Shown here: positions 1 to 63,999 of the stretch, in pieces
Layout: every line of letters begins with the position of its first letter
Position numbering within the stretch: position 1 is the first letter of the stretch
Program-made: the position numbers and the translations under genes
Notes under the pieces: generated by a model
What the model saw: only the letters and a program-made list of their open reading frames with translations
The model's database searches: none
Told to the model about the DNA's origin: nothing
From: a virus
Taxonomy: Duplodnaviria; Caudoviricetes
Direction: 5' to 3' (one strand)
Length of the DNA: 63,999 nt
Virus record (IMG/VR): IMGVR_UViG_3300030101_003107
Location: 1 to 63,999 of that record

Positions 1-100
1 CGATGAATATATAGCCATTACACTTTATTTTTTATATGATTATACATATCTAATCCTATTTGTTCTCCAAATTTACTATCAGACTCGTAATGAGCATGAG
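1..100. repeat. Terminal overlap, copy 1 (circular assembly signature)
   Basis: 1-100 matches 63900-63999 except A99 vs G63998. Confidence 0.97.
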
Positions 101-557
101 CTACATTTCTACTATATGAAATATCTTTGCCAAGCTTTAAAAAATCTTTAGCATATTTAGGATATTTCTTAGCAAAAACTTTTGCTATTAATATACCTTG
201 AGCCGAATGACCTGACGGATAAGACGGCGTTTTCATTGAGTCTAACTCTTTGTCATCAAACTTAATATTCATTTTTTTAGCTAATACTTTTGGTCTCGGT
301 CTATTATGATGTTTCTTTATTTTCATAATAACCTTAGATGATTGATTTATTATTTTATCTATAATACTAGCGTCAATATCTATATTCTTTGATTTAGCTA
401 ATTTTATAAAGCTAGCTTTTATATCATCTTTTTCTTTAACAAAACTTTTATTAATAGGTATCTTATTAAGCTTTTTTATCTCTTGAGCTGTTTCAAAAGA
501 AGAATCGCTAGGAGGTTTTTTACTTAAATACTTTTGTATATTAAAGTCTTTAAACAT
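18..557 (-). CDS. PAP2-superfamily phosphatase (acid phosphatase / vanadium haloperoxidase fold)
   Basis: Three PAP2 motifs: K-x6-RP (IKKHHNRPRP), PSYPSGH, SR-x5-H-x3-D (SRNVAHAHYESD). Confidence 0.85.
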   Translation of the reverse strand: MFKDFNIQKYLSKKPPSDSSFETAQEIKKLNKIPINKSFVKEKDDIKASFIKLAKSKNIDIDASIIDKIINQSSKVIMKIKKHHNRPRPKVLAKKMNIKFDDKELDSMKTPSYPSGHSAQGILIAKVFAKKYPKYAKDFLKLGKDISYSRNVAHAHYESDSKFGEQIGLDMYNHIKNKV

Positions 558-814
558 TATCGTTTTAAATATTTACTAGGATTACGCGTGCATCTTACAC
601 CCCAGCCAGAAGCATAAGCCGAAGGCCATACTTTAAACTTACGTTTTGCAGCTGTTTTACAAGCAGGACTAATTTTTCCTTTCATAGGTGTTTTCATTTT
701 ATTAACACTATTCATACGTTCCAACTTGTCTGCTTGACCAGCGTGTAGCTTGCTAGCGTTTCTAAGTTCACCTATTATTTTTTTTACTTCTTTGTTTTTT
801 AATTTAAAAGCCAT
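557..814 (-). CDS. Small basic hypothetical protein (MAFK leader, WPSAYAS motif)
   Basis: Tightly packed ORF, Lys-rich; WPSAYAS motif recalled from small marine phage proteins. Confidence 0.7.
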   Translation of the reverse strand: MAFKLKNKEVKKIIGELRNASKLHAGQADKLERMNSVNKMKTPMKGKISPACKTAAKRKFKVWPSAYASGWGVRCTRNPSKYLKR

Positions 815-817
815 AAC

Positions 818-1219
818 TTAATATTTTCCTCTAACACCTTTTGGATTAGACTTTGTTGATCCACCTTTGCCAGACCAAAGATTTTTACAAGCCCAATACG
901 AAGCTGTTAATTTACTTTTCTTTTTATCGCAACCATGCCTAGCTCTAAAACTTTTACGAGCTGCAGCTGAATAATTATGCCCATAACTAGTGTGGCCATA
1001 ATGTATTATTTTTTCTTTACCACCTTCGCAAGCTTTAACAACTTTTTTCTTTTGAGGCTTAGGTGATCTACGAGGCTTATTGCAAGCCATTTTACTTTTG
1101 TCTAATTTTCTAAAAGGCGGCACATTTCTGCTTTCATCAAATCCAGCAGCGACACCACCAGCTCTACGTCTACCGCAGCTAGTTATAGGAAAAGGATTTT
1201 TATGTTGTATGTAAGCCAT
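818..1219 (-). CDS. Small basic conserved phage protein
   Basis: KIIHYG...RKSFRARHGCD...SYWACK motif recalled from uncharacterised marine phage and giant-virus proteins. Confidence 0.7.
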   Translation of the reverse strand: MAYIQHKNPFPITSCGRRRAGGVAAGFDESRNVPPFRKLDKSKMACNKPRRSPKPQKKKVVKACEGGKEKIIHYGHTSYGHNYSAAARKSFRARHGCDKKKSKLTASYWACKNLWSGKGGSTKSNPKGVRGKY

Positions 1220-1686
1220 TATTTACTTATTATTACATTAACAGAATCATTAGCATCGTCTAGTGAGGCAAAAAAAACTAAATCTCTTCTTGTTAATGCT
1301 GCTTTCTTTTTAGAGCTTAATGTAGGTGAATCTTCAGTTGTTCTTCTTTGAACTTTTCTTCTACCGTCATCAACAAGGCTTGTTTTAGTTTGTCTTAGTA
1401 TTATACTATCACATTTAAGTGAATCTATTTCTAAAGTTACACCAACTGGTATATTTATTGATTTAAAAAAATAAAAACCTTTATCAAGACTTGCTATAGA
1501 TGTCTCTCCTTCTAGAGTATTACCTGTTATATTTAAAAACGAATTAGCTCTTTGTTTATGTATGCCAGCGGCTAAATTAAAATCGCATGCATTAGCGCCA
1601 GTATTAGTAACTGTTAGTTTATTAAAACTGTTACAGCCTAAACTTACAAAAGCATTTGTTGATATTTGTTTTATTATTTTCGACAT
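1219..1686 (-). CDS. Hypothetical beta-rich protein, possibly virion accessory
   Basis: Operon packing; LTVTNT...IPVGVTL pattern resembles small jelly-roll proteins. Confidence 0.6.
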   Translation of the reverse strand: MSKIIKQISTNAFVSLGCNSFNKLTVTNTGANACDFNLAAGIHKQRANSFLNITGNTLEGETSIASLDKGFYFFKSINIPVGVTLEIDSLKCDSIILRQTKTSLVDDGRRKVQRRTTEDSPTLSSKKKAALTRRDLVFFASLDDANDSVNVIISK

Positions 1687-2217
1687 TTATCTTAATGTTA
1701 AATCTATTGTTTTAGTCACTGGCGATCTAGCGTTTGTAGAATCAACAACTGTTATTCTTAATATATAACTACCTCTATTGTTTATTACATCAAACTGCAT
1801 AGTATGGTTTGCGGTTTTTAAATTCTGACTTACTTTAGCTGTATTAGCATTTATAGCGCTAGCTTGACTAGTTGATATACCTGTTTTAGCGGTGTTAGCT
1901 ACTATAGCATCAGCCTGCGATGTAGATATACCTGTTTTAGCAGTATTAGCTGTTATAGCATTAGCTTGAGACGTGCTTATACTAGTTATTTCGCTGCCAA
2001 CAAATCTTCTTAACTCATCTATATCTTCACTTAATTTTTGAATAGCGTATAAAGCTGGTGCTATGGTATTAAACATACCGTCGTCTGCAATATGAACTCC
2101 TGCATCATATTCAGCTTTTATTTCAAGTTCTTTTGTATCTGTAATAGATCTTGCATCTTTACTTCCTCCTGTTTTTTTATTAAAAATTTCTGGTATTTTT
2201 CTACTTGCTAATGCCAT
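1687..2217 (-). CDS. Fibre-like protein with 17-aa repeats
   Basis: Coiled coil (LYAIQKLSEDIDELRR), three xISTSQAxAIxANTAKx repeats, beta-rich C-terminus. Confidence 0.65.
   Translation of the reverse strand: MALASRKIPEIFNKKTGGSKDARSITDTKELEIKAEYDAGVHIADDGMFNTIAPALYAIQKLSEDIDELRRFVGSEITSISTSQANAITANTAKTGISTSQADAIVANTAKTGISTSQASAINANTAKVSQNLKTANHTMQFDVINNRGSYILRITVVDSTNARSPVTKTIDLTLR
1831..1983 (-). repeat. 3 x 51-nt coding tandem repeat
   Basis: SISTSQANAITANTAKT / GISTSQADAIVANTAKT / GISTSQASAINANTAKV. Confidence 0.9.
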
Positions 2218-2220
2218 AAT

Positions 2221-3261
2221 TTATACTGTATATTCGTAAACTATTGTTACTGTTAAATCTACGTTTGTTGCAGTTGTATTTTTAACTAATGAAAAACCTA
2301 ACATATCACCTTCATCAAAAACCCAGTTAGCAGCATTAGTACCACCAACTCCGCAAGGTACTATTACAGTAGACTTTGTTGATCCGTCAAATGTTTCTGA
2401 AGCTTGAAAACTACTAGTTTGATGTGAGACAGATGTTCCATCATGATCTCTCCTAGACATGTTTATTGTACAACTACTACCCATAACTTCAGAGCCTCTA
2501 AATAACATCTTAACTATTTTACCGCCATAAGCAGCTACAACTCTAGTATAATATAAACTAGAGCTACTACCATCTGCTAATGAGTTAATAGGAAAATAAT
2601 AGTCTACAGTAGAGCTACCACCATCTAAAGACATGTTGTGATGCGTGCAGCATATCTGCTTTACAACATTAGAGTTTTGTCCCGTTGACAAGCTTACAGC
2701 TCCTGATGATACGCTAAAATTACTAGAACTAAAACTAGCTATACCTTTATTTGAAGTTGTAGCATCTTCTCCAGCTATAGTAATAGTAGTACCACTACTA
2801 CCGCTAGTGTCTATGCCCTCTCCTCCACTAACAAGAAGACTAAGCGCTCCGGAGCTACCTCCAACGTTATTTCCATCGTCTGTTCTAAAATTTACATCTG
2901 TTATATCTCCTGTGTTAGCTGTAAATCCAGAGTCATTATTTAAAGAACTTATGTCTATGCTACCTAACGAAGTAACACCAGTACCACCGTTACCTACAGG
3001 TAAAGTACCGGTAACATCTGCCGCTAAATCAATTTGATTTCTAGTTATTTCTTGTCCTGACAGTGTTATATAATCAGGCGTACCAGCTAAAGTAACAGCA
3101 TCATGTGATGTTGGTACGTTTGCTTTTACTATTTTATTATTTGAATCAAGGCCAAGATTACCACCACTAGCTATTGTGCCAGAGCTTACGTCTTCAAGAA
3201 AAACATCAGACCTAAAGCGAGCTATTAGGTCAACTATATGCTGACCTATAAATTTAAGCAT
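2221..3261 (-). CDS. Putative tail fibre / receptor-binding protein
   Basis: Gly/Ser/Thr-rich; VTGTLPVGNGGTG and ATTSNKGIASF fibre motifs. Start moved to ATG 3261 because 3321 overlaps the upstream gene by 68 nt. Confidence 0.65.
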   Translation of the reverse strand: MLKFIGQHIVDLIARFRSDVFLEDVSSGTIASGGNLGLDSNNKIVKANVPTSHDAVTLAGTPDYITLSGQEITRNQIDLAADVTGTLPVGNGGTGVTSLGSIDISSLNNDSGFTANTGDITDVNFRTDDGNNVGGSSGALSLLVSGGEGIDTSGSSGTTITIAGEDATTSNKGIASFSSSNFSVSSGAVSLSTGQNSNVVKQICCTHHNMSLDGGSSTVDYYFPINSLADGSSSSLYYTRVVAAYGGKIVKMLFRGSEVMGSSCTINMSRRDHDGTSVSHQTSSFQASETFDGSTKSTVIVPCGVGGTNAANWVFDEGDMLGFSLVKNTTATNVDLTVTIVYEYTV

Positions 3262-3739
3262 AAGCCACGAATATACTACACGAGCATTCAGCAGTATCAG
3301 CTTGAAGTAAAACTTCTTCAATTTTACCTGAAACTGTTGTAGCTGATTTAACAGTACCTAACGTTACACCAGCGTCTATACAGAAAAAATTAAAAGTATC
3401 AAAATACATGCTTTGTCCAGCTAGTAGTTTATAGTTAACTGATAAGTTATTAGTTGCGTCTTGAATAGTTAAAATAACAAAGTTACTAGAGTCATTATTA
3501 GTTATACGCATATACTTAAAATCAGTATGCTTAATTTGACCAGCTGACTCTGTTGGAGAACCAGCGTGATCTATTTTAAAAACTTGAGTAGCTCCAGTAT
3601 GTAATATTCCTAACGTTTGTTGAAACACATGGTTTACACCTGTTATTTCAAGATCATCTGAAGAGCCTGTTGTGTCAAAGCTAAAAGTTGTACCGTCTAT
3701 TGTTACACTTTCTTTTATACCTAATGTTAATGTTGCCAT
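3254..3739 (-). CDS. Small beta-rich structural protein (distant paralog of 4211 and 4636 ORFs)
   Basis: MATLT start; KYMRITN...KLLAGQSMYF pattern. Confidence 0.65.
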   Translation of the reverse strand: MATLTLGIKESVTIDGTTFSFDTTGSSDDLEITGVNHVFQQTLGILHTGATQVFKIDHAGSPTESAGQIKHTDFKYMRITNNDSSNFVILTIQDATNNLSVNYKLLAGQSMYFDTFNFFCIDAGVTLGTVKSATTVSGKIEEVLLQADTAECSCSIFVAYA

Positions 3740-3741
3740 AG

Positions 3742-4209
3742 TTAATCGTAATCTATATATGTTATTGTTACCTCTTCGCCTTGCTCAATAGCTTTTGCAA
3801 TGCTCGGGTAAATACGTTTATACGCGTTGACAGACTTTCCAACAAACCCGTCTCTAAGTATAAGGTTGTTTTCTTGACTATCCCCAACGATAAGACACCC
3901 AGCAGTATGCTCATCAGTGTTTCCAGTATGAATAAGAATATACTCAAAACCAGGAACATCGACGACATGAAGCATACCACGATGTAAACCAGGATATTTT
4001 TTATCATATCTTGCATGGAAGCCACCTTCTTTTCTTAACTCAATACGATATGTACCTGCTGGTATTCTAGTTTCACCTTTTACTTTTAAAACACGATGTT
4101 CGTCTTCTAAAGTATAACACAAAAAATGTTTTTTTATGTCTGTTACTTCAAACAAAATACCATGTGTACAATCGGCTTGAGAACTAAATCTCAATACTTC
4201 AAGTTTCAT
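3742..4209 (-). CDS. DUF5675-like protein, candidate peptidoglycan-acting enzyme / endolysin
   Basis: CYTLED, TRIPAGTY, VPGFEYILIHTGNT..HTAGCLIVG with a His/Cys pair, as in L,D-transpeptidase-like folds. Confidence 0.75.
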   Translation of the reverse strand: MKLEVLRFSSQADCTHGILFEVTDIKKHFLCYTLEDEHRVLKVKGETRIPAGTYRIELRKEGGFHARYDKKYPGLHRGMLHVVDVPGFEYILIHTGNTDEHTAGCLIVGDSQENNLILRDGFVGKSVNAYKRIYPSIAKAIEQGEEVTITYIDYD

Positions 4210-4210
4210 A

Positions 4211-4612
4211 TTAATATAAAGCCATGTATTCTAAAGTAACTGAATCAGTAGTACTAGGTGTAACTTTTAAGTCAGACGCATCTGGAGCTAGCGTAGGCAT
4301 AAAAAGCCAATCACCACCATAAAGTCTACCAACTTCAACACTACCTAGTAATACTTGAACATACTGAGTTGAAGATGTAGAAGTATTTTTAATATATACT
4401 TTTTCATGTCCAGAAGATGTAATGTCATCTGCTGAATAATCAATTAAAGTAAAAGCAGTGTTTTGCGTTAATGTTTTAGAAGCTAAACCAGTAGATCCAG
4501 TAATACCTGTTGAAATACCAGCTTGTGTTAATACTGAAGAGTTTGATATATTAATACTGTTAGAGTGTAAATCTCTACTTGATATTGATATTGCAGCTGT
4601 TACTGTTGCCAT
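4211..4612 (-). CDS. Small structural protein, paralog A
   Basis: Shares VYIxN...GRLYxGDWxFxP...ExM with 4636..5061. Confidence 0.7.
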   Translation of the reverse strand: MATVTAAISISSRDLHSNSINISNSSVLTQAGISTGITGSTGLASKTLTQNTAFTLIDYSADDITSSGHEKVYIKNTSTSSTQYVQVLLGSVEVGRLYGGDWLFMPTLAPDASDLKVTPSTTDSVTLEYMALY

Positions 4613-4635
4613 AATTTTTTATTGTTAATTAGTTA

Positions 4636-5061
4636 TTAATCTGCAGCTGTTGCTAGCGTTTCATTTTCGTGCATGCACATCCACTCTATAGTTTGAGTAC
4701 CACTACTGGCCTCTACTTCTATATCATGAGTAGCATCATCACAATTCCAAGGTATAAACATCCAATCACCAGCGTATAATCTACCAATAACTTCTGCATC
4801 TATAGTTATAGTAACATACAGTGTAACGTCTGTTTCTAAATTAGCTATATAAACCCAGTTAGATTTATCTACAGCCGCCGCAGTGGCGTCTAATAAATCA
4901 AAATTAGTACCAGATGTTATTTCATTTCTACCCATACGAACTTGATCTAAACCTATTTGAAGCCCAGCTTTATACAACACGTTTGAAGTTGCAACGTTTA
5001 AAGGGGCTGTAGATATTAGATCAGAACTGTTTAATGTAAAACTACATGTTGTTGTTGCCAT
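4636..5061 (-). CDS. Small structural protein, paralog B
   Basis: WVYIANL...IGRLYAGDWMFIPW...IEWM. Confidence 0.7.
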   Translation of the reverse strand: MATTTCSFTLNSSDLISTAPLNVATSNVLYKAGLQIGLDQVRMGRNEITSGTNFDLLDATAAAVDKSNWVYIANLETDVTLYVTITIDAEVIGRLYAGDWMFIPWNCDDATHDIEVEASSGTQTIEWMCMHENETLATAAD

Positions 5062-5064
5062 TTT

Positions 5065-6876
5065 TTATTGTTTTATAATTTTATGTTTTAATGTTCTGCT
5101 ATTTATTTCTATGTGTAAACTATATACACCAGGTGTTAGTGCAGATACATCTATTATATTCACCTGTTTTGCTTCTAACGTAACTTTACCTGTAATGTCA
5201 TATAATTTAACGTTAGCTATTTTATTTATTCTTATAGTTGATTTAACTGGATTAGGATAAACCTCAGTGTTTATTATTAGTTCGTTTAAACTTGTAGGTC
5301 CTGACCACCCGTTTTGACAGTAAGTATACAAATCATCGCAAGTATAATCCCAAGTATTATCACAACAATACGGATCAACATCTATAACCCACTCAAAACA
5401 AGCGTCAGGCACATAGTATATATCACCACTAGCACAACCAGCAGAATAATAACACGAACTATCAGCGATGTTTGCTTCAATATTATAATTAATAGCGGAC
5501 GGATCAGTGCAACCAGGCACTGGATAAATACAAGAATTATTATCAGTGTTTGCAAGAGCATTATAGTTTATAGCCGTGCTATCAGTACAACCATTTATTA
5601 TTTCAATACAGCTACCGTTGTCTGTATTACATGTGTCACAATAATTAAAAGCTGTAGGATCTATACAGCCAAATATAAGCGGTATACAACTACCGTCTTC
5701 TACGTTAGCGTTAGGATTATAGTTAAAAGCATCGTCGTCCATGCAACCTAAAACTACTTCAATACAAGATCCTTCAAGCTCTACATTTGCTTCAGGATTA
5801 TAATTAAAAGCCGTAGAGTCCATACATCCAAGAACTATTAACGTCTCACAAGAGCCATTATCAAAATCTGCTTCTTCATTATATTCAATGTAGTTTGGAT
5901 TCATGCAGCCAGCTATATAGTAGCAGCTGCCGTCATCTGTATTAACGCTGTCATTATAGTTTAAAGCTGTTTCGTCTATACAGCCGTATGTTCTGTCTAT
6001 ACAATTATTGCCACAGTCAGGATCACCAAATATATAAACAAAAGGCGGTATAGGATTTACAAACCCACCTTCTATTTCTATAGCTACATGTTCTTCAGAA
6101 TATATACTATAGCCGCACTGTACGGCTGTAAAGTCTGATTGTTGAGTTATATTAAACTGTACTCTTACAGGCTCTGATATATTTAAGTTAAAAGTAAACG
6201 CAGTATCAAAGCCTTCTTCTAAAGTAAATTGACCTATAAAATTATTGCCCTGATAAACCATTAAGTATGAGCCAGCCCAACCGTTGCCTGCTAAATCTGT
6301 TAACTCTAACGTGTGAGTACAACTATCTACAAACTCATCAATGTTTGCCATAGGATCATAATTGAAAGCTAGTGAGTCTGTACAACCAAATAGCTTTGGT
6401 GTAAAACACATACCTGTGTCTACTGTTGCTTCTGGCAAAAACTCTAAAAAGTCGTCTTGCATACATCCATACACGGGTGGAGGTGGCGCACAATCTTCTA
6501 ATGTAAACCCATGAAAAGCAGCATAACCAAAATCTGCAGAGTCTGGTTGTACTAAAGTATCACCGCAATGAACTACATAATATGACCCATCTTGACCACC
6601 CCATAAACTACCAGCCATACCATCTCCGTACTGATCAGCTATGTTAAATAAATAATCACCGTTAGGTATGCATACTTGAATTACTTGCGGTTGATAATCT
6701 ACTATATCAACATAAGGCCCACCAGTAGCAATAGTGTCTTCTAGCGGTGTAATAATAGCCCAAGAAGTTTCTTCTGGATATTGATCAGGATTAATAATTA
6801 TATTTACGTAAGTACCGTTTGGACATTGCGCAAACGCTATATTAACACATAATAATAATGTAATTAAATATTTCAT
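5065..6876 (-). CDS. Secreted Cys-repeat protein with T9SS type A C-terminal sorting domain
   Basis: Signal peptide MKYLITLLLCVNIAFA|Q; nine GCxDxxAxNY-type repeats; C-terminal VYPNPV...LYDITGK...IDVSALTPGVY...KIIKQ. Confidence 0.9.
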   Translation of the reverse strand: MKYLITLLLCVNIAFAQCPNGTYVNIIINPDQYPEETSWAIITPLEDTIATGGPYVDIVDYQPQVIQVCIPNGDYLFNIADQYGDGMAGSLWGGQDGSYYVVHCGDTLVQPDSADFGYAAFHGFTLEDCAPPPPVYGCMQDDFLEFLPEATVDTGMCFTPKLFGCTDSLAFNYDPMANIDEFVDSCTHTLELTDLAGNGWAGSYLMVYQGNNFIGQFTLEEGFDTAFTFNLNISEPVRVQFNITQQSDFTAVQCGYSIYSEEHVAIEIEGGFVNPIPPFVYIFGDPDCGNNCIDRTYGCIDETALNYNDSVNTDDGSCYYIAGCMNPNYIEYNEEADFDNGSCETLIVLGCMDSTAFNYNPEANVELEGSCIEVVLGCMDDDAFNYNPNANVEDGSCIPLIFGCIDPTAFNYCDTCNTDNGSCIEIINGCTDSTAINYNALANTDNNSCIYPVPGCTDPSAINYNIEANIADSSCYYSAGCASGDIYYVPDACFEWVIDVDPYCCDNTWDYTCDDLYTYCQNGWSGPTSLNELIINTEVYPNPVKSTIRINKIANVKLYDITGKVTLEAKQVNIIDVSALTPGVYSLHIEINSRTLKHKIIKQ

Positions 6877-6880
6877 ATTG

Positions 6881-7690
6881 TTAGCCTATTAATTCTCTGT
6901 TATTCATAATATTAAAAAGCTCTGTTACTTGACTAGAAGACAGCTCTTTCTCGTATGATCCCCACTCAAATAACTTTGCACCCATTTGCCTTTGAGGACT
7001 GCCAGAGTGATGACCTATAATTTTTATATCAAAAGCTTTATCTCCACTTAAGCTGCTTGAAGAGGCTTCATTTATTGAATCTGAATTTGTATCGTTTCCT
7101 CCAAAATAAGCTTTAACTGTACCGCCATCAGTGTCTGAACAAGTTATTACTACTAAACTCTTAGTGTCGTGCAGTGGATCAGGATTAGTAGCTACGCTAA
7201 TAGAGCTACTTGAAGATCCAGACGCAGCGCCAGAAAGCACCATTTGAAAAAAAGTATTACTTAAAGTACTTGTATTATCAAAAAAGTTTATAGTACTATC
7301 AGTAGATGATAAAGTACCACCAGCAGTAAACCCATGAAATATAAGTGTACCTGAAGTAAAGTCCTCTAGCTCTACAAGAAAATACAAAGAAAAAGCTCCT
7401 GTAAAAGATTGAAGGGAACTAAATTCTAGTCTATTAGAGTTAGCGCTAGTTTCTGCAACAGTAAAATTTATACCGCCTGTAGTAGAGTCATATAATGGTT
7501 GGCGATTAACAGTTGTTTGTACTAAATTGGCTGTACCTATTTGATCTTCCCAGTTAGTAACACGATCACTAGAAGTAGTTATACCAGTTTCATGTTGAAA
7601 AAAATGTTTCATGTCACCTAGAGAGTCAGGTAAAACTACTCCGCTTGGTGTTACTGTTTGTGATAAACTTTGGCCTAATCCTAAACCCAT
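6881..7690 (-). CDS. LamG/concanavalin-like domain protein, likely virion fibre or spike
   Basis: MGLGLGxSL leader; VTNWEDQ..QP.Y and final FEWGSYEKELSSSQV pattern typical of LamG-like phage domains. Confidence 0.6.
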   Translation of the reverse strand: MGLGLGQSLSQTVTPSGVVLPDSLGDMKHFFQHETGITTSSDRVTNWEDQIGTANLVQTTVNRQPLYDSTTGGINFTVAETSANSNRLEFSSLQSFTGAFSLYFLVELEDFTSGTLIFHGFTAGGTLSSTDSTINFFDNTSTLSNTFFQMVLSGAASGSSSSSISVATNPDPLHDTKSLVVITCSDTDGGTVKAYFGGNDTNSDSINEASSSSLSGDKAFDIKIIGHHSGSPQRQMGAKLFEWGSYEKELSSSQVTELFNIMNNRELIG

Positions 7691-7694
7691 AATA

Positions 7695-8042
7695 TTAAAA
7701 TTTACTTATAATTAATTCATCAATATATTCTTGTATCTCTTCACGGGTAGCAACCATTTTAAAACTTAAGTCTGCTTGAAACCGTTTGACTTCTTCACCA
7801 TCATCGAAAACAATGATAGTAGGTACAATAGCAATAGCATATTTTTTTTGTATTTTTGTGTCGTCTATACTTAAACTTTTTTTGCCAGCGTCTGATAATT
7901 TATCAAACCACTCAACGTCATTAGCTTCGTTCCAGCCAGCATTAAAGTGTATTACTTTTACTTGACTAAAAGCTGTTGATACTGTAAACACTAATAACAT
8001 GATTAGTATGTACAAGTAGTTTGCTATACACACTTTTTTCAT
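7695..8042 (-). CDS. Exported thioredoxin-fold protein lacking CxxC
   Basis: Signal peptide ending AFS|Q; VIHFNAGWNEAN replaces FxAxWCxxC; YAIAIVPTIIVFDDGEEVKRF is the thioredoxin C-terminal signature. Confidence 0.75.
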   Translation of the reverse strand: MKKVCIANYLYILIMLLVFTVSTAFSQVKVIHFNAGWNEANDVEWFDKLSDAGKKSLSIDDTKIQKKYAIAIVPTIIVFDDGEEVKRFQADLSFKMVATREEIQEYIDELIISKF

Positions 8043-8320
8043 CTTCTGTCTAATTTATCTTCTATACGTCTAACGCTTTCTTTAAGTTCTTTAACATCTT
8101 CTTGTGTTGTCATGATAGTGTTACGTATCATTTCATCTTTCATTTGAAACTCCATGCGTGTAACTTCTGGAGCTGGTGGCTCTGGAAGTTCTTTTGCGTC
8201 AGCAATATCTGCTTGAAGCGTAAACCACATACCAGTCATTGTTACTAGTACGATACCTAATGATATTATTGTTTCTAAACTTAATTTTACTTTTGTATCT
8301 TTACCTATTTCAGTTGCCAT
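8039..8320 (-). CDS. Single-pass membrane protein with coiled coil
   Basis: One hydrophobic helix (IISLGIVLVTMTGMWF) followed by a heptad region. Confidence 0.7.
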   Translation of the reverse strand: MATEIGKDTKVKLSLETIISLGIVLVTMTGMWFTLQADIADAKELPEPPAPEVTRMEFQMKDEMIRNTIMTTQEDVKELKESVRRIEDKLDRR

Positions 8321-8323
8321 TTT

Positions 8324-9367
8324 TTAGAATATAATGTAGTTTATACCTGCTTTAAAATCGTACCATTCACGATTCCAGTATTTATTGTACTTACCTTCAG
8401 CAAACACTCCTAAGTTTCTATTTAGTTTATAACCAAATATCAAACCACCTGAGTAGTCGTACCATTGTTCGCCGTTATTAAAGTTATGGTATGAAAATCT
8501 ACCACCATCATCATAGTGATAAGGCATAAAGTTGCCCCAGCTGTGCAGCCAAAAGCTTTTGGTATAATGGTAAAAGTCAAAACCAATAACAACACTATTT
8601 TGCCATTGATTATCTAACTCATTACGTTTTTTATCTACATAGTTTTCTAAAACTGTAGGTATTACTACTTGATTCCAAACATCAGAGCTTGTAGCTACTA
8701 TACTACCGTTTGGATCTTTGTATTCATTATTGTATACATCTATGCTATAACCTTCTTGTATTGCTAGCTGTGTGTAATGTATATCGCCTGTAGCCATAGT
8801 CCACTCTTCTAATGGATCATAACCGTATGGCTCTGCTAGTCTAGTAACGCCACCAAAGTTAAACGATAACTTTTTTTTACCGTTTAATCTAAATCTTTGC
8901 GTGGCTTCATAATATTCTATGTCTGCAAAACCATCTTTAATATATTCTACTTTTGTAAACCAAACAGGCCTAACATATCTTAACATGTGTGTTTGATCAA
9001 AGTATTCTACGCCTTCTTGTCTTTTGTAATCTACTTCAAATAAATACTCAAAAGGTGATCTACCAATATTAGCCGCATCTGAAAATGATGTTTCTGTACC
9101 ATCTTTAAAAGGTGTAGATCCTTCGTAGCCAAATCTTTGTATTTTGCGTATACCCATAGTTAATGAGTAATCGTAAGGCGTTAATATAGTATCATATAAT
9201 AGCGTGCTATTGTTAATAGAATATATTTCTCTATCAGACAATGATGTACCGCCATTAGTAGCTACATAAAACGTAGAAAACTTAAATGCTTTTTTAATTT
9301 GCGAGCAACACTCTTTAGGTGCTGCGCAAGAAATTATAAATATTAATATTAAAATTATATACTTCAT
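8324..9367 (-). CDS. Putative outer-membrane beta-barrel protein
   Basis: Signal or lipobox (IIISC); aromatic-rich amphipathic strands; C-terminal FKAGINYIIF resembles a BAM beta-signal. Confidence 0.7.
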   Translation of the reverse strand: MKYIILILIFIISCAAPKECCSQIKKAFKFSTFYVATNGGTSLSDREIYSINNSTLLYDTILTPYDYSLTMGIRKIQRFGYEGSTPFKDGTETSFSDAANIGRSPFEYLFEVDYKRQEGVEYFDQTHMLRYVRPVWFTKVEYIKDGFADIEYYEATQRFRLNGKKKLSFNFGGVTRLAEPYGYDPLEEWTMATGDIHYTQLAIQEGYSIDVYNNEYKDPNGSIVATSSDVWNQVVIPTVLENYVDKKRNELDNQWQNSVVIGFDFYHYTKSFWLHSWGNFMPYHYDDGGRFSYHNFNNGEQWYDYSGGLIFGYKLNRNLGVFAEGKYNKYWNREWYDFKAGINYIIF

Positions 9368-9373
9368 AAGTAA

Positions 9374-9382
9374 ATTATTACA
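9374..9382 (-). promoter_or_regulatory. Candidate middle/late promoter box TGTAATAAT
   Basis: aTGT(A/G)AT(A/T)A(T/C) occurs just upstream of starts at 1229-1237, 9374-9382, 19152-19160, 45151-45159 (minus) and 53908-53916 (plus). Confidence 0.45.
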
Positions 9383-9385
9383 TGT

Positions 9386-12300
9386 TTAATCGTGAGCGTA
9401 ACATCTTGTTTTAGGCTTGTTTACCATGTTTTTACATCTAGAACTATCACGCTTAATAAAGCTGCATTGATTTTTGTTTTGTTTTTTCTCTTTTTTCTTT
9501 TGCTCTTTTAGCTCATCTTTAGCTTCTTGCTGTGCTTGACGTTTTAAATCTAAGTATCTTACGTATTGATTTTCTTTACCTTTGTTTACAACTACACGCT
9601 CACCAACTTGTAAATCCCAAGCACTCCAACCTAGCGTTAAAAATGCTCTTTGCATTGCTGTGTTTTCTTGATTTAAAGCTTCTCTAATGTTGTCCGTTTT
9701 TCTAAATAACCTATCAAGCGGAACATTAGTAGCAGCTGTTGTAACTTTTGCTGTAGCATCCCAAATAGGATTATTATAATCGAACGTGTCCATGCTACCC
9801 ATTATCTCTCTATTAAATTTATAAGCATTTAATGCACTATAAACTTTTCTAGCTTTTGATCCCATAGGCGGCGAAACTTGCACAGCTTCAACTACTACTT
9901 GACCATAATCAGCCCTAGACTTTCTTTCAGACTCAGAAATAAATCTCATTATAGTGTTTTTAATAGTTGCAACTGCAGCGCCTGCTACACCAGAGCCTCT
10001 TAGTATTGTATCAAGCATACTATTTGCTATTCTTGTAGCTCTTTGGTCTAGCGCGTCGTCTTCTTCGTCGTCAAAGCTTAAAGCAAATATAGCTGATTGC
10101 AAGGCAGAGAATATAACATTTTGTATAGCGCCGTAATATAATATTCTTGACACGTTACTTCTCCAGTCTCCACGATTATTAATTAAATCTCTACTAGCTT
10201 TTTTAATTAAACGATTATATTGCATAGGTGTATTAGCGAAAGCTAATATAAGACGACCTAATGGACTAGCTTGCTGTTGTGATATACGATCAGGTCTAGC
10301 CGACTGCTGAGTTTCTTGAGCTATTTCTTGAAAATCTAAAAAAGCTTTTTCTTCTGCAGCTTTTTTATTCATACCTTGCTTCGTATATGTTTCAACTCTA
10401 TTTCTATAAAACGTAGATCCACCAGAAGCAATAGCAAAACTATCAGCTATTTGTGTAGGTAAAAAACCTTTTTTAAGCAAATACGCAAGCGCAGCTTTAG
10501 CTTTGTTCTGAGCGCCTGCTACAGCATTAGCAAGTTCAGCTTCATTTACATTTATTTGTAAACCTGCTCGTCTAGCTTTTAAAAAGTCGGAGTTAAATAA
10601 CGTTGAAAAGTCTGACCAATATTGTTTTTGATTAGCAAAAGCTTTACCAGCTTTAAATATATTGTTATCGTCAAAGTTTATAAAGTTAACTGTAGACAAA
10701 GTTTGTAGTACAGCTGATCTTGCGTTAAAGAACATTATAGCGCCAACAGATCCGTTAACCCAGTTTGTCCAAGCTTGGCCATAAGTTCTACCTGAAGATC
10801 TATTTGTACCGTTTTCCATACGATATAATGAATCTTCTAAAGCGCTTCTAAATCTAGAGCCATATATAGCTTCTATTTTATTCATATTTTCAGTAGAAAA
10901 TATAATATTTTTATTTTCTATAAACTCTGCTAAATATTGTTTTCTACCTATTTTGTTTACAATGTTTTCTAAGTCAGAAGCTATACTTTCTACACTCCAG
11001 TTTTCACTTGGCTCTATCCAACCTTTATCTCTTTTTGATACAATGCTTAAAGCATCTGCAAATGTTTTTAAGTCTTGATCTGTGTTAACAACGTTTTTTA
11101 AATAATTTAAATCTCTTTTAGATATACCTGGAACTTCAAAGCCTGCTTTATCAAATAAATAAACTCTTATAGCATTATCAAAAGTAAAACCAGTATCTTT
11201 TTCTATTAACTTACCTAATCTTTTTTTAACGTTAGGTATTTCTTTTCTAAGTAGTTTATAATCGTCTAATATACTCATACGAGCTTCACTCATTTCACGA
11301 TCAGCTCTACCAAACGGATCTAGTAAAGCTTTTTTCATAAACTCCATATCAGCATCACCTTGTTTGCCTTTGCCGTAAAAGTCATATAATAAGCCCGCAA
11401 AGTCTTCAGCTGACGGTGGTACAAAAAATCTATATCTACCTATGTTTTTACCACGCTTTTGACCAACAACTCTTGAAAATATTTTTTCAGCTGCAACACC
11501 TTTTGTTCGCTCGATCATTTTGTTAAACTCAGAGCTCATGTCTTTGCTAAAGTTTATTCTTGCTTGTACGGATTTACCTTTAACATCTAGCTGATCAAAT
11601 ACATGTTTAACAGCTTCTACATTAGGTAAAGCATCGTCTACAAAGTACATATCATTATATCCCTCTTGATATTTTTCTAAAAACCAAGCTGCTTTAGCAT
11701 CGCCTTCGCTTTTACCAAGTCCAGTTATATTTTTTAAAGGTATATTAATACCTTGGCTTTTTAACCACTTGTGTATAGGTTCAGCAGCTTCTTGCATACG
11801 AGCTGTTAAAACAAACACATTACTAGGACCATACTTTTTTATTTGGTTTTTCATCTTCTGAAGTAGTGGCCCTTCTTTACCTCCTCTTACGTTTGCAAAA
11901 TCAGAAAAGTCAAATTCATAACCATCAGCCGCTAACTTAGGTCCATCAATAGGCCATTTGTCAGAAGGTATTTTAACTGTTTCGCCATCTTTAGTTGCTG
12001 TAACAAAGTTTTCACCGTCTATAATTAACGTTTCGTCAAAGTCAAAAGTAGACATACCTTTTGAGTCTTTGCTATAAGCTAGCACAGGTCTAACGCTAGA
12101 TATGTTTTGACTAATGCTAGAGTTTTGTTTTATTTCAGCATTTGGCTTAATTTTGTTTCTAGTTTGTAAAAAAGTATCTAAGTTGTTTTTAGCTTGAGAA
12201 GCTGTAATATCTCCATTTAAAAACTGATACAAAAGATTTTGTTGAGTGCTAATAGTTGATGCATCGCTATGCAAGCTAACGTCAACGCCTAAACCAAACT

Positions 12301-15300
12301 CTTCTGCTATAGTTTCACCTCTAGCATTTATTAAGTAGTTAGGATTTATTCCACCATCGTTAGCGTTTACTAATGGATTAAAATATCTTATCCACTTAGA
12401 TTTTAATCCTAACAATATATCAAGATGATATTCTAGCGGCGGTGCTTGAACAAAATTAAACTTAACGCCATTAATTTCACCTTTAAGCTTTTTATCGTAA
12501 GATAAAGGCAAAGATCCTTGAGCATAGTTTTCAAAAGCGCCATCAATATACAACTCTAAGTTGCCTTGCAAAGCTCTATTAAATAAAAATTTAGCAAAGT
12601 CGCTAGCTGGTAAAGTGTGTTCTTCTACGTTTTTTTCATTAAGAGTATTAGTAAATTCTAATGTTGATATAACTCTAGCAAAATGACCCATGTTCTGAGA
12701 AGTAGAAGCAAACATAGTAGCAAAATAAGGTATAGTCTCAGGTTGAGCTTGCATTATCTCTTGTATTTTAAGCCATACCTTTTTAGCGCCTATTATTGAT
12801 GATTCGTGATACTCAGAGTCTTTTAGTTTTTCCGCAACCGTTTTACCAGTTGATTTGCCGTATTTACCTACCGATGAAACAGCTGCAGTTATATCTGGAT
12901 CAGAAGGGGCAAACTTAGCTCCTTCAACAGAGCTTAATAAATCTTGTTTACTTGTAAAAGCAAAGTTTCTTTTTCTACCATTAGCTCCAGCTCCAGCAAA
13001 AGTTCCTACAGTTAACATTTCTATTGGAAAGTTAGGTGCTATGGTATTTTTTACAAAGTCTCTATAATTTTGAAGATCTGCGTCGTTATTAACTATGTCT
13101 ATAGGTTGAACATCTTGAGTAGCGGCAGCAACAACGCTTTTCCAAGCTTTGTTTTCTTGTCGAAGCATTTTGTTTAAGTCTGTATCTTCTTTAGAAAACA
13201 TATAGTTTGCCATACCGTCAGATATGCTAGTTAGCTCTGGATTTTGTCTTCTTATTTCTTGATTAGTTATAACTTTACCAAGTAAATCTGCAAGTGCTAT
13301 AACTCTAGCCGATGTATTTCTATTACGTGTTGGCTTACCGTCTATAATATCTATAAGCTCTAATAACTCTGAGTCTTTAATGTTTGTTCTTTTGACCTGA
13401 GTGCGCAAACCTGCTTTAGTTTTAGCTCTAGAGTCTCTTTTATTATAAAGTGTCTCTAATACAGTCTTAGGCACTCCTGTTGCTTTACCTGATGAATCAA
13501 AGCCTTGCGGTAAAGCTTGTATTACTAAAGCGGCATTAGCTTTAAACCATCTTTGCGCTGAAGCTACTTCTGCGGCTGTAAGATTTGCTTTGCTCTTAAT
13601 TTTATCAGGTGATATACCTAACAATTTACCAATAGTATTTCTAGCGGCATTTGGCACGCTCTTAAAATTAGACAATGTAGAAAACTTAGTTTCTTGTTCG
13701 TTTACCTCTGTAGTAACTTCATTTTGTATGTTTAACCTATCAGCTAATACTATATCTTTAGTTTTTCTTTCTGGCTGTTGCTCTACAGTTTCTTCAGCCG
13801 CAACACCTCTAGCCTCTGTTACATCATCTGTAAACTCTTCGCCTAACACTCTACGTGAAGCCTCAATAGCTCTAGCAGGTAAAAACTTATTTATGTAAGC
13901 AGCTAATGGTACGCCTGACTCAGGATTATATTTTTGTATAAGATCAAATATACCTCTTTCACCAGTGTTTATTTCATCAGTTAATAATTGTCTATCAAAG
14001 TTAGGCGCTTCAGATCTTCTCTGCACAAGTCTATTTACTATAGGTGCAAACTGATCTATAATACTCATAGCACCACCTACACCTTGATCTTGGTATATTT
14101 GTTGTACTCTATCAGAGGCTTCTTTTGAAAACTGTTGAACATCACCTGGTTTTATATCAGTAGGTAGTATGTCACCTTTAATTCCTTTAGCAGCTGATTT
14201 AATTAAATCTTTGTTTATATTGCCTGACTCTACAGACTCTACATAGTCTCTAAAAAAGTTAAATACATCTTGATTAGTGTTAAACTTATATTCTAAACCA
14301 GTTGTATTTTTAGTAAATCGCTTGACAACATCTTTTAATCTACTAAATAAGTTATCGTTAAATTTAATATCACCATTTTGAACTGCTTCAGCTGCTAGTG
14401 TAAATACTTCTTCGCTTTTACCTTCAGCTTCTGTATATTGATCTAATCTTCTTTTAAAATCAGTACCTTCTATAGCTATATTGTTTTCATCAAAGCTTTC
14501 TAATAAAGCATCACCAAATGCTTTTCTTGCGGCTTGATTACCTTGCAAAGTAGCAAAAAGCAAAGCATGTCCAAACTCATGTGTAAGTGTAGTCATAACG
14601 CCGTCTCTTAGCTCAGACTCTTGATTTATAAATATTTCTAAACCACCTTTACCGTCTTGTCTTATAGCACCATATCTAGTAGACTCACCTTTTAATATTT
14701 CTTCTCTTTTTCTAAACTGTTCGCTTTGAGATCGTTTTTCTTTTCTTGCTTCTGCTATTTCTTCTTGTGTAGAACTAGGATCGTTTATTATTTCGTCCAT
14801 AGCTTGAATAGCACCTATATCAAACGAAGCTTGTTCATCGTCTCTTCTCCAGTTAACAAAGTCATTAGAATTACCTTTACGTATATCTACATTAACGCCT
14901 TGTTGTTTTAAAGCTTCGGCTTGCAGCGACACATTTTCAAATAACTTTTCTCTACGAGAGTTTTGAGCGCTTTCTATTAAGTTAAAGTTATCTTGATTAC
15001 GTTTATTTATTTTATCTAAAATTAACTCTTTGTCTTTATCAGTTTTAGCTCTTCTTAGTTTATTTTTTTGCTTGTGAATAGCATCTAAGTTTTGAGCATA
15101 AGTTTTAAGTTGAGAATTACTTAAAGAGTTAAAAGTTCTATATAAGCTTTTTTTATTAGCTACTTGCGCGTTGTTAAGATCTTTTATTTCCTCTTGTATT
15201 CCAGCTTTTTCAGACTCTTTAGCTGTTTCTAACTGTTTTACTTTAGCATCAATTTGCGTGGCTATATCAAATTGTATATTTTTAAACTGTTGTGGCGCTA

Positions 15301-16765
15301 AATAATTATATACTTGTTCTACTTCTTTTGGTTTTGTAGCAACACTAGTTACTGATGCAGCAGGACCACCTAGCAAAGCACCTATACCAGCATCATGTAT
15401 AACATTTGTAAAAAACTCTTTACCACCTATCTCGTCGTCAAATATAAACATATCTCCAAGCTGCTGCAAAGTTTTATTCGCTCCTTCTGTAGCACCTTCT
15501 GTTACAAAACCACCACCAAACTTTGAAATAGCGTTAGTAGTATAACTTCTAATATAGTCTGTAACAGCTTTTTCGCTAGCACCTACTCTTCTTAATCCTA
15601 CTACATCTCTAAATAATCTAGCTCCCAAATATTCTGTACCCCACTCAAACAAACCATCTGTACTACTAGTTAAATATAACTCTCCAATAGTAGCGTCTGG
15701 TCTTTCTTTTAAGTTTTGTTCAAAACTACTACCAGCTGCAGAAGTACCTAAAGCTATACTACCATACATTGGAAAACCAATTGCTAAAGCCAAAGAAGGT
15801 ATGTTAGATAAAGCTTGCTCAGAAGCTACTTTAGCAGCGTTAGGATAATCACCTTTTTTTATAAGATCAATATACGTCATGGTGTTGCCGTCTTCATCTC
15901 TAACGTTAGTCATGTGACTTCTTAGTTTAGCTGAAGTGTATTTTAGCTGTTCTGTAGGTATATCTGGATATGTTCTTTGTACAATCTCTAGTGGTAAACC
16001 TGTTGATTGAGCTATTAAAGGTTTTAAGCCATAATTGTTTACAAAATCAACCATACCAGCGGTTAAATCTAGTGTTACTGCTTTTACACCAGACAAATAA
16101 GGAATTAAAGCTTTAGGAATGTTTGAGTTTGCTGATAGTTTAATTTTTTCGGCTTCTGCTATAGCGTCTTGAAGATCATAACCTGTTTTTTTATAAATCT
16201 CTTTACGCTCGTTTAAATCTAGTTGTCTAGCTTCAAGATCTTTGCCAGCTTCAGCTGCTTTAAAAAAATTATCTCTAAGCGTATAATATTCGTCTAAAGT
16301 TTCTTGAGGAAAGTTTGCAGGAAGTTTTTTATTTTCATCTAATTGCAAAGCTATGTTTTGATTATAAAAACCATCAACAACATCTTTAGCATTATTTAAT
16401 TTTTCAGTGTATTCTTCTATTGTTTTGCTTAGCTCTCTTTGTTGAACTTCTAAAGGCACTATATCAACTTCAGGTAAAGTTACGCCTTTTATAGTATCGT
16501 CTTCTACTCTTGCTCCGGGCACAACGTCAAAACCTGAAGCTTGAACTTCTGCTATAGTTTCAGGATTATTTGTGTAAGTAGGAAACTCCGATAAAGATTT
16601 TGCCGAACTGGATGCCGTACTTTCTGGCTCCGCAGGGGCATCCACTTTCTGGGGAGCTTGTTCTTTTTTTGTTTCGACGTAGTTTGTAATAAAGCCTTTT
16701 ATTTCATCATCAGACTTTCCAGCATCGATTAGTTTTTGAATTTCTAATTCTAACTCTTCGTTCAT
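9386..16765 (-). CDS. Giant virion/ejection polyvalent protein (zincin + sigma70-like + HAD + helical C-terminus + CCCH finger)
   Basis: Third gene of the post-tail ejection trio; HEFGH at aa 729; sigma region-2-like GIFDLIQKYNPESGVPLAAYI; HAD FDFDETL..LTAR..FVDD; terminal C-x9-C-x10-C-x2-H. Confidence 0.85.
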   Translation of the reverse strand: MNEELELEIQKLIDAGKSDDEIKGFITNYVETKKEQAPQKVDAPAEPESTASSSAKSLSEFPTYTNNPETIAEVQASGFDVVPGARVEDDTIKGVTLPEVDIVPLEVQQRELSKTIEEYTEKLNNAKDVVDGFYNQNIALQLDENKKLPANFPQETLDEYYTLRDNFFKAAEAGKDLEARQLDLNERKEIYKKTGYDLQDAIAEAEKIKLSANSNIPKALIPYLSGVKAVTLDLTAGMVDFVNNYGLKPLIAQSTGLPLEIVQRTYPDIPTEQLKYTSAKLRSHMTNVRDEDGNTMTYIDLIKKGDYPNAAKVASEQALSNIPSLALAIGFPMYGSIALGTSAAGSSFEQNLKERPDATIGELYLTSSTDGLFEWGTEYLGARLFRDVVGLRRVGASEKAVTDYIRSYTTNAISKFGGGFVTEGATEGANKTLQQLGDMFIFDDEIGGKEFFTNVIHDAGIGALLGGPAASVTSVATKPKEVEQVYNYLAPQQFKNIQFDIATQIDAKVKQLETAKESEKAGIQEEIKDLNNAQVANKKSLYRTFNSLSNSQLKTYAQNLDAIHKQKNKLRRAKTDKDKELILDKINKRNQDNFNLIESAQNSRREKLFENVSLQAEALKQQGVNVDIRKGNSNDFVNWRRDDEQASFDIGAIQAMDEIINDPSSTQEEIAEARKEKRSQSEQFRKREEILKGESTRYGAIRQDGKGGLEIFINQESELRDGVMTTLTHEFGHALLFATLQGNQAARKAFGDALLESFDENNIAIEGTDFKRRLDQYTEAEGKSEEVFTLAAEAVQNGDIKFNDNLFSRLKDVVKRFTKNTTGLEYKFNTNQDVFNFFRDYVESVESGNINKDLIKSAAKGIKGDILPTDIKPGDVQQFSKEASDRVQQIYQDQGVGGAMSIIDQFAPIVNRLVQRRSEAPNFDRQLLTDEINTGERGIFDLIQKYNPESGVPLAAYINKFLPARAIEASRRVLGEEFTDDVTEARGVAAEETVEQQPERKTKDIVLADRLNIQNEVTTEVNEQETKFSTLSNFKSVPNAARNTIGKLLGISPDKIKSKANLTAAEVASAQRWFKANAALVIQALPQGFDSSGKATGVPKTVLETLYNKRDSRAKTKAGLRTQVKRTNIKDSELLELIDIIDGKPTRNRNTSARVIALADLLGKVITNQEIRRQNPELTSISDGMANYMFSKEDTDLNKMLRQENKAWKSVVAAATQDVQPIDIVNNDADLQNYRDFVKNTIAPNFPIEMLTVGTFAGAGANGRKRNFAFTSKQDLLSSVEGAKFAPSDPDITAAVSSVGKYGKSTGKTVAEKLKDSEYHESSIIGAKKVWLKIQEIMQAQPETIPYFATMFASTSQNMGHFARVISTLEFTNTLNEKNVEEHTLPASDFAKFLFNRALQGNLELYIDGAFENYAQGSLPLSYDKKLKGEINGVKFNFVQAPPLEYHLDILLGLKSKWIRYFNPLVNANDGGINPNYLINARGETIAEEFGLGVDVSLHSDASTISTQQNLLYQFLNGDITASQAKNNLDTFLQTRNKIKPNAEIKQNSSISQNISSVRPVLAYSKDSKGMSTFDFDETLIIDGENFVTATKDGETVKIPSDKWPIDGPKLAADGYEFDFSDFANVRGGKEGPLLQKMKNQIKKYGPSNVFVLTARMQEAAEPIHKWLKSQGINIPLKNITGLGKSEGDAKAAWFLEKYQEGYNDMYFVDDALPNVEAVKHVFDQLDVKGKSVQARINFSKDMSSEFNKMIERTKGVAAEKIFSRVVGQKRGKNIGRYRFFVPPSAEDFAGLLYDFYGKGKQGDADMEFMKKALLDPFGRADREMSEARMSILDDYKLLRKEIPNVKKRLGKLIEKDTGFTFDNAIRVYLFDKAGFEVPGISKRDLNYLKNVVNTDQDLKTFADALSIVSKRDKGWIEPSENWSVESIASDLENIVNKIGRKQYLAEFIENKNIIFSTENMNKIEAIYGSRFRSALEDSLYRMENGTNRSSGRTYGQAWTNWVNGSVGAIMFFNARSAVLQTLSTVNFINFDDNNIFKAGKAFANQKQYWSDFSTLFNSDFLKARRAGLQINVNEAELANAVAGAQNKAKAALAYLLKKGFLPTQIADSFAIASGGSTFYRNRVETYTKQGMNKKAAEEKAFLDFQEIAQETQQSARPDRISQQQASPLGRLILAFANTPMQYNRLIKKASRDLINNRGDWRSNVSRILYYGAIQNVIFSALQSAIFALSFDDEEDDALDQRATRIANSMLDTILRGSGVAGAAVATIKNTIMRFISESERKSRADYGQVVVEAVQVSPPMGSKARKVYSALNAYKFNREIMGSMDTFDYNNPIWDATAKVTTAATNVPLDRLFRKTDNIREALNQENTAMQRAFLTLGWSAWDLQVGERVVVNKGKENQYVRYLDLKRQAQQEAKDELKEQKKKEKKQNKNQCSFIKRDSSRCKNMVNKPKTRCYAHD

Positions 16766-16776
16766 AAAATTTTATT

Positions 16777-18216
16777 TTAAGTAGTAGGATTTTGTATTTC
16801 GTTTGCAAATTTTAAATAGTCTGCTAGTGTTTTTTTAGCTGCAGGCTGAGTACTTCGATCTAACAAGGCTGGAACTTTACCTGATTGTTTTTTATCAAAC
16901 TTTTTAAGTTGACTTCTAAACTCTTTTGGTATACCTTTACCCATTGTAAGCAGATCTTTTTCTTCTATTATATTTGGTTTTTGATTTGCTAAAGTAACAG
17001 GATTACCTTTCTCATATATTAAATATCTACCATCAGATTGTCTTTTAGCAGTTCGAGTAGTTCCAGGTATATTTATTTGTGCGCCTTCAGTGTTGTAAGA
17101 CTCTATAAAAGCATTTATTTCGTTCATAAAAGAATAACTTGGCTTAGTTCCGCCTTTTCCTACGTTTGGTTTTTTATCATTAGCAGCCATAGCTAGTATA
17201 GCGTTGTTGTCTATAAAATCTTTAAAATACCCTAAAAAAGCATCTGTTAAATCTTCGCCTTTCAAAACATCAAGCATTTCATCTCTCTGAGCTGGCGTTA
17301 CAAATGTTAATTTTTCGTCTGCTAGTAATTTATCTAGCCATATTGTAGCGTAAGCTGACTCAGCACCTTCTGTTTTATCTGCTGTAAAACCACCAAATAT
17401 AATAGGTCTTAGTTTTTCAGGATCTGACTTAGCTAAATTCAACATGCCGCTAATAATCTCTCTCCTTGAGTCTTCGTTCCATTTGCCTGTAGCAGCAAGC
17501 TTTCTAGCATCGTTAACAAACTCTGCCATTTGAGCTTCAAACTCTAAATCTACTTTGTTTACGGCTTTTAAATCTTCAATTTTAATAAGTTTGTCAACGT
17601 CTTTGTAATATCCTCCTAGTTGTTTTTCACCATTAATTACAGGATTCCAAACTATATTATTTTTAAAACTACCGTCCATTAATTCAGCATGTACTCTTGA
17701 TTCTAATAAAGTTGGATTTGGATCTGGATTTTTTTCAGCTTCTATAGCTTTAGAATAAAGATCGTTAATTAAATCTTTATCTTTTTTATAAACTTTAAAT
17801 CTATTTTTTATAGCAGAAAGCTCATTAGTTTCAGCTAATTTTTTCTTTTTGTTTACAAAAGGATTTTGAGATCTTTTAATTAGTCTGTAAGCTTCTTCAT
17901 TGTCTTTTTCTATTTCTTCAGTTAATGTAGCATTAACTTCTGGACTATTTGCAATGTCAAGCTTTAATGGCTTTTTAGATAAATTTTTTGTGTAATTTTG
18001 TAAATCTTTTATCTCGTTAGATACAGGTTGATTTGACTCTTTCAAGTATTTATTATAAGCAGCCTCAGTATTTTCTAATGCTTGAGAAGCAACTTCAGAT
18101 AAATCTGTTACAGCTTTATTAATATACTTTACAAACTCAGTACTTCTAGCAGTGTTGTACTTAGTTTGAGATTCGCTTAACCTTGTTAATGATTTTTGTA
18201 AAAAATTTAATGACAT
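16777..18216 (-). CDS. Putative ejection (internal virion) protein
   Basis: Helical, charged protein lying between the small Gly/Gln-rich ejection gene and the giant gene. Confidence 0.55.
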   Translation of the reverse strand: MSLNFLQKSLTRLSESQTKYNTARSTEFVKYINKAVTDLSEVASQALENTEAAYNKYLKESNQPVSNEIKDLQNYTKNLSKKPLKLDIANSPEVNATLTEEIEKDNEEAYRLIKRSQNPFVNKKKKLAETNELSAIKNRFKVYKKDKDLINDLYSKAIEAEKNPDPNPTLLESRVHAELMDGSFKNNIVWNPVINGEKQLGGYYKDVDKLIKIEDLKAVNKVDLEFEAQMAEFVNDARKLAATGKWNEDSRREIISGMLNLAKSDPEKLRPIIFGGFTADKTEGAESAYATIWLDKLLADEKLTFVTPAQRDEMLDVLKGEDLTDAFLGYFKDFIDNNAILAMAANDKKPNVGKGGTKPSYSFMNEINAFIESYNTEGAQINIPGTTRTAKRQSDGRYLIYEKGNPVTLANQKPNIIEEKDLLTMGKGIPKEFRSQLKKFDKKQSGKVPALLDRSTQPAAKKTLADYLKFANEIQNPTT

Positions 18217-18229
18217 GTTTATTATTTAA

Positions 18230-19132
18230 TTAATTCGTAGAGTCAGGATCTAGAAGGTTTGGCACGCCGTCACCATCAGAATCATTAGGATCACTACTAC
18301 CACCGCCAGTACCACTAAAAGCATCAATAATAGTTGGCGCAGCGCTTATGATATTGTTAAACAAATTAGTGTTTTCTTGTTGTTGTGCTTGAGCTGTTTC
18401 AGTTGCAGAAGCTAATTGTTGAGCTTGAAAGCCTAAAGCTAAAGACTCTCTGTCAGCTTGCATTCGTTGCACATCCATTGCGCCTTGAGCTTGAAGTTGT
18501 TGTATATTCATGCCAGCTTGAGCTTGCGCTTTATCAAGTTCTAATTGTGCTCTACCTATATTCATTTCAGCTTGTCTGGCTTGTTCAGCACCTTGAGCTT
18601 TTAATCTTTCATTTTGAGCTTCTTGAGCACCAATATCTGCGGCTATTTGTTGTCTAACTTGAGCATTTTGTCTAGCTAAAAGTCCAGCAATACTAGCAAT
18701 ACCACCAGCACCGCCCGCGCCAGCTCTAGCACTTTGCAATATAGCTGCTTGAGACTCTTCAGCCATTTGTCTTTGATAATCTGCAGATTTTAAATTTACT
18801 GTTAAATCTTCAAACTTATTTTCTGTAGATATTTTAGATAAAGGATTTTCAAGTCCAGCAAACGTATTAGTCATGCCAGCAAAAGGATTTGTTAGTTCAG
18901 CGCTTGTAAAAGCGTCTAGCTGACTTTGAAACTCACTTTGTTGGTCAGTTAAATTATCGTCAATTTTATCGTTTGCTCTACCAGTTAAAAAACCACCAAG
19001 ACCACCAATAATAGCTCCACCTATAGCTCCACCAGTACCTAACTTAGAACCTTGCGACGCTCCACTAACGGCGCCGCTAAATATATCTGTAAACGTATTT
19101 TTTAAAGGACTTTTTGATTCTTGGTAACTCAT
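18230..19132 (-). CDS. Putative ejection/pilot protein
   Basis: Glycine-zipper N-terminus (GGAIGGAIIGGLGGFL), Ala/Gln coiled coil, C-terminal DSDGDGVPNLLD Ca-binding-like repeat. Confidence 0.7.
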   Translation of the reverse strand: MSYQESKSPLKNTFTDIFSGAVSGASQGSKLGTGGAIGGAIIGGLGGFLTGRANDKIDDNLTDQQSEFQSQLDAFTSAELTNPFAGMTNTFAGLENPLSKISTENKFEDLTVNLKSADYQRQMAEESQAAILQSARAGAGGAGGIASIAGLLARQNAQVRQQIAADIGAQEAQNERLKAQGAEQARQAEMNIGRAQLELDKAQAQAGMNIQQLQAQGAMDVQRMQADRESLALGFQAQQLASATETAQAQQQENTNLFNNIISAAPTIIDAFSGTGGGSSDPNDSDGDGVPNLLDPDSTN

Positions 19133-19151
19133 TTTATTCTTTTATTATATT

Positions 19152-19160
19152 ATTATTACA
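19152..19160 (-). promoter_or_regulatory. Candidate late promoter box TGTAATAAT upstream of ejection genes
   Basis: Located in the 29-nt intergenic gap; same box as at 9374. Confidence 0.45.
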
Positions 19161-19161
19161 T

Positions 19162-22100
19162 CTATTTGCTACTTTCAACAGCGTTTAGCGCTGCAGCAAA
19201 TAACTCAGATTTATTTTCAAAATCATTATTTCTCCAAACACATCTTGCATAGTAGCCTTTAACTCCAGAGTGTTCAACAGGATTTTGTGTTAATACAAGC
19301 AATATTGAGCTTATATCAACGTTATAATCATCTACAATAGGGCCTAATGCTTCAAATAGCTCAGGTGTAGATACATTTGTTGTTATTGACGTAGAATCAA
19401 AACTTACCACGCTTCCAAGATTTACAAATTGACCTACAGTTTCTGATGGAGGAATAACAGTTGGATTATCACCTACGGTAGTACGCATTACGCGCACGTT
19501 AACACCTTCTTGAATAACAGCCATGTTTATAATTCCTAAATCAAATGATATTGTAAAACCTAGGCTACCATCACTATTTTCTACAATGCTTGTTGGTATA
19601 CCTAAAGGAGCTATATATTTTTGAAAATCTTCACTGTCTGTAGATAAAGTATCACCTTGTTTATCGTCTATATTTACATGCATTAAATTATTATGCCATT
19701 TGTTTTCTTTATTCTTAAAGTTTATTGACATACCCTGCTCAAGATCTGTTGTAATTCTACTTATCCACCATCCATCTTTGTTTAAATTAGTAGATAACAC
19801 GCCGTCGTTATTGTTAGATATAATTCTAGCTTGAGTACCTTCATAGTTAGTATAAGTAAAGTCTTTTACAGTGCCAGGCATTTCGTTATAAACTAAAGCA
19901 ATTCTTGGCTCTTGACTACTAGGCTCTGATTGAAAATAACCTTCATAAAAGCCGTATTTAGCTACTACGTTGTCATGATGATAATGCTCGCTGCTAATAC
20001 TAAAATATTGATTTTTTAAACTATATCCTTGAGCATCTTTATAGTATGTTCTAAAAGAAGTCCAAGCGTTTAAGCTTTCGTCCCAAGCAATAGTCAAATA
20101 GCCAAAAATTTCATCTTCTATATCTGTAAGATCAAAGTTTCTACAAGATAAAAGATATTCGTTTTTATCAATATCATAACTTCCAAATATATAACTATTT
20201 TGATCTCTAGCGTCTGATAGTTGGTTTTTAAAATAAGAGTCCATACCTTGATCAGATATTATAGTCATACCATCTTTTGATAATCTTATAACAACACCAC
20301 GTTTGGCATCGGTAAAGTAAGATCTAAAACCATATTGAGCAAAAGACTCAGGATTATTTGATATACCATATTCACCGTCAAAAGCAACAGATTGACCTAA
20401 AACTTTATCAGTAGCTAATAAATCAGGATTACCATCAGCTTTAAATATTGCATCTTTTTGAGAAAGAACTTTTAAAACTTTATCTTCACAAAGAACTATT
20501 AAATCATTTGCTCTAGAGTATAGTTTTTGTATAAATCCGTGATCTGGATTAAATCTTTTAGTTATACCTAATGCTTCTATAAACTGATTAGTCTCGTTAA
20601 ATCCACTATAAGAATTATATATACCTGAAAATATTAAACCTTCACCAACCTTAATTTCAGCATAATCTTCATATATACTAGATGCCTTAACACCTTTTTG
20701 TATTCTAGCTCCATTAAAAGAGTTTTTAACAGTAGATATTTCTATACCGTTTCCAAAGCAGAAACAATTATAATAAGGTAAAGCTATAGGTGTAACTACA
20801 TCGTTTACTAAACTAAAGTTTGATAAATGCGTGTGTCTTTTTACAAGAATAGTATCACTATTAACAACGCTTTCTGCTACGGTAACGTATACGTGCTCTC
20901 CAACATTTAATCTTCCGCCTCTATGCTCTTGTATTTTTAAGACTAGTTGATCTGGATTAGCAGGAACAGTTATGGTTACAGGTTGACTTAAAGTTATTGT
21001 AGTATACAAAGCATCATTAATATTATGTCTACCAACATTAGTTGATACAGATGTTACTGTAATTGGAGTAAGATCAATATCGTCAAGAATACTAACCCCA
21101 CCATCGCCATCATTATCACTTGTATATAGTAGAGGAAAAGTAGTATCACCTACTTGAACAACGCTATTTAAACCTAAAGCGCCGCCTGGGCCTGGTATTA
21201 AAGCAGTATAATAATAAGCTTCTACCATACGACCAACTTTAATAAACTGTTCGTCAGTTTCATCGTCTAATACTATAGGATATGCTTGAGAAGCTTCATA
21301 ATATAAGTCTGTATCATAATTAGGTTTTGGCAATGTTTCAAATACACCTTGTGTTTTAGCTGTGTTCGGGCCAGGTAACGGGCCTACGTCATTGTTCACT
21401 ACTAATGGTCTATCAGTTTTTACATAAACAAAAAACTTACCTTCAAAAACGTTTGGATCATCGTCTAAAGCATCAATTAAAGCTTCAGGCACTTCATTTC
21501 TTATTCTTTGAACTTCATATTCAAGATTAAGATTGTCTGACTCATAGTTGTTTGTTACATTAGACAAATCAGGATCTGGTTGTCCAGATTTTCTATGAGC
21601 TCTTTTTTGTATTAGTATATCGCCTTCTTGAACTTTGTTTCTATGATCAGAACTAAATATTAAAACACTATTAGTTTTTTCTGTTAAGCTACTTGCTTGA
21701 GCTTCAACAGAAGCGTCATCTTCACCGTCAACATTTATAAAATGTCTAATTTCTTCTAATGGTAAAACATTATAATCTAAAGAAGTATCTTTAACAAAAA
21801 ATTTATATGACTTAGCCCAAGTTGGATGTGGGTTTTTAACTATTACAGATATTCTTTGTGTTTTTTTAGAGTCTTCTGGACTTACTTTTATAATAGCTTG
21901 TCTATTAGTTAAAACAGGTGTTTCTCTACCAAACTCATCTCTATAAACAATACCAACTTGATAAGATCTATAAGATTTAATAGACTCCTGTGGTACGCCA
22001 AAGTTAGGGTTTGTTCCAGCGAAAGCTTCTTCAAAAACTTCAATAGCTCCATCGTCTGAGCTAGCACCTATAATTATTGGGTTACCATCAGGTCCAAGTA

Positions 22101-25100
22101 TTTCATTTATTTCTTGATTAACATAGGTGTAAAGTCCTACTTCAAGATTAACTTTTATATCAGAAGAAGATATAATTTCGTTATTAAAATCAAGTACTGT
22201 TTCTACTAAGTTGTAGTCTTTTAAGTAATTACCATAAACAACTCTATTAGCAGTAACTTCTTGTGCTTTAGCTGATTTTGGCACAGAGTCAAAAGGTCTT
22301 AATATTTGATTAGGATCTATTGTTAAACCTAAAGTATTAGCATTAAAAGGATGTAAGCCTGTATAAGATCCGTTTGCTGGTAAATTATATTCACCATCTC
22401 TAAAATCATATTTTTTTACAGCATATATATTATTTGCTTCTTCACTTTTAACTACCAACTCTACAGCTTTTACATCATGTGGTAAATTTTTTGGTGTCCA
22501 GTCTATTAATCTTAAATCTTTTATTTCATTAATTAAAGATATGTAATAGTTTGGCCAATCTATTTTTTGATTTAAAGTTCTCCAAATAACTGTAGTAAAA
22601 GGCGCAAAGCCAGAGTATTCGTTGTCTTCGTATTGATACCTGTAAGAAAATCTTAACATAGCTTCTCGTAAAGACTTTTCATCAGCTAATCTGCCTGCGC
22701 TGCTACCTTCATATTGAGAAGCTAAACTAACAGACCAAACTTGAGGAAGAGGTGGACCATAAAATTTTGGATTACCTTGAGAGTCAACTAGCAAACCATC
22801 GCGGCCCCAATTTTGATTAGTAGTCCAATAAGGTGATCTTCTGCCTTTGTAATCTTTAGGTAACATTGCTGCGTTTTTAGTACTGTCACCTTCTCCAATA
22901 ATAATAGGGCCTTCATCGCCTGGTCTTACATACTTATTGCTTAAATCAACTCTTAACGATGGATCTAAAGGATCTTTAGCGTTGTTTTCATCTATTTGAA
23001 TAGTAATAATATATTGGCTAATAAAATGCTCTGTAGAGAAAAAACTTGGCGGTAAGTCTACTACTGTACCGTCATCTAATACTATTTCTTCTCCACCAGG
23101 ATCAGTGCCATCAATTATAGTTTGATCAACTAACCCATCATTTAAAAATATAAATTTATCTTTTAAATCAGTATAAACATTACCAAGGTTATCAGTGAAA
23201 CCTACATTGTTAGGAACACCATTTATAACTGCACCAGCTCCTGCTGGGCCTTCAGGCCGCATGTTTACATGCTCTATTTTTGTTATTGTAGCTTTTACTA
23301 AATCAGCAAACCCGTCGTGTCTTCTGCCTGCAAACCGTGTACTATTTAAAAAATTAGCTCCTAGTGGATTTGCAGGGCTATTGAAACTAAGCTCTTGAGT
23401 ATCTCCAAAGTCTTGCCCACCTTGATTGTCTATTGTCCAAAGATCTTCATCTACAAAACCTCCTGTTTCTTCTAAAACCGAAGCAGGTGTGAAAAAGCTA
23501 TTGTCGTCTTCATCTGTATAATAAACATCAGTATATCTACCAACTGCGTTACTTCTTCTAGTATTACCTTGACCTTCTAATACAATTTTGTCACCAACAC
23601 TAAATCCATGAGGTTGAACTACAAATCTTCCAGGCCCTGTAGGTCTATATAAATTATTTTCGTTTAAATCAATTCTACCATTATGCACAAAATCAGCCAT
23701 TGGACCATCGTCAGGATCTCCACCTAAACCCCAATATTCGCTAATAGCAGCTAAATTTTGCGAAGGGCCTGATATATTAGCTTGTGAAAAAAGACCACCT
23801 AAATGATAAGCTTTAGCTATACCGTGCTGATTTGCATAAATAGGTGGGGCAACATCACCATCAAGAAGATACCCTCCAGGCATTTGATTTGTGTAGTGTA
23901 TAACATCACCTTCTGATCCAGCGTTACCACCAAAAGAACTGCCAGGACTAAAAGATACTAGCACGTTTTCATTTACAGAGTTAGCACCTACACCTCTAGT
24001 ACCACCTGCGCCTGAATAATTTTCCCAATAAAACGGCTCTAACGCTTGATTAAAGACACCATCATCTTCAGTAATTCCTGAAGCCATACGCATTGGACCA
24101 ACTGGAATAATATGTCCATCAGTTGGATCATTAAAAAAACCAAAAAGTGGTCCAAGCTCTTGGTAAGAGTCCATACCAGCGTTTAAATAATTTTTAAACA
24201 ATGGGTAAGGCGCTGATGGTTGTGAGTTTGCTTGTACATTTTCAGCTATAGCAGTTGGAAAAACTAAAGACTCTATAGTATATCCGCGTGGATCGTCTTG
24301 ATTAAAAATGTTAGCTGGAACACCAAAAAATCCATTGCCAGCTCCCATTGGATCTAGCGCGCCAGTTCCTGGGGCAGCAGTACCGTAAATACTTCCTCTA
24401 GATGCTTTTACATAAGCGCCCCAAGATAAAGTGTCAGGAATATCAAGAGTCATGCTGTTTCTAAAGTCCATAGCTTGGTTGCCATTTACATCAGCATACG
24501 GAATAAAAGATCTGAAGTTATAATAAGTATCAGGGCCTAAGCCTACTAACGGCTCACCCAGTCCATCGTTAGTAATTAATCCACCGGCTTCGTTATAAAA
24601 ACCAGCTTCGTTTAAAAATGCAACTGCAAACTGTAATGTTTTACCACTTGCGTGGTTTGGATGTATAGGAAAAGGATGCGTCATAACACCTTTAGTTGGA
24701 CCAACTGTTTTAACGTCTGAGTCGCCAACCACAGCACCCACATCAGTTAACACTTTTAAATGCTCTTCTGGATTTGGTCTTATAACAGTACAGTGAGACT
24801 CTATAGTTCCACCTAGCCCTGTATTTATAGCATTGTTTGCTATAACAGCGTTATCGTGATACCCGTTAAACTGCCAACCAGGAACACCTTGAAAGCCTAA
24901 ATTGTTATCAGAGTTTTCTCTTAATAATCTAGTATGAAAAAGTCTTCTATCTGTAAGCCAGTCTGGATATACCGACTGTTGATCAGATAAAGTACCTACT
25001 TTAGATCTATTTATTTGTATTTTTTTAGGTTCGTTTTTATTATCTGTAAAAAATATTAAACCATCAAATACATTTATACCTGTTATATATCTTGAGTAAT

Positions 25101-26709
25101 CAAAATCTAATATTCTTTTAGATACAAAAGCAAAGAAAAAATTATCCTCATCAAGAGCTATGTCATCAGGAATAACTACATTATCTGCAAATCGATTAAA
25201 ATCATCTTTTATGTATACTCTGTAGTTAACTCTATCAACATAGTCAACATAAAAAGCATCTATTAAAGTATTTATACCAGCACCTTCAGTTAAAGAATTA
25301 GAAACAGCAAAATCAGTGCCTACTATTGTGTCATACTGAAGAATACGCATGTCCTCTCTAATGTCTAAGTCACGCATATTCAAACCATCGTCAGGAAGTT
25401 GTATGTATGTTCCTAATTCATTCATGGGCTGGCCTATGAAAACAGCTGGAGTTCTTATTTCATAAACATCGTTAAAAACTAAATCCATGTCTCCATGGCC
25501 ATTGTTTTCTTCTGATATTCGCTGCATAGCTCTATTAGGCTCATACTCGTATATAGCGTCAGCTCTAACAACAATGCCTCTAGCGCCAAAAGATTCTGGA
25601 TCAAGATCTTCTATAGCATCAATACCACCGCTAAAAAATTGTCGAGTATCTTCTCTAAATTGATCTATATGAGTAAAAGGATCGTGTTCACCCGTCAAAT
25701 TATCTGTTAAGTGATTCCATGTTCCAGGAATTGCAGTAATTAAAGCTTGATCTACAGTACCTCTATTAGGACCTGTTAACTCAATAAGATTACCATCTTC
25801 TCCAGCGGTAGGTTGAATTATTGTTACAGAGCTTCCGTCTAATTCAACGTTAACTCCTATGCTACTTAGAGCATTATAAAAGTTTGTTGCTTTTCCTTCT
25901 GCTGAAGCTGCTGAAGCTACATTTATAGTTACTAGCTCTCCTGCTTCATCAAAAATATGTCCATTAGGAAATGATATGTTAGTATAACTATAAGGAAAAA
26001 GCGGATTAGCTTGTGCTTCAGTTGTAAAAGCGCCATAAACAATAGTTATTTGACTAAAACCGCTAGATGTTGCGTTGTTTAACGTAAACCTCATTTGAGG
26101 ACATCCACCAATTGTTCCTGCGTCCCAAGGTCCTGAGCCATCAATTTGATAATCTGGATTACCTATTGCGGCTTCCCACCAGTTGCTGCTAAGTTGACTA
26201 CCAAAATCACTTGGACCTACTGGTCCTTCGTTTATCCAGCCAGGTTCGTTTGATTCAATATTTTCGTTATGTAATCCATATCTACGCGCAACTGCGTAAT
26301 CATAAAGAGGGCTTATGCCTACGTAATTATTAAAATTAATTGTAAATCTTGCTCTTTCACCAAAGCCTTCACCTTCTAGTCTAAAGGCATTAACATAAGC
26401 TGAGTCTTTAACGAAATGATAAGCATAATCATTTGTTCTATCTACAGCTGTACCTACTACTCTAGGTTGAGTAAAACCTACTCTTCTAGGGCCAAAAGTG
26501 TTTAGCTCTCCATCTCCTTGATGTCTCCATCTATCTTGAGCAATAACTTTAGTATTTGCTCTAACAGTTTCTAACGAACCTTCGTTTCCTTCTGAAGAAC
26601 TACTAACCCGTATGTTTATAGCTTCACGATATAAACCTTGACCTACTAGCCTCTCATCAAGGTCAAGATTCATTCCACCTTTAATAAAAGTTCTTTTTAA
26701 TTCAGCCAT
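19162..26709 (-). CDS. Tail stabilization / nozzle (muzzle-type) protein with large insertions
   Basis: GGMNLDLDERL, FFTDNKNEPKKI, RFSYRYQYEDNEYS, NRVVYGNY, RSYQVGIVYRDEFGRETPVL, YGISNNPESFA, FKNKENKW: motifs recalled for the P22-gp10-like tail protein of Bacteroidota podoviruses and crAss-like phages. Confidence 0.8.
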   Translation of the reverse strand: MAELKRTFIKGGMNLDLDERLVGQGLYREAINIRVSSSSEGNEGSLETVRANTKVIAQDRWRHQGDGELNTFGPRRVGFTQPRVVGTAVDRTNDYAYHFVKDSAYVNAFRLEGEGFGERARFTINFNNYVGISPLYDYAVARRYGLHNENIESNEPGWINEGPVGPSDFGSQLSSNWWEAAIGNPDYQIDGSGPWDAGTIGGCPQMRFTLNNATSSGFSQITIVYGAFTTEAQANPLFPYSYTNISFPNGHIFDEAGELVTINVASAASAEGKATNFYNALSSIGVNVELDGSSVTIIQPTAGEDGNLIELTGPNRGTVDQALITAIPGTWNHLTDNLTGEHDPFTHIDQFREDTRQFFSGGIDAIEDLDPESFGARGIVVRADAIYEYEPNRAMQRISEENNGHGDMDLVFNDVYEIRTPAVFIGQPMNELGTYIQLPDDGLNMRDLDIREDMRILQYDTIVGTDFAVSNSLTEGAGINTLIDAFYVDYVDRVNYRVYIKDDFNRFADNVVIPDDIALDEDNFFFAFVSKRILDFDYSRYITGINVFDGLIFFTDNKNEPKKIQINRSKVGTLSDQQSVYPDWLTDRRLFHTRLLRENSDNNLGFQGVPGWQFNGYHDNAVIANNAINTGLGGTIESHCTVIRPNPEEHLKVLTDVGAVVGDSDVKTVGPTKGVMTHPFPIHPNHASGKTLQFAVAFLNEAGFYNEAGGLITNDGLGEPLVGLGPDTYYNFRSFIPYADVNGNQAMDFRNSMTLDIPDTLSWGAYVKASRGSIYGTAAPGTGALDPMGAGNGFFGVPANIFNQDDPRGYTIESLVFPTAIAENVQANSQPSAPYPLFKNYLNAGMDSYQELGPLFGFFNDPTDGHIIPVGPMRMASGITEDDGVFNQALEPFYWENYSGAGGTRGVGANSVNENVLVSFSPGSSFGGNAGSEGDVIHYTNQMPGGYLLDGDVAPPIYANQHGIAKAYHLGGLFSQANISGPSQNLAAISEYWGLGGDPDDGPMADFVHNGRIDLNENNLYRPTGPGRFVVQPHGFSVGDKIVLEGQGNTRRSNAVGRYTDVYYTDEDDNSFFTPASVLEETGGFVDEDLWTIDNQGGQDFGDTQELSFNSPANPLGANFLNSTRFAGRRHDGFADLVKATITKIEHVNMRPEGPAGAGAVINGVPNNVGFTDNLGNVYTDLKDKFIFLNDGLVDQTIIDGTDPGGEEIVLDDGTVVDLPPSFFSTEHFISQYIITIQIDENNAKDPLDPSLRVDLSNKYVRPGDEGPIIIGEGDSTKNAAMLPKDYKGRRSPYWTTNQNWGRDGLLVDSQGNPKFYGPPLPQVWSVSLASQYEGSSAGRLADEKSLREAMLRFSYRYQYEDNEYSGFAPFTTVIWRTLNQKIDWPNYYISLINEIKDLRLIDWTPKNLPHDVKAVELVVKSEEANNIYAVKKYDFRDGEYNLPANGSYTGLHPFNANTLGLTIDPNQILRPFDSVPKSAKAQEVTANRVVYGNYLKDYNLVETVLDFNNEIISSSDIKVNLEVGLYTYVNQEINEILGPDGNPIIIGASSDDGAIEVFEEAFAGTNPNFGVPQESIKSYRSYQVGIVYRDEFGRETPVLTNRQAIIKVSPEDSKKTQRISVIVKNPHPTWAKSYKFFVKDTSLDYNVLPLEEIRHFINVDGEDDASVEAQASSLTEKTNSVLIFSSDHRNKVQEGDILIQKRAHRKSGQPDPDLSNVTNNYESDNLNLEYEVQRIRNEVPEALIDALDDDPNVFEGKFFVYVKTDRPLVVNNDVGPLPGPNTAKTQGVFETLPKPNYDTDLYYEASQAYPIVLDDETDEQFIKVGRMVEAYYYTALIPGPGGALGLNSVVQVGDTTFPLLYTSDNDGDGGVSILDDIDLTPITVTSVSTNVGRHNINDALYTTITLSQPVTITVPANPDQLVLKIQEHRGGRLNVGEHVYVTVAESVVNSDTILVKRHTHLSNFSLVNDVVTPIALPYYNCFCFGNGIEISTVKNSFNGARIQKGVKASSIYEDYAEIKVGEGLIFSGIYNSYSGFNETNQFIEALGITKRFNPDHGFIQKLYSRANDLIVLCEDKVLKVLSQKDAIFKADGNPDLLATDKVLGQSVAFDGEYGISNNPESFAQYGFRSYFTDAKRGVVIRLSKDGMTIISDQGMDSYFKNQLSDARDQNSYIFGSYDIDKNEYLLSCRNFDLTDIEDEIFGYLTIAWDESLNAWTSFRTYYKDAQGYSLKNQYFSISSEHYHHDNVVAKYGFYEGYFQSEPSSQEPRIALVYNEMPGTVKDFTYTNYEGTQARIISNNNDGVLSTNLNKDGWWISRITTDLEQGMSINFKNKENKWHNNLMHVNIDDKQGDTLSTDSEDFQKYIAPLGIPTSIVENSDGSLGFTISFDLGIINMAVIQEGVNVRVMRTTVGDNPTVIPPSETVGQFVNLGSVVSFDSTSITTNVSTPELFEALGPIVDDYNVDISSILLVLTQNPVEHSGVKGYYARCVWRNNDFENKSELFAAALNAVESSK

Positions 26710-26711
26710 AT

Positions 26712-27965
26712 TTAGTGCTTAATAAACTTATTTTGATTTCTTAATACTTGAGCAAACTCTTCTATTTTAAAGTTAGATAATCTTAACTTAGCGTTTCTTT
26801 TAGCTGCTCTAGCTTCTTTTTTTAACATTGCTAATATATTACCTGGAATACCAGCTCTAACAGATGCTAAATTATATTGAACATACTTATATAAAGCTTC
26901 TTCAGCAAATTTATGTATAACCATTTCATATTCGTTTCCAAGCGAATCACTAATATATTCTAGTACCACTACTTGCCCTACTAAACTAGAGCCAAATCTT
27001 ATTCTACCAGTTGTATGATCTATATAATAACTTCCGTTAATTTGAGCTCTTTCAGACTCTAATCCATATCTTCTACCATAAACATCCATTAAGTCATTGT
27101 CTACGTTTGGATCGTAAGATACTGTATCGCTATTAACATTTTGGCTTGTTTTATAATTAGTTAAAGCCGTAGACTCGTGTGTTACAAAAGTAACAACTTC
27201 ATTAATATCACCACCAACAAATTTGTTAAGAAATATAAAAGGTGAAAGTGGGTTAATAATTTGAGATGGTGCTTTATTTACTCTAACTATACCAGTAGAT
27301 CCAGTTTGTAATCTATTAAACATTGGATTAGACATGTCTCTATTAGCATCAAGCATTAATCCTTTTCTAACATCAGCTATAGAGCCTAATGTAAAGTTTT
27401 CTAATATATAAACAGGATTATCAGGTGAAGTTGCTCCAAAAGATCTAATATTACAAGTTATCACGTTAGTAGCTACTTGAGTCATTCTTTGCATGTCTAC
27501 TTGACCATCAGGACCAAGACCATCATCTTGAAAATTATCTCCAGTGTCAAAGCTTGGTTGACCATATTCGTCTTGCACCATGCGAAAAGCATTACCTGTT
27601 TTTCTCTCTGGATATAAAGTTCTATATAAACCGCTACTATCTACTACAGCAACTCTAGAATAATTAACATAATCTTTAGGTAATATAAAAGATAAATTAT
27701 TAGGTACTTCAAACTCTTGAGCTTTTATAGATCGTATAGTATCATAACTTAATTCTTGCAAGCCTCTTTGTGCAAAAAAAGAAACTTCTGTTCTATTTGC
27801 TTTTCTTATTATTTTATCTTCACCAACATAAGAAACCATAAACCCATTTAAAAAAGAGTGAAAGTCAGTATGTTGATATTGTCTAGCTAAATGAAAGCCA
27901 GAATTACCAGTGTCTAACGAAGCATCTTCGTAATATTTTCTATCAAATATAAAATCTTGTGCCAT
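26712..27965 (-). CDS. Tail ring / tubular structural protein
   Basis: AQRGLQELSYD, LPKDYVNY, VVLEYISD, HKFAEEALY, AKRNAKLRLSN; located in the head-tail block. Confidence 0.7.
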   Translation of the reverse strand: MAQDFIFDRKYYEDASLDTGNSGFHLARQYQHTDFHSFLNGFMVSYVGEDKIIRKANRTEVSFFAQRGLQELSYDTIRSIKAQEFEVPNNLSFILPKDYVNYSRVAVVDSSGLYRTLYPERKTGNAFRMVQDEYGQPSFDTGDNFQDDGLGPDGQVDMQRMTQVATNVITCNIRSFGATSPDNPVYILENFTLGSIADVRKGLMLDANRDMSNPMFNRLQTGSTGIVRVNKAPSQIINPLSPFIFLNKFVGGDINEVVTFVTHESTALTNYKTSQNVNSDTVSYDPNVDNDLMDVYGRRYGLESERAQINGSYYIDHTTGRIRFGSSLVGQVVVLEYISDSLGNEYEMVIHKFAEEALYKYVQYNLASVRAGIPGNILAMLKKEARAAKRNAKLRLSNFKIEEFAQVLRNQNKFIKH

Positions 27966-27966
27966 A

Positions 27967-28992
27967 CTAACTGTTTCTTATTTGTGTTTTTTCTTGAATT
28001 TTAGCTCTACCTACTTGAGATATATCTGCTTGTTTTAATTTAACACCAGACAATTCAAGTATTTTGTTTACTAAACTAGAACTTTCAGATATATGTAGTT
28101 CAAAATTAATAGAATTATTAGGATTATATATGGGATAACTTGTTCTACCAAGATTATTTTCAGTATAACCCCATCTAGGAACACTAGGTTTTCTAATATA
28201 TGAAATAATTAAAAGCTCAGGAGAAATATTAGCAGTATCTAAAATACCGTTATGAGTGAAGCCTCTAAACCTTGGACTTCTACCGTCGCCTGGTGGTATT
28301 TCATTTTCACTTCCATTATGTCCTGCAAAAGAACTTGGATCTAAAAAGTATCGTTGAGCACTAGAATAATTATCTGGATAACCATCTTTACCAAAAACTC
28401 TAATAAAATCTAGCTTTTTACCTTCAAAAGTATAAACAGGTCTTTTCATTGTTGGTCTTGTAAGCTTATTACCCATTATATTTATAAGCTCTTTTTTACT
28501 TACATATTCAGCTTCATTAACAGCGTAAGCTTTAGGGCCACTAATTTCACCGCGATCAACTGAATATTCATAGCCAAGCGGTGGTTGTAAAATACCGTTA
28601 ATTCCAGTATCTTCGCCTGCTAAAAAAATTTCTTGATTAGATTGATTGTCAGTTGTATCTGCCACTAATACTGTTTGTAGTTTGTAAAAATCAGTAGGAG
28701 TATACATTTGATAAATTCTAAAATCATCTGGTCGAAAAGCTATTTCAGCACCGTATATTTCTTTTTCAAAAAACTCTATTTTTTCTTGAATAATATCATG
28801 TCTGTCTGAGTGCTCAGTGTCGTTAGGCCCTGTTCTACCATAACGCTCTGAGCTATAGAAGTAGCTGTCAAATATTTCCATTTGAGCTTGGTCAGCAAAG
28901 TTGTTAAACTCTTTAGGTGTTATATATCCTCTTTGCTCTTTATTAGCAATGTCTTGTACTTTTTGATATACTGTGTTAATGTTTACTGACAT
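27967..28992 (-). CDS. Head-tail adaptor / tail tubular protein
   Basis: ANKEQRGYITPKEFNNFADQAQ, YIRKPSVPRWGY, FELH..LVNKIL; position after the capsid genes. Confidence 0.7.
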   Translation of the reverse strand: MSVNINTVYQKVQDIANKEQRGYITPKEFNNFADQAQMEIFDSYFYSSERYGRTGPNDTEHSDRHDIIQEKIEFFEKEIYGAEIAFRPDDFRIYQMYTPTDFYKLQTVLVADTTDNQSNQEIFLAGEDTGINGILQPPLGYEYSVDRGEISGPKAYAVNEAEYVSKKELINIMGNKLTRPTMKRPVYTFEGKKLDFIRVFGKDGYPDNYSSAQRYFLDPSSFAGHNGSENEIPPGDGRSPRFRGFTHNGILDTANISPELLIISYIRKPSVPRWGYTENNLGRTSYPIYNPNNSINFELHISESSSLVNKILELSGVKLKQADISQVGRAKIQEKTQIRNS

Positions 28993-29011
28993 ATTGTATT
29001 TTTTATAGTTA

Positions 29012-29037
29012 AGTAACCACCCCGAAGAGTGGTTACT
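29012..29037 (-). terminator. Stable hairpin with cUUCGg loop after the 29051 gene (terminator or processing site)
   Basis: Minus strand AGTAACCACTC-TTCG-GGGTGGTTACT; weak U-tract. Confidence 0.65.
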
Positions 29038-29050
29038 CTTCTATAAATGA

Positions 29051-29887
29051 TTACGCGTTTAAGCGCTTTTCTATGTTGGAGTATATCTCCATACCTTCAT
29101 CTGTTTTAAACCAAGAGGCTAAAGCAGAATAAGGGTGTTCATCAAATGGCACGGTCATTAGTTTCCTATCATTTGATCCCCATAAAAAGTTTCGTTGATC
29201 ACTTGATAATTTTAATATACCTAGCTCTGTAGCTTTAATACCAAAGTTTCTAAGTTGAACGTTATCATCAGTAGCTAATTCTAAGAACAGTTTAGCATTT
29301 TTACGTGCAAATAGTAGTAAATCTCTTTTTAGCTCTTTAGAGCTTAAACTATTAACCTTAGATCCGATCTCTGCTCTCATAATAGCTTCAGCTAAATCAA
29401 TATCTATTGATCTTGCTAAATCTAAAGCTTCTATCTCCATTTCTAAAATGTCAAGTTGATTTTCAGCGATCTGCACAGGTTTATGTTCATAGTACAAATT
29501 TTGATGAGGGTGATATAAAGATAATAGTTTCTGTAAAACTGTTTTTTCTTTAGGAACATATAAGCTTCCGCTTGTAAAAACAATATGAGCTAATCTTTGA
29601 TCGCCTTGCATTTCATCAACAAATACTGTTCTTTGGTTTTCACAATACTTAAGCTCTCTTTCATAACCTTTTTCTTCATCAAACCAATATATGTTTGAAG
29701 ACTTTATAGATCTTGTTAAAGGCTTTTTGTTTCCTTTAAGATAATAAATTCTATCTTTTATTTCCCATTTTGGTTTTTTTGGCTCAGCTTTAATTTTAAC
29801 TTCAACCATTTCATTTGTAGCTTTAATTTGTGGTTGTGCTACTTCAACTTCTGGTGCAGACTTTGCTGCAGTTTTTTTCTTTGTCAT
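29051..29887 (-). CDS. Conserved phage protein downstream of the major capsid gene
   Basis: Long ORF in the structural operon; function not recognised. Confidence 0.7.
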   Translation of the reverse strand: MTKKKTAAKSAPEVEVAQPQIKATNEMVEVKIKAEPKKPKWEIKDRIYYLKGNKKPLTRSIKSSNIYWFDEEKGYERELKYCENQRTVFVDEMQGDQRLAHIVFTSGSLYVPKEKTVLQKLLSLYHPHQNLYYEHKPVQIAENQLDILEMEIEALDLARSIDIDLAEAIMRAEIGSKVNSLSSKELKRDLLLFARKNAKLFLELATDDNVQLRNFGIKATELGILKLSSDQRNFLWGSNDRKLMTVPFDEHPYSALASWFKTDEGMEIYSNIEKRLNA

Positions 29888-29907
29888 AATATAATATAAT
29901 AAAAATT

Positions 29908-29938
29908 AAAAAAAGCCGAGGGCCTAAGCCCTCGACTA
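29908..29938 (-). terminator. Rho-independent terminator after the major capsid gene
   Basis: AGTCGAGGGC-TTAG-GCCCTCGGCT followed by a T run on the minus strand. Confidence 0.9.
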
Positions 29939-29945
29939 AATTGAT

Positions 29946-31475
29946 TTACTTCATTAACACGAAGTTGTTAGCACCTTGTACTACCAAACATCTTTCAGTT
30001 AAGAAGTGAACTTGCATTGCATCTAATGCAGCTGTAGTAGCTCCAACAGATCCAGTAACCCATGACTTCATTCTACGGTCATCAGTTTGAGAAGCACGAT
30101 AACGAACGTGTAAGAACGGACGCTTGATGTTTCTACCTAATTGCTGATCGTAAACAGTTGAAGTACCAGCAGGGATAAATATACCTCTGATAGCGTTAGC
30201 GCCAGCAGCAGTATTAATACCTCCACGAGTAGCTTTGTCGTTCAAGTAACGGAAGTCAGACTTATAGAAGTCGTATGAACCTCTTCGGAATCCAGAGAAA
30301 CCTAAGTTTAAAGCCATATCTTCAGAGTTATCAAATACTCCGTAAGAAGTACCACCAGCATAGTAACCATTCATAGAAGCTAACATGTCATCAATTGCAA
30401 GAGATACACCTCTGTTGCAGAAAATCATGTTTTCTTCGATAGCACCTTGCTTATCAAACTCAGCTAATATAGCATCAAACTCTTGTAAATCATTAGCAGA
30501 GTTAACGCCGTCGATACCAGCAGTAATGTTACCTCTGTCTTCTAAAGCAGCAAACAAACCTTCAGTACCAACACCAGCAGCAGCAGCTACTGAGCCAGGT
30601 AAAAGGGCTGAGCCATCAAGAAAAGAGTTACCAACTGTAGCAATTTCAGCTTCTAGCATAGCCATTTCTACGTAGTCAGTGAAACGAGCTCTTGTATCAG
30701 CTTCAGCTTTTAAATACCATAAGTAACCAGAAGCACCCATTTCAGAAGCAACTTCTACCCAACCAATACGAGATGCATCAGATCCTGATACTTCGTAGTA
30801 GTCTTTCATGATAATTGGCTTGTTTGAGAAAGACGTAAAGTCTGGCTCGTTAGCACCTCTTGTGTCAGTAGCAGCACCAGTAGATCCAGTGTGGTAAGAT
30901 TGACCTTTACTAAATTCAGAACCATAAACTAATATAGTTGTGTCATCAGCAGCACCTGTAGCAGCAAGTTGACCACCAGCGTTGTCGTAAGGAGCAACGT
31001 CAATAACGTGGTCAGTAACTTCTGTTACTAAACATTTGAAAACACCGTTAGCATTAGCAACGATAATAGTATCGTTAACTCTAATACCGTGATCAGGTAA
31101 TGTACCACCGTTAGTAATAGCTAAACCATCGATATTACTTTGTATAGTAATCTCTGATACAGCACCTGTACCAATGTTAGCACCACCAGCAGCACTAGTA
31201 ACTTGACCAGTATATGATAAGTGTAATCTTCCTTGTTCAGACCAGACAACTTGATCAGATGTCATAGCCTCTTCAGCGCCTACTTGAGATAAAAATCCTG
31301 AAATAGTTCTCGGTCCGAAAACTTCAGCTTCTTTCTCCATTAGGTCTGGTAAATATTGTTGAGCCCAGTTTACTCCACCAGCGCTCGCAAAGTCCAAATA
31401 ATTTGAAGCTAATGCTTGTCTCTGAGGAGCAGGCACGCTATTTATATTTGTCCCAAATGATAATTGATTTGGCAT
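29946..31475 (-). CDS. Major capsid protein
   Basis: Follows portal and scaffold, ends at a strong terminator; WAQQYLPDL, WSEQGRLH, LNLGFSGFRRGSYDFYK motifs recalled from Bacteroidota phage capsids. Confidence 0.85.
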   Translation of the reverse strand: MPNQLSFGTNINSVPAPQRQALASNYLDFASAGGVNWAQQYLPDLMEKEAEVFGPRTISGFLSQVGAEEAMTSDQVVWSEQGRLHLSYTGQVTSAAGGANIGTGAVSEITIQSNIDGLAITNGGTLPDHGIRVNDTIIVANANGVFKCLVTEVTDHVIDVAPYDNAGGQLAATGAADDTTILVYGSEFSKGQSYHTGSTGAATDTRGANEPDFTSFSNKPIIMKDYYEVSGSDASRIGWVEVASEMGASGYLWYLKAEADTRARFTDYVEMAMLEAEIATVGNSFLDGSALLPGSVAAAAGVGTEGLFAALEDRGNITAGIDGVNSANDLQEFDAILAEFDKQGAIEENMIFCNRGVSLAIDDMLASMNGYYAGGTSYGVFDNSEDMALNLGFSGFRRGSYDFYKSDFRYLNDKATRGGINTAAGANAIRGIFIPAGTSTVYDQQLGRNIKRPFLHVRYRASQTDDRRMKSWVTGSVGATTAALDAMQVHFLTERCLVVQGANNFVLMK

Positions 31476-31498
31476 AATCGTTAAATTTTAAATGTTAT

Positions 31499-32701
31499 TT
31501 ACTTTTTTTTAATTTTAAACTTAAAATCTGAACTATCTTCTCCTAATACTCTAAACTTTATGCCATCAGCGTTAAATTCTTTTTGAACGCCTCTTGGTTC
31601 CATATCAATGTTTTTTGCTTTATTAACACTATCTTTTACAGCGTCAGCCTTACCTTGCTCATAAAAATGTTTTGCAATAGCATCAGCGTTCATAGCTGTA
31701 AATAAAGATTTGTGATAACCTGCAGCATTATCTATTGTGCCATCTTTACTTAGAAACTTTCCAAGAAAATTATTAATGTCACCTTGACTTTGCTTTACAG
31801 CACTAACATCTTTAACTTTAAATCTATATTTTTTATCACCAACATTATATTCAAAACCTTTGAAGTTGTCGTTAAAAACACTATTTGTTTTTTCGTTAAA
31901 TACAGATTTTTGTCGTTCATTTAGAGTTTTAGCCTGTTCAGACTTTTCGTTATACTCTTTGTAGAAGTTAATGGCTTGTTGTTGATCTTCTGTAAGATTA
32001 ACACCAGCTTTAACCTCTTGGTAATACTTAGACTTTTGCCCGTCTAAATAGGCTTTAGCATTGGCAACCTGCTCTTTTAATGCTAATTTCTTTCTTCGTA
32101 TATCTCTTTCTTCGTCAACTTCTTCATCATAATTAAATTGATCTTCCATTAAAAAAGATATTTCTTCTCCAGTTAAATGCGGTTTTGTTTTATTATAATA
32201 TTCTCTCAAAACCGTATCGCTGTCTAGTTCAGAATAGTCTTTATTTAATCTGACATAATCTTCTAAACTACCACCAGTTTCGTTCATAAACTCAACTAGC
32301 TTTTCTACGCTACCTGGTATTTTTATTTCTAAATTACCAGACTCACTAACACCAACATCAAGCTTTTCTGGCTCAGGCTGTTCAATAGTTTCTTCAACAG
32401 TCTCTTCGACAGGCTCGTCTATTACTTCTTCAATAACAGACTCTTCTTGTGTTTGTTCTTCCGGCTGTACTTCTTCTTGTTCTTGTACGGGCTCGGCGTC
32501 TTCATCGCTTCCAACCACTCCTGTGTTGTCAGCTTCTGCATCGTTAGTTTCCTCTGGTTGTTCATTGTTTTGCTGCTCTATAGGAGCATCTAGGTTTATT
32601 TTAATAACGCTTTCATCTTCTGCAGACTCAAACGTTGGTCCTTGTTCTTGAGCTTGTTCTACTTTTTCAACTTGCTCAACTTGTTCATTGTTTTCTTCCA
32701 T
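31499..32701 (-). CDS. Capsid scaffolding protein
   Basis: Very acidic disordered N-terminus, helical body, HFYEQGKADA; sits between portal and capsid genes. Confidence 0.75.
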   Translation of the reverse strand: MEENNEQVEQVEKVEQAQEQGPTFESAEDESVIKINLDAPIEQQNNEQPEETNDAEADNTGVVGSDEDAEPVQEQEEVQPEEQTQEESVIEEVIDEPVEETVEETIEQPEPEKLDVGVSESGNLEIKIPGSVEKLVEFMNETGGSLEDYVRLNKDYSELDSDTVLREYYNKTKPHLTGEEISFLMEDQFNYDEEVDEERDIRRKKLALKEQVANAKAYLDGQKSKYYQEVKAGVNLTEDQQQAINFYKEYNEKSEQAKTLNERQKSVFNEKTNSVFNDNFKGFEYNVGDKKYRFKVKDVSAVKQSQGDINNFLGKFLSKDGTIDNAAGYHKSLFTAMNADAIAKHFYEQGKADAVKDSVNKAKNIDMEPRGVQKEFNADGIKFRVLGEDSSDFKFKIKKK

Positions 32702-32723
32702 AATATATAATATAAGTTAATAG

Positions 32724-35141
32724 TTATTTTGGTGCAAAAGCTTCTAGACCAAATCCACTACCAAGTATATCATTACCTGATGATTCAAACTTTTTAGGTG
32801 ATCCACCTGTTTTTCTTTGATCTATAAGTTCTGACTGTTGGCTTGCTTGTATTTTTGTTCTTTCGTCTTTACGGTCTTCTTTTTCTTTTTCTCTACTTTT
32901 TAAATTGTTAGACTGCGCATTTTGAATTTGTTGATTATATTGAAACTCTAAAGCCATTAACTGCTTTTTAAGTTCAACTTCTAAATTCATTTCTTTTTCT
33001 TTAAACTGAGCTTTAGCTTGTTCTACTTGTATATCAGCTTGAGCTTTACTAGAGTGCTTTTGTTGTTCTAGTTGTGCAGCTAACTGTTGCTGTTGAGCGT
33101 TAGTTTGAGCTTGTTTATCCATATTAGCTTTTTGAGCTGCAGCAGCTGCTTCCATTTTCTTTTTTCTTCTAATCTTTAAAACTTGATTAGCTAACTTAAG
33201 ATTTTTAATTTGTCTAATATCTATAGCGTCTTCAAGATCAAGAGTTTGCTGTTGTATAGACATTTGTATATTATTTTCAAGTCTTTGTTTTTCATCTTCA
33301 TCTGGAGATACTTGTAAAAATATACCAAAGTCATATAAGTGCATTTTGCTAATTTCTTCTAAGTTAGCAACACTATGAGAACCTATAGCTTGAATAAAAG
33401 CTTCTTTAGTTGGTGAAAACTCTAATATATCTGATATTCTAAGAGACATAGACTCTAAAACATCAGCAACTAAAAACATGCCAGCTTGAAGAATATGACG
33501 TGTAGCTGTGTTTGAATTTTGAGCGGCTAGTTTTTGCAAACCTACTAAAGCGTTTTTATCAGGTGTGCTACCATCTCTAGCTTCGTTTAAACCAGTAGTA
33601 TCACGTATCATTTGTAAATAATAGTTATAGTTTCCTATTAGCGCTTGCATTTTGCTACCACCATTACTATTTCTTATTTCTTGTATAGGTACTTTACCAG
33701 GATTCATATCTCCATCTTGAGTCATTGATCTACCAATAACACTACCTGTTTGGAAAAACATGTTTAAAGCTTCTTGTGGATTATAGTTTGTACCGTTACC
33801 TAAATCTATTTCAGCTAAACCATCTGCATCTAAGTAAATACCGTCAGGTATTATCTTAGACATTACTTGTTGTATTTTTAAATGAGTAAGCTGTATCATA
33901 TCAGCAAAACCAGTTATACGACTTACTATACTTTCTATTCTGTTTTCATACATGCGAGGAGCAACAATACTATAATTCATTTTAACTTTAGTATAGTCGC
34001 TTTTAGGCCTAATCATGTTTTTACACATTTCCCACTTTAAAAGTTTTTCTGCACCTAAAACATAAGCACCTTCATATAAAACTTCAACTTGTTTTGATAT
34101 TCTTTGAAAATTTTCACTATTAGGTGGGTTAAAGCTGTCATCTTTTTCTATAGCTCTTTCTAAACCAACAGATGTTTCTTTTACTTTATAAACATTATTC
34201 ATATAAGTTTTATAATTAAAATATAAAACTTGAACTATATTGTTATCTTTATTTTGGCTGCTATATCTATTATTAGCTTTTCTATTGTAGTTTTTGTTAG
34301 TTATATCTTCTAAGTCTTGTTGACTTAAAAATGGAAACTGCTTGGCCAGCTCGTTTACAGGTATTTCTTTTACTTCGCCTACATAGTATATATCTTCAAA
34401 AAATGGAGACTCAGTATACGAATAAACCATATTAGCTGGATCTACGTAATCTACAGTTAAACCTTCAGATGTATTAAAATTAGTTTTAACCGCACCTATG
34501 CCTATTACTGCTAAATCATAAAAAAATCTTCTTTTAATTAAATCAAACTTATTGCCTTTTAATAAAACATTTAGCGCTTGCTCTTGAGCTATTTCAGCTT
34601 CTTGTTTATAGCTAAGCTGCATGTGAAGCCCTAACTCTTCTACACTGTCAGGTAAAGTTTCAGGATTATTTTCATACATGTTAACACCAAGCTCTTTAAG
34701 AGAAAAATCTTTTAACTCTTTTAACTTCATGTCTTTTAATATAGATTCCATGTACTCAGTTCTTTTACTAGCTCCATAAGGATCTTGTGAATGAGCTTTT
34801 ATAGAATAGTCTTTATCAGTCATGCCGTTTACGACTATGTCGACAAATTTAGGTATAATAGGAACAGGCTTCCAGTCTAAGTTTAAATAAGATAAATCAC
34901 CGTTTATAGACAATTCATCTTTATATTTTTGTATTGGTTGCTCGCCTCTAGCATAAAGTCTTAAACTTCTAAATGTATCTCCATTTGAAGTATATCTTCT
35001 TGAATAATAATTTTGTCCATTATTGCCATTATAAAACCATTCAGCTTCAATAGCTTTTGCTATTTTTAAACCATAGTCATAGCTTACTTTTTCTATATCG
35101 CTTACTGCTTGACTTGGAAAATAATTATTTGGTGACTTCAT
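32724..35141 (-). CDS. Portal protein
   Basis: Directly follows the terminase; LRLYARGEQ, PIIPKFVDIVVNG, IRDTTGLNEARDG; long C-terminal coiled coil. Confidence 0.88.
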   Translation of the reverse strand: MKSPNNYFPSQAVSDIEKVSYDYGLKIAKAIEAEWFYNGNNGQNYYSRRYTSNGDTFRSLRLYARGEQPIQKYKDELSINGDLSYLNLDWKPVPIIPKFVDIVVNGMTDKDYSIKAHSQDPYGASKRTEYMESILKDMKLKELKDFSLKELGVNMYENNPETLPDSVEELGLHMQLSYKQEAEIAQEQALNVLLKGNKFDLIKRRFFYDLAVIGIGAVKTNFNTSEGLTVDYVDPANMVYSYTESPFFEDIYYVGEVKEIPVNELAKQFPFLSQQDLEDITNKNYNRKANNRYSSQNKDNNIVQVLYFNYKTYMNNVYKVKETSVGLERAIEKDDSFNPPNSENFQRISKQVEVLYEGAYVLGAEKLLKWEMCKNMIRPKSDYTKVKMNYSIVAPRMYENRIESIVSRITGFADMIQLTHLKIQQVMSKIIPDGIYLDADGLAEIDLGNGTNYNPQEALNMFFQTGSVIGRSMTQDGDMNPGKVPIQEIRNSNGGSKMQALIGNYNYYLQMIRDTTGLNEARDGSTPDKNALVGLQKLAAQNSNTATRHILQAGMFLVADVLESMSLRISDILEFSPTKEAFIQAIGSHSVANLEEISKMHLYDFGIFLQVSPDEDEKQRLENNIQMSIQQQTLDLEDAIDIRQIKNLKLANQVLKIRRKKKMEAAAAAQKANMDKQAQTNAQQQQLAAQLEQQKHSSKAQADIQVEQAKAQFKEKEMNLEVELKKQLMALEFQYNQQIQNAQSNNLKSREKEKEDRKDERTKIQASQQSELIDQRKTGGSPKKFESSGNDILGSGFGLEAFAPK

Positions 35142-35143
35142 AC

Positions 35144-37354
35144 TTATTTAATTATCTTTGATGTATAGCCGTCATTACTAAATCTAGCTATATTTATATT
35201 TATTTTTGGTCTTGATTTAGTTGAAACTGGTGAATATAAATGTCTATTACAACCCATTACTGCTAAACCACTACTTATTGAAGCATCGTGCTTTGTTCTT
35301 TTATTTATATCAAACTTTGCCCAATCATTTAATGTTTCATTAAAATACATATCGCCGTGCGATCCATCTTTACGTATACCAACATGATCGTTAATATACA
35401 TTTCAATAGCTGCCGCATGAGCTTGTTTTATATCTTCACTAGAGTTTGGTATGCCACCTATTTCTTTTTCAGCTGTAGATAACTTATTCCAAACTTTGTC
35501 TGGTCTGTTCATGCTAAAACCTCTATACCCTCTTCTTTTTAAATAGTATAAAAGTCTTGGTTTATTATTTTCTGCTAGTAGCGGCATACCGTAAAACACT
35601 AAAGCCATTAGCACATCTTCAAAAAATATCTCAGCGGTTTGTGGTCTAGCTATATATTCTAAAAAAAACGTATTAGCTGGAGCGTTTTCCATACTAAACT
35701 TAGTTAATCCATGAAGAGATCCGTTGGATCCTCTACCATCAACAGTACCGCTAATATCATAACTATCGCAGCCAAAAGCGCCCATGTGTTCATTTCCAGG
35801 ATATTTAACTCCATTTTTTATTATCACTCTATTTTGAAGATTTGTATTAGGCACCCAGCTAACTTTAAATCTTCCGTTAGGGTCAGGATTAAAAACAACT
35901 TGAGTATCTTTAACCCCGCCAACCCATTGAAAACTACCCTGTGTTATAACAGCAGAGTTTCTTATTCCTTCATTATAATCTATTTGCTCATATATTTTTG
36001 ATAAATTAAATAGACTATTTTTTGTTTCATCTCTAAACGCGTGTTCTTCAGTTCTTGGAAACTGTCTGTAAAACTCATTTAACGCGTCTTGATCTCCTTT
36101 TAATCCATCAACTTCATTATTCCAATGATCTATAACTCCTACGTCTATTAGTTCGCCATCTGGTCCGAATACATCATTGCTAGGGCTATTAAATACTGGT
36201 TGTCCATATTCGTCAATAAATCCTTCAAAGTTCCATTCCATTGGCATAAACAAAGAATATAAACCAGATTTTGTCTGTCCATTTTTATTTCTACTTCCGA
36301 CGTTTGAGTCATTGTAAATTTTTTTAAAGTTTTCACCACCTTTATCTAACGAGTTACTCGTTGAGCCCATCATACACTTACCAATAATTCTACTACCTAA
36401 TCTTAGACAAGTTTTAGTTACTCTCCAGTTATTTAGTATATTATCAGGCCTTTCCCACTTACCACTTTCGTCGTGTACTAGCAGATTAAGTTTTTCACCG
36501 TCATAGCTGTTATCACCTGTGTTTTTCCAATCAATAGTAGTGTCAAGTCCAACCAGCTCTTCTTGCTTTTCGTTTGCCGTAATTTTTCTACGCGTAAACT
36601 TACTTGCAGGTACGCGATAAGCAAGTTCACTTTTAGGTCTGTCCATACCGTCTTGTATCGGTTTAAAGAAAAACGGATAGTTAACAGATATTGGTACAAC
36701 TTTATCGGTAAACATTTTTTTAGCATCAGCACCACTTTTAGATAATATTCCATATCTAGCATCACTCGATATTGTAGCTAAGTTAACAGTTTCAGCTGAG
36801 CTCATAAACGAAAAACCACTACGTCTATTTTTTAAATAACACATGCCGTAACATCTGCTATCAGCTTTACAAGCTTCCCAAAATATAAAGAACAGTCTAT
36901 TAGCTTCTCTAAAGTCAGGCGCACCTACGTCTATCTTACTCCATTGAAGATACATGTAGTGTGTTCCTGTAATATAAGTAGGTTTACCATTATTTGTAAA
37001 CCAAAACCCTTCGTCACGACGTTTAAACTCTTCGTCTATATAATCGTACCATTGCTCTTTTGCTTCTTCCGGGTACGATCTCCAATCAAATATACTTTTT
37101 AACTTACTTAACTCTTTTGGATAATCAGACTTTTTCCATTTGTTTATTTTGTTACACAGCTTCCCTGGCACTCCTGGCAGCGCAATTCGCAAACCTTGGA
37201 TCTCAAGTATTTCACTAATTCTTCCAGTTTTAGAAATAACGACAATATCATTTTCTTTATTATATCCATAATCCCATTTACGTTTTTTATTAAGTCGACT
37301 TATAGTTGTCTTCTTAACTGGTTCTACAATCTTATATAGTGTTTGCTCGTACAT
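35144..37354 (-). CDS. terL: Terminase large subunit
   Basis: Walker A-like LKNRRSGFS, Walker B LLVHDESGKW, MMGST coupling motif, RNase H-like FGCDSYD, LAENNKP, TKHD. Confidence 0.92.
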   Translation of the reverse strand: MYEQTLYKIVEPVKKTTISRLNKKRKWDYGYNKENDIVVISKTGRISEILEIQGLRIALPGVPGKLCNKINKWKKSDYPKELSKLKSIFDWRSYPEEAKEQWYDYIDEEFKRRDEGFWFTNNGKPTYITGTHYMYLQWSKIDVGAPDFREANRLFFIFWEACKADSRCYGMCYLKNRRSGFSFMSSAETVNLATISSDARYGILSKSGADAKKMFTDKVVPISVNYPFFFKPIQDGMDRPKSELAYRVPASKFTRRKITANEKQEELVGLDTTIDWKNTGDNSYDGEKLNLLVHDESGKWERPDNILNNWRVTKTCLRLGSRIIGKCMMGSTSNSLDKGGENFKKIYNDSNVGSRNKNGQTKSGLYSLFMPMEWNFEGFIDEYGQPVFNSPSNDVFGPDGELIDVGVIDHWNNEVDGLKGDQDALNEFYRQFPRTEEHAFRDETKNSLFNLSKIYEQIDYNEGIRNSAVITQGSFQWVGGVKDTQVVFNPDPNGRFKVSWVPNTNLQNRVIIKNGVKYPGNEHMGAFGCDSYDISGTVDGRGSNGSLHGLTKFSMENAPANTFFLEYIARPQTAEIFFEDVLMALVFYGMPLLAENNKPRLLYYLKRRGYRGFSMNRPDKVWNKLSTAEKEIGGIPNSSEDIKQAHAAAIEMYINDHVGIRKDGSHGDMYFNETLNDWAKFDINKRTKHDASISSGLAVMGCNRHLYSPVSTKSRPKININIARFSNDGYTSKIIK

Positions 37355-37632
37355 TACCTAGACCTTCCTTCAGCAAATCCTTTAAACACTCTTTCTTTTT
37401 TCTCTTCAGGCTCTTTACCTTCTAGTATATTTTCTTCTTCTTGTATACGGTTAAGTATTTCAAAAGCATCAAATATAGCTAACTTTTTTGTAGCCGCTGC
37501 GTTTTTTAATCTATCAGCTGAAACATCATCTTCAGTATTAGTTATAATTTGCTCTTCAGCAACTTTAATTAACTCTTTAACTGCTTTGTGCCCAGCTTGG
37601 ATTATAAACTTCTTCGTCTCCTTTATATTCAT
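37354..37632 (-). CDS. Putative terminase small subunit
   Basis: Small helical ORF translationally coupled directly upstream of terL. Confidence 0.5.
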   Translation of the reverse strand: MNIKETKKFIIQAGHKAVKELIKVAEEQIITNTEDDVSADRLKNAAATKKLAIFDAFEILNRIQEEENILEGKEPEEKKERVFKGFAEGRSR

Positions 37633-38191
37633 ATTTAATTGTAATAAATTTATTGTGTACTCTAAAAAGTCTTTTACCTTCTAAAACAAACTCATATTGA
37701 GAAAAAGGCGTATAACTAACTACATCACCTTTTTTAAAGTGTTTGTTTCCATACACTACAACTCCTTTGTTAGGATGTTCTACTTTTCTGTTCATAGATA
37801 ACTCTTCTACAAAAGGCTGTACAAAACAATATCCTTCTAAAGGTTTCCAAGTTGCTTCTTTAAATCTACTCCATTTAGCAATTCTACTATAAGCGTATAT
37901 TTGATCTTGCTGCACGAAGTATTTATTATCTTCAAAATAGCTTTTGCTATTTTTTTCTCTACCTTTAACATCATACCATCTTCTAAAAACGTTATGATGA
38001 ACTAAAATTTTATCACCAACTTCTAGTTCTGTTTCACCAAAAGCTGGTAAAGAAATTATTTCAGCAAATCTATTAACGTACTTGTGATCTTCAATACTAG
38101 AGTTTACTATTAGTTCTTTTCCATCTATATCAATAGAGTTTCTATATCTTTTACCAACAGGCTTTACTATGTAGCTATTTATAGCTTTCAC
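37577..38191 (-). CDS. Tandem GroES-like domain protein
   Basis: Two units: YIVKP...LEVGDKILV and KPLEGYCFVQP...KGVVV...KKGDVVSY...EFVLEGKRL. Confidence 0.6.
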   Translation of the reverse strand: MKAINSYIVKPVGKRYRNSIDIDGKELIVNSSIEDHKYVNRFAEIISLPAFGETELEVGDKILVHHNVFRRWYDVKGREKNSKSYFEDNKYFVQQDQIYAYSRIAKWSRFKEATWKPLEGYCFVQPFVEELSMNRKVEHPNKGVVVYGNKHFKKGDVVSYTPFSQYEFVLEGKRLFRVHNKFITIKYEYKGDEEVYNPSWAQSS

Positions 38192-38420
38192 TAGTATTCA
38201 AGATTATACTCAACAGAAACAGCCATGTTTTTATTAAAGTCTTTCCAAGGCATAACATCTTTATTTTTTCTAATATAAATGCTATATTTCTCTTGCTCTT
38301 CAATAATATCGCAAATTTTATGACCTCCGTAAACTTCTTGACCTACAGAGTAATGCATTGAGTCTATTTTGTAATCTTTACCTATCGTTATTTTTCTGAT
38401 CAGCTTTGTTGTCTCCATTT
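38191..38420 (-). CDS. Hypothetical protein
   Basis: Likely starts near M(K)METTKLIRKITIG within the tracked ORF 38191..38481; 5' boundary approximate. Confidence 0.55.
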
Positions 38421-38695
38421 TCATTATATTTAATTTCTCCGGTTTTAATATCAATATCGCATGAGCCATACTTTTTTTCAAAACCTTTTTTAGTTTCTTC
38501 TATGAATTTATTTATAGTAAGTATATCGTGGCATATTAAATGTTTTTTGTGCTCTAATACTCCTAGCTCTCTGTGAGCCATATCTAACGATTTAACTACT
38601 TGCTGCAAAGATTCTAACTCAGAGTCTTCAATTTTTGTAGCTTTAGTTAAATCTATAATTTCATCTTTTACTTTTGGTGTTTTTCTTTTTGCCAT
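38378..38695 (-). CDS. Coiled-coil hypothetical protein
   Basis: Heptad region ending KKYGSCDIDIKTGEI. Confidence 0.65.
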   Translation of the reverse strand: MAKRKTPKVKDEIIDLTKATKIEDSELESLQQVVKSLDMAHRELGVLEHKKHLICHDILTINKFIEETKKGFEKKYGSCDIDIKTGEIKYNENGDNKADQKNNDR

Positions 38696-38711
38696 TTTAT
38701 TTAATTTAATA

Positions 38712-39368
38712 TTAATAATATCTACGATAATCTCTTCTTGGATCTCGTTTTATTTCTATTTTTTCTTTTTCTACTTGTGTTTTCTTAGTAGTTTGTTTTT
38801 GTTGAATATTAATTACGTTAACTTTTATCTTATCTTGTACGTTTATTTTTTCTTCTGTTTTTTCTTCTTGCACTACACCTTCTACAGCAGAAACAGAAGC
38901 TTGTGCTTTGTCTAGCGTTTTTTCTTCTATTTCTTGTTTGTCTATTAACTCTTGCAACTCTTGTGGTGATGAACTTTGAGCTTTTTGTTTATCTAAAGAC
39001 AGTTTATCTTTTTCAGATGTTAAAAAAGTAATAGACTCTTTAATACGATCTATTTTATCTTCAATATTTTTATCTGGTTTATTTTGCGTCACTCTGTCTA
39101 AGTCATCTTTTTCACTTTCAAGTCTTTCTATTTCTTTTTCAACAATATTTATTGACTCAGTAGTTTGAGATATGTATTGTTGATAAACTGTTTGTTGAAC
39201 GTTTAAATTTGAAGTAGGGTGATTATAACCTGCCATATAGCCAATTATTCCTTCATACTCATGTGTATGATAACCTACCATTCTAGGCGAAGCTGTAGCT
39301 CCATAGCTAATAGCTTCAGCTTTAGTAGTAAATAAAGGTATATTGCTTATGTAGGTTAGTATTGGCAT
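38712..39368 (-). CDS. Hypothetical protein (His-motif N-domain plus coiled coil)
   Basis: PLFTTKAEA...GYHTH...YMAGYNH followed by a charged coiled coil. Confidence 0.65.
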   Translation of the reverse strand: MPILTYISNIPLFTTKAEAISYGATASPRMVGYHTHEYEGIIGYMAGYNHPTSNLNVQQTVYQQYISQTTESINIVEKEIERLESEKDDLDRVTQNKPDKNIEDKIDRIKESITFLTSEKDKLSLDKQKAQSSSPQELQELIDKQEIEEKTLDKAQASVSAVEGVVQEEKTEEKINVQDKIKVNVINIQQKQTTKKTQVEKEKIEIKRDPRRDYRRYY

Positions 39369-40082
39369 TTAGTAACCAAAGTAACAAATAATTCCACTAG
39401 GCTTGGCTGCAGCAACAGTAACAGCGTTAGTAGTTTGAACAGCAGTCCATCTTCCATATATAGTCATACCAGCTGGAAAAGCTAAACTAGTAGAGTTTGT
39501 TATACCACCTGCGCCGTGAGTATCATCTAAAAATATTAATGACTGAGAGTCAGGAGATATTCCGACAAAAGTGCTTCTAGTAGTGCCATGACCTTCTAGT
39601 GTAACATTTGCTCCATCTACTGATTTAACTTTAACACCTCTAGCGTTAGGCCCATTATATATAGGCGTTGGAGTTTGAGCATCAATAACAGTAGCAGGAT
39701 CACCATCTGATTCAGCTGTAGCGTTTACTAATAAAACAAATTGACCAGCTTGAACTCTGTCATTAGCACCACCAGCTAAGGCTACTGTAAATATATTACT
39801 ACCAGTATTGTCTGTTAAATCTAAAGTAACTACACCGTTTGCATTAATATCATTATCTTCAGCGTCTAAATCTAAATTATTACTTCTACTATCTACAGCA
39901 GGAAAGTTTGGGCCTCTTTCGTCTAAACTTTCTGGAGTTAATAATGTTAAAGCATTCGCTGCTAAAAATTGAATAGCAACTATAACCATATCGCGAGGAG
40001 GAACTACTACATTAGCGTTAGCGCAATATGCACTACCCATTTGTCCAAAGTTATATGCTACGTCTTGTGAATTTTGTCCCAT
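39369..40082 (-). CDS. Putative virion decoration / structural protein
   Basis: Beta-rich; VIVAIQFL...FPAGMTIYGRWT...IICYFG frame with an inserted middle domain. Confidence 0.55.
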   Translation of the reverse strand: MGQNSQDVAYNFGQMGSAYCANANVVVPPRDMVIVAIQFLAANALTLLTPESLDERGPNFPAVDSRSNNLDLDAEDNDINANGVVTLDLTDNTGSNIFTVALAGGANDRVQAGQFVLLVNATAESDGDPATVIDAQTPTPIYNGPNARGVKVKSVDGANVTLEGHGTTRSTFVGISPDSQSLIFLDDTHGAGGITNSTSLAFPAGMTIYGRWTAVQTTNAVTVAAAKPSGIICYFGY

Positions 40083-40083
40083 T

Positions 40084-40506
40084 TTATTTTTCTTTTATTT
40101 GTTCGTTTTTCTTTGAACTTCCACCGAAGAAGAAGTCTATTATTGTATTTACTTTAGCGCTCATAGCACCAAATATTGTTGATATAAAGCTAATTTCAAA
40201 TTCACCTAGCTCTATAGTTTTTGTAACGAAATAATTAAACATTACAAATGTAATACCAAAATACGCTACGGTAAACAGTGTTGCTAATACTTTTTGAATA
40301 ACAGCATCGTCTTTATATAGATCACGCGCATCTTTACGATCTTCAACTTCTTTTGCAAAAGCTTCACGCTCCGCGTCTAATAATAATTTTTTTAAAGCTA
40401 ACTTAGCTTCGTCTCTTTCTTTATCTGTAGTTATTACTTTGTCGAGTATGCCTTCAGCATTATCAACTATTTTACCAAATAAACCACCTACTAAATTGTT
40501 TATCAT
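40084..40506 (-). CDS. Putative holin (3TM / GTA-holin-like)
   Basis: Amphipathic N-helix, ILDKVITTDKER, EDRKDAR, two TM helices, FFFGGSSKK tail. Confidence 0.7.
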   Translation of the reverse strand: MINNLVGGLFGKIVDNAEGILDKVITTDKERDEAKLALKKLLLDAEREAFAKEVEDRKDARDLYKDDAVIQKVLATLFTVAYFGITFVMFNYFVTKTIELGEFEISFISTIFGAMSAKVNTIIDFFFGGSSKKNEQIKEK

Positions 40507-40844
40507 ATTTTATCGTTTTCCCAAGGCAAGCTTCTATCACCTTCTTCGTATTTTTTACCTGTATTTGGATCTGTTATATAACCATCACCTCTTGGCCAGA
40601 CTTGGCCTTGGTGATATACAGCTTGATCGTCATAGGTAGTTCTACCTATCTTCATATCTGTTTGGTGTTGCACTTCATGTACAACAACTCTTTCAACTTC
40701 TTCTTCAGGTACATTAGTGTTTACGTATATAGAGCCATCGTTATTAGCTTCACCCATAATGCCATCAGCTAGCCTCTTCCTAAATATAGGTGTATTGCTA
40801 GAGCTTCTTATTTGTCTTTTTTCGCTACCTAGTTTAAATGCCAT
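40503..40844 (-). CDS. Small zincin-like metallopeptidase with MAFK leader
   Basis: GEANNDGSIYVN...VVVHEVQH (HExxH)...LPWE. Confidence 0.7.
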   Translation of the reverse strand: MAFKLGSEKRQIRSSSNTPIFRKRLADGIMGEANNDGSIYVNTNVPEEEVERVVVHEVQHQTDMKIGRTTYDDQAVYHQGQVWPRGDGYITDPNTGKKYEEGDRSLPWENDKI

Positions 40845-40845
40845 A

Positions 40846-41097
40846 TTATTTCATTGATCCCATATCGTAAGGATTTATTGCTTTAGTTGCTTTTCCTATA
40901 GTTTTATAATCTTTGTGAAGCTTATTATGAGCTTTACCTAAATTCTTTATACTTTCAAAAATAGTTCCAATAGCTCCTGGTGCTGTACCTGCTTTTGTTT
41001 TACCTTCACCTTCTTTTAAAGGTCTCAAAGCTCCCATATCTTCGTTTTTCATAGCTGAGCTTTTAAACCCGCTAAATCCTTTCATTTTAAATGCCAT
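40846..41097 (-). CDS. Small basic protein with MAFKMKGF leader
   Basis: First 8 aa identical to those of 44221..45114. Confidence 0.7.
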   Translation of the reverse strand: MAFKMKGFSGFKSSAMKNEDMGALRPLKEGEGKTKAGTAPGAIGTIFESIKNLGKAHNKLHKDYKTIGKATKAINPYDMGSMK

Positions 41098-41102
41098 AGT
41101 TG

Positions 41103-41543
41103 TTATCTTGTTGGATCTTTAATCATATCATCAATAGCCTTATTAAAGACTTTATCTGTATATGTTTTGTTATTGTAGAATACACTACGATCTGATACTG
41201 GCATGTCTTCTTCTCCGAGTAAGATACGATATATTCTACTTATAAGTTGGCTGCATTTAAATGAGGTTTTGAAGACGCTGTATTTAATCGTAGTTCGATT
41301 TCGATGACGCCAGACCTCTATCCAGCCTTTTTTTCTTAGTTTATCCCAACGCTTCTTGTCCCAGCTCATGGTATAAGTACCATCTATAAATTCTTGTCTT
41401 GTAAACCGACCTTGACAGTCTAAAAATATTAGTAATTCAAGTTCGGCATCTGTTAACCCGTAAGTCTTACAAGCCCACTTTCTAGTGAGCCTGTAATACT
41501 TAAGGATTTTTAATTCACGTAAATCGTGACTAGTTAATCTCAT
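41103..41543 (-). CDS. Winged-helix (MarR-like) DNA-binding protein
   Basis: YGLTDAELELLIFL...KLRKKGWIEV...wing...FKTSFK pattern. Confidence 0.6.
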   Translation of the reverse strand: MRLTSHDLRELKILKYYRLTRKWACKTYGLTDAELELLIFLDCQGRFTRQEFIDGTYTMSWDKKRWDKLRKKGWIEVWRHRNRTTIKYSVFKTSFKCSQLISRIYRILLGEEDMPVSDRSVFYNNKTYTDKVFNKAIDDMIKDPTR

Positions 41544-41548
41544 TGAGA

Positions 41549-41974
41549 TTAGTCTGCAGCAGCCTGTTGTGCAACGACAGTAATACCAGTAACTCCTGGA
41601 ATACTAGTAGTTGGATCAGCAGCTGGCTTATCAGCATAGCCATCAAAAAGAGTAATAAACCCTTCATCATGAGGACCAGCGTTGATAGCATTAATCAAGT
41701 CAATCATTACTCGCTTTTGCCCATATTGCCCGCAAGCTAGTACAATTACATCTGGATCTGCATCAGCAGCGTTGTCTTCTTGAGTTTGAGTCTTTAGTAT
41801 AGGCTTTAAAAATAACGAAATTGCGTTGTCGTCATCAGTAATAGCACCATTACCATCTGAAGTACCAGAACACATGCCCATGAAGTTTTCAACTGGGTAT
41901 AAGTTAGAACCCGTAGTGTTGTCACGTTCAGTAGCAGTTACTCCACCTACTCTAAAATAAAAAAACTTTTTCAT
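41549..41974 (-). CDS. Hypothetical acidic protein
   Basis: ORF preceded by an A-rich initiation region; function unknown. Confidence 0.65.
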   Translation of the reverse strand: MKKFFYFRVGGVTATERDNTTGSNLYPVENFMGMCSGTSDGNGAITDDDNAISLFLKPILKTQTQEDNAADADPDVIVLACGQYGQKRVMIDLINAINAGPHDEGFITLFDGYADKPAADPTTSIPGVTGITVVAQQAAAD

Positions 41975-42050
41975 TTTAATTTTTTTTAAGGATTAATAAT
42001 TAATTTTGTTTTAGATTTTGTGTTTAAAGTTTTAGGATTATGGTTTATGT

Positions 42051-42308
42051 TTAATCTACTAGTACAATATCACCTGCTTTGATAACAAAATAAAGCTTAC
42101 CTTCAAATTCTACTCCGTGACCAGCGTGTTTATCATACCAGACAACATCACCATCTTTTATAAATTCTATTAAATTACCAGTTGATATAACTTTACCTTT
42201 AGAATATCTAACGTCTTCGTCAGCATCTTCTTTAATAATTAAGCCAGCAACTTTCTTTTCTGTTTGTTTTATCTTATCGATAACTACATAATAATTAACT
42301 GCCTTCAT
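42051..42308 (-). CDS. groES: Co-chaperonin GroES
   Basis: KVAGLII mobile loop, KGKVISTG, IKDGDVVWY, GDIV; adjacent to groEL. Confidence 0.9.
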   Translation of the reverse strand: MKAVNYYVVIDKIKQTEKKVAGLIIKEDADEDVRYSKGKVISTGNLIEFIKDGDVVWYDKHAGHGVEFEGKLYFVIKAGDIVLVD

Positions 42309-43863
42309 TGATACGTATATTTGAAATTACACAATCAGCAGAAATTATTGTCGATGCTACTGAAGCAGCGTTAGTAAGTGCTGTTTTAGTAACAAGCACA
42401 GGGTCTATGATACCTTCAGATACCATGTCAACAGTTTTTCCAGTTACAACGTTAATGCCTTCACCTTCTTTAGTTGGTAAGTCTGTGTCTGTGGATATAC
42501 CTGCATTATCAAGTATTGTAGCCATAGGCGATATAATAGCGTTAGCTACCACTTGTTCACCGACCGTGTCGGTCGAAATTTTTTGAGATGCGTTAAAGAG
42601 GGCGATGCCGCCTCCTGGCACTATACCTTCTTTCAAAGCAGCTTTAACTGCGTACACAGCATCTTCAACACGATCTCTTTTTTCTTTTAACTCTACTTTA
42701 GAGTTAGCACCTACTTTAACTATAGCTACACTACCAGATAATATAGCAAGCCTGTCTTCTAGCTTCTTCTTCATAAAGCCGTTTTTCTCGTCAGCCACTA
42801 GCTTTGCAACATGATCAATACGTTCTTCTATATCTGAAGTTATCTCTTCTAACGTTATAACAGTATTTTTTTCATCAGTCTTAACAAATTCAGCTTCACC
42901 TAAATGTTCTGGAGTTATAGTATCAAGATCGTCGCCTAAGTCTTCATTAAATAATGTACAGCCAGTTAGTATGGCTACATCTTCACATGTGTCTTTTTTA
43001 GTAGGACCAAAACCAGGCAAGTCAATTATGTTAACTTTAATATTGCCTTTTACTTTGTTCATCATAAGCGCAGACTTAACTTGATCGGCTACTGGCGCTA
43101 TAATTAATAAAGATCTATTATTTTTAATAACATGCTCTAATACTTTTTGTATTTTACGTATGTTAGGTATTTCTGACATACACATTAATATTAGTGGATT
43201 ATCTAAATCACAGCATTGCTTGTCGGTATTAGTTACAAAGTTAGTGGAAATTAAGCCACAATCAAACTGAACACCGTCAACAGTCTCTACGTATGTTTCT
43301 TCTGTATCTGATGTTTCCATAAGTACAACACCGTCTTTACCTACAGTCTTATAAGCTTCTGCTATAATTCTACCTAGCTCTTGATCGTTATTACAGCTAA
43401 TACTAGCTACGTGATCTAACATATCATCATTAACTTCTATTTTAATAGAGTCAAGATATTTGATAATATTAGCTACAGCAGTGTCTATACCTTGCTTAAC
43501 ATCTCTAACATTATTAGTTTGTAATACTTTGTAGACTTCTTGAAGCAAGCTTTCAGCCAAGACGGTAGCCGTTGTGGTACCGTCACCCGCTTCCTTGACT
43601 GTTTTGCTTGCAGCTTCTTTAATGAGAGTGGCGCCAATGTTCTCTACGGGATCTAATAGTGTTACAGATTGCGCGACCGTAACACCATCTTTTGTGATCA
43701 CTGGCTTTCCTCGGCTATCTTCATAGATTACGCACTTGCCAGAAGCGCCGAGAGTTGATTTTACTGCCGATGCTAACTTATTAACACCAGCGATTATTCG
43801 GTTTTTGGCATTATCGCCAAAATTAAGCTCTTTTACGAGCTCACTCGGTAAATTATATTCCAT
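42295..43863 (-). CDS. groEL: Chaperonin GroEL
   Basis: ITKDGVTVA, AGDGTTTATVLA, GVQFDCG, KDRVEDA-like KRDRVEDA, GIVPGGG, GIIDP. Confidence 0.97.
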   Translation of the reverse strand: MEYNLPSELVKELNFGDNAKNRIIAGVNKLASAVKSTLGASGKCVIYEDSRGKPVITKDGVTVAQSVTLLDPVENIGATLIKEAASKTVKEAGDGTTTATVLAESLLQEVYKVLQTNNVRDVKQGIDTAVANIIKYLDSIKIEVNDDMLDHVASISCNNDQELGRIIAEAYKTVGKDGVVLMETSDTEETYVETVDGVQFDCGLISTNFVTNTDKQCCDLDNPLILMCMSEIPNIRKIQKVLEHVIKNNRSLLIIAPVADQVKSALMMNKVKGNIKVNIIDLPGFGPTKKDTCEDVAILTGCTLFNEDLGDDLDTITPEHLGEAEFVKTDEKNTVITLEEITSDIEERIDHVAKLVADEKNGFMKKKLEDRLAILSGSVAIVKVGANSKVELKEKRDRVEDAVYAVKAALKEGIVPGGGIALFNASQKISTDTVGEQVVANAIISPMATILDNAGISTDTDLPTKEGEGINVVTGKTVDMVSEGIIDPVLVTKTALTNAASVASTIISADCVISNIRINEGS

Positions 43864-43889
43864 TATATTAAATTAAATTAGGTTTTTTA

Positions 43890-44186
43890 CTATTTTTTGA
43901 ACGATTTTACAACTTTTGGGCCTTTTGTAGCCTCTAGTTTTTTAGTAAAATGCTCAATACTACCGTCTATCGCAGATTCTGCGCCTTCTAAAGTCTCTCT
44001 ACGCGTAACATCTGACCATTTGTCAGCATCGTCAGGGTGATTTACTTCAGTTTGGTAGTAACCATTAGGTAATTGGGTTATTCGCCAGTTTTCTTTGTTG
44101 GCAAGGTGTTCCCATTGGCCCTTGGTTTTGTCATTAATTTGTGGATTTCCGGTCCACGTACTAGTTTTATAATACAAATACGTCAT
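43890..44186 (-). CDS. Conserved hypothetical phage protein
   Basis: WRITQLPNGYYQTE...DVTRRETLEGAE; A-rich initiation region. Confidence 0.7.
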   Translation of the reverse strand: MTYLYYKTSTWTGNPQINDKTKGQWEHLANKENWRITQLPNGYYQTEVNHPDDADKWSDVTRRETLEGAESAIDGSIEHFTKKLEATKGPKVVKSFKK

Positions 44187-44220
44187 TTTGGTTTTATTTA
44201 TTGGTTAATAATTAGTTTTG

Positions 44221-45114
44221 TTAAAATCTTGCTTTAGGCTTTTTAGGCGATTTAGGCGTTTTAGGCTTATTTACATTCATAGTAGGCTTTGGTGTTTTAG
44301 GAACCATACTACTGTGTGGCACTGCTGTTACAGTCTTACCGCTTAATGTAGCTTTAAGAACTTTGCCAGCTTCTTTTAAGTTTGCTAATGAAAAATATTT
44401 ATCTTTACCGTTTTTCATAGGAGTTTTCATTTTCATAGCTTCATCTTTCTTCATCTTCATAGCCTCACCTTTCTTCATTTTCATTGGCTTTTCTTTTAAC
44501 TTCATAGCCGGATCTTTTTTCATAGGCTTAGCAGATTTACCACCTTCACGACTGATAGGCGTTCTATAGTTAGTCTCAGGGTCCATCTCTACCTGATTAT
44601 ACTTTTTGCCTTCAAAAGGCTTGTAAGCCATGTCGTGACCTGGGTTTTTTCTGTTAAACTCATTTCTCTTTTTTATGTAATCTTTGTACGCAGTTGTTTT
44701 AGAGTATTTATAATGAGGCTTGCTAGTATCAAGTTCAGCAATAACCTTACTTTTTTTCTTTTTCCCTTCGTCATCTTTCATAGGAGTTTTCTCTTCTTTC
44801 ATCTTCATCGGCTCCTTCATCTTCATCGCTTTTTCTTCTTTCATCTTCATAGTAGACTTAAGCTTCATAGCTTTTTCTTTCATTTTGTCAGGAGAGCTGC
44901 CAGATTTAACAGAAGCTGTAGCAGACTTAATAGACTCTGTTGTATTGCCATCACCGTCTACATCTGGAAAGTCAGGCATAGCTTTTTTCTTCATTGCAGC
45001 TTCTTCTTTAAGCTTCATAGCTTTCTCTGCTTTCATTTTTTTAGCAGACTCAACTGCCATTTTCATAGGTTTAGTTCCGCCGATCATTGGGAACCCTTTC
45101 ATTTTAAATGCCAT
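44221..45114 (-). CDS. Lys/Met-rich repeat protein with MAFKMKGF leader
   Basis: About 13 [PA]MK units; DVDGDGNTTE loop; first gene of the late arm. Confidence 0.8.
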   Translation of the reverse strand: MAFKMKGFPMIGGTKPMKMAVESAKKMKAEKAMKLKEEAAMKKKAMPDFPDVDGDGNTTESIKSATASVKSGSSPDKMKEKAMKLKSTMKMKEEKAMKMKEPMKMKEEKTPMKDDEGKKKKSKVIAELDTSKPHYKYSKTTAYKDYIKKRNEFNRKNPGHDMAYKPFEGKKYNQVEMDPETNYRTPISREGGKSAKPMKKDPAMKLKEKPMKMKKGEAMKMKKDEAMKMKTPMKNGKDKYFSLANLKEAGKVLKATLSGKTVTAVPHSSMVPKTPKPTMNVNKPKTPKSPKKPKARF

Positions 45115-45150
45115 TGTTTATATTTTTTTTAGTTATAACGTTATAAAATA

Positions 45151-45159
45151 GTAATCACA
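45151..45159 (-). promoter_or_regulatory. Candidate late promoter box TGTGATTAC at the head of the minus arm
   Basis: Variant of the TGTAATAAT box, 36 nt upstream of ATG 45114. Confidence 0.4.
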
Positions 45160-45326
45160 TATTTTATAGTATTATAAATATTGAAGTAAAGTGTAGCCCC
45201 ACCTATATACTCGTACTTACTCTGTAGAAAATTGTTTGTAGTTTACCTAGGCCCCCTATTTTATTTTTATATGTGTAAAAGTTTTTGCGTTTTTACATTT
45301 TACATATTACTATACTATACTTTTTT

Positions 45327-45356
45327 ACAGACTAGTTACGACATGTATTGGATAAT
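45327..45356 (+). promoter_or_regulatory. Early promoter motif, copy 1
   Basis: ACAGACTAGTTACGA-catgtat-TGGATAAT. Confidence 0.8.
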
Positions 45357-45394
45357 ATATATGTAAATAAAATATAAACTTAAACTAAATTATT

Positions 45395-45625
45395 ATGTCA
45401 CAAGAAACATTAACTAAAAAAAGATTTGTAATATCAAAGTCACTAATCGGTAAAAATGTATTAATTACTTTTACAAATAAAAAAGGTGAAACATATACAT
45501 ATGACCACGACGCAGTATACAGTGCAAATCAAGAAAAGTTTGAAACAATGAATTGTTTTCAAAAGTACGGAAATTATACTAATAGTAATAATGTACCAAC
45601 ATTCGGTCGTAAGTTCACAGTGTAA
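45395..45625 (+). CDS. Early hypothetical protein
   Basis: First ORF of the plus arm, after motif copy 1. Confidence 0.75.
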   Translation: MSQETLTKKRFVISKSLIGKNVLITFTNKKGETYTYDHDAVYSANQEKFETMNCFQKYGNYTNSNNVPTFGRKFTV

Positions 45626-45627
45626 AA

Positions 45628-45678
45628 ACTGTGACACTTGCCACCTACTATACTTTACTTAACAACCTAATGTCACAC
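45628..45678. promoter_or_regulatory. Spaced inverted repeat TGTGACA-N34-TGTCACA (operator or origin-like), copy 1
   Basis: Arms at 45630-45636 and 45671-45677; similar element at 52470-52519. Confidence 0.6.
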
Positions 45679-45817
45679 TATTATGATACATGATTTAATA
45701 ATACTAATAACACTCGGAATAATTTTACAATATATTGAAAAGTTAATTGTAGAAAAAGAGAGTGAGCGGAATAACTCTTAACTAAATTTATTAACTAAAC
45801 AAAGTAACTACTTTTAT

Positions 45818-45847
45818 ACAAACTAAATACGACTCAAGTTGGATAAT
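45818..45847 (+). promoter_or_regulatory. Early promoter motif, copy 2
   Basis: ACAAACTAAATACGA-ctcaagt-TGGATAAT. Confidence 0.85.
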
Positions 45848-45875
45848 AATAATGTAAATAATAAATAATAATAAT

Positions 45876-46052
45876 ATGACTGAAAAAGAATACCTTGAAA
45901 GAGATAAACTCGCACTTGAACTAATGGAAAAGTTAGACAAAAAGTATAACATGAACAATATAATTTCACTTGATGAATATGTATATGAATACTTTAATTT
46001 ACTAACAGAAAATGAAAAAACTAAATGTTTTGAAATAATTGAAATTAACTAA
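45876..46052 (+). CDS. Small early protein (58 aa, not in ORF track)
   Basis: MTEKEYLERDKLALELMEKLDKKY... follows motif copy 2. Confidence 0.65.
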   Translation: MTEKEYLERDKLALELMEKLDKKYNMNNIISLDEYVYEYFNLLTENEKTKCFEIIEIN

Positions 46053-46066
46053 TAAAATAATATACT

Positions 46067-46291
46067 ATGTCAAACTTTAAATCAGACTCATCAACTAATA
46101 TAATTAAATTAAATAACCAAACTTATATTCCATTTCAACTTCACCAATTACCGAAGTACTATAATGAAATACCTTTATCAGAACAATTTAATTTAAAAGG
46201 TTACTGTTATATAAACTTAACTTCTTTAAAATCTCACAACAAAGATATTCATACTTTAAATAGAGACTTAGACTATACTCAAAGAAGATAA
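46067..46291 (+). CDS. Early hypothetical protein
   Basis: ORF with A-rich leader. Confidence 0.65.
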   Translation: MSNFKSDSSTNIIKLNNQTYIPFQLHQLPKYYNEIPLSEQFNLKGYCYINLTSLKSHNKDIHTLNRDLDYTQRR

Positions 46292-46320
46292 CAAAATAAA
46301 TACGACTTAAACTGGATAAT
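46291..46320 (+). promoter_or_regulatory. Early promoter motif, copy 3
   Basis: ACAAAATAAATACGA-cttaaac-TGGATAAT. Confidence 0.85.
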
Positions 46321-46347
46321 ATAGATGAACTTAATAAAATAAATAAT

Positions 46348-46542
46348 ATGTCAAAGAAAATAATTAATAAGGTAGTAGATGAAACAGTAGATACAATAAT
46401 AGATAAAATAGATGAAGTACTAGTAGACTATATGTTTGACTATGGTAACTATGAAGAAACAGATAACAAGTTCTTTGATGATAAAGAAGAAATGTTTGTA
46501 CAGGTAATAAAAGAATTAAATAATAGAATAAATAATAAGTGA
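46348..46542 (+). CDS. Small acidic early protein
   Basis: Follows motif copy 3. Confidence 0.7.
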   Translation: MSKKIINKVVDETVDTIIDKIDEVLVDYMFDYGNYEETDNKFFDDKEEMFVQVIKELNNRINNK

Positions 46543-46543
46543 T

Positions 46544-46657
46544 ATGAAAGTAACTAATAAAATAACAGGTGAAGACATAACTAAATATGTTATCGGTTTA
46601 CTAGAAGGTTTAATTACTCAAGATGAGTTTGAAGAACTAACTATGTTAACAAAATAA
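46544..46657 (+). CDS. Small early protein (37 aa, not in ORF track)
   Basis: MKVTNKITGEDITKYVIGLLEGLITQDEFEELTMLTK fills the gap. Confidence 0.6.
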   Translation: MKVTNKITGEDITKYVIGLLEGLITQDEFEELTMLTK

Positions 46658-46678
46658 ATACGATTACTAATGGATAAT
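46649..46678 (+). promoter_or_regulatory. Early promoter motif, copy 4
   Basis: ACAAAATAAATACGA-ttactaa-TGGATAAT. Confidence 0.85.
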
Positions 46679-46687
46679 AATAATGAT

Positions 46688-46879
46688 ATGAAAATTAAAT
46701 TAAAAGAACTAGAGGCACTACTAATCAGTCACGACTGGTACTATATGATGAGTGATGATAACCGTTGGTATAAACAAGGTAGAAAATCATTTGAATTAAT
46801 AACTAAACTAATGTTTGAGTTGAAAGACGGTGGTTACTATACCGAAGCAAATAACTTATACGATAAATACAGTAAATAA
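46688..46879 (+). CDS. Early protein with HDWYYxMSDD motif
   Basis: Start moved from 46670 (inside the promoter motif) to ATG 46688; HDWYY..SDD recalled from small phage proteins. Confidence 0.7.
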   Translation: MKIKLKELEALLISHDWYYMMSDDNRWYKQGRKSFELITKLMFELKDGGYYTEANNLYDKYSK

Positions 46880-46880
46880 T

Positions 46881-47165
46881 ATGAAGAGAATTAAATTAAC
46901 AGTACTAACATTACTACTAGGTGGTATATGTTACGGTCAAACTCAAGTAAAAGACGACGCGTTAACTAAAAAAATGGCGTACATTGAATCAGTGAATACT
47001 ATTCAAGATATAATAGAGTGGATGAAGTCAGATATAGACAATGAAGTAATCGACAAAGATTACGGTGAAACGTACATAGAAAACTTAGTAGGTTTATTAT
47101 CAAGACTAGAAGATATTAATGCAGGTTACGTATTCGACTGCGAAAACTGCGATGAAATAGATTAA
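46881..47165 (+). CDS. Exported early protein
   Basis: From ATG 46881: signal peptide MKRIKLTVLTLLLGGICYG|Q; C-terminal CENC. Confidence 0.7.
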   Translation: MKRIKLTVLTLLLGGICYGQTQVKDDALTKKMAYIESVNTIQDIIEWMKSDIDNEVIDKDYGETYIENLVGLLSRLEDINAGYVFDCENCDEID

Positions 47166-47166
47166 T

Positions 47167-47373
47167 ATGACAATAACTATAAAACAAATCGGCAAAACTT
47201 ACAAGGTAAGTAACGATAATACAGTAGAAGTAACTCATGACCATGACGCGGTAGTGTCTGTATGTGGTGAATACTATAAAAACAAATACACAGGCGAGTG
47301 GTTAAGTGAGTTAGAAGCTGAGCAAGCAATGATAGATAAATACGAAGAAGATGAATCAAATAAGTACTACTAA
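47167..47373 (+). CDS. Early hypothetical protein
   Basis: Operon packing. Confidence 0.65.
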   Translation: MTITIKQIGKTYKVSNDNTVEVTHDHDAVVSVCGEYYKNKYTGEWLSELEAEQAMIDKYEEDESNKYY

Positions 47374-47433
47374 TGTTTGAGTGGGCATGGGTAATATGTG
47401 CCTGTTGGTACTTAGGAAATATAATATATAGAT

Positions 47434-47913
47434 ATGATAAAAAATAAATTTATAGCGTCAGCAGTAGTAGCTACTCTTGCGCTAACATCTTGCGAAAAAA
47501 CTGACTATGATGTTCAGTTTGACAGAGATACTCATGTAAAAATCATGAGCGATAACAGTGTAAGCACTTACGCAGTGTCAACTTGTACTGGTAACGATAC
47601 TAGTTTTGTAGTTGATTTTGGTGTTGCTATGTGTATAAATGTAGCAAACCTGCCTGGTATTGACGACGTTCGCTACGATGAGTATGAGTTCTATGCTATG
47701 CTTGATGGCAGAAAAGTAAAAGGTTTTCAAAACCTAAAAGACCAAGTTAGTAATCTAGCGCAAGGTATAATTGAAGGAAATATTAACATGCAACTTTCAG
47801 GTCATGACGACTTAGCTGTGTACTTATTACACGAAAATATGTATAAAGCTCAGTTCTTTGTAGAGAACGGTGATGGTCAAATCTTTGAGTTACAACTAAA
47901 AGAAGTTTACTAA
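47434..47913 (+). CDS. Lipoprotein
   Basis: MIKNKFIASAVVATLALTS|C lipobox followed by EKTDYD. Confidence 0.8.
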   Translation: MIKNKFIASAVVATLALTSCEKTDYDVQFDRDTHVKIMSDNSVSTYAVSTCTGNDTSFVVDFGVAMCINVANLPGIDDVRYDEYEFYAMLDGRKVKGFQNLKDQVSNLAQGIIEGNINMQLSGHDDLAVYLLHENMYKAQFFVENGDGQIFELQLKEVY

Positions 47914-48290
47914 TGAAAAAAATAACACTATCAGTTGCTCTACTATTAGGTAGTTTAGCGGCTAAAGCACAGACAGAATATATAGATATTACTAGTAAAA
48001 AACCGTTTGGCAGAAGTGAGATGGTGCTTTACAATGATGACACTAATTATTACGATTTAGAATACTTTTATTTAAGTAGATTTACTAAAAACTACCACTG
48101 GGTAAAGTATACTGACGCTAATAAAATTATTTTATCACTAAATGACGACAAAGGTGATAAGCGAGAAATATGTACTAAGCAAGATACTTTTAAAGTTTAC
48201 TGTCAAGTATATGATTCTTTTGCACAGCAATTGAAAATAAATGTATCAACTAAAGTATTTCAAGTATGGATTTCAAAACCTTTAAAATAA
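47913..48290 (+). CDS. Exported protein
   Basis: Signal peptide MKKITLSVALLLGSLAAKA|Q. Confidence 0.8.
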   Translation: MKKITLSVALLLGSLAAKAQTEYIDITSKKPFGRSEMVLYNDDTNYYDLEYFYLSRFTKNYHWVKYTDANKIILSLNDDKGDKREICTKQDTFKVYCQVYDSFAQQLKINVSTKVFQVWISKPLK

Positions 48291-48295
48291 TAATT

Positions 48296-48397
48296 ATGAG
48301 AAAATTTTCACACACAGATATAGTAATAGTAGCTGTTCCGGCTATACTTATTGCTTTAATAGTATTTAACATTATTACTGTTGGTATTCAATTTTAA
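48296..48397 (+). CDS. 33-aa single-TM peptide (not in ORF track)
   Basis: MRKFSHTDIVIVAVPAILIALIVFNIITVGIQF. Confidence 0.6.
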   Translation: MRKFSHTDIVIVAVPAILIALIVFNIITVGIQF

Positions 48398-48398
48398 T

Positions 48399-48428
48399 AC
48401 AAATTAAATACGATTACTATTGGATAAT
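48399..48428 (+). promoter_or_regulatory. Early promoter motif, copy 5
   Basis: ACAAATTAAATACGA-ttactat-TGGATAAT. Confidence 0.85.
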
Positions 48429-48452
48429 ATATATGACAAAAGCTTATTAAAT

Positions 48453-48668
48453 ATGAATAAATATTGTAAATGTGGTGAGCCCGTACACCCAGTTAGACAA
48501 AAATACGGGTACAAAACATGTGTTAAATGTAGTAATGTAGAGCGTGTCGCATCGGCACCTATTACTAATCATAAAACAGGTAACACAATACAAATAGTAT
48601 CACAGGCAATGTCTGTTGCTATACACAAGGCGAGTAGGCGTAAAGGCTACGGTACTTGTCTTAGATAA
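48453..48668 (+). CDS. C4 zinc-finger protein (TraR/DksA-finger-like)
   Basis: CKCGEPVHPVRQKYGYKTCVKC; start moved to ATG 48453. Confidence 0.65.
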   Translation: MNKYCKCGEPVHPVRQKYGYKTCVKCSNVERVASAPITNHKTGNTIQIVSQAMSVAIHKASRRKGYGTCLR

Positions 48669-48671
48669 TAT

Positions 48672-48745
48672 ACGAGGAGTGAAGTTGGAAGTTAGCGCAT
48701 AAATCTGCAAGACAGTAGCCCACTAACTCAAACACTTCACCTCGT
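48672..48745 (+). ncRNA. Structured element A (long hairpin)
   Basis: ACGAG/CTCGT, GTGAAGT/ACTTCAC and AGTTAG/CTAACT nested pairings, followed by TTT. Confidence 0.6.
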
Positions 48746-48752
48746 TTTATAT

Positions 48753-48841
48753 ACGAGCGTGGCGCGTGAGACGTGTTCAGTAAAATGGAACTAACAGGTG
48801 AGGCCCCAGCCTGACTGTTCTTACTCACTTGGCCACCTCGT
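48753..48841 (+). ncRNA. Structured element B
   Basis: ACGAG/CTCGT, GTGGC/GCCAC, GTGAG/CTCAC, AACAG/CTGTT, AGGC/GCCT; same ends as element A. Confidence 0.6.
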
Positions 48842-48850
48842 TTTACAATT

Positions 48851-48921
48851 GACTGGTAGTGTTAGTCTCACGTAGCATCTATCGCGAGAAGCTAAAGACA
48901 TTGCTCGCAGGCTAGTCACCA
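48851..48921 (+). ncRNA. Structured element C with acceptor-like stem and ACCA 3' end
   Basis: GACTGGT/GCTAGTC 7-bp stem + A + CCA; internal TCTCaCG/CGcGAGA helix. Confidence 0.5.
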
Positions 48922-48923
48922 AA

Positions 48924-48973
48924 CAGCTAGGTATTGGCAATACAGGTTTGAGGTTCGATTCCTCACTAGCTAC
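48924..48973 (+). ncRNA. D-armless tRNA-like element D
   Basis: AGCTAG/CTAGCT stem, short GTATTGGCAATAC hairpin, AGGTT variable-like segment, canonical T-arm TGAGG-TTCGATT-CCTCA. Confidence 0.7.
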
Positions 48974-48988
48974 TAAAATTAAATAACT

Positions 48989-49174
48989 ATGAATATAATA
49001 ACAGTATTAGATTACGAAAGCGGTAAAGTATGGCAGTATAAAGTAGATGCAGTCGAGTATGTTCAGGTCGAAACCATTGAAGAAATACTTCAAGAACAAG
49101 GACATAAGCTAGAAGACATCGACTATATGATACACGCAGACGAAACTATTAACAAAATTAAAATTGAATTATGA
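48989..49174 (+). CDS. Hypothetical protein
   Basis: ORF with A-rich leader. Confidence 0.7.
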   Translation: MNIITVLDYESGKVWQYKVDAVEYVQVETIEEILQEQGHKLEDIDYMIHADETINKIKIEL

Positions 49175-49237
49175 GCAGATTAAAACCATTAACTAAGCCA
49201 AAAGGTATATTTTTGGTAACAAACCCAGGAAAATAAT

Positions 49238-49777
49238 ATGGAATACATGTCAACAGAAATTAGAAGTGCGCGCGAAGCAATGACTGTCTTTAAGATACTA
49301 GGTATCAAAGACGTCACTACAGATCGCCAACGTAAAAACGGTACACAAGTATTTGAGTTACCAATACAACAAATGTATCAAAGCTTAATACCAAAACCTT
49401 TACGTTTTGCTACTTACAAAGCAGGTTATGTTAGAAATGTAAGTGAGTACAACTCAAGTCCTTACCAAATTAACAAAACGAAAAAACGACCAGCAGGCAA
49501 AGGTTATCACTTTGAAACGGTTGAGCGTATACTTATTCCAAATTGGGAAGAGCGATTGATATACTTAGCTAAGTTTATTATCAAGAACTACTATAAAAAG
49601 CCTACATACTTAATTAACGACTATGTTATTAAGTGTTTGAAAGAAGCTTATTTTAGAGACTATAACAATAATCCTAACAATAGACTACCATTTGGCGATA
49701 TTGTTCACCCAGACTCTTCGCCAGTAGATGATATACAAGTAATTATTAACGGGCATAGGTATAACCTTACAAATTAA
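49238..49777 (+). CDS. Hypothetical protein
   Basis: 179-aa ORF; function not recognised. Confidence 0.7.
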   Translation: MEYMSTEIRSAREAMTVFKILGIKDVTTDRQRKNGTQVFELPIQQMYQSLIPKPLRFATYKAGYVRNVSEYNSSPYQINKTKKRPAGKGYHFETVERILIPNWEERLIYLAKFIIKNYYKKPTYLINDYVIKCLKEAYFRDYNNNPNNRLPFGDIVHPDSSPVDDIQVIINGHRYNLTN

Positions 49778-49798
49778 ATACGAATACTAACGGATAAT
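49769..49798 (+). promoter_or_regulatory. Early promoter motif, copy 6
   Basis: ACAAATTAAATACGA-atactaa-CGGATAAT. Confidence 0.85.
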
Positions 49799-49824
49799 AT
49801 TATAAACCAATTAAATAAACCATT

Positions 49825-50196
49825 ATGACAAAAACAGAATTACAAGCAAAGATAGAAGCTTTGCAAACAGCTCTTGAAACTAAAGCGCAAGAGCAAAACG
49901 CATATCAAGGTCAAATTGATACACTTAAAAAACAACTAGAAGACTTAAACAAACCAAAGCTTACTGGTCTTCAGTTCGATAAGTTACATGAAGCTATTGA
50001 AGAAGGTATTGGTAGTTACGATTTTAGTGATACTGATTGTTATAGTATTGACTACGGTATTGACTACGATGGCAGAGTACATTGCGAATCATTTGACTTT
50101 GAAAACGCTGATGACTTAGCTCATGAAATATACGAACAAGTAGCACGTTTATTTGCTGAAGCAGATGAAGATAATAACCAAGAAAACCAAGATTAA
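49825..50196 (+). CDS. Coiled-coil + acidic hypothetical protein
   Basis: N-terminal heptads, acidic C-terminal half. Confidence 0.7.
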   Translation: MTKTELQAKIEALQTALETKAQEQNAYQGQIDTLKKQLEDLNKPKLTGLQFDKLHEAIEEGIGSYDFSDTDCYSIDYGIDYDGRVHCESFDFENADDLAHEIYEQVARLFAEADEDNNQENQD

Positions 50197-50197
50197 C

Positions 50198-50431
50198 ATG
50201 AAAACATTATATAACAGTTTAAAGCCAGAGTACATAGAAGCGCTTGAATCTCATGCAGAGAAATATCCTGCGTCAGTTAGAGCTATTAAAAAAGCACTAA
50301 AAAATAACTCGCTATGGTCACGTTTAACAGTACAACAAGTTAGAGACTTTATAACTTTTTCAGACAATGTAGTGTTTGAAACTAGTTATCAAGACTGGGC
50401 TTTTGGCACTAAATTTTTACAAAATGAATAG
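50198..50431 (+). CDS. Hypothetical protein
   Basis: Likely start MKTLYNSLKPE at ATG 50198, directly after the upstream stop. Confidence 0.65.
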   Translation: MKTLYNSLKPEYIEALESHAEKYPASVRAIKKALKNNSLWSRLTVQQVRDFITFSDNVVFETSYQDWAFGTKFLQNE

Positions 50432-50541
50432 TGAGTTATGCGAAGATTAATATACGACATGTACTACGCTGAAGAGATTACTCCGGACGTAGCCGCAAGA
50501 TTATTAAATAAATTAGAAGAATTAAGAAATAAAAAAAGAAG

Positions 50542-50814
50542 ATGACAGGACAAGAAGTAGAAAATTATATTAAAAACGAGCTTGGTCATGAGCCAAGACA
50601 CGATGTATATGCTATAGCAGATGCAGCAGATGAGCTAGCATATTTATATAGTAATAGTACAACAGCTAAACAAATTGTTGAGTTTATGTTAGCAGACAAA
50701 CCAATACCAACACTTTATACTCATAGCTATGGCTTTCATACGCGTAGCGGTAGAGGTTTACGAGAATTATTTACAGAAAATTATAACAGTTACGTAAGAA
50801 ACAATGGCGACTAG
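50542..50814 (+). CDS. Hypothetical protein
   Basis: Operon packing. Confidence 0.65.
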   Translation: MTGQEVENYIKNELGHEPRHDVYAIADAADELAYLYSNSTTAKQIVEFMLADKPIPTLYTHSYGFHTRSGRGLRELFTENYNSYVRNNGD

Positions 50815-51289
50815 AGCATTAATATGTTTTGCTAAACGTGAAGATAAAGTATCGTTTAGCGATTTTAAACTATACGACGACTGTGGTAGGCAAAGAGTCA
50901 CACACCAAATATATCACCACTATGATGGCGCGCCTAGCTTTTTAGGTGTTGCGTTAGCAGAATTTATTGATAATGTCGGTGATAAACACAACGGTATACA
51001 CTGTTTTGCAGCACAGCTGTTAACACACTTAAAAATGGGTGTACATTACGGTAAATGTAGTAACGATTCACATAACGTGTACCTAGAAACACCAGGCGTT
51101 GAGCACGGTGATCTTGACTATACATATTATTTATGGTGGGGTAAAGGCGAAGTATGGATAAGTATATTTAAAGTTGGTTTTAATTATAACTTAGATCCGC
51201 TATACGATGACAGAGATAAATGTATATTCGTAGGTAAGCCAAGTAATCTTATAGATAAATACAAACTAAATACGAACTCTGATGGATAA
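50804..51289 (+). CDS. Conserved phage protein (MxTR...YxHYDGxP family)
   Basis: MATRA, IYHHYDGAPSFLG, HGDLDYTY motifs recalled from many phages; function unknown. Confidence 0.7.
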   Translation: MATRALICFAKREDKVSFSDFKLYDDCGRQRVTHQIYHHYDGAPSFLGVALAEFIDNVGDKHNGIHCFAAQLLTHLKMGVHYGKCSNDSHNVYLETPGVEHGDLDYTYYLWWGKGEVWISIFKVGFNYNLDPLYDDRDKCIFVGKPSNLIDKYKLNTNSDG

Positions 51290-51290
51290 T
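51261..51290 (+). promoter_or_regulatory. Early promoter motif, copy 7
   Basis: ACAAACTAAATACGA-actctga-TGGATAAT. Confidence 0.85.
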
Positions 51291-51548
51291 ATGAACGACA
51301 AACAAATGCAAAAGCTAGCTAAATATATAGCAGCAGATCTTACTAAAAGAATTTATGGTATCGCAAACCCTGCTACTGAAGATAATGATATGATGTGGTA
51401 TGCAGACAGAGACGATGACCACGCTGTTGGTGAGTTAGCTAGGCTAATGACACTATTAAATCTATATCAAGACAGAGAAGAATATGAAAAGTGCCATTTA
51501 ATAAACAAGCACATTAAAAAATTAGAAAAAATAATAGAAAACTTATGA
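51291..51548 (+). CDS. Small protein with UVR-like C-terminal hairpin
   Basis: YQDREEYEKCHLI resembles the UvrB/C motif; start uncertain (51291 or 51306). Confidence 0.6.
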   Translation: MNDKQMQKLAKYIAADLTKRIYGIANPATEDNDMMWYADRDDDHAVGELARLMTLLNLYQDREEYEKCHLINKHIKKLEKIIENL

Positions 51549-52417
51549 TGAGAAAAAAACCAATGCTAGCATATCCTGTTAGCGACAAACCAATTGATTA
51601 TACCAAACCTGTATTCATGCAACCAAAGCTTGACGGCGTACGTTGTCTTATACAAGCTGAGCCAGATTACTCAAGTTCTGGTTATCCTATACCTGGTGTT
51701 AGAGTAACAGCTTATTCACGTACAGGTAAAGAGTGGAAAAACATTGACCACATACTACAAAGCCTCAAGCCTTTTTTTGATGCTAACCCTGATGTTATAC
51801 TCGATGGCGAGTTATACAATCATGCGTTACGTGATGACTTTGAAAAGATTATATCTTGTGTACGTAAACAAAAGCCAACAGATGCTGACAGAGCTGAGTC
51901 GCGTAAGCTTGTACAGTTTCACTGTTACGATATTGTAGATGAAACACTTGACTTTCAATCGCGTAGTATAAGACTTAATACATTATTAAAGCCAACATAC
52001 GGTATTAAACTAGTTAAAACTATTGTAACTCCAACAGAGTCCCAAGCTAAAGTTAATCACGCTAGAAACTTAGATGCTGGCTACGAAGGCTCTATACTAC
52101 GTCTAAACGATGTCTATCAATGTAAACGTTCACATAGCTTACGTAAGTTCAAAGACTTTCACGATGCTGAAGCTGTACTAACCGACTGGGTCGAAGGTAA
52201 AGGCAAGCGTGCCGGTACTATTGGCAAGTTCATGGCTGTCGATGCTGATGGTAATGAGTTTGGCATGCCAGTCATGGATAATTTTAAAAAGTTACAAACA
52301 ATGTTTGATGAGATGAAAACTTGGGTTGGTAAAGAAGCTACGTTCACATACTTTGAGCGTACAAAAGCTAACAGCTACAGACATCCATTATTTAAAGCAA
52401 TACGTGATTATGAGTGA
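51545..52417 (+). CDS. lig: ATP-dependent DNA ligase
   Basis: QPKLDGVRC (motif I), LDGELY, FHCYD, GYEGSILR, LRKFK, C-terminal OB fold with RHPLFKAIR. Confidence 0.93.
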   Translation: MMRKKPMLAYPVSDKPIDYTKPVFMQPKLDGVRCLIQAEPDYSSSGYPIPGVRVTAYSRTGKEWKNIDHILQSLKPFFDANPDVILDGELYNHALRDDFEKIISCVRKQKPTDADRAESRKLVQFHCYDIVDETLDFQSRSIRLNTLLKPTYGIKLVKTIVTPTESQAKVNHARNLDAGYEGSILRLNDVYQCKRSHSLRKFKDFHDAEAVLTDWVEGKGKRAGTIGKFMAVDADGNEFGMPVMDNFKKLQTMFDEMKTWVGKEATFTYFERTKANSYRHPLFKAIRDYE

Positions 52418-52469
52418 TAAATTAAAACTAAAAATTCAACACATGTTGAAAACATTAAAACCAATTGAG

Positions 52470-52519
52470 ACTGTGACAACAGCCTCTAATAAATAACTAA
52501 TAACAGGCTAATGTCATAC
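52470..52519. promoter_or_regulatory. Spaced inverted repeat TGTGACA-N33-TGTCATA, copy 2, overlapping the ATG of the HTH gene
   Basis: TGACAacAGCCT...AGGCTaaTGTCA; aligns with 45628-45678. Confidence 0.6.
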
Positions 52520-53131
52520 GAGAGAAACCTAACATACCTAAATAATAAACGTTTAATATACAGGCGACATCCAGTATCAGATAAACCAGACATTGATACT
52601 AAAGAGTTTATGTATTTTGAAAACGGTACGCATCAATGCTACGAGCTATTTAGATCAACAGCAAAGATTACTACGTATCGTTCGCTTAAATGGCATTTAC
52701 TAGTACTTTGGTATTTAAACCCTAACCTCAACCAAGACGACTTTATACAACTAGCTGAATATATAGTACACAAGCCAAATGGCTTTGTAAGTTTTAACGT
52801 ATCAGAACGTTTGCTAGAAAAAGTTGTCTACGAGGTTAGCATGTCTGACCTTGATCGTCCACCTAAAAATAAATTACGTAAAGTTATATTTAAACCGTTT
52901 AGTGGCTTAACAAAAGAAATGAAATTATCTATTGTAGGCCAGCTAGTTGGTCAAAGTCCTAGAGTTTGTTCTGACGACATATATGAAGTTATGATAGATA
53001 TGCATGACATGGGCAAAAAGATTACAATAGGACGTATCGCAGGTCTGTTAGACTGTTCGTCACGTACAATATATAGACACATGTGTAACGAACTTAAAAA
53101 AGAAAAAGAATTACTTAACCAACAACTATGA
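52511..53131 (+). CDS. DNA-binding protein with C-terminal HTH (possible initiator or regulator)
   Basis: ITIGRIAGLLDCSSRTIYRHM helix-turn-helix. Confidence 0.75.
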   Translation: MSYERNLTYLNNKRLIYRRHPVSDKPDIDTKEFMYFENGTHQCYELFRSTAKITTYRSLKWHLLVLWYLNPNLNQDDFIQLAEYIVHKPNGFVSFNVSERLLEKVVYEVSMSDLDRPPKNKLRKVIFKPFSGLTKEMKLSIVGQLVGQSPRVCSDDIYEVMIDMHDMGKKITIGRIAGLLDCSSRTIYRHMCNELKKEKELLNQQL

Positions 53132-53880
53132 AACAATACGATTCAAATAATTTTAGCAGGTATAAAAAAGATGTTAAAGCATCTCAACCTAAAAATAAAG
53201 ACTGGCAACACTATAGTAGAGATGAACTTATAGTTAAATTTCTACCTCTTGTAGAAAATATAGCTAGAAAGTTTAATGATGGTGATGCTGCATCTGGCGT
53301 TATGTCGTTAAGTGATTGTATACAATTTGGTAATATTGGACTAACTAAAGCTGTTGATAAAATTATTTGGTCAACAATAACTGAGTCTAAAGATCCTGAA
53401 AGAACTATAAAATCTTATTTATCTAAAAGAATACGAGGCGCAATACGTAGAGCCACAGACGCTAATCGTAGTGGCATGCGTATACCAGAACATAAACTAA
53501 ATGATATACGTAAAAACTTTGAAAATGAAGATAATTCAAAGTTATTTTTTAACTCTATGTTTGAAAGTATAGACAAACAGTTAGACGATGAAAACTCTTA
53601 TTTATATCAAATCGAAGATACTTCAAAAGATCCAATGAGAAAAGAAAAGTTACACGCTGTAATAAGAGATATTATGCTTAAGCATTTAACTGACAAAGAA
53701 TATCATGTTATAAGACTAAGCTATGGTTTAGGTTGTGATAAAATATCTGCAAAACAAATAGCAGAAAAACTTGATATGAAAGGTAGTAGCTCTTATGTTC
53801 GTGTTTCTCAATTAAAAAAGCAAGCGATTGAAAAACTTAGAAATGTTTTAGATCACTCGCAAGTGACTGATTATCTGTAA
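53128..53880 (+). CDS. Sigma70-family RNA polymerase sigma factor (group-3-like)
   Basis: Region 2 RDELIVKFLPLVENIARKF...DCIQFGNIGLTKAVDK...RIRGAI; MRIP; region 4 LTDKEYHVIRLSYGL...IAEKL...RVSQLKKQAIEKLR. Confidence 0.92.
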   Translation: MKQYDSNNFSRYKKDVKASQPKNKDWQHYSRDELIVKFLPLVENIARKFNDGDAASGVMSLSDCIQFGNIGLTKAVDKIIWSTITESKDPERTIKSYLSKRIRGAIRRATDANRSGMRIPEHKLNDIRKNFENEDNSKLFFNSMFESIDKQLDDENSYLYQIEDTSKDPMRKEKLHAVIRDIMLKHLTDKEYHVIRLSYGLGCDKISAKQIAEKLDMKGSSSYVRVSQLKKQAIEKLRNVLDHSQVTDYL

Positions 53881-53907
53881 GTTACTCATTAAATATTAAC
53901 TGTTATA

Positions 53908-53916
53908 TGTAATTAT
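53908..53916 (+). promoter_or_regulatory. Candidate promoter box TGTAATTAT upstream of the replication operon
   Basis: In the gap after the sigma gene; variant of the late box. Confidence 0.45.
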
Positions 53917-53941
53917 ATATATACACTAAACCAATATACCG

Positions 53942-54484
53942 ATGACAGATTTAACTAAAAAACTAGCTGATGTACAGACTAAGTTAAAAGCAAAAAAGTC
54001 TTCATATAATAGCTTTGGTAAATACTATTTCCGTAAAGCTGAAGACATCCTTGAAGGTGTAAAGCCTTTTTTATTACAACATAATATTTACGTTACAGTA
54101 TCAGAAGAACTAATCGCTACAGATCCAGTTCCAATGATAAAGTCGACCGCTACAATTAGCGACGGCCAAAATGCTATACACGCCACCGCAGTAGTAGGCG
54201 TTGATATGCAACAAAAAGGTATGCAGACTGCCCAACAGTTTGGCGCAGCATCTACATACGCAAAAAAGTATGCACTTGGCAATTTATTTTTAATTGATGA
54301 CACTGAAGACGCTGACGCAACAAACAATCATGGCAAAGCAGCTCAAGTTACCACAAAGCCTAAAGCTAAAATAACTAAAGAGCAAATGACTAAAGCACTA
54401 GATTTTGTTAAAAACGGCGGATCAGTTGATGCTATTAAAAAGAAATATGAATTAACCGCAGCTCAAATCAAACAATTGGCATAA
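53942..54484 (+). CDS. erf: ERF-family single-strand annealing protein
   Basis: YNSFGKYYFRKAEDIL...QQFGAASTYAKKYALGNLFLIDD..DAD. Confidence 0.9.
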   Translation: MTDLTKKLADVQTKLKAKKSSYNSFGKYYFRKAEDILEGVKPFLLQHNIYVTVSEELIATDPVPMIKSTATISDGQNAIHATAVVGVDMQQKGMQTAQQFGAASTYAKKYALGNLFLIDDTEDADATNNHGKAAQVTTKPKAKITKEQMTKALDFVKNGGSVDAIKKKYELTAAQIKQLA

Positions 54485-55215
54485 TGAAAGAAGTTTACGA
54501 AAAACTAAGAGAAGACGAGCATTACTATGGCGACTTTGGCAAACAGTTTCTTAGCAACTCTGACATATCTGTTTTGTTAAAAAATCCTAAAGATCTGCAC
54601 AAGCCTAAGCCTAGTAGTCCGGCTCTCTTGGTTGGCGGTTATTTTCACACTGCAATACTTGAACCTGACAAGTTAAATAGGTTTAAAATAGTTGAAGCTA
54701 CAACACGTAATACAAAAGCTTATAAAGAAATATCAGAAGGTGAACTATGTTTATTACAGCATGAAGTTGACAAGATACAGCTGATGACAGAAGCTATACA
54801 AAACAATGATGTGTGTAGAGACTTAATTAAACCTATACTTGGCGAGGTTGACTATGAAGAGCCACGTGTACAAAAAATCCACGGTCAAATGTGGAAAGGC
54901 AAAGCTGATGTAATTAATCATGAAGAAAAATTAGTTATAGACCTTAAAACTACAAGTGACATAGATAAGTTTCAATGGTCAGCTAATAAGTTTAATTATG
55001 ACAGCCAAGCCTTTATTTATAGCACTCTATTTGGCTATGAGATGTTATTTATTGTTATTGATAAAGAAACACATCAAATAGGTTTGTTTGATTGTTCGCC
55101 TGACTTTTATGCTAAAGGCGAAGACAAAGTGCGTAGAGCTTGTGACGCATACGAGTTATTCTATCAAACAGATAATTTTGACCACAAGCAACATTTATTA
55201 ACTAAAACCCTTTAA
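54484..55215 (+). CDS. PD-(D/E)XK exonuclease (RecE/ExoVIII-like)
   Basis: LSNS, GGYFHTAILEP, KGKAD, VIDLKTT, YDSQAFIY. Confidence 0.88.
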   Translation: MKEVYEKLREDEHYYGDFGKQFLSNSDISVLLKNPKDLHKPKPSSPALLVGGYFHTAILEPDKLNRFKIVEATTRNTKAYKEISEGELCLLQHEVDKIQLMTEAIQNNDVCRDLIKPILGEVDYEEPRVQKIHGQMWKGKADVINHEEKLVIDLKTTSDIDKFQWSANKFNYDSQAFIYSTLFGYEMLFIVIDKETHQIGLFDCSPDFYAKGEDKVRRACDAYELFYQTDNFDHKQHLLTKTL

Positions 55216-55219
55216 ACCA

Positions 55220-55387
55220 ATGCCTAGAACTAAATCTAGAATTTGTGATGTTTCAGGAATTAAAACATCAGAAAATAATTTTTACAAAAATCAAAGCCAC
55301 GTAAAAGCTGTAGATAATCTGCGTAGATCAAGTGGTGCTACTAAATCACAGATGCAGCGTATGTTTCACCAAATAAATAATTACTAA
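55220..55387 (+). CDS. Small basic protein (55 aa, not in ORF track)
   Basis: MPRTKSRICDVSG... fills the gap between the exonuclease and SSB genes. Confidence 0.6.
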   Translation: MPRTKSRICDVSGIKTSENNFYKNQSHVKAVDNLRRSSGATKSQMQRMFHQINNY

Positions 55388-55696
55388 ATGGCAAGTATTA
55401 TTAAAACGAGTATCAACCTCAACGATATACCTAAAGACAAGATCTATGTCGGTAAAAAAGGTAAGTATTTACCAATAACAATTACGCTCAACGACGAGCC
55501 TGATCAGTTTGGTAATCAAGGCCCAGTTGTTGTTGAACAAACAAAAGAAGAGCGTGATGCTAAGGCGCCGAAGACATACCTTGGCAATGTTAAAGTTGTG
55601 TGGACAAACGGTACAAACGTTGATACTGCGCCACGTGATAACCAACCAGCTGCACCAGCTCCGGCACCTGTGGCTGATGAAGATTTACCGTTTTAA
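55388..55696 (+). CDS. ssb: Single-stranded DNA-binding protein (phage type)
   Basis: SINLNDI..GKKGKYL..DQFGN..YLGN and acidic DEDLPF tail. Confidence 0.85.
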   Translation: MASIIKTSINLNDIPKDKIYVGKKGKYLPITITLNDEPDQFGNQGPVVVEQTKEERDAKAPKTYLGNVKVVWTNGTNVDTAPRDNQPAAPAPAPVADEDLPF

Positions 55697-55699
55697 TAA

Positions 55700-57415
55700 A
55701 TGAACGTACAGGAAAGAGAGATCAATGGATTTACGATTGACCAGTTCAATCAGTATGGCCTAGAAGTTGGGAAGACACAGGGTATATGCCCTACGTGTTC
55801 TCACACTAGGAAACCTGAAAATAGGAAAGCTAAATGTGCTTCTTATGATTGGGAACGTGGTCTTGGTACCTGTCATAACTGTAACACTAGTTTTCAACTT
55901 CACACTTATAAGCGTAAAGGAAACAGCGAGAAGGTTTATATTAGACCTAAGCAAAGTCTTGCACCGAATATGAGTGAGAAAGTTGAAGGCTGGTTTAAAG
56001 ATCGCGGTATATCATCAGCTTCCCTTCGTGACTTAAACGTTACCACAGGTGAAGAATATATGCCGCAGACAGGTAAGTCTGAGAATACCATTCAATTTAA
56101 CTATTACATGGGCGATCAACTCATAAACGTTAAATACCGTGATGGCCGTAAGAATTTTAAACTGTACAAAGGTGCAGAGAAAATATTTTACAACATTAAC
56201 AGTATTGTCGGTTATGACGCTTGTGTCATAGTTGAAGGTGAAATGGACGTGCTTGCAATGCACGAAGCGGGAGTTAAAAACGTTATATCAGTACCTAACG
56301 GTGCTACGTTAAACTCAAACAATCTCGATTATTTAGATAATTGCATAGACTATTTTGATGACAAAGAAAAGATTATATTAGCAGTTGATGCTGATGAGCC
56401 TGGCCAAGCTCTAAGACAAGAATTTATTCGTCGTCTTGGTGCTGAAGTTTGTTATCTAGTCGATTTCGAGGACTGTAAAGACGCAAACGATTATTTAGTT
56501 AAGTATGGAGCTAAAAAGCTCAGAGATGTAATTGATAACGTTAGGCCTGTACCTCTTGAGGGCGTGTCTACATTAAGAGATATTGAAGATGAACTTAAAG
56601 ACTTTGTTAAAAACGGGTTTAAGCCCGGCTTTCAAATCGGACTTAAAAACTTTGATAATGTTTTCTCTACTTACACCGGTCAGTTTATTACTGTTACTGG
56701 CGTACCCAGTAGCGGCAAGTCTGACTTTGTTGACCAAATGGTTGTGGGCTATAATCAACTATACGGTTGGAAAACTGCGTATGCTAGTCCAGAAAACCAA
56801 CCAGTGTATTTACACGCGCACAAACTAATGCGTAAACATTGGCAAGACATGCCAGCTGTAGGCGATATTGGCGGTGATAAATGGCATCAAGTTACTGAAC
56901 ATGTTAATGACAACTACTTCTTTATTGATATGGATAAATATAATTTAGAAGCTGTATTACGTAAAGGCGCTGAGCTTGTTAAACGTAAAGGTATTAAATG
57001 TTTAGTTCTCGATCCATTTAATAAGATCAGAGATGTTAATGCACACTCAGATGACGTCAACCGTTATACAATGGATTATCTAGCTAAGATCGAGGCTTTT
57101 TGTAAGAAGTATGATGTACTAACATTTATTGTAGCGCATCCTACTAAAATGTACAAAGGCCAAGACGGTAAAATGGAAGAGCCAACGATGTATAACATTA
57201 AAGGCGGTGGTGAGTGGTACGATGCTAGTTATCATGGCTTGCTAGTTCATAGAGATTATGAAGCTAAAACAACTAAAGTTAAAGTGCTTAAAGTTAAGTT
57301 TCAAAACCTTGGTGAAAACGGCGCTGAGTCTTTCTTTACATGGGAGCCACGATCTGGTAGCTTTGTACCTCACGTTACATCTGAAGCAGAAGCTGAGCCA
57401 ATGCCTTGGGAATAA
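55700..57415 (+). CDS. T7 gp4 / Twinkle-like primase-helicase
   Basis: Zn finger CPTC...CHNC, TOPRIM VEGEMD...DAD..G, KDAND, Walker A TGVPSSGKS, VLDP, IVAHP. Confidence 0.93.
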   Translation: MNVQEREINGFTIDQFNQYGLEVGKTQGICPTCSHTRKPENRKAKCASYDWERGLGTCHNCNTSFQLHTYKRKGNSEKVYIRPKQSLAPNMSEKVEGWFKDRGISSASLRDLNVTTGEEYMPQTGKSENTIQFNYYMGDQLINVKYRDGRKNFKLYKGAEKIFYNINSIVGYDACVIVEGEMDVLAMHEAGVKNVISVPNGATLNSNNLDYLDNCIDYFDDKEKIILAVDADEPGQALRQEFIRRLGAEVCYLVDFEDCKDANDYLVKYGAKKLRDVIDNVRPVPLEGVSTLRDIEDELKDFVKNGFKPGFQIGLKNFDNVFSTYTGQFITVTGVPSSGKSDFVDQMVVGYNQLYGWKTAYASPENQPVYLHAHKLMRKHWQDMPAVGDIGGDKWHQVTEHVNDNYFFIDMDKYNLEAVLRKGAELVKRKGIKCLVLDPFNKIRDVNAHSDDVNRYTMDYLAKIEAFCKKYDVLTFIVAHPTKMYKGQDGKMEEPTMYNIKGGGEWYDASYHGLLVHRDYEAKTTKVKVLKVKFQNLGENGAESFFTWEPRSGSFVPHVTSEAEAEPMPWE

Positions 57416-57678
57416 TGGCTAAGAGTAAGCCTTTTAAACCTGGACTTCGACCTCTTTCAAAATTAGAATCTAAAATGATACAATGGTGTTTAGACAACAG
57501 CATAGCTTGTTGTGTTATACCTGCTCCAAAATATACAAATTGGGGCGAAGATTACTGTGTTGAAATAGTAATTAATGGTAAGTCAAACTTTAGTCCTAAT
57601 TTTAAAAAGCAAGAAGTATTAGAAAAACAAATTGAATATTATAAATACTATTATGACAAATACAATAAAACAACTTGA
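57406..57678 (+). CDS. Hypothetical protein
   Basis: Operon packing; start may be ATG 57415. Confidence 0.6.
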   Translation: MGIMAKSKPFKPGLRPLSKLESKMIQWCLDNSIACCVIPAPKYTNWGEDYCVEIVINGKSNFSPNFKKQEVLEKQIEYYKYYYDKYNKTT

Positions 57679-57782
57679 TTATAAAACAATAGCAATGAGC
57701 CGCAATGGCAAAACTAAAATACTTACTAAGCGTATTAGTACTTTAGGTTTAAAATCATGGTATAATATTAAAGGCGAAATTT

Positions 57783-58460
57783 ATGCATAATAATTTCAAA
57801 ACAGCTAATGAAGCTTTTCATGATTTATACTGGCGTATTGTTCGCGATGGCGTAGACTTTGCTGGAACTAAAGCATTATTTAACGCTGGGTTTTATATTG
57901 AAAATCCTGCATTAAACGATATTAAAGATAGTAAAGTTAAACGTAACTGGTCTATAGATTATGCTGAGGCTGAGTGGCAGTGGTATTTATCTGGCGATCG
58001 TAACATAGCTAAGCTTGGCGAGTTATACGGTAAAGTACCAGCTATATGGAAACGTATGGCTGATGAGTATGATGAAGTAAACTCTAATTACGGTTGGCAA
58101 TGGAAAAGACTACATCAACTAGATAAAGTAATTACTATGCTACGTAGTAATCCTGAAACTAGACAAGCTGCAATATCAATATATGACGGTAAAGAAATAA
58201 GCCAGTACAAGTATGATACACCATGTACATACGCTGTACAGTTTACAGTACTAGATAATAAGCTTAATATGTCTGTTGTAATGCGATCTAATGATCTCTG
58301 GTATGGTTTTTGTAATGATCAGTATCAGTTTTCAAACTTGCAGCTATTAGTTGCTCAGAAGACAGGATATGACGTTGGTACATATTATCATTTTGCGCAT
58401 AACTTACACTTGTATAATGATAAATTACCAGAAGATAAAACTAGAAACTTTCACAAATGA
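57783..58460 (+). CDS. Thymidylate-synthase-superfamily enzyme, predicted dCMP hydroxymethylase/methylase
   Basis: PC catalytic motif, MRSNDLWYGFCND with Asp at the ThyA Asn177 position, NLHLY. Confidence 0.8.
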   Translation: MHNNFKTANEAFHDLYWRIVRDGVDFAGTKALFNAGFYIENPALNDIKDSKVKRNWSIDYAEAEWQWYLSGDRNIAKLGELYGKVPAIWKRMADEYDEVNSNYGWQWKRLHQLDKVITMLRSNPETRQAAISIYDGKEISQYKYDTPCTYAVQFTVLDNKLNMSVVMRSNDLWYGFCNDQYQFSNLQLLVAQKTGYDVGTYYHFAHNLHLYNDKLPEDKTRNFHK

Positions 58461-59260
58461 CGTATGCAATATACCATATACCGGGTGTAAAAATAGGTGT
58501 AACAAACAACATTAAAAGTAGAGTTGAAGAGCAACAAGGCTATAAGCCTAGCGAGTATGAAATACTAGAAATGTCTGACGATATAAATTATATATCTAGA
58601 CGTGAGTTGTATTTACAAGAGCGTTACGGCTATAGAGTTGACAGACAACTATACAAAGAATTATTTAATAACAATTTTATAAAATTAAACAATATGGATA
58701 TAAATGTAACTGAAATGACTACAACATTTCCGTGTCCAGTTAACAAGTTAAAAGGCAGGCTTATGGACAACTTAGGTATGACCTGGGAAACAGATGCTGG
58801 TAAAGTAATGATTACAAAAGAATCTATTAAATGGGTAATGAACAATGTTAAATCATCACAATATACTAACGATAGATGCTATGTATATAACAAGGCTTTT
58901 GCTAGATGGTTTGATAACAATAACCCGTTTGAAGAAACTTGCGATACATACTGCGATGATTGTGGCGATAATATATTTGAGTGTATCAGAATGTGGGCAG
59001 ATGAACGCGGCTTATACGATAAAGGCGATCCAAAAACACAATACATTAAGCTAATGGAAGAGACTGGCGAGATCGGTAGAGCTATATTAAAAGATGACAC
59101 AGCTGAAATAATCGATGGTATTGGCGATGCTGTAGTTGTATTAACTAATCTAGCTGAACTATGCGGCGTACCTATTGAAGAGTGTATACAAGAAGCTTAT
59201 AATGTTATTAGTAAGCGTAAAGGTAAAATGATTAACGGAACATTTGTAAAATATGAGTAG
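58457..59260 (+). CDS. GIY-YIG-like N-domain fused to MazG-like NTP pyrophosphohydrolase
   Basis: AIYHI..VKIGVTNNIKSRVEE...RELYL; C-terminal WADERGL..KLMEETGEI..EIIDGIGD. Confidence 0.8.
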   Translation: MTYAIYHIPGVKIGVTNNIKSRVEEQQGYKPSEYEILEMSDDINYISRRELYLQERYGYRVDRQLYKELFNNNFIKLNNMDINVTEMTTTFPCPVNKLKGRLMDNLGMTWETDAGKVMITKESIKWVMNNVKSSQYTNDRCYVYNKAFARWFDNNNPFEETCDTYCDDCGDNIFECIRMWADERGLYDKGDPKTQYIKLMEETGEIGRAILKDDTAEIIDGIGDAVVVLTNLAELCGVPIEECIQEAYNVISKRKGKMINGTFVKYE

Positions 59261-59564
59261 TAGAGAAATATATGACGGTATGGACGGCGTAACAACACGC
59301 ACGTTTAAATTTAGAGATCCTGTAGTTGATAATGTGTGTAGAGAGTTTGTAAAACGATCTGATGCTGGCTACAAAAAATACGGTTCGACACTTGATGATG
59401 AACGTAGACTTGGTATGAAAAACCTACAAGGCTATTTAAAAGATGTACAAGAAGAGCTAATGGATGCTATATTGTATATACAAGCTGCACGTGAAGAACT
59501 TCAAGACTTATCTGAGGAAGCTTTGATTAATAAGTTTGATGATGATGAGAAAGAAGCGTACTAA
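59253..59564 (+). CDS. All-alpha NTP-pyrophosphatase-like small protein
   Basis: RSDAGYKKYGSTLD...QEELMDAILY. Confidence 0.65.
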   Translation: MSSREIYDGMDGVTTRTFKFRDPVVDNVCREFVKRSDAGYKKYGSTLDDERRLGMKNLQGYLKDVQEELMDAILYIQAAREELQDLSEEALINKFDDDEKEAY

Positions 59565-59988
59565 AAAAAGAGGTCCAGTTAGAGCTAAACGCGTAAGACA
59601 AGACGGTATTAACTTTGCTTCAGGGCTAGAGCGCTATATGTATCTAGCTCTGAAAAAAGCAAAGATCAAAGCTGTATACGAAGGTGAAACTTACATTGTA
59701 CAAGAAGGCTTTGAGTTTATGCAATCAGCTTACGAAAAACAAGCTAATGGTAAGGGCGAATATAAAAACAGAGGAAATAAAAAAATACTACCAGTTAAAT
59801 ATACTCCAGACTTTGTTGGTAAGGACTTTATAATAGAGTGTAAAGGTCGAGCAAACGAAAGTTTTCCAATGCGATGGAAAATGTTTAAAAAGTACGTAAA
59901 AGAAAATTTACCACATGTAACTTTATATAAACCTCAAAATCAAAAAGACTGCGACGAAACAATTAAACTTATTCAAAATGAAAAATGA
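59542..59988 (+). CDS. T7 endonuclease I-like Holliday junction resolvase
   Basis: FASGLE, YEGE, YTPDF, IIECKG; exact start Met uncertain (59536-59545). Confidence 0.8.
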   Translation: MMRKKRTKKRGPVRAKRVRQDGINFASGLERYMYLALKKAKIKAVYEGETYIVQEGFEFMQSAYEKQANGKGEYKNRGNKKILPVKYTPDFVGKDFIIECKGRANESFPMRWKMFKKYVKENLPHVTLYKPQNQKDCDETIKLIQNEK

Positions 59989-60115
59989 TTGGGAGTTAAG
60001 CTTTGGAACTTTTCCAGGCATATTGTTTGGCGTGAGAACATATAAAGAAAATTTAAGAGACAATCACGTGTTATACCTAGGTTTCTTAGACGTTTGTTTA
60101 ACAATATATAAATAA
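59978..60115 (+). CDS. Small hypothetical protein (45 aa, not in ORF track)
   Basis: MKNDWELSFGTFPGILFGVRTY... fills the gap before nrdJ. Confidence 0.55.
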   Translation: MKNDWELSFGTFPGILFGVRTYKENLRDNHVLYLGFLDVCLTIYK

Positions 60116-60122
60116 AAATAAT

Positions 60123-61976
60123 ATGAATAACATACTATCAGACATTACTGTTCACATGAAGTATGCTAAGTATATTCCAGAGCTTAATCGCCGGGAAACT
60201 TGGACTGAGCTTGTTGATCGTAATGTAGCAATGCATAAAAAGAAATACCCTAACCTAATAGACCAAATAGATGAAGCATATAAGTTTGTATATGATAAAA
60301 AAGTTTTACCAAGCATGCGATCATTACAGTTTGCAGGTAAGCCTATTGAAATATCCCCTAATCGCTTATACAACTGTAGTTATTTGCCTGCTGATAGTGT
60401 CGACGCTTTTAATGAAATAATGTTTTTACTTCTATCTGGTTGTGGCGTAGGCTACTCAGTACAACAGCATCATATTAAAAAGCTACCAGCTATTATTAAG
60501 CCGTTTGACAAACGTAGTAGACGTTTTGTTATTGGCGACAGTATTGAAGGCTGGTCTGACGCTGTTAAAGTATTAATAAAATCTTATTTAGGTAACAAAC
60601 GTACGTCTAAAATAGTATTTGATTATACAGACATAAGACCTAAAGGCGCAAGACTTGTAACGTCAGGTGGTAAAGCACCTGGTCCACAACCATTAAAAGA
60701 GTGTTTAACTAAAATAGAAGGAATATTAAATGATAAAAAAGATAGCACAATACTTACCTCACTTGAGGTCCATGATATTATATGCCATATTGCTGACGCT
60801 GTTCTTGCTGGTGGCATACGCCGCGCAGCTTTAATTGCTTTGTTTTCAGCTTACGATGAAGACATGATAGCTTGTAAGTCTGGTAGTTGGTGGGAGTTAA
60901 ATCCACAACGCGGTAGAGCTAATAACTCAGCTGTACTTATGAGACATAAAATAACTAAAGACTTTTTTATAGACCTATGGAAACGTGTTGAGTTATCTGG
61001 CGCAGGTGAACCTGGTATATATTTAAATAACGATAAAGACTGGGGTACAAATCCATGCTGCGAAATAGCTTTACGTCCGTTTCAGTTTTGTAACTTGTGT
61101 GAAGTAAACGTATCTGATCTTGAAAGTCAAAATGATTTAAACGAAAGAGTTAAAGCCGCAGCGTTTATAGGTACGTTACAAGCTAGTTACACTGACTTTC
61201 ATTATTTAAGAGAAATATGGAAAGAGACAACAGAAAAAGACGCGCTTATAGGTGTGTCAATGACAGGGATAGGGAGTGCCGCTGTGCTCCAGCTGGATAT
61301 GAAGGCAGCTGCAAGTATCGTAAAAAGAGAGAACACGAGAGTAGCAAAGCTATTGGGCATAAACAAAAGCGCTAGATGTACAACTGTAAAACCTGCAGGG
61401 ACGACTTCTCTGGTGCTAGGAACATCATCTGGTATTCACGCGTGGCATAATGATTATTATGTCCGTAGGATGCGCGTAGGAAAGAACGAGGCTATATATA
61501 CATATCTTAATATTAATCACCCTGAACTAATTGAAGATGAGTACTTCAGACCTCATGATACGGCCGTTATATCTGTACCGCAAAAAGCACCTGATAATTC
61601 TATACTTAGAACTGAGTCGCCGTTTGATACACTTGACCGTGTTAAGCGTGTAGCTACTGAGTGGGTTAAGCCAGGTCACAGAGCTGGTAGTAATACACAT
61701 AATGTATCTGCAACAATATCGTTAAAAGATAATGAGTGGGAGGCTGCTGGCGAGTGGATGTGGTTAAATAAAGATTATTATAACGGTTTATCTGTATTGC
61801 CTTACAATGGCGGTACGTACACTCAAGCTCCGTTTGAGGACATTAGCGAAGCTGAGTTTAATAAAATGTCCAAAGTATTATCTGAAGTTGACTTAACAAA
61901 AGTTATTGAAACTGATGATAACACAGATCTATCAGGCGAGCTTGCTTGTGCTGGTGGCAACTGTGAAATTGTTTAA
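60123..61976 (+). CDS. nrdJ: Class II (adenosylcobalamin-dependent) ribonucleotide reductase
   Basis: LPSMRSLQFAG, YNC, GCGVG, IRRAALI, TNPCCEI, CNLCE, TVKPAGT, C-terminal CAGGNC; no beta subunit gene seen. Confidence 0.9.
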   Translation: MNNILSDITVHMKYAKYIPELNRRETWTELVDRNVAMHKKKYPNLIDQIDEAYKFVYDKKVLPSMRSLQFAGKPIEISPNRLYNCSYLPADSVDAFNEIMFLLLSGCGVGYSVQQHHIKKLPAIIKPFDKRSRRFVIGDSIEGWSDAVKVLIKSYLGNKRTSKIVFDYTDIRPKGARLVTSGGKAPGPQPLKECLTKIEGILNDKKDSTILTSLEVHDIICHIADAVLAGGIRRAALIALFSAYDEDMIACKSGSWWELNPQRGRANNSAVLMRHKITKDFFIDLWKRVELSGAGEPGIYLNNDKDWGTNPCCEIALRPFQFCNLCEVNVSDLESQNDLNERVKAAAFIGTLQASYTDFHYLREIWKETTEKDALIGVSMTGIGSAAVLQLDMKAAASIVKRENTRVAKLLGINKSARCTTVKPAGTTSLVLGTSSGIHAWHNDYYVRRMRVGKNEAIYTYLNINHPELIEDEYFRPHDTAVISVPQKAPDNSILRTESPFDTLDRVKRVATEWVKPGHRAGSNTHNVSATISLKDNEWEAAGEWMWLNKDYYNGLSVLPYNGGTYTQAPFEDISEAEFNKMSKVLSEVDLTKVIETDDNTDLSGELACAGGNCEIV

Positions 61977-61992
61977 TTAAATTTTATTTACT

Positions 61993-62184
61993 ATGACTGA
62001 ATTACAAAGAATGTATAATGAGATGTTAGTTACCTTAGAAAAAGGTATTGAAGATCTTGAAAAGTTTGAAGATGGAAATATGTCTGCTGGAACTAGGGTT
62101 CGCAAGACAATGCAAACAACTAAAGAGTTAGCCCAACAAATACGGGTTACAGTTCAAGAACAAAAAAATGCTGTTGTAGCATAA
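61993..62184 (+). CDS. Histone-H1-like (Hc1-type) small protein
   Basis: EKFEDGNMSAGTRVRK...KELAQQIR matches my recollection of Bacteroidota Hc1-like proteins. Confidence 0.7.
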   Translation: MTELQRMYNEMLVTLEKGIEDLEKFEDGNMSAGTRVRKTMQTTKELAQQIRVTVQEQKNAVVA

Positions 62185-62190
62185 AATAAT

Positions 62191-62216
62191 AGAGGGCTTT
62201 TTAGCCCTCTTTTTTT
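62191..62216 (+). terminator. Terminator at the convergence of the two arms
   Basis: AGAGGGCT-TTTT-AGCCCTCT followed by T6; overlaps the stop of 62201..62434. Confidence 0.85.
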
Positions 62217-62434
62217 GTACCTTTACCATCATTACCACGATTAGCTTTTATAGATTTAAACTTACCGTCTTTATGATCGTAATCTTTTCCTTTTATATTT
62301 ACACCAGCTTTTAATGCTGCTCTACGTTTACGTTGGTTTTCTGCTTTTTTCTTTTTACGCTCTTCTGTCATTGCTGCTCGCTTATCACGAATAGCTTTCA
62401 TGCGTCTAGCTGTTGGTGTTAACTTTTGACTCAT
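62201..62434 (-). CDS. Small basic protein, possibly degenerate HNH
   Basis: GKDYDHKDG...KANRG. Confidence 0.6.
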   Translation of the reverse strand: MSQKLTPTARRMKAIRDKRAAMTEERKKKKAENQRKRRAALKAGVNIKGKDYDHKDGKFKSIKANRGNDGKGTKKEG

Positions 62435-63201
62435 GCTTCACCACATTTTTTACTTGGATTACTAACTTGCACCCAGTTTTCTTTTTGAAACCAATCACGT
62501 AGTGTAGCACCTTTTTTACGAGCACCTTTAACATTTGATTTTGAAGATCTTTTATATTTACCTTTGTTAGCTGCAGATCTTTTAGCTGAAACAACTCTTC
62601 TACGCTCTTCAGGCGACATGTTCATGACTTTAGCTTTAGGTAAACAAACTTTTTTAGTTCCTCCGCCTTTAACTTTACTTCTTCTGCCGCTTCTTCTTCT
62701 ACGTCTTGTAAAAGCAGAATTAAGTTCTGCTTCTTCAAACCTTGAATATGATCTAGGTTTAGGTGGCTCTCCAGTTTTTAAAGTTTGTAAAGCTTCTTGT
62801 TGAGTTACTAAGCCAGCAGATATACGCTTAGTATCTTTTTCTAAAGTTCTTTCTTTTGTAGCTTTATCACTGCGAGCTGTTCTTTCTAATCTTTCTTTTT
62901 CTTGTTGCTCTTTCTTTTTTCTTTCTGCTTCTTTTTTTTCTTGAAACTCTTGCTCTTTTCTTATTCTTCTTTCTTCGTTTAAAGCTAATTGGTTTTCTGC
63001 TGCTTCTGCGCCTAGTTGAGCACCAGTTTTTCTACCAATACCAAAAACATTGCTTTGACCTGGCGTAAACATCGGGCCAAACGCAGCAGTAAAAGTAGTT
63101 CCAACAGCAAGCGGATTACCACTAGTTAAACCTGCAAATGTACTTACAGCGGTACCTAAATCACTACCAGCTACGTTTTGTTTTTTAGGACTTTTTGCCA
63201 T
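62431..63201 (-). CDS. Basic modular protein
   Basis: Gly/Ala N-terminus, coiled coil, C-terminal VCLPKAK...LRDWFQKENWV module recalled from marine viral proteins. Confidence 0.7.
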   Translation of the reverse strand: MAKSPKKQNVAGSDLGTAVSTFAGLTSGNPLAVGTTFTAAFGPMFTPGQSNVFGIGRKTGAQLGAEAAENQLALNEERRIRKEQEFQEKKEAERKKKEQQEKERLERTARSDKATKERTLEKDTKRISAGLVTQQEALQTLKTGEPPKPRSYSRFEEAELNSAFTRRRRRSGRRSKVKGGGTKKVCLPKAKVMNMSPEERRRVVSAKRSAANKGKYKRSSKSNVKGARKKGATLRDWFQKENWVQVSNPSKKCGEA

Positions 63202-63643
63202 GTTGTTTTTTTAATTGTTTTTTAGCAGCTCTTGCAAGTCTTGCTTGTTCCATTTTACCCATAACCTCAGCTCTTTGTTCTAATACAGTTAGTATCTGTA
63301 TTTTTCTAGCATAAGGTTTATTTATTCTTTTAACTTTAGCTATTGTAGCTCTAGCATCAGCAACAGTAGCAAACTTAATACTTACTGTATCTTTTGGATT
63401 TTCATCTGTATACAGCCGTCTATCTGAGCCTTTAGGTTTTTTACCTGTGCCAACTACAGGATCTTTACGCTTGTTAGGTGAAGGCCTATTAGTTTGCATG
63501 TTTATAAACCAATTGCACAACTGCTTATCACGAGGTGTAGCTCCAGGTCTAGCTTTTAACTTTTTACATTTTTCAATAGTTACATCACCACCATACACTT
63601 TAGCAATACGTGCTTTTAATACGCCTCTATAAGCTTTACTCAT
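63185..63643 (-). CDS. Basic conserved viral protein
   Basis: GTGKKPKGSDRRLYTDENPKDTVSIKF...QILTVLEQRA module recalled from marine viruses. Confidence 0.7.
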   Translation of the reverse strand: MSKAYRGVLKARIAKVYGGDVTIEKCKKLKARPGATPRDKQLCNWFINMQTNRPSPNKRKDPVVGTGKKPKGSDRRLYTDENPKDTVSIKFATVADARATIAKVKRINKPYARKIQILTVLEQRAEVMGKMEQARLARAAKKQLKKQHGKKS

Positions 63644-63917
63644 CTTTCTTTTTACCTAATCGTTTTCTAACTATATTCATAACAGTCTTCATTTTACGAG
63701 CATAGCTAGGATTTTTACCTCTATTAAAAACATACTGTTGATTTAAACTACTAATAATTTTAGATAAATTACCTTTACGAGTTTTAATTAACCAGCTAGC
63801 TAATGCTTGAGTTGACAAGTTTTTAAACTTGCCTTTAGCATCAGGTGCGTCTGAGTCATGCCACTCTATAGACTTTGAAGTTTTTTTCTTTTTATTAGGC
63901 GATGAATATATAGCCAT
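63636..63917 (-). CDS. Small basic protein
   Basis: Its ATG overlaps the PAP2 gene stop across the circular junction (63917 corresponds to 18). Confidence 0.7.
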   Translation of the reverse strand: MAIYSSPNKKKKTSKSIEWHDSDAPDAKGKFKNLSTQALASWLIKTRKGNLSKIISSLNQQYVFNRGKNPSYARKMKTVMNIVRKRLGKKKDE

Positions 63918-63999
63918 TACACTTTATTTTTTATATGATTATACATATCTAATCCTATTTGTTCTCCAAATTTACTATCAGACTCGTAATGAGCATGGG
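63900..63999. repeat. Terminal overlap, copy 2
   Basis: Matches 1-100 with one mismatch. Confidence 0.97.

Follow-up and report, generated by a model that had tools for sequence, protein, structure and literature searches.

What reads a short sequence that recurs before the small-gene cassettes of a phage genome in which no host-type promoter is recognisable? We addressed this question in a window of 63,999 nucleotides (the whole stretch of DNA analysed), which corresponds to the genome, about 63.9 kb and either circular or terminally redundant, of an uncultured crAss-related podophage of marine Flavobacteriales (Bacteroidota). Its virion module is related to that of crAss-like phages through a muzzle-like protein, GroEL and gene order, and no phage RNA polymerase gene was detected in the window. 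The sole divergent intergenic region (45115..45394) separates the structural block, which runs leftward and holds zero motif copies, from the rightward cassette and replication block. The genes behind the motif sites are small ORFans by PHROGs, and it is solely from this gene content that we infer early firing. None of the RNA runs searched for the sequence contains it.

A genome-wide search of the kind proposed in a preliminary description of this DNA yielded seven exact matches to TACGA-N8-GGATAAT, all on the plus strand within 45327-51290 (starts at 45337, 45828, 46301, 46659, 48409, 49779 and 51271), the number and orientation first described, and none in 100 dinucleotide-preserving shuffles. 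Allowing up to two mismatches added nine matches in the window, every one with two mismatches, against a shuffle mean of 5.5; this is chance level, indicative of no degenerate additional copies. As a 47-nt family, the repeat ranks first among the repeat families listed for the window. The 7-nt gap was rightly said to vary freely across copies. The ACAAA-N-TAAA block, originally given for all copies, is present in six of the seven and absent from copy 1 (45327), where the sequence reads ACAGA-C-TAGT. Conservation also extends beyond the limits first drawn, to two T's on the 5' side and to an A, an AT-rich stretch and a purine on the 3' side.

As noted earlier, the copies lie close upstream of genes: each stands 0-38 nt 5' of a same-strand, ATG-started ORF, and the predicted +1 is a purine in all seven. 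Copy 1 (45325..45363), the deviant ACAGA-C-TAGT-TACGA-N7-TGGATAAT, has its predicted +1 at a G (45363), with the next ORF starting at 45395. Copy 2 (45816..45854, predicted +1 at 45854) is followed by ORF 45876-46052, and copy 3 (46289..46327, predicted +1 at 46327) by ORF 46348-46542. For copy 4 (46647..46685, predicted +1 at 46685) the leader would be 3 nt if the in-frame ATG at 46688 is used. Copy 5 (48397..48435, predicted +1 at 48435) precedes an ORF with its ATG at 48453. Copy 6 (49767..49805; CGGATAAT), with a predicted +1 at an A (49805), overlaps the stop codon of ORF 49238-49777 and is followed by ORF 49825-50196. The last, copy 7 (51259..51297, predicted +1 at 51297), lies within the 3' end of ORF 50804-51289 and heads a unit comprising an 88-aa ORF, a ligase, a helix-turn-helix (HTH) protein, a sigma factor, and recombination and replication genes. 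Possible start codons are overlapped by copies 4 and 7.

The arrangement of the motif is that of a promoter, with ACAAAC at -36 to -31, an 18-nt spacer and GATAAT at -12 to -7; this geometry bears out the earlier placement of TACGA near -26 to -22. Applied as the sole selection to 67 related loci, [AG]CA[AG]A-N19-[GT]ATAAT gave 246 unique sites. Although not part of the selection, TAAATACGA (-30 to -22) shows 57-91% conservation. An A occupies -6 in 98% of these sites, and a purine lies 7 nt past the hexamer, at the predicted +1, in 96%; G accounts for 40% there and for at most 6% at the adjacent positions. Across the 67 loci, 64 of which carry at least one site, the sigma-coding strand bears 272 sites and the opposite strand 2. 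A like pattern occurs in 219 IMG/VR instances, and the motif family is found on 113 IMG/VR contigs. The motif contains no palindrome or fold (minimum free energy (MFE) 0 to -2.7 kcal/mol, z -0.84 to +0.93).

Bacteroidota primary-sigma promoters, which belong to the same host phylum, carry TTG at -33 and TAnnTTTG at -12 to -5 (PMC9723704, as excerpted). The motif shares with them A at -11 and T at -7 and is without the TTTG part and the -33 TTG. The view that it is promoter-like yet unlike this host consensus was thus borne out, both by that source, in part, and by the middle promoters of phi14:2. Within the accessible text of the same source, F. psychrophilum has six mapped promoter classes, all unlike the motif, and its sigma factors are sigma-A, sigma-54 and ECF only. 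A search for TTACAAAC-N16-TGGATAAT with up to three mismatches in three host-like genomes gave 75, 52 and 90 matches, versus 70, 44 and 62 for the reversed control; judged from genome sequence, there is no host regulon for the motif. Nor do these three genomes contain a close homologue of the phage sigma described below (best E 1.6e-4).

The phage itself encodes a sigma-70-family factor of 250 aa with sigma2, sigma3 and sigma4 domains (53128..53880, plus strand), which we propose as the motif reader. It scores 30.7 bits with Pfam Sigma70_r4, above the cut-off, 20.9 with Sigma70_r2, below the cut-off, and 73.8 with TIGR02937 (cut-off 42.9). Its best solved relative is FliA (1rp3_A, full-length match, E 1.1e-11), and its model matches sigma chains at E 2e-6. 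A profile of 20 clade sigmas, run with filters off against all six-frame ORFs of at least 40 aa, gave a sole strong match at 53119-53877 (E 1.7e-130), the runner-up having E 0.5. Upstream lies a conserved 206-aa protein with a C-terminal HTH (52511..53131, plus strand). In 17 of the 18 loci checked, its ORF ends between 363 nt 5' and 13 nt 3' of the point where the sigma match begins, and in 11 the distance is at most 13 nt. There is also a second conserved element. Its copy B (52472..52518, plus strand) is an inverted repeat, GTGACAAnAGCC-N20-GGCTAATGTCA, that includes the ATG of the HTH gene; copy A (45630..45677, minus strand), in the opposite orientation, reads GTGACA-18-TATAGT and begins 7 nt past the stop of ORF 45395-45625.

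Sigma and motif go together among relatives. The sigma gene is present in 5/5 motif-bearing contigs and in 32/35 further ones (37/40 in total), and in the three misses a contig end is no more than about 2.6 kb from the motifs. In elemoF, MW202828.1 and phi14:2 there is neither a sigma (0/3) nor an exact motif, and relaxed matches number 0, 0 and 3, the last at chance level. TAnnTTTG boxes stand 5' of ORFs 13 times in elemoF and 14 times in MW202828.1 in 42 kb, compared with 3 times in the 64 kb of the window; such boxes, also carried by phi14:2, are a feature of the sigma-less relatives and not of this phage. Moreover, the motif drifts by sigma lineage, reading TGGATAAT, cAGATAAT or TATATAAT in one part, TTACAAAC, tCACAAAC or TTGCAGAT in another, and TACGA, TACAA or none in the spacer. 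Column by column, sigma residues associate weakly with motif variants; the best case, 228 Q->E tracking loss of CGA, probably reflects a single clade. Since all motif-bearing contigs belong to one clade, the co-occurrence is phylogenetically non-independent. In addition, co-occurrence with the motif is as good for the HTH gene and the second element as for the sigma, which counts against the sigma reading.

The suggestion that the copies serve as points of cassette shuffling also found support, as they coincide with cassette boundaries between relatives. Homology breakpoints fall on the motif, with 27/113 HSP ends within 10 nt of it versus 4.4% expected. In the related locus L212 two cassettes are in swapped order, and copies 3 and 4 are cassette joints relative to L212.

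We put at roughly 0.6 the probability that the sites are phage-sigma-dependent promoters doubling as recombination joints, with the phage's own sigma, rather than an injected virion protein, as the most likely reader. The sites would form a phage-specific class of sigma-70-type promoters, read by host core RNA polymerase with the FliA-like sigma (53128-53880). The proposed contacts are TTACAAAC (centred at about -35) for sigma domain 4 and GATAAT (-12 to -7) for domain 2, and the spacer block TAAATACGA (-30 to -22), itself conserved, may provide an additional contact. RNA synthesis is predicted to begin 7 nt past GATAAT, at the conserved purine, which gives the seven predicted +1 positions listed above (45363 to 51297). 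Each promoter would serve one cassette of 1-4 small ORFs, and transcription from the last would continue into the ligase gene, the HTH and sigma genes and the replication genes, a route by which the sigma would reinforce its own synthesis. Since the same sequence of about 40 bp stands before every cassette, it would also act as a homology patch for exchange and reordering of cassettes between related phages. Several points tell against a sigma as reader. An invariant spacer block is not a normal sigma contact, and in the phages with their own sigma known to us that sigma serves middle or late genes, whereas the structural block here is free of copies. The match to sigma-28 promoters, described below, is also partial. 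The sigma gene also lies 3' of its own presumed promoters, and no conserved host-type promoter was found 5' of it in 14 loci; the sigma model therefore leaves the origin of the first sigma unexplained.

An alternative is an injected factor. Here the sites would be read at the start of infection by a phage factor entering with the DNA, either the 53128 sigma packed in the capsid or an unrecognised activity of the giant cargo proteins, which widens the original proposal that a sigma-like segment of a virion protein is the reader. The scarcity of host-type promoters in the clade (the TAnnTTTG counts above), with no such box conserved 5' of sigma in the 14 loci and sigma behind its own presumed promoters, speaks for it, as does a virion module resembling the one in crAss-like phages, a group that ejects a virion polymerase; a 2459-aa orphan protein of this module (9386..16765, minus strand; HExxH and FDFDET, HAD-like, motifs) occupies the place of the phi14:2 cargo and polymerase genes. 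However, neither this protein nor any other of the virion shows a sigma-like or polymerase-like segment with the sigma profile, Pfam, PHROGs or PDB; the E of 5.2 obtained by the 2459-aa protein against the profile is the best among virion proteins. This protein lacks a D-x-D-x-D (DFDxD-type) motif, and its C-terminal 1499 residues resemble viral hypothetical proteins only and, weakly, Zeta-toxin fusion proteins. A second giant of 2515 aa (19162..26709, minus strand), with an N-terminus like the crAss muzzle protein, contains no sigma-like segment and is unlisted by the profile up to E 50; neither giant has a sigma domain in Pfam up to E 5, and PDB sequence searches with both returned zero matches. 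The virion protein was thus not upheld as reader. Besides, the sigma gene belongs to the replication block and lies outside the virion block, we know of no packaged sigma factor, and the literature searched yielded none. The early promoters of phi14:2 also share no motif, unlike the sites here (bioRxiv 10.1101/2020.03.07.982082, in its accessible portion). An injected reader is thus unlikely; the preliminary description had itself held that dependence on the 53128 sigma alone would refute the link to an injected one, and this sigma is the best candidate.

Host RNA polymerase alone, with a primary or alternative sigma, might instead read the sites, leaving the phage sigma to serve the structural block and GTGACA-N16-18-TATAGT, the element standing before sigma's own operon. 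This classical scheme, host for early and phage sigma for late genes, fits the early-looking ORFans and the invariant A-11 and T-7, and is that of phiEco32 and 7-11 (PMC8948821, in part). The T7 A1 promoter is active in vitro with Cellulophaga RNA polymerase, which suggests that E. coli-like -10 elements are within reach (bioRxiv 10.1101/2020.03.07.982082, as excerpted). Yet we hold it improbable, since the motif reads GATAATAT at -12 to -5 rather than TAnnTTTG, with no TTG at -33, and its look-alikes in the three host-like genomes do not exceed control. The motif also varies between phage lineages, which would not be expected if a conserved host sigma were its reader. Relatives that lack the sigma have plain TATCTTTG boxes, and the second element comes no nearer to the host consensus, its leftward copy being present in only 9/34 loci under a strict pattern. 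We consider it very unlikely that the sites are not promoters at all but recombination or cassette-boundary sequences, or operators for, e.g., the 206-aa HTH protein. The breakpoint enrichment, the swapped cassettes of L212 and an invariant TACGA where sigma factors seldom read bases would suit this; in contrast, the 272:2 strand polarity, fixed purine distance and downstream ORF are needless for a pure recombination site, a Pfam scan of 44 ORFs found no recombinase, and the motif is neither palindromic nor folding. Promoter and recombination roles are moreover compatible, as in the T4-type PeSLs discussed below.

How, then, do phage-sigma promoters of this kind compare with known systems? Coliphage N4 carries out early transcription with a virion RNA polymerase, and its promoters are hairpins, unlike the sites here, which do not fold. 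In crAss-like phi14:2, gp66 is the virion RNA polymerase for early transcription (bioRxiv 10.1101/2020.03.07.982082, as excerpted). This phage too must begin transcription without host-type promoters, but differs in that no polymerase was found by the searches above.

A further comparison is with the sigma-28 (FliA) consensus, TAAAGTTT-n11-GCCGATAA (PMC2859248, in part), which the sites match partially. The GATAA core of the -10 is identical, the best solved relative of the phage sigma is FliA, and (T/C)AAA lies 22 nt 5' of GATAA in sigma-28 and 23 nt 5' of it in the motif. In contrast, the bases before GATAA are TG, CA or TA instead of GCC, the -35 is ACAAAC and not TAAAG with spacing 1 nt longer, and the TAAATACGA block has no counterpart in the consensus as excerpted. 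The hosts are without FliA, as far as the three host-like genomes and the accessible text of PMC9723704 go.

Phage sigmas that each read a promoter class of their own have precedents in phiEco32 gp36 (tAATGTAtA) and gp47 of Salmonella phage 7-11 (GTAAtg-N16-aCTA) (PMC8948821, here and below in part). These podophages likewise carry a sigma-70-family gene and a small set of 6-8 highly conserved promoters that differ from the host consensus, transcripts starting 6-9 nt 3' of the motif; phage 7-11 further resembles ours in its bipartite motif and in a sigma that retains region 4 (PMC8948821). Their sites precede middle or late genes, early genes being transcribed from host sigma-70 promoters (PMC8948821), whereas here the sites stand before small ORFan cassettes and the sigma operon, none before structural genes. 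Our system, known from sequence alone, also differs in its consensus, its third conserved block and its Bacteroidota host.

PeSLs, the mobile promoter cassettes of T4-type phages, consist of an early promoter of host type together with a stem-loop terminator, whereas the sites here are not host-type and have no stem-loop. In both systems, as far as the excerpted sources describe PeSLs, small variable genes are bordered by copies of an early-promoter sequence, and it is at these copies that close relatives differ by insertion, deletion, replacement or reordering (PMC2839356, PMC4122927).

We scanned the whole window for the core of the motif, TACGA-N8-GGATAAT, and found seven exact matches, all on the plus strand between 45337 and 51290, compared with none in 100 dinucleotide-preserving shuffles. 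Allowing up to two mismatches added nine scattered matches, all carrying two mismatches, a number at the chance level given by the shuffles (mean 5.5). The preliminary description had counted seven copies on the plus strand only, and this count stands genome-wide; the 47-nt family to which they belong is the first (D1) among the repeat families listed for the window. The 5' block ACAAA-N-TAAA, which had been ascribed to all copies, is present in six of the seven, the exception being copy 1 (numbered left to right, 45327 to 51290), which reads ACAGA-C-TAGT. As had also been claimed, an ORF follows each copy on the same strand (7/7), and, counted from the last base of GGATAAT, a usable ATG comes after 38, 28, 27, 9, 24, 26 and 15 nt in copies 1 to 7 (in copies 4 and 7 this is the in-frame ATG at 46688 and 51306, respectively). 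GATAAT is unchanged in all seven copies, with the A at -11 and the T at -7 of a -10-like element; the seven positions before this block vary freely, and a purine stands at the predicted +1 in every copy (45363, 45854, 46327, 46685, 48435, 49805 and 51297). We also observed that in five of the seven copies this purine is the G of an ATG lying 5-7 nt past GATAAT (45361-45363, 45852-45854, 46325-46327, 46683-46685 and 48433-48435). For copies 1, 2, 3 and 5 the ATG at the predicted start opens a mini-ORF of just 1-5 codons.

The genome that carries these sites ends in a perfect 98-nt repeat (1-98 identical to 63900-63997), indicative of a whole genome that is either circular or terminally redundant; its unit is 63,899 nt long (about 63.9 kb), and its GC content is 34%. 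It is organized in two opposing gene blocks. The leftward, structural block of about 45 kb runs from 45114 through the record origin to 62201 and encodes a GroEL-like chaperonin, the large terminase, the portal, capsid and virion proteins, a 2515-aa protein with a crAss-muzzle-like N-terminus, a 2459-aa orphan and a protein with a type-IX-secretion sorting domain. The last of these, of 603 aa (5065-6876, minus strand), has a C-terminal Por_Secre_tail domain and internal 78-81-nt repeats (repeat family D2); phage proteins seldom carry such a domain, which is indicative of a Bacteroidota host. The rightward block (45395 to 62184) begins with about 18 small ORFs without family, continues with a ligase, a 206-aa helix-turn-helix (HTH) protein and a sigma-70-family protein, and closes with an ERF recombinase, an exonuclease, a primase-helicase, thymidylate synthase, MazG and ribonucleotide reductase. 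The large terminase shares 45% identity with Flavobacterium 'elemo' phages and 65% with MW202828.1, and also matches Cellulophaga, Tenacibaculum and Maribacter phages; the gene order is similar to that of the crAss-like Cellulophaga phage phi14:2. At the DNA level the early region had no match in 50,697 phage records, and Rfam and ARAGORN found nothing on the window. A GC-rich intergenic stretch of about 320 nt (48669-48988) contains two long hairpins, each ending in CCTCGTTTTA with its T run, together with a tRNA-like acceptor and T-arm (GGTTCGATTCC). Relatives retain islands of it, 24-49 nt long, at 83-100% identity. ARAGORN and Rfam gave no match for the stretch, and its overall fold has a z-score of -1.0.

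A stricter pattern, TAAATACGA-N7-YGGATAAT, occurs at no fewer than 201 loci in IMG/VR, on at least 113 contigs, usually clustered and on one strand. Positions left free by the pattern are conserved in the 219 unique instances, namely TT before ACAAAC, an A (99%) after GGATAAT, an AT-rich run and then A/G. We fetched 80 loci encoding relatives of the phage sigma and tabulated 67 hand-chosen ones, searching 2.6-10 kb of DNA upstream of each sigma gene with the loose two-block pattern [AG]CA[AG]A-N19-[GT]ATAAT. This yielded 272 matches on the sigma strand versus 2 on the opposite strand, with at least one match in 64 of the 67 loci. Across the resulting 246 unique sites, unselected positions show T-T/C before ACAAA, C at -31, and TAAATACGA at -30 to -22 with 57-91% conservation, followed by seven free positions. 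Further downstream come T/C-G/A at -14/-13, GATAAT at -12 to -7, an A at -6 (98%) and a purine 7 nt past the hexamer (96%). G occupies the predicted start in about 40-42% of cases across the clade and the neighboring positions in at most 6%. The hexamer reads G/T-ATAAT across lineages; this set was selected on the hexamer, and only the window and the repeats found de novo at the related locus L233 are independent of that selection. Upstream, 18 bp separate the hexamer from a -35-like element, ACAAAC (GCAGAT in L233); this spacing is within the 16-19 bp range, and the positions flanking the element are conserved though unselected. Judged from these sequences, the putative -35 element, 18-bp spacer, -10 element and predicted start site have the geometry of a sigma-70-family promoter.

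We then compared the motif with the promoters of likely hosts. According to PMC9723704, the sigma-A box of Flavobacteriaceae is TAnnTTTG at -12 to -5; the same source describes a start-site map of F. psychrophilum with six promoter classes (three sigma-A variants, sigma-54, TAnnTTGY and ECF) and a sigma complement of sigma-A, one sigma-54 and seven ECF factors. The motif reads GATAATAT rather than TAnnTTTG at -12 to -5, and near -33 it has CAAAC in place of a TTG, which bears out the earlier view that it is unlike the Bacteroidota primary-sigma promoter. The middle promoters of phi14:2, taken from its genome record, are of the TTG...TAnnTTTG kind, in agreement with bioRxiv 10.1101/2020.03.07.982082. 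Only three TAnnTTTG boxes in the 64 kb of the window lie upstream of an ORF and outside same-strand ORFs. The related phages elemoF and MW202828.1, both sigma-less, have 13 and 14 boxes upstream of ORFs in 42 kb, mostly TATCTTTG, several of them directly after terminators in the structural block. No conserved TAnnTTTG box was found in the 7.8-10 kb before the sigma gene at 14 loci. The scarcity of boxes in the window, together with their absence as a conserved feature before sigma, suggests that the clade has abandoned host-type promoters.

The candidate reader of the motif is the ORF at 53128-53880 (plus strand), whose product belongs to the sigma-70 family and has domains 2, 3 and 4. Sigma70_r4 scores 30.7 bits (cut-off 24.1), Sigma70_r2 20.9 bits, under its cut-off of 24, and TIGR02937 73.8 bits (cut-off 42.9); the best solved relative is FliA/sigma-28 (1rp3_A, E 1.1e-11) over the full length (residues 23-240), and Foldseek matched the model to sigma chains at E 2e-6. 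A homologue is encoded on 37 of 40 motif-bearing contigs (5/5 from IMG/VR and 32/35 further contigs of at least 55 kb), and in the three negative ones the motifs lie within about 2.6 kb of the contig end. Profile search found no sigma in the cultured or named relatives elemoF, MW202828.1 and phi14:2 (0/3), and these three have no exact motif and give no matches, or chance-level ones, to the loose pattern. For the sigma, tblastn against 50,697 phage records returned only four gut contigs at 26-29% identity; metagenomes contain at least 7999 sigma-like clusters at E up to 1e-5 (8000 candidates scored).

The motif also drifts between sigma lineages: the -10 reads TGGATAAT, cAGATAAT or TATATAAT, the -35 reads TTACAAAC, tCACAAAC or TTGCAGAT (the last in L233), and the middle block reads TACGA, TACAA or nothing. 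Were the motif recognized by a conserved host sigma, such drift would not be expected. All motif-bearing contigs belong to one clade, and the HTH gene and a second conserved DNA element co-occur with the motif as faithfully as the sigma does. Column by column, sigma residues and motif variants are weakly associated, the best pair being loss of CGA with Q228E in the region-4.2 helix, probably a single evolutionary event.

The second element is an inverted repeat, GTGACAAnAGCC-N20-GGCTAATGTCA, with two copies of opposite orientation in the window, at 45630-45677 (minus strand) and 52472-52518 (plus strand). Judged by the strict pattern, 15 of 18 loci have an intact copy before sigma; among the exceptions, the copy at the related locus L213 scores in the other orientation and L234 has none. 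The ATG of the HTH gene (52511-53131, plus strand) lies inside this pre-sigma copy in about 40 of 44 related loci. Read in one orientation, 25 of 31 copies show GTGACA, 16-19 nt and (T/A/G)A(T/A)AGT, with TATAAT at the latter position in L230 and L233; the plus-strand copy of the window, before the HTH gene, does not fit this pattern. The element may be another promoter class, an operator of the HTH protein, both, or an RNA hairpin. In the model of the HTH protein (pLDDT 78), matches to known folds are confined to the last ~59 residues, which resemble HTH regulators of common type (Z about 6, Foldseek E >1); the N-terminal 147 residues gave no clear fold match, which is not evidence of a new fold. 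As a separate observation, the stretch 45207-45245 on the minus strand of the divergent region, read leftward, has ACAGAG-TAAG-TACGA followed by GTATATAGGTGGGGCT, that is, the upstream half of the motif joined to a core resembling the second element; this core is shared with L212, the closest relative compared. We make no claim for a leftward 'late' promoter, a candidate whose TATAG-N3-GGGGC core is limited to 9 of 34 loci.

The copies had further been proposed to act as recombination points, and the comparison with relatives agrees. Ten relatives were aligned by blastn to the window region 45120-53100. Of the 113 internal HSP ends, 27 lay no more than 10 nt from a copy, compared with an expectation of 4.4% (binomial p 4e-13, to be read with the ten relatives not being independent of each other). 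Relative to L212, five of ten HSP ends lie at motif edges, and the segments 46035-46291 and 46291-46649 occur there in reverse order, with copies 3 and 4 as the joints.

We also looked for a host regulon using the motif. The exact 30-nt pattern occurs at 17 loci among 185,579 species genomes, mostly on MAG contigs that are short or phage-like; on one contig of 117 kb the motif cluster appears twice, at a distance of 62.6 kb. The two-block pattern, allowed three mismatches at most, gave 75, 52 and 90 matches in three host-like genomes versus 70, 44 and 62 for the reversed control, and the sole excess was an unrelated repeat. Nothing closely homologous to the phage sigma is encoded in these genomes; the top hit, at E 1.6e-4, is a 287-aa protein. 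The lack of both a motif excess and a close sigma homologue gives no sign of a host sigma using the motif, and we dropped a host regulon because the 17 loci are mostly phage contigs in MAGs and the relaxed patterns do not rise above controls. Two independent chromosomal places with exact 30-nt copies remain, on Flavobacteriales MAG contigs (L273, G006:C2:984324-984353; L274, G007:C2:160150-160179; and G008:C1:4275-4304). One of the two places is flanked by recG and a TerB-domain gene; the other, common to two related MAGs, is in an island with an integrase and a methylase, where the copy precedes a small lipoprotein-like ORF. Neither the TerB-domain gene nor the small ORF has a homologue among the phage loci examined. 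These copies may be captured cassettes, or may make the host genes behind them responsive to the phage.

If the phage sigma reads the motif, a first supply of it is needed, because its gene lies downstream of promoter 7. The preliminary description had placed an early factor in a sigma-like segment of a virion protein, a proposal that our searches do not support. A profile of 20 clade sigma sequences, compared with every six-frame ORF of at least 40 aa after all filters had been disabled, matched the sigma ORF alone (E 1.7e-130), the next hit being at E 0.5; the giant 2459-aa protein (9386-16765, minus strand) came at E 5.2 and the 2515-aa one (19162-26709, minus strand) was absent up to E 50, and Pfam at E up to 5 likewise found no sigma-like segment in the virion giants. 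Nor did Pfam (44 ORFs of at least 140 aa), PHROGs or a PDB sequence search reveal a phage RNA polymerase. The 2459-aa protein contains HExxH, a HAD-like FDFDET and a Cys-rich C-terminus, and no D-x-D-x-D of the crAss-like DFDxD type; the muzzle-like 2515-aa protein has one DNDGD. Compared at the sequence level, neither giant matched any PDB chain at E up to 1. These chains include 6VR4 (phi14:2 gp66). The 2459-aa protein had no tblastn match in 50,697 phage records, and its last 1499 residues group in the atlas with viral hypothetical proteins (score 0.96-0.98) and weakly with Zeta-toxin fusion proteins (0.83-0.85). It looks like a polyvalent ejected protein.

An injected factor of some kind, for instance the packaged 53128 sigma itself or a similar scheme, would still give a phage devoid of host-type promoters something to begin with; we regard it as unlikely. 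Also unlikely is a fuller scheme, with host-type promoters wholly discarded, in which a virion-delivered sigma, perhaps with the HTH protein as partner, would capture the host core polymerase and fire the seven promoters, while the chromosomal copies would serve as host 'tripwires' sensing the incoming sigma. Were delivery of sigma in the virion true, host promoters and virion polymerases would be joined by a third way of launching phage transcription. Alternatively, the host enzyme may recognize the motif weakly; in line with this, Cellulophaga RNA polymerase transcribes T7 A1 in vitro (bioRxiv 10.1101/2020.03.07.982082).

Taken together, the motif stands as a genuine feature of a large clade of marine phages that is common and uncultured. 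We put the probability at roughly 0.6 that it is a promoter class specific to the phage sigma that doubles as a recombination joint, the most likely mechanism. Phage-encoded sigmas with promoters of their own occur in a few phages of Proteobacteria and Firmicutes, and our literature search found no paper on the motif or on a sigma-dependent promoter class in Bacteroidota phages. If true, this reading would provide a ready orthogonal pair of sigma and promoter for Flavobacteriia, in which standard genetic parts do poorly, and a clean test case for the first transcript of a phage without a host-type promoter. It would also be a second case, beyond T4-type phages, of promoters doubling as cassette-shuffling joints.

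Among known systems, the T7-like polymerase promoter has a continuous conserved block up to the start, which the motif lacks, with seven of its positions varying. Copy 2 and the T7 promoter have a run of about 11 bases in common. No T7-like RNA polymerase gene was found by Pfam family among the 44 ORFs of at least 140 aa or by PHROG match, a sequence-level search, and with the positions before the start varying as well we dropped this reading. The seven sites also differ from N4-type hairpin promoters: as 52-nt DNA stretches they fold at 0 to -2.7 kcal/mol (z -0.84 to +0.93), and sites that do not fold as single strands argue against promoters of that type. The sigma-28 consensus is TAAAGTTT-n11-GCCGATAA (PMC2859248). 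The motif shares the GATAA core of the -10 GCCGATAA, with GCC replaced by nTG, nCA or nTA, and the distance from (T/C)AAA to this core is 23 nt, versus 22 nt for sigma-28. The TAAA of the sigma-28 -35 stands 15 nt before GCCGATAA, whereas the motif has CAAA 1 nt further away and TAAA 4 nt closer. The motif would fit a FliA-like sigma with altered specificity, a resemblance and not class membership. Like the PeSL elements of T4-type phages, as described in PMC2839356 and PMC4122927, it is a repeated putative promoter at cassette-exchange breakpoints; unlike them, it has no stem-loop, no fold being found. The closest systems are the phage-sigma promoters of phiEco32 and 7-11 (PMC8948821), and the motif system would be a variant of that kind with three unusual traits: its putative promoters stand before early-type cassettes and the operon of the sigma itself, they have a third conserved block, and they belong to a phage without a recognizable host-type promoter.

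Follow-up and report, generated by a model that had tools for sequence, protein, structure and literature searches.

The two tandem units A and B, found in a stretch of 63,999 nucleotides from an uncultured phage (the window), are members of an undescribed family of hairpin RNAs in which an unchanging handle carries swapped tip modules. The family appears to be limited to one clade of uncultured marine podophages, the only place where sequence searches found it. Comparison of related loci established the family itself, its structure, strand, modularity, selection and genomic context. We give about an even chance to the explanation that A and B are processed, stable, modular small phage RNAs, encoded on the plus strand within an array resembling a tRNA operon; their nature as discrete processed RNAs is suggested by the tRNAs or tRNA-like genes that abut such units.

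Unit A (48672-48748) and unit B (48753-48844), both on the plus strand, have the common frame ACGAG-N-GUG...CAC-CUCG-UUUU. The sequence ATATACGAG starts at 48668 and at 48749, CACCTCGTTTTA occupies 48738-48749 and 48834-48845, and the two units abut directly, with a TA common to both. Exact copies of CACCTCGTTTTA are present at two places in the 63,999-nt record, both at the 3' ends of A and B, and exact ATATACGAG occurs three times, namely in A, in B and at 25546 on the minus strand. Because short end words with mismatches allowed are near chance level (21 found vs. 15.4 expected, and 10 vs. 5.4), what makes the pattern significant is the paired arrangement of the words together with the evidence from relatives; the A/B observation is real and far above chance. 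Folding gave -19.7 kcal/mol for A (z-score -2.63) and -33.3 kcal/mol for B (z-score -2.58), each equalled by one of 200 shuffles, and the two folds are alike at their base, with ACGAG/CUCGU, a bulge and then GUG.../...CAC. The minus strand folds as well for B (-32.1 kcal/mol) and better for A (-28.0 kcal/mol, z-score -4.02), hence the strand is not given by energy alone. Sequence and folding thus agree with the initial annotation, which had described two consecutive units with identical ends, each forming a bulged stem, and unrelated internal sequences: the interior of A matched a single locus (L003) and that of B matched other loci.

Unit A belongs to the frame superfamily but not to the B type, and it reads ACGAG-GA-GUGAAGU...ACUUCAC-CUCGUUUU around module M9. 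Identical copies are present at three further metagenome loci, and in L003 its interior lies within a full B handle, there with a different flanking helix. Unit B is a B-type scaffold RNA, whose 5' handle (48753-48770) consists of P1 (ACGAG), a bulged C, P2 (GUGGC), a GC loop and P3 (GUGAG) and is followed by the junction ACGUGU (48771-48776), by arm 1 with module M5 (about 48777-48818) and the junction UCUUA, by the 3' handle CUCAC-UUG-GCCAC-CUCG (48824-48840) and by a U tail (48841-48844), all on the plus strand. The P1-P3 duplex of B comprises about 15-17 bp, interrupted by the bulge and a 2x3 loop.

Both units are located in a non-coding island of 320 nt (48669-48988), and the earlier description of this island as GC-richer and downstream of the fifth copy of a promoter-like box was borne out by the coordinates and by GC contents of 0.445-0.465 in 200-nt windows spanning 48600-48899 as compared to 0.25-0.31 upstream (windows 48100 to 48599). 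The putative early promoter box, AAATACGATTACTATTGGATAATATA, which has the form AAATACGA-N8-GGATAATATA, was detected in seven copies on the plus strand from 45334 to 51293 vs. 0.10 expected; copy 5 is located at 48406..48431 and the next one at 49776. Copy 5 is presumed to start a transcription unit with the RNA island and the zinc-ribbon gene directly 5' of it, a conserved 71-aa four-cysteine ORF on the plus strand (48453..48668, ending in ...RRKGYGTCLR before the stop codon). This ORF has a mean column identity of 89%, and of the 65 B units whose upstream sequence is long enough, 63 lie at most 750 nt 3' of it. Its product matched no Pfam or PHROG family, the nearest named atlas cluster being zf-dskA_traR at 0.88, which serves as a lead only. 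The island is closed by a 61-aa ORF on the plus strand (48989..49174), with no promoter box between the two.

The family for which B serves as the type counts 87 distinct units with 73 distinct cores, which were collected from loci retrieved via neighbouring genes and by pattern scans. A B unit with identical handle was present in 19 of 26 loci retrieved via the neighbouring 179-aa gene, and 25 of 34 loci retrieved via the zinc-ribbon gene at 77-97% identity contained a B unit. The units measure 63-192 nt from ACGAG to CCUCG, with interiors of 28 to 157 nt, and the cores are not coding since their lengths (28, 33, 37, 38, 40, 41 and so on) are without 3-nt periodicity. Across 43 distinct combinations of ORF and unit (903 pairs), the 17 positions of the 5' handle that are paired or lie in its loop differed in 0.27% of comparisons, as compared to 63.8% for the single bulged handle base and 27.8% for same-amino-acid codons of the adjacent gene; the 5' handle was not the search pattern, yet a match within two mismatches was required by the regular expression. 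The invariance of the 3' handle is by construction in the metagenome scan and one viral scan, since these required the exact 3' handle. Compensatory changes in the handle were absent across all 87 B units, and the evidence for its pairing therefore comes from complementarity, the broader frame family and folding. The plus strand was the more stable one in 57 of the 87 units (mean of -32.3 vs. -30.7 kcal/mol), a modest preference.

The interior of the units is built of about 20 small hairpin modules, tightly folded and with GNRA/UUCG-type loops, which recombine between two arm positions and between scaffolds, two tRNA-like RNAs among them; the modules recur in arm 1, arm 2, S2, S5 and S6. Beyond the frame, B-type units have a third helix (GUGAG/CUCAC) and a conserved junction (AYGUGUA / AUCUUA) that bears one or two arms. 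Interchangeable hairpin modules of 15-45 nt top each arm, and the complementary helix that caps a given module can vary with its context. Six short conserved elements, namely five interior modules and the 3' end of S5, differed at 0-1.3% of positions among matches with up to 20% mismatches allowed, vs. 23-30% at nearby synonymous-type sites. Module identity could stem from very recent exchange instead of purifying selection. The arm-2 closing helix is paired in 97.8% of cases, with double changes in three of seven pairs and a covariation score reached by none of 500 shuffles; all non-Watson-Crick cases in its six closing pairs are G.U on the plus strand, and the optional seventh pair accounts for three unpaired cells. 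RNAalifold analysis of 12 different frames recovered P1 and P2 with both sides changed in five of ten pairs. At pair 5 of P2, the B type has C-G, L180 has G-C and three units have U.G. Module stems covary as well (UACGGUG/CACCGUA vs. UACAGUG/CACUGUA; CUAG/CUAG vs. CCAG/CUGG). Covariation across related phages, which had been suggested as a check, was thus found in the arm-2 helix, in the P1 and P2 frames and in the module stems, and together with the invariant handle in 87 copies and the module swapping it strongly supports the proposal of an RNA family with a common handle and a variable payload.

With regard to distribution, the family is abundant in marine metagenomes: one scan yielded 100 stretches, part-matches were present in runs from 14 studies, and viral contigs gave 28 true matches with one site per contig. 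The frame pattern with a gap of 25-55 nt had seven matches in viral contigs: four belong to this family (two new frames and two already seen), two are probable chance matches in coding DNA and one is uncertain. The exact 20-mer of the A/B junction had no match in viral contigs. In the GenBank phage collection, the island was unmatched by blastn and neither the zinc-ribbon protein nor the 179-aa neighbour protein had a match; the nearest TerL was that of a Caudoviricetes sp. record (64.7%), followed by Flavobacterium 'elemo' and Cellulophaga phages at less than 60%. The phage lineage is uncultured and the family is in no cultured phage. When the 21-nt 3' handle was compared to 185,579 bacterial species genomes, a single contig matched, 63,395 bp in length and part of a Sphingobacteriales MAG, which shows the same synteny of zinc-ribbon ORF, S2, B, S5 and promoter and is most likely a binned phage genome. 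The hosts of the podophage clade are probably Bacteroidota. The island is dispensable, as it is missing from some close relatives (L005, L017, L207, L208, L215 and L216). A full-text literature search found no description of the family in the portions returned, and passages of one article (PMC11662646) are unrelated to it.

The processing of the units is suggested by their neighbours. In more distant relatives, the island position is a tRNA-Arg(UCU) locus, and the slot of this tRNA is held in the window by a tRNA-like RNA on the plus strand, S5-short (48925..48972). It consists of an acceptor stem AGCUAG/CUAGCU (6 bp and a G.A), U8-A9, a small 13-nt hairpin GUAUUGGCAAUAC, a T arm UGAGG-UUCGAUU-CCUCA and a discriminator A, and CCA is not encoded. 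Acceptor pair 2-71 changes from G-C to A-U in distant relatives, and the middle, occupied by the 13-nt hairpin in the window, holds variable modules in 35 distinct relatives. A tRNA folds into a cloverleaf with a D arm, an anticodon arm with a 7-nt loop, a T arm and a 7-bp acceptor stem. S5-short is not a canonical tRNA: ARAGORN detected no tRNA in the window, and no Rfam tRNA match was obtained. A hammerhead, considered for the CUGACGA before the T arm, was dropped, as neither GAAA nor helix III is in place and Rfam gave no match. In L014, a real tRNA-Arg stands at the place of S5, with the same ACTAAAATTAAATAA downstream. There and in L036, which represent two phage lineages, tRNA-Arg starts 6-7 nt 3' of B, and in two other loci tRNA-Ser and tRNA-Asp start 58 and 43 nt 3' of B. 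Since there is no room for a promoter between B and the tRNA, a transcript that includes the tRNA has to run through B. RNase P cleaves at the 5' end of tRNAs, and such a cut would then define the 3' end of B. Four metatranscriptome libraries yielded short low-depth contigs with possible DNA carry-over, such as a contig over the ORF end and unit A (X16) and an 86-nt contig equal to 48759-48844 (X18); their ends coincide with strain divergence points and are uninformative on RNA ends or expression, and parts without cover prove nothing.

We propose a polycistronic array of the layout (S6 tRNA-like)-(S1)-(S2)-B-(S4)-(S5 tRNA-like or a real tRNA), which may have grown at an ancestral tRNA-Arg(UCU) locus behind the small zinc-ribbon gene in the early region and in which every unit would be closed by the frame ACGAG-N-GUGG...CCAC-CUCG-UUUU. 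Transcription would start from the early promoter box and read through the U tails, and host RNase P and 3' tRNA-processing enzymes would cut at the tRNA or tRNA-like elements, freeing the hairpin units. The invariant double-stranded handle and the U tail may then shield the ends, and a protein with sequence specificity (an RNA polymerase, an RNA-binding protein or a nuclease involved in processing) may recognise the handle, which could thus have roles in processing, in the binding of proteins and in forming the 3' end. The payload would consist of the modules, which would be traded among co-infecting phages via recombination at common boundaries and might act as sequence-specific ligands or, as pure speculation, decoys for host or phage factors.

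An alternative that we consider possible but rather doubtful is that the frame is a cis-acting mRNA element, i.e., a terminator/attenuator and/or an RNase III and 3'-stabilising hairpin for the zinc-ribbon mRNA, with a top that is free space for any self-folding insert. This would account for the contrast between a conserved lower stem and a variable top, and it is in line with the first unit beginning 2-3 nt past the stop codon in many islands, with the at least four T after 86 of the 87 units and with the new promoter box 3' of several islands (L011, L012, L016, L018 and L059); by analogy with established enzymology, the interrupted P1-P3 duplex would also be a plausible RNase III substrate. 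Intrinsic terminators are compact GC-rich hairpins followed by a U tract. The units have the U tract, but their hairpins of 63-192 nt contain junctions, and a simple terminator consensus scan did not call A and B. Furthermore, termination cannot be efficient because A, B and other RNAs are encoded one after another, with real tRNAs beginning 6-7 nt past the U tail; S6, S1 or S2 is inserted between the ORF and B in many islands. Free space would drift, yet the modules are nearly invariant relative to nearby synonymous-type sites and reappear on other scaffolds, and a stem conserved for pairing only should show the compensatory changes that the 87 B units lack. The units may be T7-type RNase III sites, which are interrupted duplexes of about 20 bp that are cut at a defined position, but this would leave the invariant sequence on both strands and the conserved modules unexplained.

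Recombination is central to a further alternative, which we regard as unlikely: the units as DNA-level elements, that is, miniature palindromes acting as mobile or recombination cassettes (MITE-, REP- or attC-like), with the conserved ends as recombination sites. Mobile palindromes of the MITE or REP kind occur in many dispersed copies and have target-site duplications. Imperfect terminal inverted repeats around variable interiors, modules nested inside modules (L023 and L125) and whole-unit presence or absence at common 7-9-nt boundaries agree with it, as does one RNA-library contig that joins 48669 to 48751 and thereby omits exactly unit A; the Erf annealase and PDDEXK exonuclease of the phage could drive such short-homology exchange. 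However, the window is without transposase or integrase, the copies are confined to one island, with exact 3' ends in the window only at the two adjoining units and one site per viral contig, and the element order was constant over 91 islands. Moreover, the restriction of G.U to one strand in the arm-2 closing pairs fits RNA and not DNA hairpins, and both the tRNA-like scaffolds and the neighbouring tRNAs speak for RNA biology. The attC sites of integron integrases, arranged R''-L''...L'-R', have the R''/R' consensus RYYYAAC/GTTRRRY, which is absent at the unit ends, reading ACGAG...CTCGTTTTA.

That the units are trans-acting antisense sRNAs, whose interiors are seeds or guides for host or phage mRNAs and whose handle is a chaperone-binding or terminator module, is very unlikely in spite of a layout resembling 3'-UTR-derived sRNAs (a structured 5' part and a terminator-like 3' hairpin with U tail behind a coding gene) and of the sequence-level module conservation expected of a pairing function: the modules themselves are tightly folded, neither M5 nor M2 was found elsewhere among 2.9 million viral contigs, and similarity or complementarity within the phage genome did not exceed shuffles (best 24.3 bits vs. 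22.3-30.2 in 20 shuffles). Searches for host targets or mimicry, on both strands of 750 sampled genomes among which the host itself may be unsampled, remained at chance level, with 21 of 401 at E<=0.1 for 400 genomes from the phylum Bacteroidota and, at E<=0.05, 23 of 351 for 350 genomes from the order of the Sphingobacteriales MAG, the phage-like contig included in each case; seeds of 7-10 nt and other hosts are beyond the reach of these searches. Base-pairing sRNAs and antitoxin-like RNAs, both suggested by the initial annotation, thus found no support, as the proposed search of the interiors against host and phage gave chance-level complementarity only and the window holds no toxin gene. 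Type III antitoxins are tandem near-identical repeats beside an endoribonuclease toxin gene. In contrast to ToxI, the units have unrelated interiors and are not identical repeats, and no ToxN/AbiQ-type family was detected by Pfam and PHROG scans. The same scans recognised no partner protein in the window, including Ro60, RT, integrase, ToxN and RNA ligase; the lack of an RT family among the window ORFs also argues against a retron msr-msd, which would have a reverse transcriptase beside it, a1/a2 repeats and a branching G. A CRISPR mini-array or RNA anti-CRISPR, which would consist of direct repeats like those of a host CRISPR with spacers at their sides, does not fit either, as the ends are inverted complements and not direct repeats, and no multi-copy or strong match was found in the 400 and 350 Bacteroidota genomes, where the host may be unsampled. 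The Infernal comparison to Rfam 15, likewise proposed earlier, placed the units in no family at or near the gathering threshold: 47500-50000 gave at E<=10 four chance-level snoRNA/miRNA matches (16-20 bits vs. 48-100 needed), 17 related loci gave nothing but two real tRNAs at the gathering threshold, and the L002 and L023 islands gave nothing relevant at E<=10. A 6S-like promoter mimic was dropped as unsupported, only ATACGA being common with the promoter box.

Several known systems resemble processed modular small RNAs of this kind in part. The T7 sites R0.3-R1.3 are bulged RNase III hairpins between early podophage genes, 3' of phage-specific promoters, that remain at processed 3' ends. The units likewise are bulged hairpins of common form between early podophage genes, but differ in the invariant sequence of the lower stem, in the two- or three-way junction at the top with modules of up to 157 nt and in being arrayed with tRNA-like RNAs. 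T4 species 1 and 2 (rnaC and rnaD) are small stable RNAs in the phage tRNA cluster, co-transcribed with it and processed by host tRNA enzymes; the likeness, drawn by description only, lies in small RNAs in a phage tRNA-type cluster, and we know of no description of modular shuffling for the T4 RNAs. In gammaherpesvirus-68, TMERs join a tRNA-like element to stem-loops, and host tRNA-processing enzymes free the hairpins from these Pol III units to yield microRNAs. The joining of a viral tRNA-like element to hairpins is common to both, whereas the phage units belong to a bacterial host, have the hairpin before the tRNA-like element in most islands (the opposite polarity) and no known effector pathway. 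Pseudo-ToxI and Racr are small structured phage RNAs of accessory early regions that neutralise host defence by mimicry and have defined processing ends. A and B are small structured phage RNAs in an accessory early region as well; unlike these copies of host repeats, they have no host counterpart in the 750 sampled genomes, are not identical direct repeats and lack a toxin gene. GOLLD and ROOL often lie in phages or prophages beside tRNA genes, have many tetraloop-type hairpins and optional domains, and are single RNAs of about 600-800 nt assembling into cages. Like the units, they are structured non-coding RNAs (10.1101/2024.12.08.627333); B units, at 63-192 nt and without Rfam match, differ from them. 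Y RNA and YrlA, partners of Ro60 and Rsr (PMC4201824), are likewise similar: their paired ends form a long conserved bulged stem below a variable or modular interior, a run of U closes the 3' end, and they are associated with phages and tRNA-like modules. They are characterised by a Ro60 (Rsr, TROVE domain) gene nearby and a conserved bulged helix to which Ro binds. The phage units differ in that their tRNA-like domains are separate RNAs, that they match no Rfam family and that no Ro60/TROVE gene was found in the window, with 77 of 78 ORFs of at least 45 aa free of a TROVE domain and the remaining one (48661-48828, minus strand, overlapping units A and B) outside the scan.

Phage genomes often carry small stable RNAs beside their tRNA genes, the role of which has been obscure since the T4 work of the 1970s. 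The present family is an unusually clean natural experiment on such RNAs: the invariant handle must have a sequence-specific reader, the modules form a finite set, each preserved base for base although they are exchanged freely between scaffolds, and the presence of the island differs among close relatives, so that the role of phage tRNA-cluster RNAs becomes directly testable. The scaffolds could also act as natural, evolution-tested carriers for the expression of RNA aptamers in Bacteroidota. More tentatively, and with a low probability in our estimate, the island may be a combinatorial RNA display, in which scaffolds display about 20 hairpin aptamers of invariant sequence as a shuffled library, and every aptamer traps a different host factor, e.g., RNA-sensing or tRNA-cleaving defence proteins. 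The nuclease-resistant scaffolds would in this case be one Y-RNA-like bulged stem and two tRNA-like RNAs, freed from one early transcript by host tRNA-processing enzymes, and the island would do with RNA what anti-defence islands do with proteins, its diversity arising as co-infecting phages exchange cassettes.

Additionally, the window contains a third hairpin on the plus strand (48850..48918) with the closing stem UGACUGGU/GCUAGUCA. The stretch 48845-48980 as a whole has a fold z-score of merely -1.07, and the hairpin is present in few relatives, with identities of 100% in L167, 95% in L114 and 89% in L148.

The ORF-free island at 48669-48988 contains, as the initial annotation had described, two consecutive units with common ends, unit A (48672-48748, +) and unit B (48753-48844, +): ATATACGAG starts at 48668 and 48749, and CACCTCGTTTTA ends at 48749 and 48845, this 12-mer having no further occurrence in the whole record. 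The 320-nt stretch is indeed GC-richer (0.445-0.465 in 200-nt windows spanning 48600-48899 vs. 0.25-0.31 in windows 48100 to 48599 just upstream) and lies downstream of copy 5 of a promoter-like box (48406-48431, +), as well as of a four-cysteine zinc-ribbon ORF of 71 aa (48453-48668, +). Folding gave the proposed bulged stem in A and B (ACGAG/CUCGU, bulge, GUG.../...CAC) around unrelated interiors, with a z of about -2.6 for either unit and 1 of 200 shuffles equally good in each. Further elements recognized by folding and comparison are a third hairpin (48850-48918) and a tRNA-like minihelix of 48 nt, S5 (48925-48972), in which an acceptor stem and U8-A9 are combined with a small hairpin and a T arm containing GGUUCGAUUCC; ARAGORN and Rfam called neither a tRNA nor any known RNA family there. 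The suggested check against known families likewise gave no Rfam 15 match for A, B or their relatives, even at E ≤ 10 for the island regions of the window, L002 and L023, and at gathering thresholds for 17 related loci.

The handle of unit B, i.e., its paired 5' and 3' ends (helices P1, P2 and P3 and one bulged base), was followed in related loci gathered via a neighbour gene for a 179-aa protein (26 loci), via the zinc-ribbon gene (80 loci) and via DNA patterns searched in viral contigs, metagenomes and genomes. Among the 26 loci anchored by the 179-aa protein, which were sampled independently of the RNA, 19 carried a B-type handle, two (L016, L018) a different version of the frame (the closing stem ACGAG...CUCG), three tRNA-Arg(UCU) only, and L005 and L017 lacked an island at this position. 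In the pooled loci the 3' handle was matched 156 times, accompanied by the 5' handle in 143 cases, resulting in 87 distinct B units with 73 distinct cores; the search pattern was the 3' handle and not the 5' strand, for which the regular expression tolerated up to two mismatches. Positions 1-5 and 7-18 of the 5' handle showed the majority base in 84-87 of the 87 units, and the bulged position 6 was C in 44, T in 32 and A in 10. When the zinc-ribbon ORF and the unit were compared in 43 distinct combinations (903 pairs), the DNA differed in 27.8% of same-amino-acid codons of the ORF, as compared to 0.27% of 5'-handle positions (at most two mismatches being allowed by the regular expression) and 63.8% for the bulged base. 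The difference between codons and handle indicates ample time for neutral change and constraint on the handle sequence; judged by these comparisons, both strands are held constant in sequence, beyond mere pairing. The common handle postulated for a family of RNAs is thus supported by recurrence of the 5' handle in 87 distinct units across the pooled loci.

The cores are 28 to 157 nt long, lack three-base periodicity and proceed from the junction A-Y-GUGU-A via a first arm to AUCUU(A/G); about 20 distinct cores possess a second arm with ACACRG/CYGUGU as its closing helix and GUA behind it. The arms consist of a limited repertoire of hairpin modules reused in varied combinations and places. Module M5, the interior of unit B, serves as arm 1 in the window, L015, L027 and L040 and as arm 2 in L044, L077, L081, L128, L145 and L160; M9, the interior of unit A, occurs within the full B handle in L003, where the flanking helix differs; and GUAUGAGGUUCUUAGCCCUCC tops three different helices (UGUG/CACA, GUCUAUG/CAUAGAC and AGAAUG/CAUUCU). 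Further modules are shared among the B scaffold, the separate hairpin S2 and the tRNA-like scaffolds S5 and S6. The variable payload envisaged within the common handle hence corresponds to hairpin modules swapped between arms and scaffolds. Five interior modules and the S5 3' end differed at 0-1.3% of positions (up to 20% mismatches being permitted in matching), and in the same phages 23-30% of synonymous-type codons differed in the adjacent ORF. Modules M5 and M2 had no other occurrence in 2.9 million viral contigs. The unusual property here, to our knowledge not described so far, is that invariant hairpin modules are exchanged combinatorially among scaffolds that are themselves invariant. 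Modules and units would be exchanged via recombination at the common unit boundaries; compare the junction in one contig, which fuses 48669 to 48751 with precise loss of unit A. In L005 (4923-5097) and L017 (4916-5136), a larger RNA about 900 nt further downstream of the island-less zinc-ribbon gene site contains the inner B core (GCGUGAGAUGUGU...UCUUACUCACUUGG) in a different outer stem (ACGAGG...CCUCGUUUU), plus extra arms.

The order (S6)-(S1)-(S2)-B-(S4)-(S5), where S1, S2 and S4 are other elements of the array, was constant in 91 distinct islands, every element being optional, and B was found downstream of the zinc-ribbon ORF in 63 of the 65 units with enough upstream sequence. Zinc-ribbon relatives at 46-57% identity lack the island (27 loci). 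At 61-66% (17 loci with the ORF end), tRNA-Arg(UCU) directly follows the ORF in nine, S5-like tRNA-like RNAs and other hairpins in four and a T arm only in two, two being truncated; the 77-97% clade (34 loci) comprises B in 25, other frames in four, nothing in four and one truncated locus. From this distribution, a tRNA locus appears to be the site at which the array grew. A bona fide tRNA-Arg begins 6-7 nt past the CCUCG of B in L014 and L036, and tRNA-Ser (L074) and tRNA-Asp (L147) follow B within 58 and 43 nt, respectively. Since there is no space for a promoter between them, transcription of these tRNAs has to pass through B. As RNase P acts on pre-tRNAs, its cut at the downstream tRNA would fix the 3' end of B. 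The tRNA-like RNA S6 (143-212 nt; L002 3076-3287, also L022, L044, L117, L130, L145, L159 and even the distant relative L025) has an acceptor stem of 7 bp (GCCCAAG/CUUGGGC) and a T arm that covaries, together with the conserved helix CAAGG/CCUUG and inserts that vary; it resembles tmRNA in layout and was called by neither ARAGORN nor Rfam. The motif CUGACGAG recurs just upstream of the T arm in S5 units and forms the loop of hairpin GUUACUGACGAGUAAC in the distant islands L224, L226 and L227; although it fits the CUGANGA box, a hammerhead was rejected for it, as the remaining hammerhead parts are absent.

That the units are discrete RNAs is somewhat favored, and for the whole chain, in which the A/B family represents processed, stable, modular small RNAs, we see about even chances. 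The handle would be a sequence-specific element for processing, protein binding and the 3' end, and the modules would be the payload; a role of this payload as a set of decoys for host factors is doubtful. The main competing explanation, in which the units are read-through terminators or RNase III stabilizers and the top is free space, is rather unlikely: the modules reappear base-perfect on other scaffolds, the units stand in tandem and tRNAs lie only 6-7 nt downstream. Closest by architecture are Y RNAs, the stable RNAs of the T4 tRNA cluster, the ornate phage RNAs located next to tRNAs and the tRNA-hairpin units of the virus MHV-68; wherever tested, the hairpin family did not belong to these four systems. 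The family is best placed with phage small RNAs in tRNA-type arrays, and no description of it was found in the portion of the literature reached by full-text searching.

Selection of the structure as a + strand RNA is highly probable, the proposed covariation check having revealed compensatory changes across relatives in the arm-2 helix, module stems and frame helices P1/P2. Across 20 distinct sequences, pairing in the helix that closes arm 2 reaches 97.8%, with two-sided changes in 3 of 7 pairs; its covariation score was matched by 0 of 500 shuffles, and sliding of the partner strand abolished pairing. In alignment A1, all non-Watson-Crick cases in its six closing pairs are G.U on the + strand, and the optional seventh pair has three unpaired cells. 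In module stems, G-C is exchanged for A-U and U-A for C-G. RNAalifold recovered the 5-bp helices P1 and P2 and the bulge from 12 different frames (alignment A2), in which 5 of the 10 P1 and P2 pairs are altered on both sides; the fifth P2 pair, which B has as C-G, is replaced by G-C in L180 and by U.G in three units. In distant relatives, the S6 T stem (GGUGG/CCACC vs. AGCGG/CCGCU) and the S5 acceptor pair 2-71 (G-C vs. A-U) covary. Folding energy mildly preferred the + strand (better in 57 of the 87 units); in the window, the reverse strand folded about equally well for B and better for A. A mobile palindrome at the DNA level is improbable, with support below that of the terminator or RNase III explanation.

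Antisense regulators, also below the main rival, are very improbable: the complementarity search recommended for the interiors as sRNAs returned only chance-level matches in sampled Bacteroidota genomes (400 + 350; both strands, islands of the window and L023), and neither similarity nor complementarity of the window island to the rest of the phage was above chance. Among the metatranscriptome contigs, one comprises the ORF end and unit A (X16) and one of 86 nt equals unit B (X18); no conclusion is drawn from these contigs because they are short, their ends coincide with strain divergence points and the libraries may hold DNA.

The box AAATACGA-N8-GGATAATATA occurs in seven copies in the early region (45334-51293, +), vs. 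0.1 expected by chance. Two copies read AAATACGACTCAAGTT... and AAATACGACTTAAACT..., the former having AATACGACTCA in common with the T7 promoter core. The spacing is at odds with sigma-70 and Bacteroidota sigma-A promoters, and scanning of the window for single-subunit RNA polymerase families found none. A speculative reader of the early boxes is the giant virion-region protein of 2459 aa (9386-16765, -), which is without any family match and might represent a diverged virion RNA polymerase. ATACGA is common to the box (48406-48413) and the unit 5' boundary (A/T)ATACGAG (48668-48676), and in L011, L012 and L016 the box after S5/the island has ACGAG within its spacer (AAATACGACACGAGTCGGATAATA); this overlap may be a trace of recombination between promoter and RNA cassette, or chance.

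The window spans an entire IMG/VR virus record (63,999 bp), which was estimated to be 99% complete, and its + strand carries genes from about 45.3 to 62 kb, the early region. Family searches identified a large terminase, a portal, a second giant virion protein (2515 aa; 19162-26709, -; PHROG 14478) with a crAss muzzle-like N-terminus (PF25731, E 9.5e-10), GroES (85 aa, Cpn10) and GroEL (522 aa, Cpn60) at 42051-43863 (-), a sigma factor, primase-helicase, class II ribonucleotide reductase, ligase, Erf, a PDDEXK exonuclease, a PAP2 phosphatase-like protein (18-557, -) and a histone H1-like Hc1 protein (63 aa; 61993-62184, +; E 2e-15). No Ro60, reverse transcriptase, integrase, RNA ligase, ToxN-type nuclease or single-subunit RNA polymerase was recognizable among the window-encoded proteins. 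The closest large terminase is that of an uncultured Caudoviricetes record (64.7%), followed by Flavobacterium 'elemo' podophages and Cellulophaga phages (<60%), and the C-terminus of a 603-aa protein (5065-6876, -) is a sorting domain for type IX secretion, a Bacteroidota hallmark; these features point to marine Bacteroidota as the most likely source of the host. The island and both neighbour genes are absent from cultured phages in GenBank. The sole match to the 3' handle among 185,579 species genomes, a 63,395-bp phage-like contig (L059) binned in a Sphingobacteriales MAG, has the size and the synteny (zinc-ribbon ORF-S2-B-S5-promoter) of the window's phage family and is probably a phage genome that was assigned to a bacterial MAG in binning; this might hint at the host lineage. 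Two exact, far-apart copies of the 3' handle lie on one metagenome contig of 81,217 bp (L119 and L144), which may be a wrap-around or concatemer assembly, as its length exceeds that of the ~64-kb genomes in the clade.

Follow-up and report, generated by a model that had tools for sequence, protein, structure and literature searches.

The locus described here belongs to a window of 63,999 bases, the whole stretch of DNA analyzed, which is an IMG/VR virus record estimated to be 99% complete. Similarity of the large terminase places this virus with podoviruses of Flavobacteriia: matches were found in 87 phage records (68 Flavobacterium, 15 Cellulophaga, 2 Tenacibaculum, 1 Maribacter and 1 unclassified), with a best identity of 64.7%. 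PHROGs and Pfam searches identified portal, terminase, a crAss-muzzle-like giant protein, GroEL, a sigma factor and replication genes, and no RNA-handling enzyme among the products scanned.

A 320-nt gap (48669-48988) lies between an ORF encoding a Zn-finger protein and an ORF of 61 amino acids, and contains a tRNA-like element of 47 nt (48925-48971, + strand) that keeps only the two "handle" arms of a tRNA (Table 1). The initial annotation saw in it the closing element of an array of non-coding RNAs, and this is indeed how it is placed, on the gene strand and at the 3' end of a 256-nt ORF-free stretch. The 61-aa ORF is conserved in relatives both with and without the element. A tblastn search of the Zn-finger protein against deposited phage records gave no match, and blastn-short comparison of the gap with the whole window returned only chance 10-16-mers and no antisense target.

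Table 1. Features of the locus (window positions)
Feature	Positions	Strand	Remarks
Promoter-like motif ACGAWTACTANNNGATAATA	48410-48429	+	candidate start for Zn-finger gene, array, element and two ORFs
Zn-finger ORF	48420-48668	+	5' border of the 320-nt gap
Non-coding array, 256 nt, closed by the element	48669-48924	+	no + strand ORF of at least 30 aa
Unit 1 hairpin	48672-48748	+	fold; insert found in 2 loci within another scaffold
Unit 2, "M2" scaffold hairpin	48753-48844	+	widespread frame; both ends conserved in 33 loci, interior differs
Unit 3 hairpin	48850-48918	+	no homologue in loci compared
Acceptor-like helix, 5' strand AGCTAG	48925-48930	+	pairs with CTAGCT at 48966-48971
Hairpin 1, GTA-TTGGCAA-TAC or GTATT-GGC-AATAC	48931-48943	+	contains conserved GG; cargo of relatives inserted here
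5-nt linker AGGTT, variable-loop position	48944-48948	+	relatives: 12-nt extra-arm hairpin (TACY-GACG-RGTA) or second hairpin
T arm TGAGG-TTCGATT-CCTCA	48949-48965	+	5-bp stem and T-loop consensus; canonical
Acceptor-like helix, 3' strand CTAGCT	48966-48971	+	pairs with AGCTAG at 48925-48930
3' trailer ACTA	48972-48975	+	discriminator-like A, C, non-C base, A; conserved across family
Next ORF, 61 aa	48989-49174	+	starts 17 nt after the element

The motif ACGAWTACTANNNGATAATA occurs on the + strand at 46660, 48410 and 49780, that is three times where 0.42 would be expected, a count reached by one of 100 shuffles. We infer that it acts as a promoter, and if so the element is part of one transcription unit. 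No promoter-like motif was seen between 48410 and 49780, yet units 1 and 2 each end in a stem followed by TTTT. They may therefore self-terminate, in which case the element may not mature the upstream RNAs. Small shares of the surrounding 1-kb stretch are contained in 24 sequencing runs (best share 0.24). In four marine or salt-marsh RNA libraries, contigs of at least 88% likeness cover parts of the Zn-finger gene, of units 1-2 and of 48946-49013; these contigs come mostly from relatives and show no RNA ends, and the libraries may contain DNA. Positions 48878-48945 have no cover by RNA-library contigs. The contigs, which are Logan contigs of metagenomic libraries, are uninformative on transcription and cleavage.

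The letters, the 6-bp acceptor-like stem, the AGGTT linker and the perfect T arm are exactly as first described, and the proposed fold is the minimum free energy structure given by RNAfold (-13 kcal/mol), with G:C, C:G and A:T pairs only. The D arm is missing as had been stated, the 5' acceptor strand running straight into the 13-nt hairpin. The initial annotation had also expected no standard tRNA call, and this was borne out: ARAGORN detected no tRNA or tmRNA gene in the whole window, Rfam gave no match in the window at gathering score, and at E<=10 the region 48400-49200 contained no match to the tRNA clan. One low-scoring match to SNORD75 (48657-48714, E<=10, 16 bits against a gathering score of 50) was taken as chance. 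No T-run follows the element, and a terminator scan was empty at this position.

From the window alone, the element is not shown to exceed chance. Its fold has a z-score of -1.6, with 12 of 200 shuffles folding equally well, and a loose finder (T arm plus a 6-nt acceptor strand with an upstream complement) fired in 28 of 200 shuffled windows (mean 0.18). The pattern GGTTCRANTCC with at most one mismatch was found twice in the window for 2.16 occurrences expected. Since these single-window statistics are weak, the reality of the element rests on homology.

The T1 family of tRNA-like elements

The 24-nt segment formed by the T arm and the acceptor 3' strand was found exactly in 15 other viral contigs. 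In 12 of these it occupies the same locus, after the same Zn-finger gene, while three contigs (L003, L006 and L015) show a different context. Wider pattern scans yielded 58 instances, 57 of them with an identifiable 5' strand, representing 37 distinct sequences of 47-116 nt, of which the window copy is the shortest. The 5' strands were located by complementarity and always fell at the same conserved place, before G/A-T-A. Judged by this homology, the window element is a member of an undescribed phage tRNA-like family, here named T1, carried by uncultured marine podoviruses related to Flavobacterium and Cellulophaga phages. Blastn searches with window positions 48400-49400 and with a 111-nt T1 member gave no match among 50,697 deposited phage records.

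A search of related phages by covariance model had been suggested by the initial annotation. A model (R1) built from 18 relatives, with the window left out, recovered the element as the sole match in the 64-kb window, end to end (48925-48971, 46.2 bits, E 6.9e-9, model positions 1-73), as well as T1 in 11 of 30 syntenic Zn-finger loci. In the R1 alignment of the window copy, the cargo and the extra arm are scored as deletions.

The constraint on the family is structural. All six acceptor pairs are standard in each of the 37 distinct members, although the helix comes in eight types: AACTAG/CTAGTT (19 members), AGCTAG/CTAGCT (12), and once each GGATAG/CTATCC, AGATAG/CTATCT, AACCAG/CTGGTT and three G-U variants. 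Four of the six acceptor pairs show compensatory changes, with 100% of cells paired. We aligned 19 members with MAFFT under a four-helix structure, in which 95.6% of cells pair, as against 34-53% with slid partners. Eight of the 18 helix pairs change on both sides, a number reached by none of 500 shuffles. The invariance of the T arm across T1 is to be read as ascertainment, because the T arm was the search pattern. The initial annotation had argued from the perfect pairing that the element is not the product of random decay, and the covariation of the T1 acceptor leads to the same view of a structurally constrained element rather than a decayed tRNA. It had also drawn a C:A pair at 1:72, which turned out to be incidental: the base preceding the 5' strand is A in 19, C in 10, T in 5 and G in 3 of the 37 members, so that it could pair (as T) with A72 in only five of them. 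Given this variation, the acceptor helix is 6 bp long and A48972 is the discriminator-like base. This A and C74 are present in 37/37 members, and the trailer reads ACTA in 18, ACAA in 18, ACGA in one and ACCA in none.

Directly after the acceptor comes a GTA/TAC helix, with a GG in its 5' loop. Homologues of hairpin 1 covary (GTA/TAC, GTGA/TCAC, GTAA/TTAC), and a GG is found within positions 9-16 in 36 of the 37 members. The mini-hairpin can thus be drawn as GTA-TTGGCAA-TAC, as had been done, but the reading of its GGC as an anticodon is incidental, the homologous loops being TGG, TGGTTC and CTGGAGA. The conserved GG would rather be an analogue of the D-loop G18-G19. In the place where a tRNA has its D and anticodon arms, most T1 members carry one or more variable cargo hairpins and a small extra arm. 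In types B and C, which form the majority, very different inserts lie within the GTA/TAC closing helix, and a 12-nt hairpin (TACY-GACG-RGTA) directly precedes the T stem. The outer pair of this extra arm is T:A in 26 and A:T in 5 members, and its inner pair is T:A in 20, C:G in 10 and T:G in one. Type A (5 loci) instead has a small GG-loop hairpin (GTA-TGG-TAC, GTGA-TGG-TCAC, GTAA-TGGTTC-TTAC or GTA-CTGGAGA-TAC) followed by a second hairpin. The window copy has neither extra arm nor cargo, with a 5-nt linker in their stead; it is therefore a truncated and, by alignment with its relatives, a minimal and cargo-less T1 member.

The genomic position of T1 is also regular. Across 43 distinct contexts, the median distance of T1 is 249 nt from the preceding ORF on the same strand (n=37) and 54 nt, with a minimum of 14, from the following one (n=39). 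Few copies lie inside an ORF of at least 50 aa, on the same strand (2/43) as on the opposite strand (2/43). T1 is always on the gene strand, and the T-loop consensus reads on that strand only. T1 is thus shown to be a structurally constrained, non-decoding tRNA-like family located at the boundaries between genes and non-coding RNAs.

The same position in related phages and its cargo

Since only 11 of the 30 syntenic loci carry T1, and L035 has none, the element is, from this comparison of loci, dispensable. L035 is the closest relative by its downstream ORF and lacks both the element and unit 3. Where T1 is present in the same slot of relatives it is longer (70-116 nt). The Rfam tRNA model rejects all of these copies and ARAGORN all but that of L003, where its call of a tRNA-Thr(cgt) was rejected: the Rfam tRNA model gives no score, and the loop of the "anticodon" hairpin is 6 nt long (TTGCGC), on a stem of 5-7 bp. 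A single syntenic locus of the 30, L040, has in this slot a true tRNA-Arg(UCU), unrelated in sequence to T1 and followed by the same ACTAAAATTAAATA. Rfam searches at gathering score found in 15 related loci only a real tRNA-Arg in L003, and nothing in L206; at E<=1, 12 relatives gave only the tRNA-Arg of L040 and a weak COG2908 match within an ORF region. According to the initial annotation, a full tRNA at this place in relatives would mark the element as a recent deletion remnant. A longer element does occupy the slot, but it is a longer tRNA-like scaffold, the tRNA being confined to L040.

The window copy looks chimeric. Its 5' half is nearest to type A, as in L143 and L185 (GTACTGGAGATACAGG), while its 3' 28 nt are identical to those of type C loci. 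The exact minimal junction was found elsewhere in one TARA scaffold, which is 100% identical over 1,091 nt and hence represents the same genotype. Because the elements in the slot of relatives are longer scaffolds, and the sole true tRNA is unrelated, the window copy is probably a recent internal-deletion or recombination variant of a longer tRNA-like scaffold, and not of a tRNA. As a side observation, the MAG that contains the sister contig L050 also has, on a 7-kb contig, a tRNA-Thr(UGU) in which GGTTCGATTCC and TCACTAGCT of the element recur with a 2-nt register shift. The acceptor 15-mer of this tRNA occurs in one of 301 sampled genomes of that class, which is the MAG itself. This tRNA as the origin of the element is an unproven lead.

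The non-coding stretch that precedes T1 is a mosaic of hairpin modules, and the same hairpins recur in different frames. The following numbers of loci are to be read with the reservation that several loci are the same contig fetched twice. The cargo motif CGGCGTAAGCAAAGG is found in T1 (10 loci) and in M2 (2 loci), and the insert of unit 1 of the window also in the M2 of L007 and L178. A third motif is shared by M2 (5 loci) and the tRNA-like frame T2 (1 locus), and a fourth by T2 (4 loci) and another hairpin frame (7 loci). The idea that the cargo hairpin GTATGAGGTTCTTAGCCCTCC is a preQ1-type aptamer was dropped, as it had no Rfam support.

T2 is one of three further acceptor/T-arm types present in the relatives, all unrelated in sequence. 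It measures 151-209 nt and stands at the start of the array. T3 is shorter (39 or 56 nt), lies right against a stop codon and ends about 15 nt before the next ATG; both of its helices show compensatory changes (AGTGTA/TACACT versus AGTGTG/CACACT, and GGTGG/CCACC versus GGTAG/CTACC). The third type, seen in L045, is 74 nt long. Minimal forms devoid of cargo are found among the relatives too, namely the 39-nt T3 (3 loci, with a compensatory acceptor change) and elements of 53 nt in L179 and 46 nt in L065.

Relation to known tRNA-like RNAs

Examples of tRNA-like RNAs without a decoding role occur among eukaryotic long non-coding RNAs and in plant and animal viruses, and include tmRNA and the Y RNAs of bacteria. 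With a canonical tRNA (RF00005) the element has in common the T arm, an acceptor closed by both ends, the discriminator-like A and possibly the G18-G19-like GG. It differs by the lack of a D arm, of the position 8-9 linker and of a D stem, by an acceptor of 6 instead of 7 bp, and by a hairpin stem of 3-5 bp where a tRNA has a conserved anticodon arm of 5 bp and 7 nt. The distinction holds both ways: at E<=1, the Rfam tRNA model gives no score for six T1-bearing relatives and R1 does not match the five real tRNAs searched (in L040, L003 and L206), so that T1 is distinct from tRNA.

Like modules of the mascRNA/MALAT1 type and those of gammaherpesviruses, the element is a tRNA-like fold at the end of or between non-coding RNAs and a proposed recruiter of RNase P and RNase Z for the definition of ends. 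Those modules are eukaryotic or nuclear mimics of the full cloverleaf, whereas the window element has no D arm and its processing is a prediction; there is no sequence relation and no Rfam match between them. The tRNA-like domain of tmRNA has its parts in the same order, with an acceptor, a 5' strand analogous to the D loop, a long helix (as in cargo-bearing relatives) and a T arm, but the element lacks the G3:U70 pair, the tag reading frame and the pseudoknots, and ARAGORN found no tmRNA in the window or in 45 related loci scanned. A bacterial comparison is YrlA, described in PMC4201824 as a non-decoding tRNA mimic of bacteria and phages which, in M. smegmatis, is cut by RNase P and receives CCA. 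As presented there, the ends of the YrlA RNA form the Ro-binding stem and its tRNA-like part is internal and has a D arm, whereas in the window element the ends form the acceptor. No Ro60/Rsr protein (TROVE/Ro domain) was detected among the 61 ORF products scanned with Pfam, of 78 ORFs, and no YrlA match was obtained with Rfam.

In the laboratory, an acceptor/T-arm frame with an inserted hairpin is used to stabilise and excise RNAs. The relatives of the window element resemble such engineered tRNA scaffolds and polycistronic tRNA-guide arrays in that a foreign hairpin stands at the place of the anticodon arm; they differ in being natural, in lacking a D arm and in having an extra arm, and the window copy is moreover without cargo. 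By analogy, then, the element would work most like mascRNA-type signals and engineered tRNA scaffolds, and its order of parts recalls tmRNA, while it is a member of none of these groups. A survey reporting tRNA-like candidates in IMG/VR viral contigs, the collection T1 itself comes from (PMC10690425), names in its main text no case from Flavobacterium or Cellulophaga and no such architecture. Full-text literature searches found no description of the T1 family, which may stand unnamed in the supplementary tables of that survey.

Possible functions of the element

RNase P, RNase Z and the CCA-adding enzyme accept minihelices made of acceptor and T arm as substrates, and in bacteria it is the acceptor/T-arm stack with its elbow of GG and T loop that these enzymes recognise. 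This recognition, together with the existence of a constrained family at gene/ncRNA boundaries, leads us to favor, with a probability of roughly 0.45, the hypothesis that the element is a tRNA-like module for RNA processing and stability, at which RNase P and RNase Z of the host cut. It would be co-transcribed with the early genes of the + strand and adopt a tRNA-like L-shape in which the GG docks on the T loop. RNase P would then cut immediately 5' of A48925, and the 3' side would be matured at A48972 by RNase Z or exonucleases together with the CCA-adding enzyme. Cleavage would release a small stable RNA and split the array from the next ORF; the array would gain a defined and protected 3' end, and a short leader would be left on the downstream mRNA. 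Where relatives carry a cargo hairpin, the scaffold would mature and stabilise it as well; the window copy would have lost cargo and extra arm by internal deletion or recombination and kept the processing and stability part.

Several observations are consistent with this model: membership of the element in the family according to R1, the covariation, the boundary position, the place within a unit bounded by promoter-like motifs and the conservation of the trailer. The real tRNA-Arg in the slot of L040 suggests that the element is interchangeable with a tRNA, and the elements of types T2, T3 and L045 would likewise serve as gene punctuation in relatives. CCA is not encoded in the element, whose trailer has the form A-C-N-A. 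In the Bacteroidota MAG that contains L050, which may or may not be the host, 18 of the 20 tRNA genes examined have no CCA either, and a CCA-less maturation route would therefore be the local norm. The acceptor of 6 rather than 7 bp counts against the model, as a 7-bp stem is called a major determinant for RNase P in PMC4201824. So do the stem and TTTT ends of units 1 and 2, the dispensability of the element, and the fact that the minimal form is known from one genotype, selection on the window copy being conjecture.

A clearly less probable explanation, in our view, is that the minihelix, with its cargo in relatives, is a decoy or sponge titrating a host factor that reads the elbow or the acceptor end of tRNAs, for instance a tRNA-targeting defense nuclease, a toxin modifying acceptor ends or a host tRNA-binding enzyme; processing would then merely make the decoy. 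The element lies among small accessory ORFs in the early region of a lytic-type phage, and T1 is patchy and fast-shuffling (11/30 loci) with cargo swapped among scaffolds, as arms-race genes would be; what it conserves, namely the GG, the T loop and the acceptor end, is what proteins recognise on a tRNA. Phage tRNAs are known to act against tRNA-cleaving defenses (PMC11555353, PMC10802454). However, the known counter-defense tRNAs replace cleaved tRNAs, and anticodon nucleases read an anticodon loop, which the element does not have. No defense or anti-defense protein partner is evident nearby. The acceptor, with its eight types, varies freely in sequence, so no specific tRNA identity would be mimicked.

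It is equally doubtful that the window copy is an inert remnant, that is, a recently truncated T1 scaffold or a chimera of two types, without function and not yet decayed. It is indeed the shortest of the 37 distinct members, without extra arm or cargo, its type A-like 5' half and type C 3' end give it a chimeric look, and it is confined to one genotype, close relatives lacking the element. Against this, every retained helix is perfect and the GG and the ACTA trailer are intact, an argument which is weak because a fresh deletion would look perfect too. Other cargo-less forms are maintained in relatives (the 39-nt T3, L179 and L065), which indicates that a bare minihelix can be a kept state.

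We consider it very improbable that the RNA is active in translation, either CCA-tailed and aminoacylated with a role on the ribosome or in aminoacyl transfer, like tmRNA or viral 3' tRNA-like structures, or as an armless tRNA that decodes GCC. Conservation of C74 and of the discriminator-like A in 37/37 members would fit such a role, as would the likeness of acceptor, GG strand, long central helix and T arm to the tmRNA domain and that of the loop TTGGCAA to the anticodon-loop pattern Y-U-NNN-R-N. Yet ARAGORN found no tRNA or tmRNA, a tag ORF and G3:U70 are both missing, and no acceptor identity is conserved across the family; the loop differs among homologues and its stem has just 3-5 bp, and the acceptor/T stack amounts to 11 bp as compared with 12 bp in tRNA.

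Hardly more credible is an element acting at the DNA level, as a recombination junction, an operator or an attP-like tRNA fragment: the palindromes AGCTAG..CTAGCT and GTATTG.CAATAC, the conserved scaffold ends that flank shuffled inserts and so could act as recombination linkers, and an 86-nt insert in L007 that is flanked on either side by a 9-nt duplication, AGCTAGGTA, would suit it, but compensatory changes preserve pairing and not sequence, the strand is always that of the genes, no integrase was found among the 61 ORF products scanned, and the 19-mer of T arm and acceptor occurs in no host tRNA in a collection with one genome for each of 185,579 species (its two matches there being one sister phage contig and one chance match).

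Beyond the processing module that we favor for the window element, the sharing of hairpins among frames raises a broader and rather speculative scenario, in which these phages would run a natural "scaffold and cargo" system. Hairpins would recombine among the T1, T2 and T3 minihelices and the long-hairpin frames M2 and M4, and those in tRNA-like frames would be cut out and stabilised by tRNA enzymes of the host. The cargo itself would consist of aptamer-like effectors, serving as decoys or sponges for host defense or RNA-binding proteins, and the window element would be an empty frame.

A phage family that reduces tRNA to an acceptor/T-arm handle and uses the vacant center as a site for interchangeable hairpins is, as far as our literature search reaches, undescribed. 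If the handle recruits RNase P and RNase Z, it would parallel, in nature, the tRNA scaffolds of RNA engineering and be a case of tRNA-style punctuation of transcripts in a bacterial virus. The window copy, as a natural minimal construct, shows which parts remain after the loss of cargo and is the simplest substrate for processing tests. Should the cargo hairpins prove to be effectors, the arrays would represent a new reservoir of RNA-based tools for host manipulation and anti-defense in abundant phages of marine Bacteroidota.

Hairpin frames and their cargo

Within the non-coding array that is closed by the element (a 47-nt tRNA-like minihelix, the smallest member of the T1 scaffold family), unit 2 has the M2 frame, which is present in 33 related loci besides the window. 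The interior of this frame varies between phages, with two branches in some of them, and no Rfam family matched it. The 46-nt interior of unit 1 is 100% identical to an insert inside the M2 frame of two related loci (L007 and L178). Frames therefore exchange cargo. Unit 3, which can alternatively be drawn as a 6-bp helix followed by A and CCA, lacks a T arm, and none of the related loci compared contains a homologue of it.

The commonest T1 cargo is a hairpin carried by members of type C and found in T1 frames at 12 loci; the loci compared for cargo include several that are one contig represented twice. Its outer stem covaries (AATCAG/CTGGTT, ATATG/CATAT, GCG/CGC) and encloses the conserved core GTAAACGTYTTYACGAG; the hairpin resembles a protein-binding or tertiary-contact motif.

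Coordinates of the features in the window and in related loci
Feature	Location	Strand	Description
Unit 1	window 48672-48748	+	hairpin, ACGAGGAGTGAAGT ... ACTTCACCTCGTTTT
M2 frame (unit 2)	window 48753-48844	+	long hairpin, conserved ends ACGAGCGTGGCGCGTGAGACGTGT ... CTTACTCACTTGGCCACCTCGTTTT
Unit 3	window 48850-48921	+	hairpin, closing helix TGACTGG/CTAGTCA, directly followed by CCA
T1 member of type C with the commonest cargo (example)	L010:11004-11107		hairpin
Zn-finger protein	window 48420-48668	+	82 aa, C-x-C ... C-x-x-C
Giant virion-region protein 1	window 9386-16765	-	2,459 aa
Giant virion-region protein 2	window 19162-26709	-	2,515 aa
Sigma factor	window 53128-53880
Motif ACGAWTACTANNNGATAATA	window 46660-46679, 48410-48429, 49780-49799	+	shortly 5' of ORF starts
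T2	L004, L009, L024-L026, L032		151-209 nt, GCCCAAG/CTTGGGC and GGTGG T arm, at start of array
T3	L004, L005, L008, L012, L020, L037		39/56-nt minihelix adjoining stop codon
L045 type	L045:2911-2984		74 nt
tRNA-Arg(UCU)	L040:1924-1998		true tRNA, 72 bits
tRNA-Thr(UGU)	G001:C92:6264-6339 (L192, L206)		CCA encoded

Neighbouring genes and a repeated motif

In the relatives, the Zn-finger gene always lies 5' of the array. Its product matched nothing in Pfam or PHROG; it has a CGEP-type finger, which we take to be reminiscent of DksA/TraR-type proteins. Giant protein 2 has a crAss muzzle-like N-terminus and matched a virion structural PHROG, and no family matched giant protein 1. The motif ACGAWTACTANNNGATAATA was observed three times against 0.42 expected and may be a phage-specific promoter. 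Variants of it come after the tRNA-like element in relatives, e.g. ATACGACACGAGTCGGATAATA, which contains a small hairpin. A sigma factor is encoded by the phage itself.

Occupants of the tRNA-like slot and possible traces of origin

Three more tRNA-like types, unrelated in sequence, were found in relatives (T2, T3 and the L045 type), all of them uncalled by both Rfam and ARAGORN. The exact slot of the element is occupied in one relative by the true tRNA-Arg(UCU), followed by the same ACTAAAATTAAATA as the element. On a contig of an RNA-library run (X5; metagenomic-type contigs, which may derive from DNA), window position 48972 is joined to an acceptor end and T arm that differ from those of the element. 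The nine 5' bases of the element, AGCTAGGTA, are present twice in L007 (reverse strand, approximately 190-384 of the reversed locus), where the two copies border an 86-nt AT-rich insert; this arrangement resembles a duplicated target site or a scar left by recombination.

The tRNA-Thr(UGU) was located on a 7-kb contig of G001, a Bacteroidota MAG that contains a sister phage contig (L050). It has GGTTCGATTCC and TCACTAGCT in common with the element, with a 2-nt register shift. This likeness in sequence may be a coincidence, or it may be a clue to how the T1 family arose.
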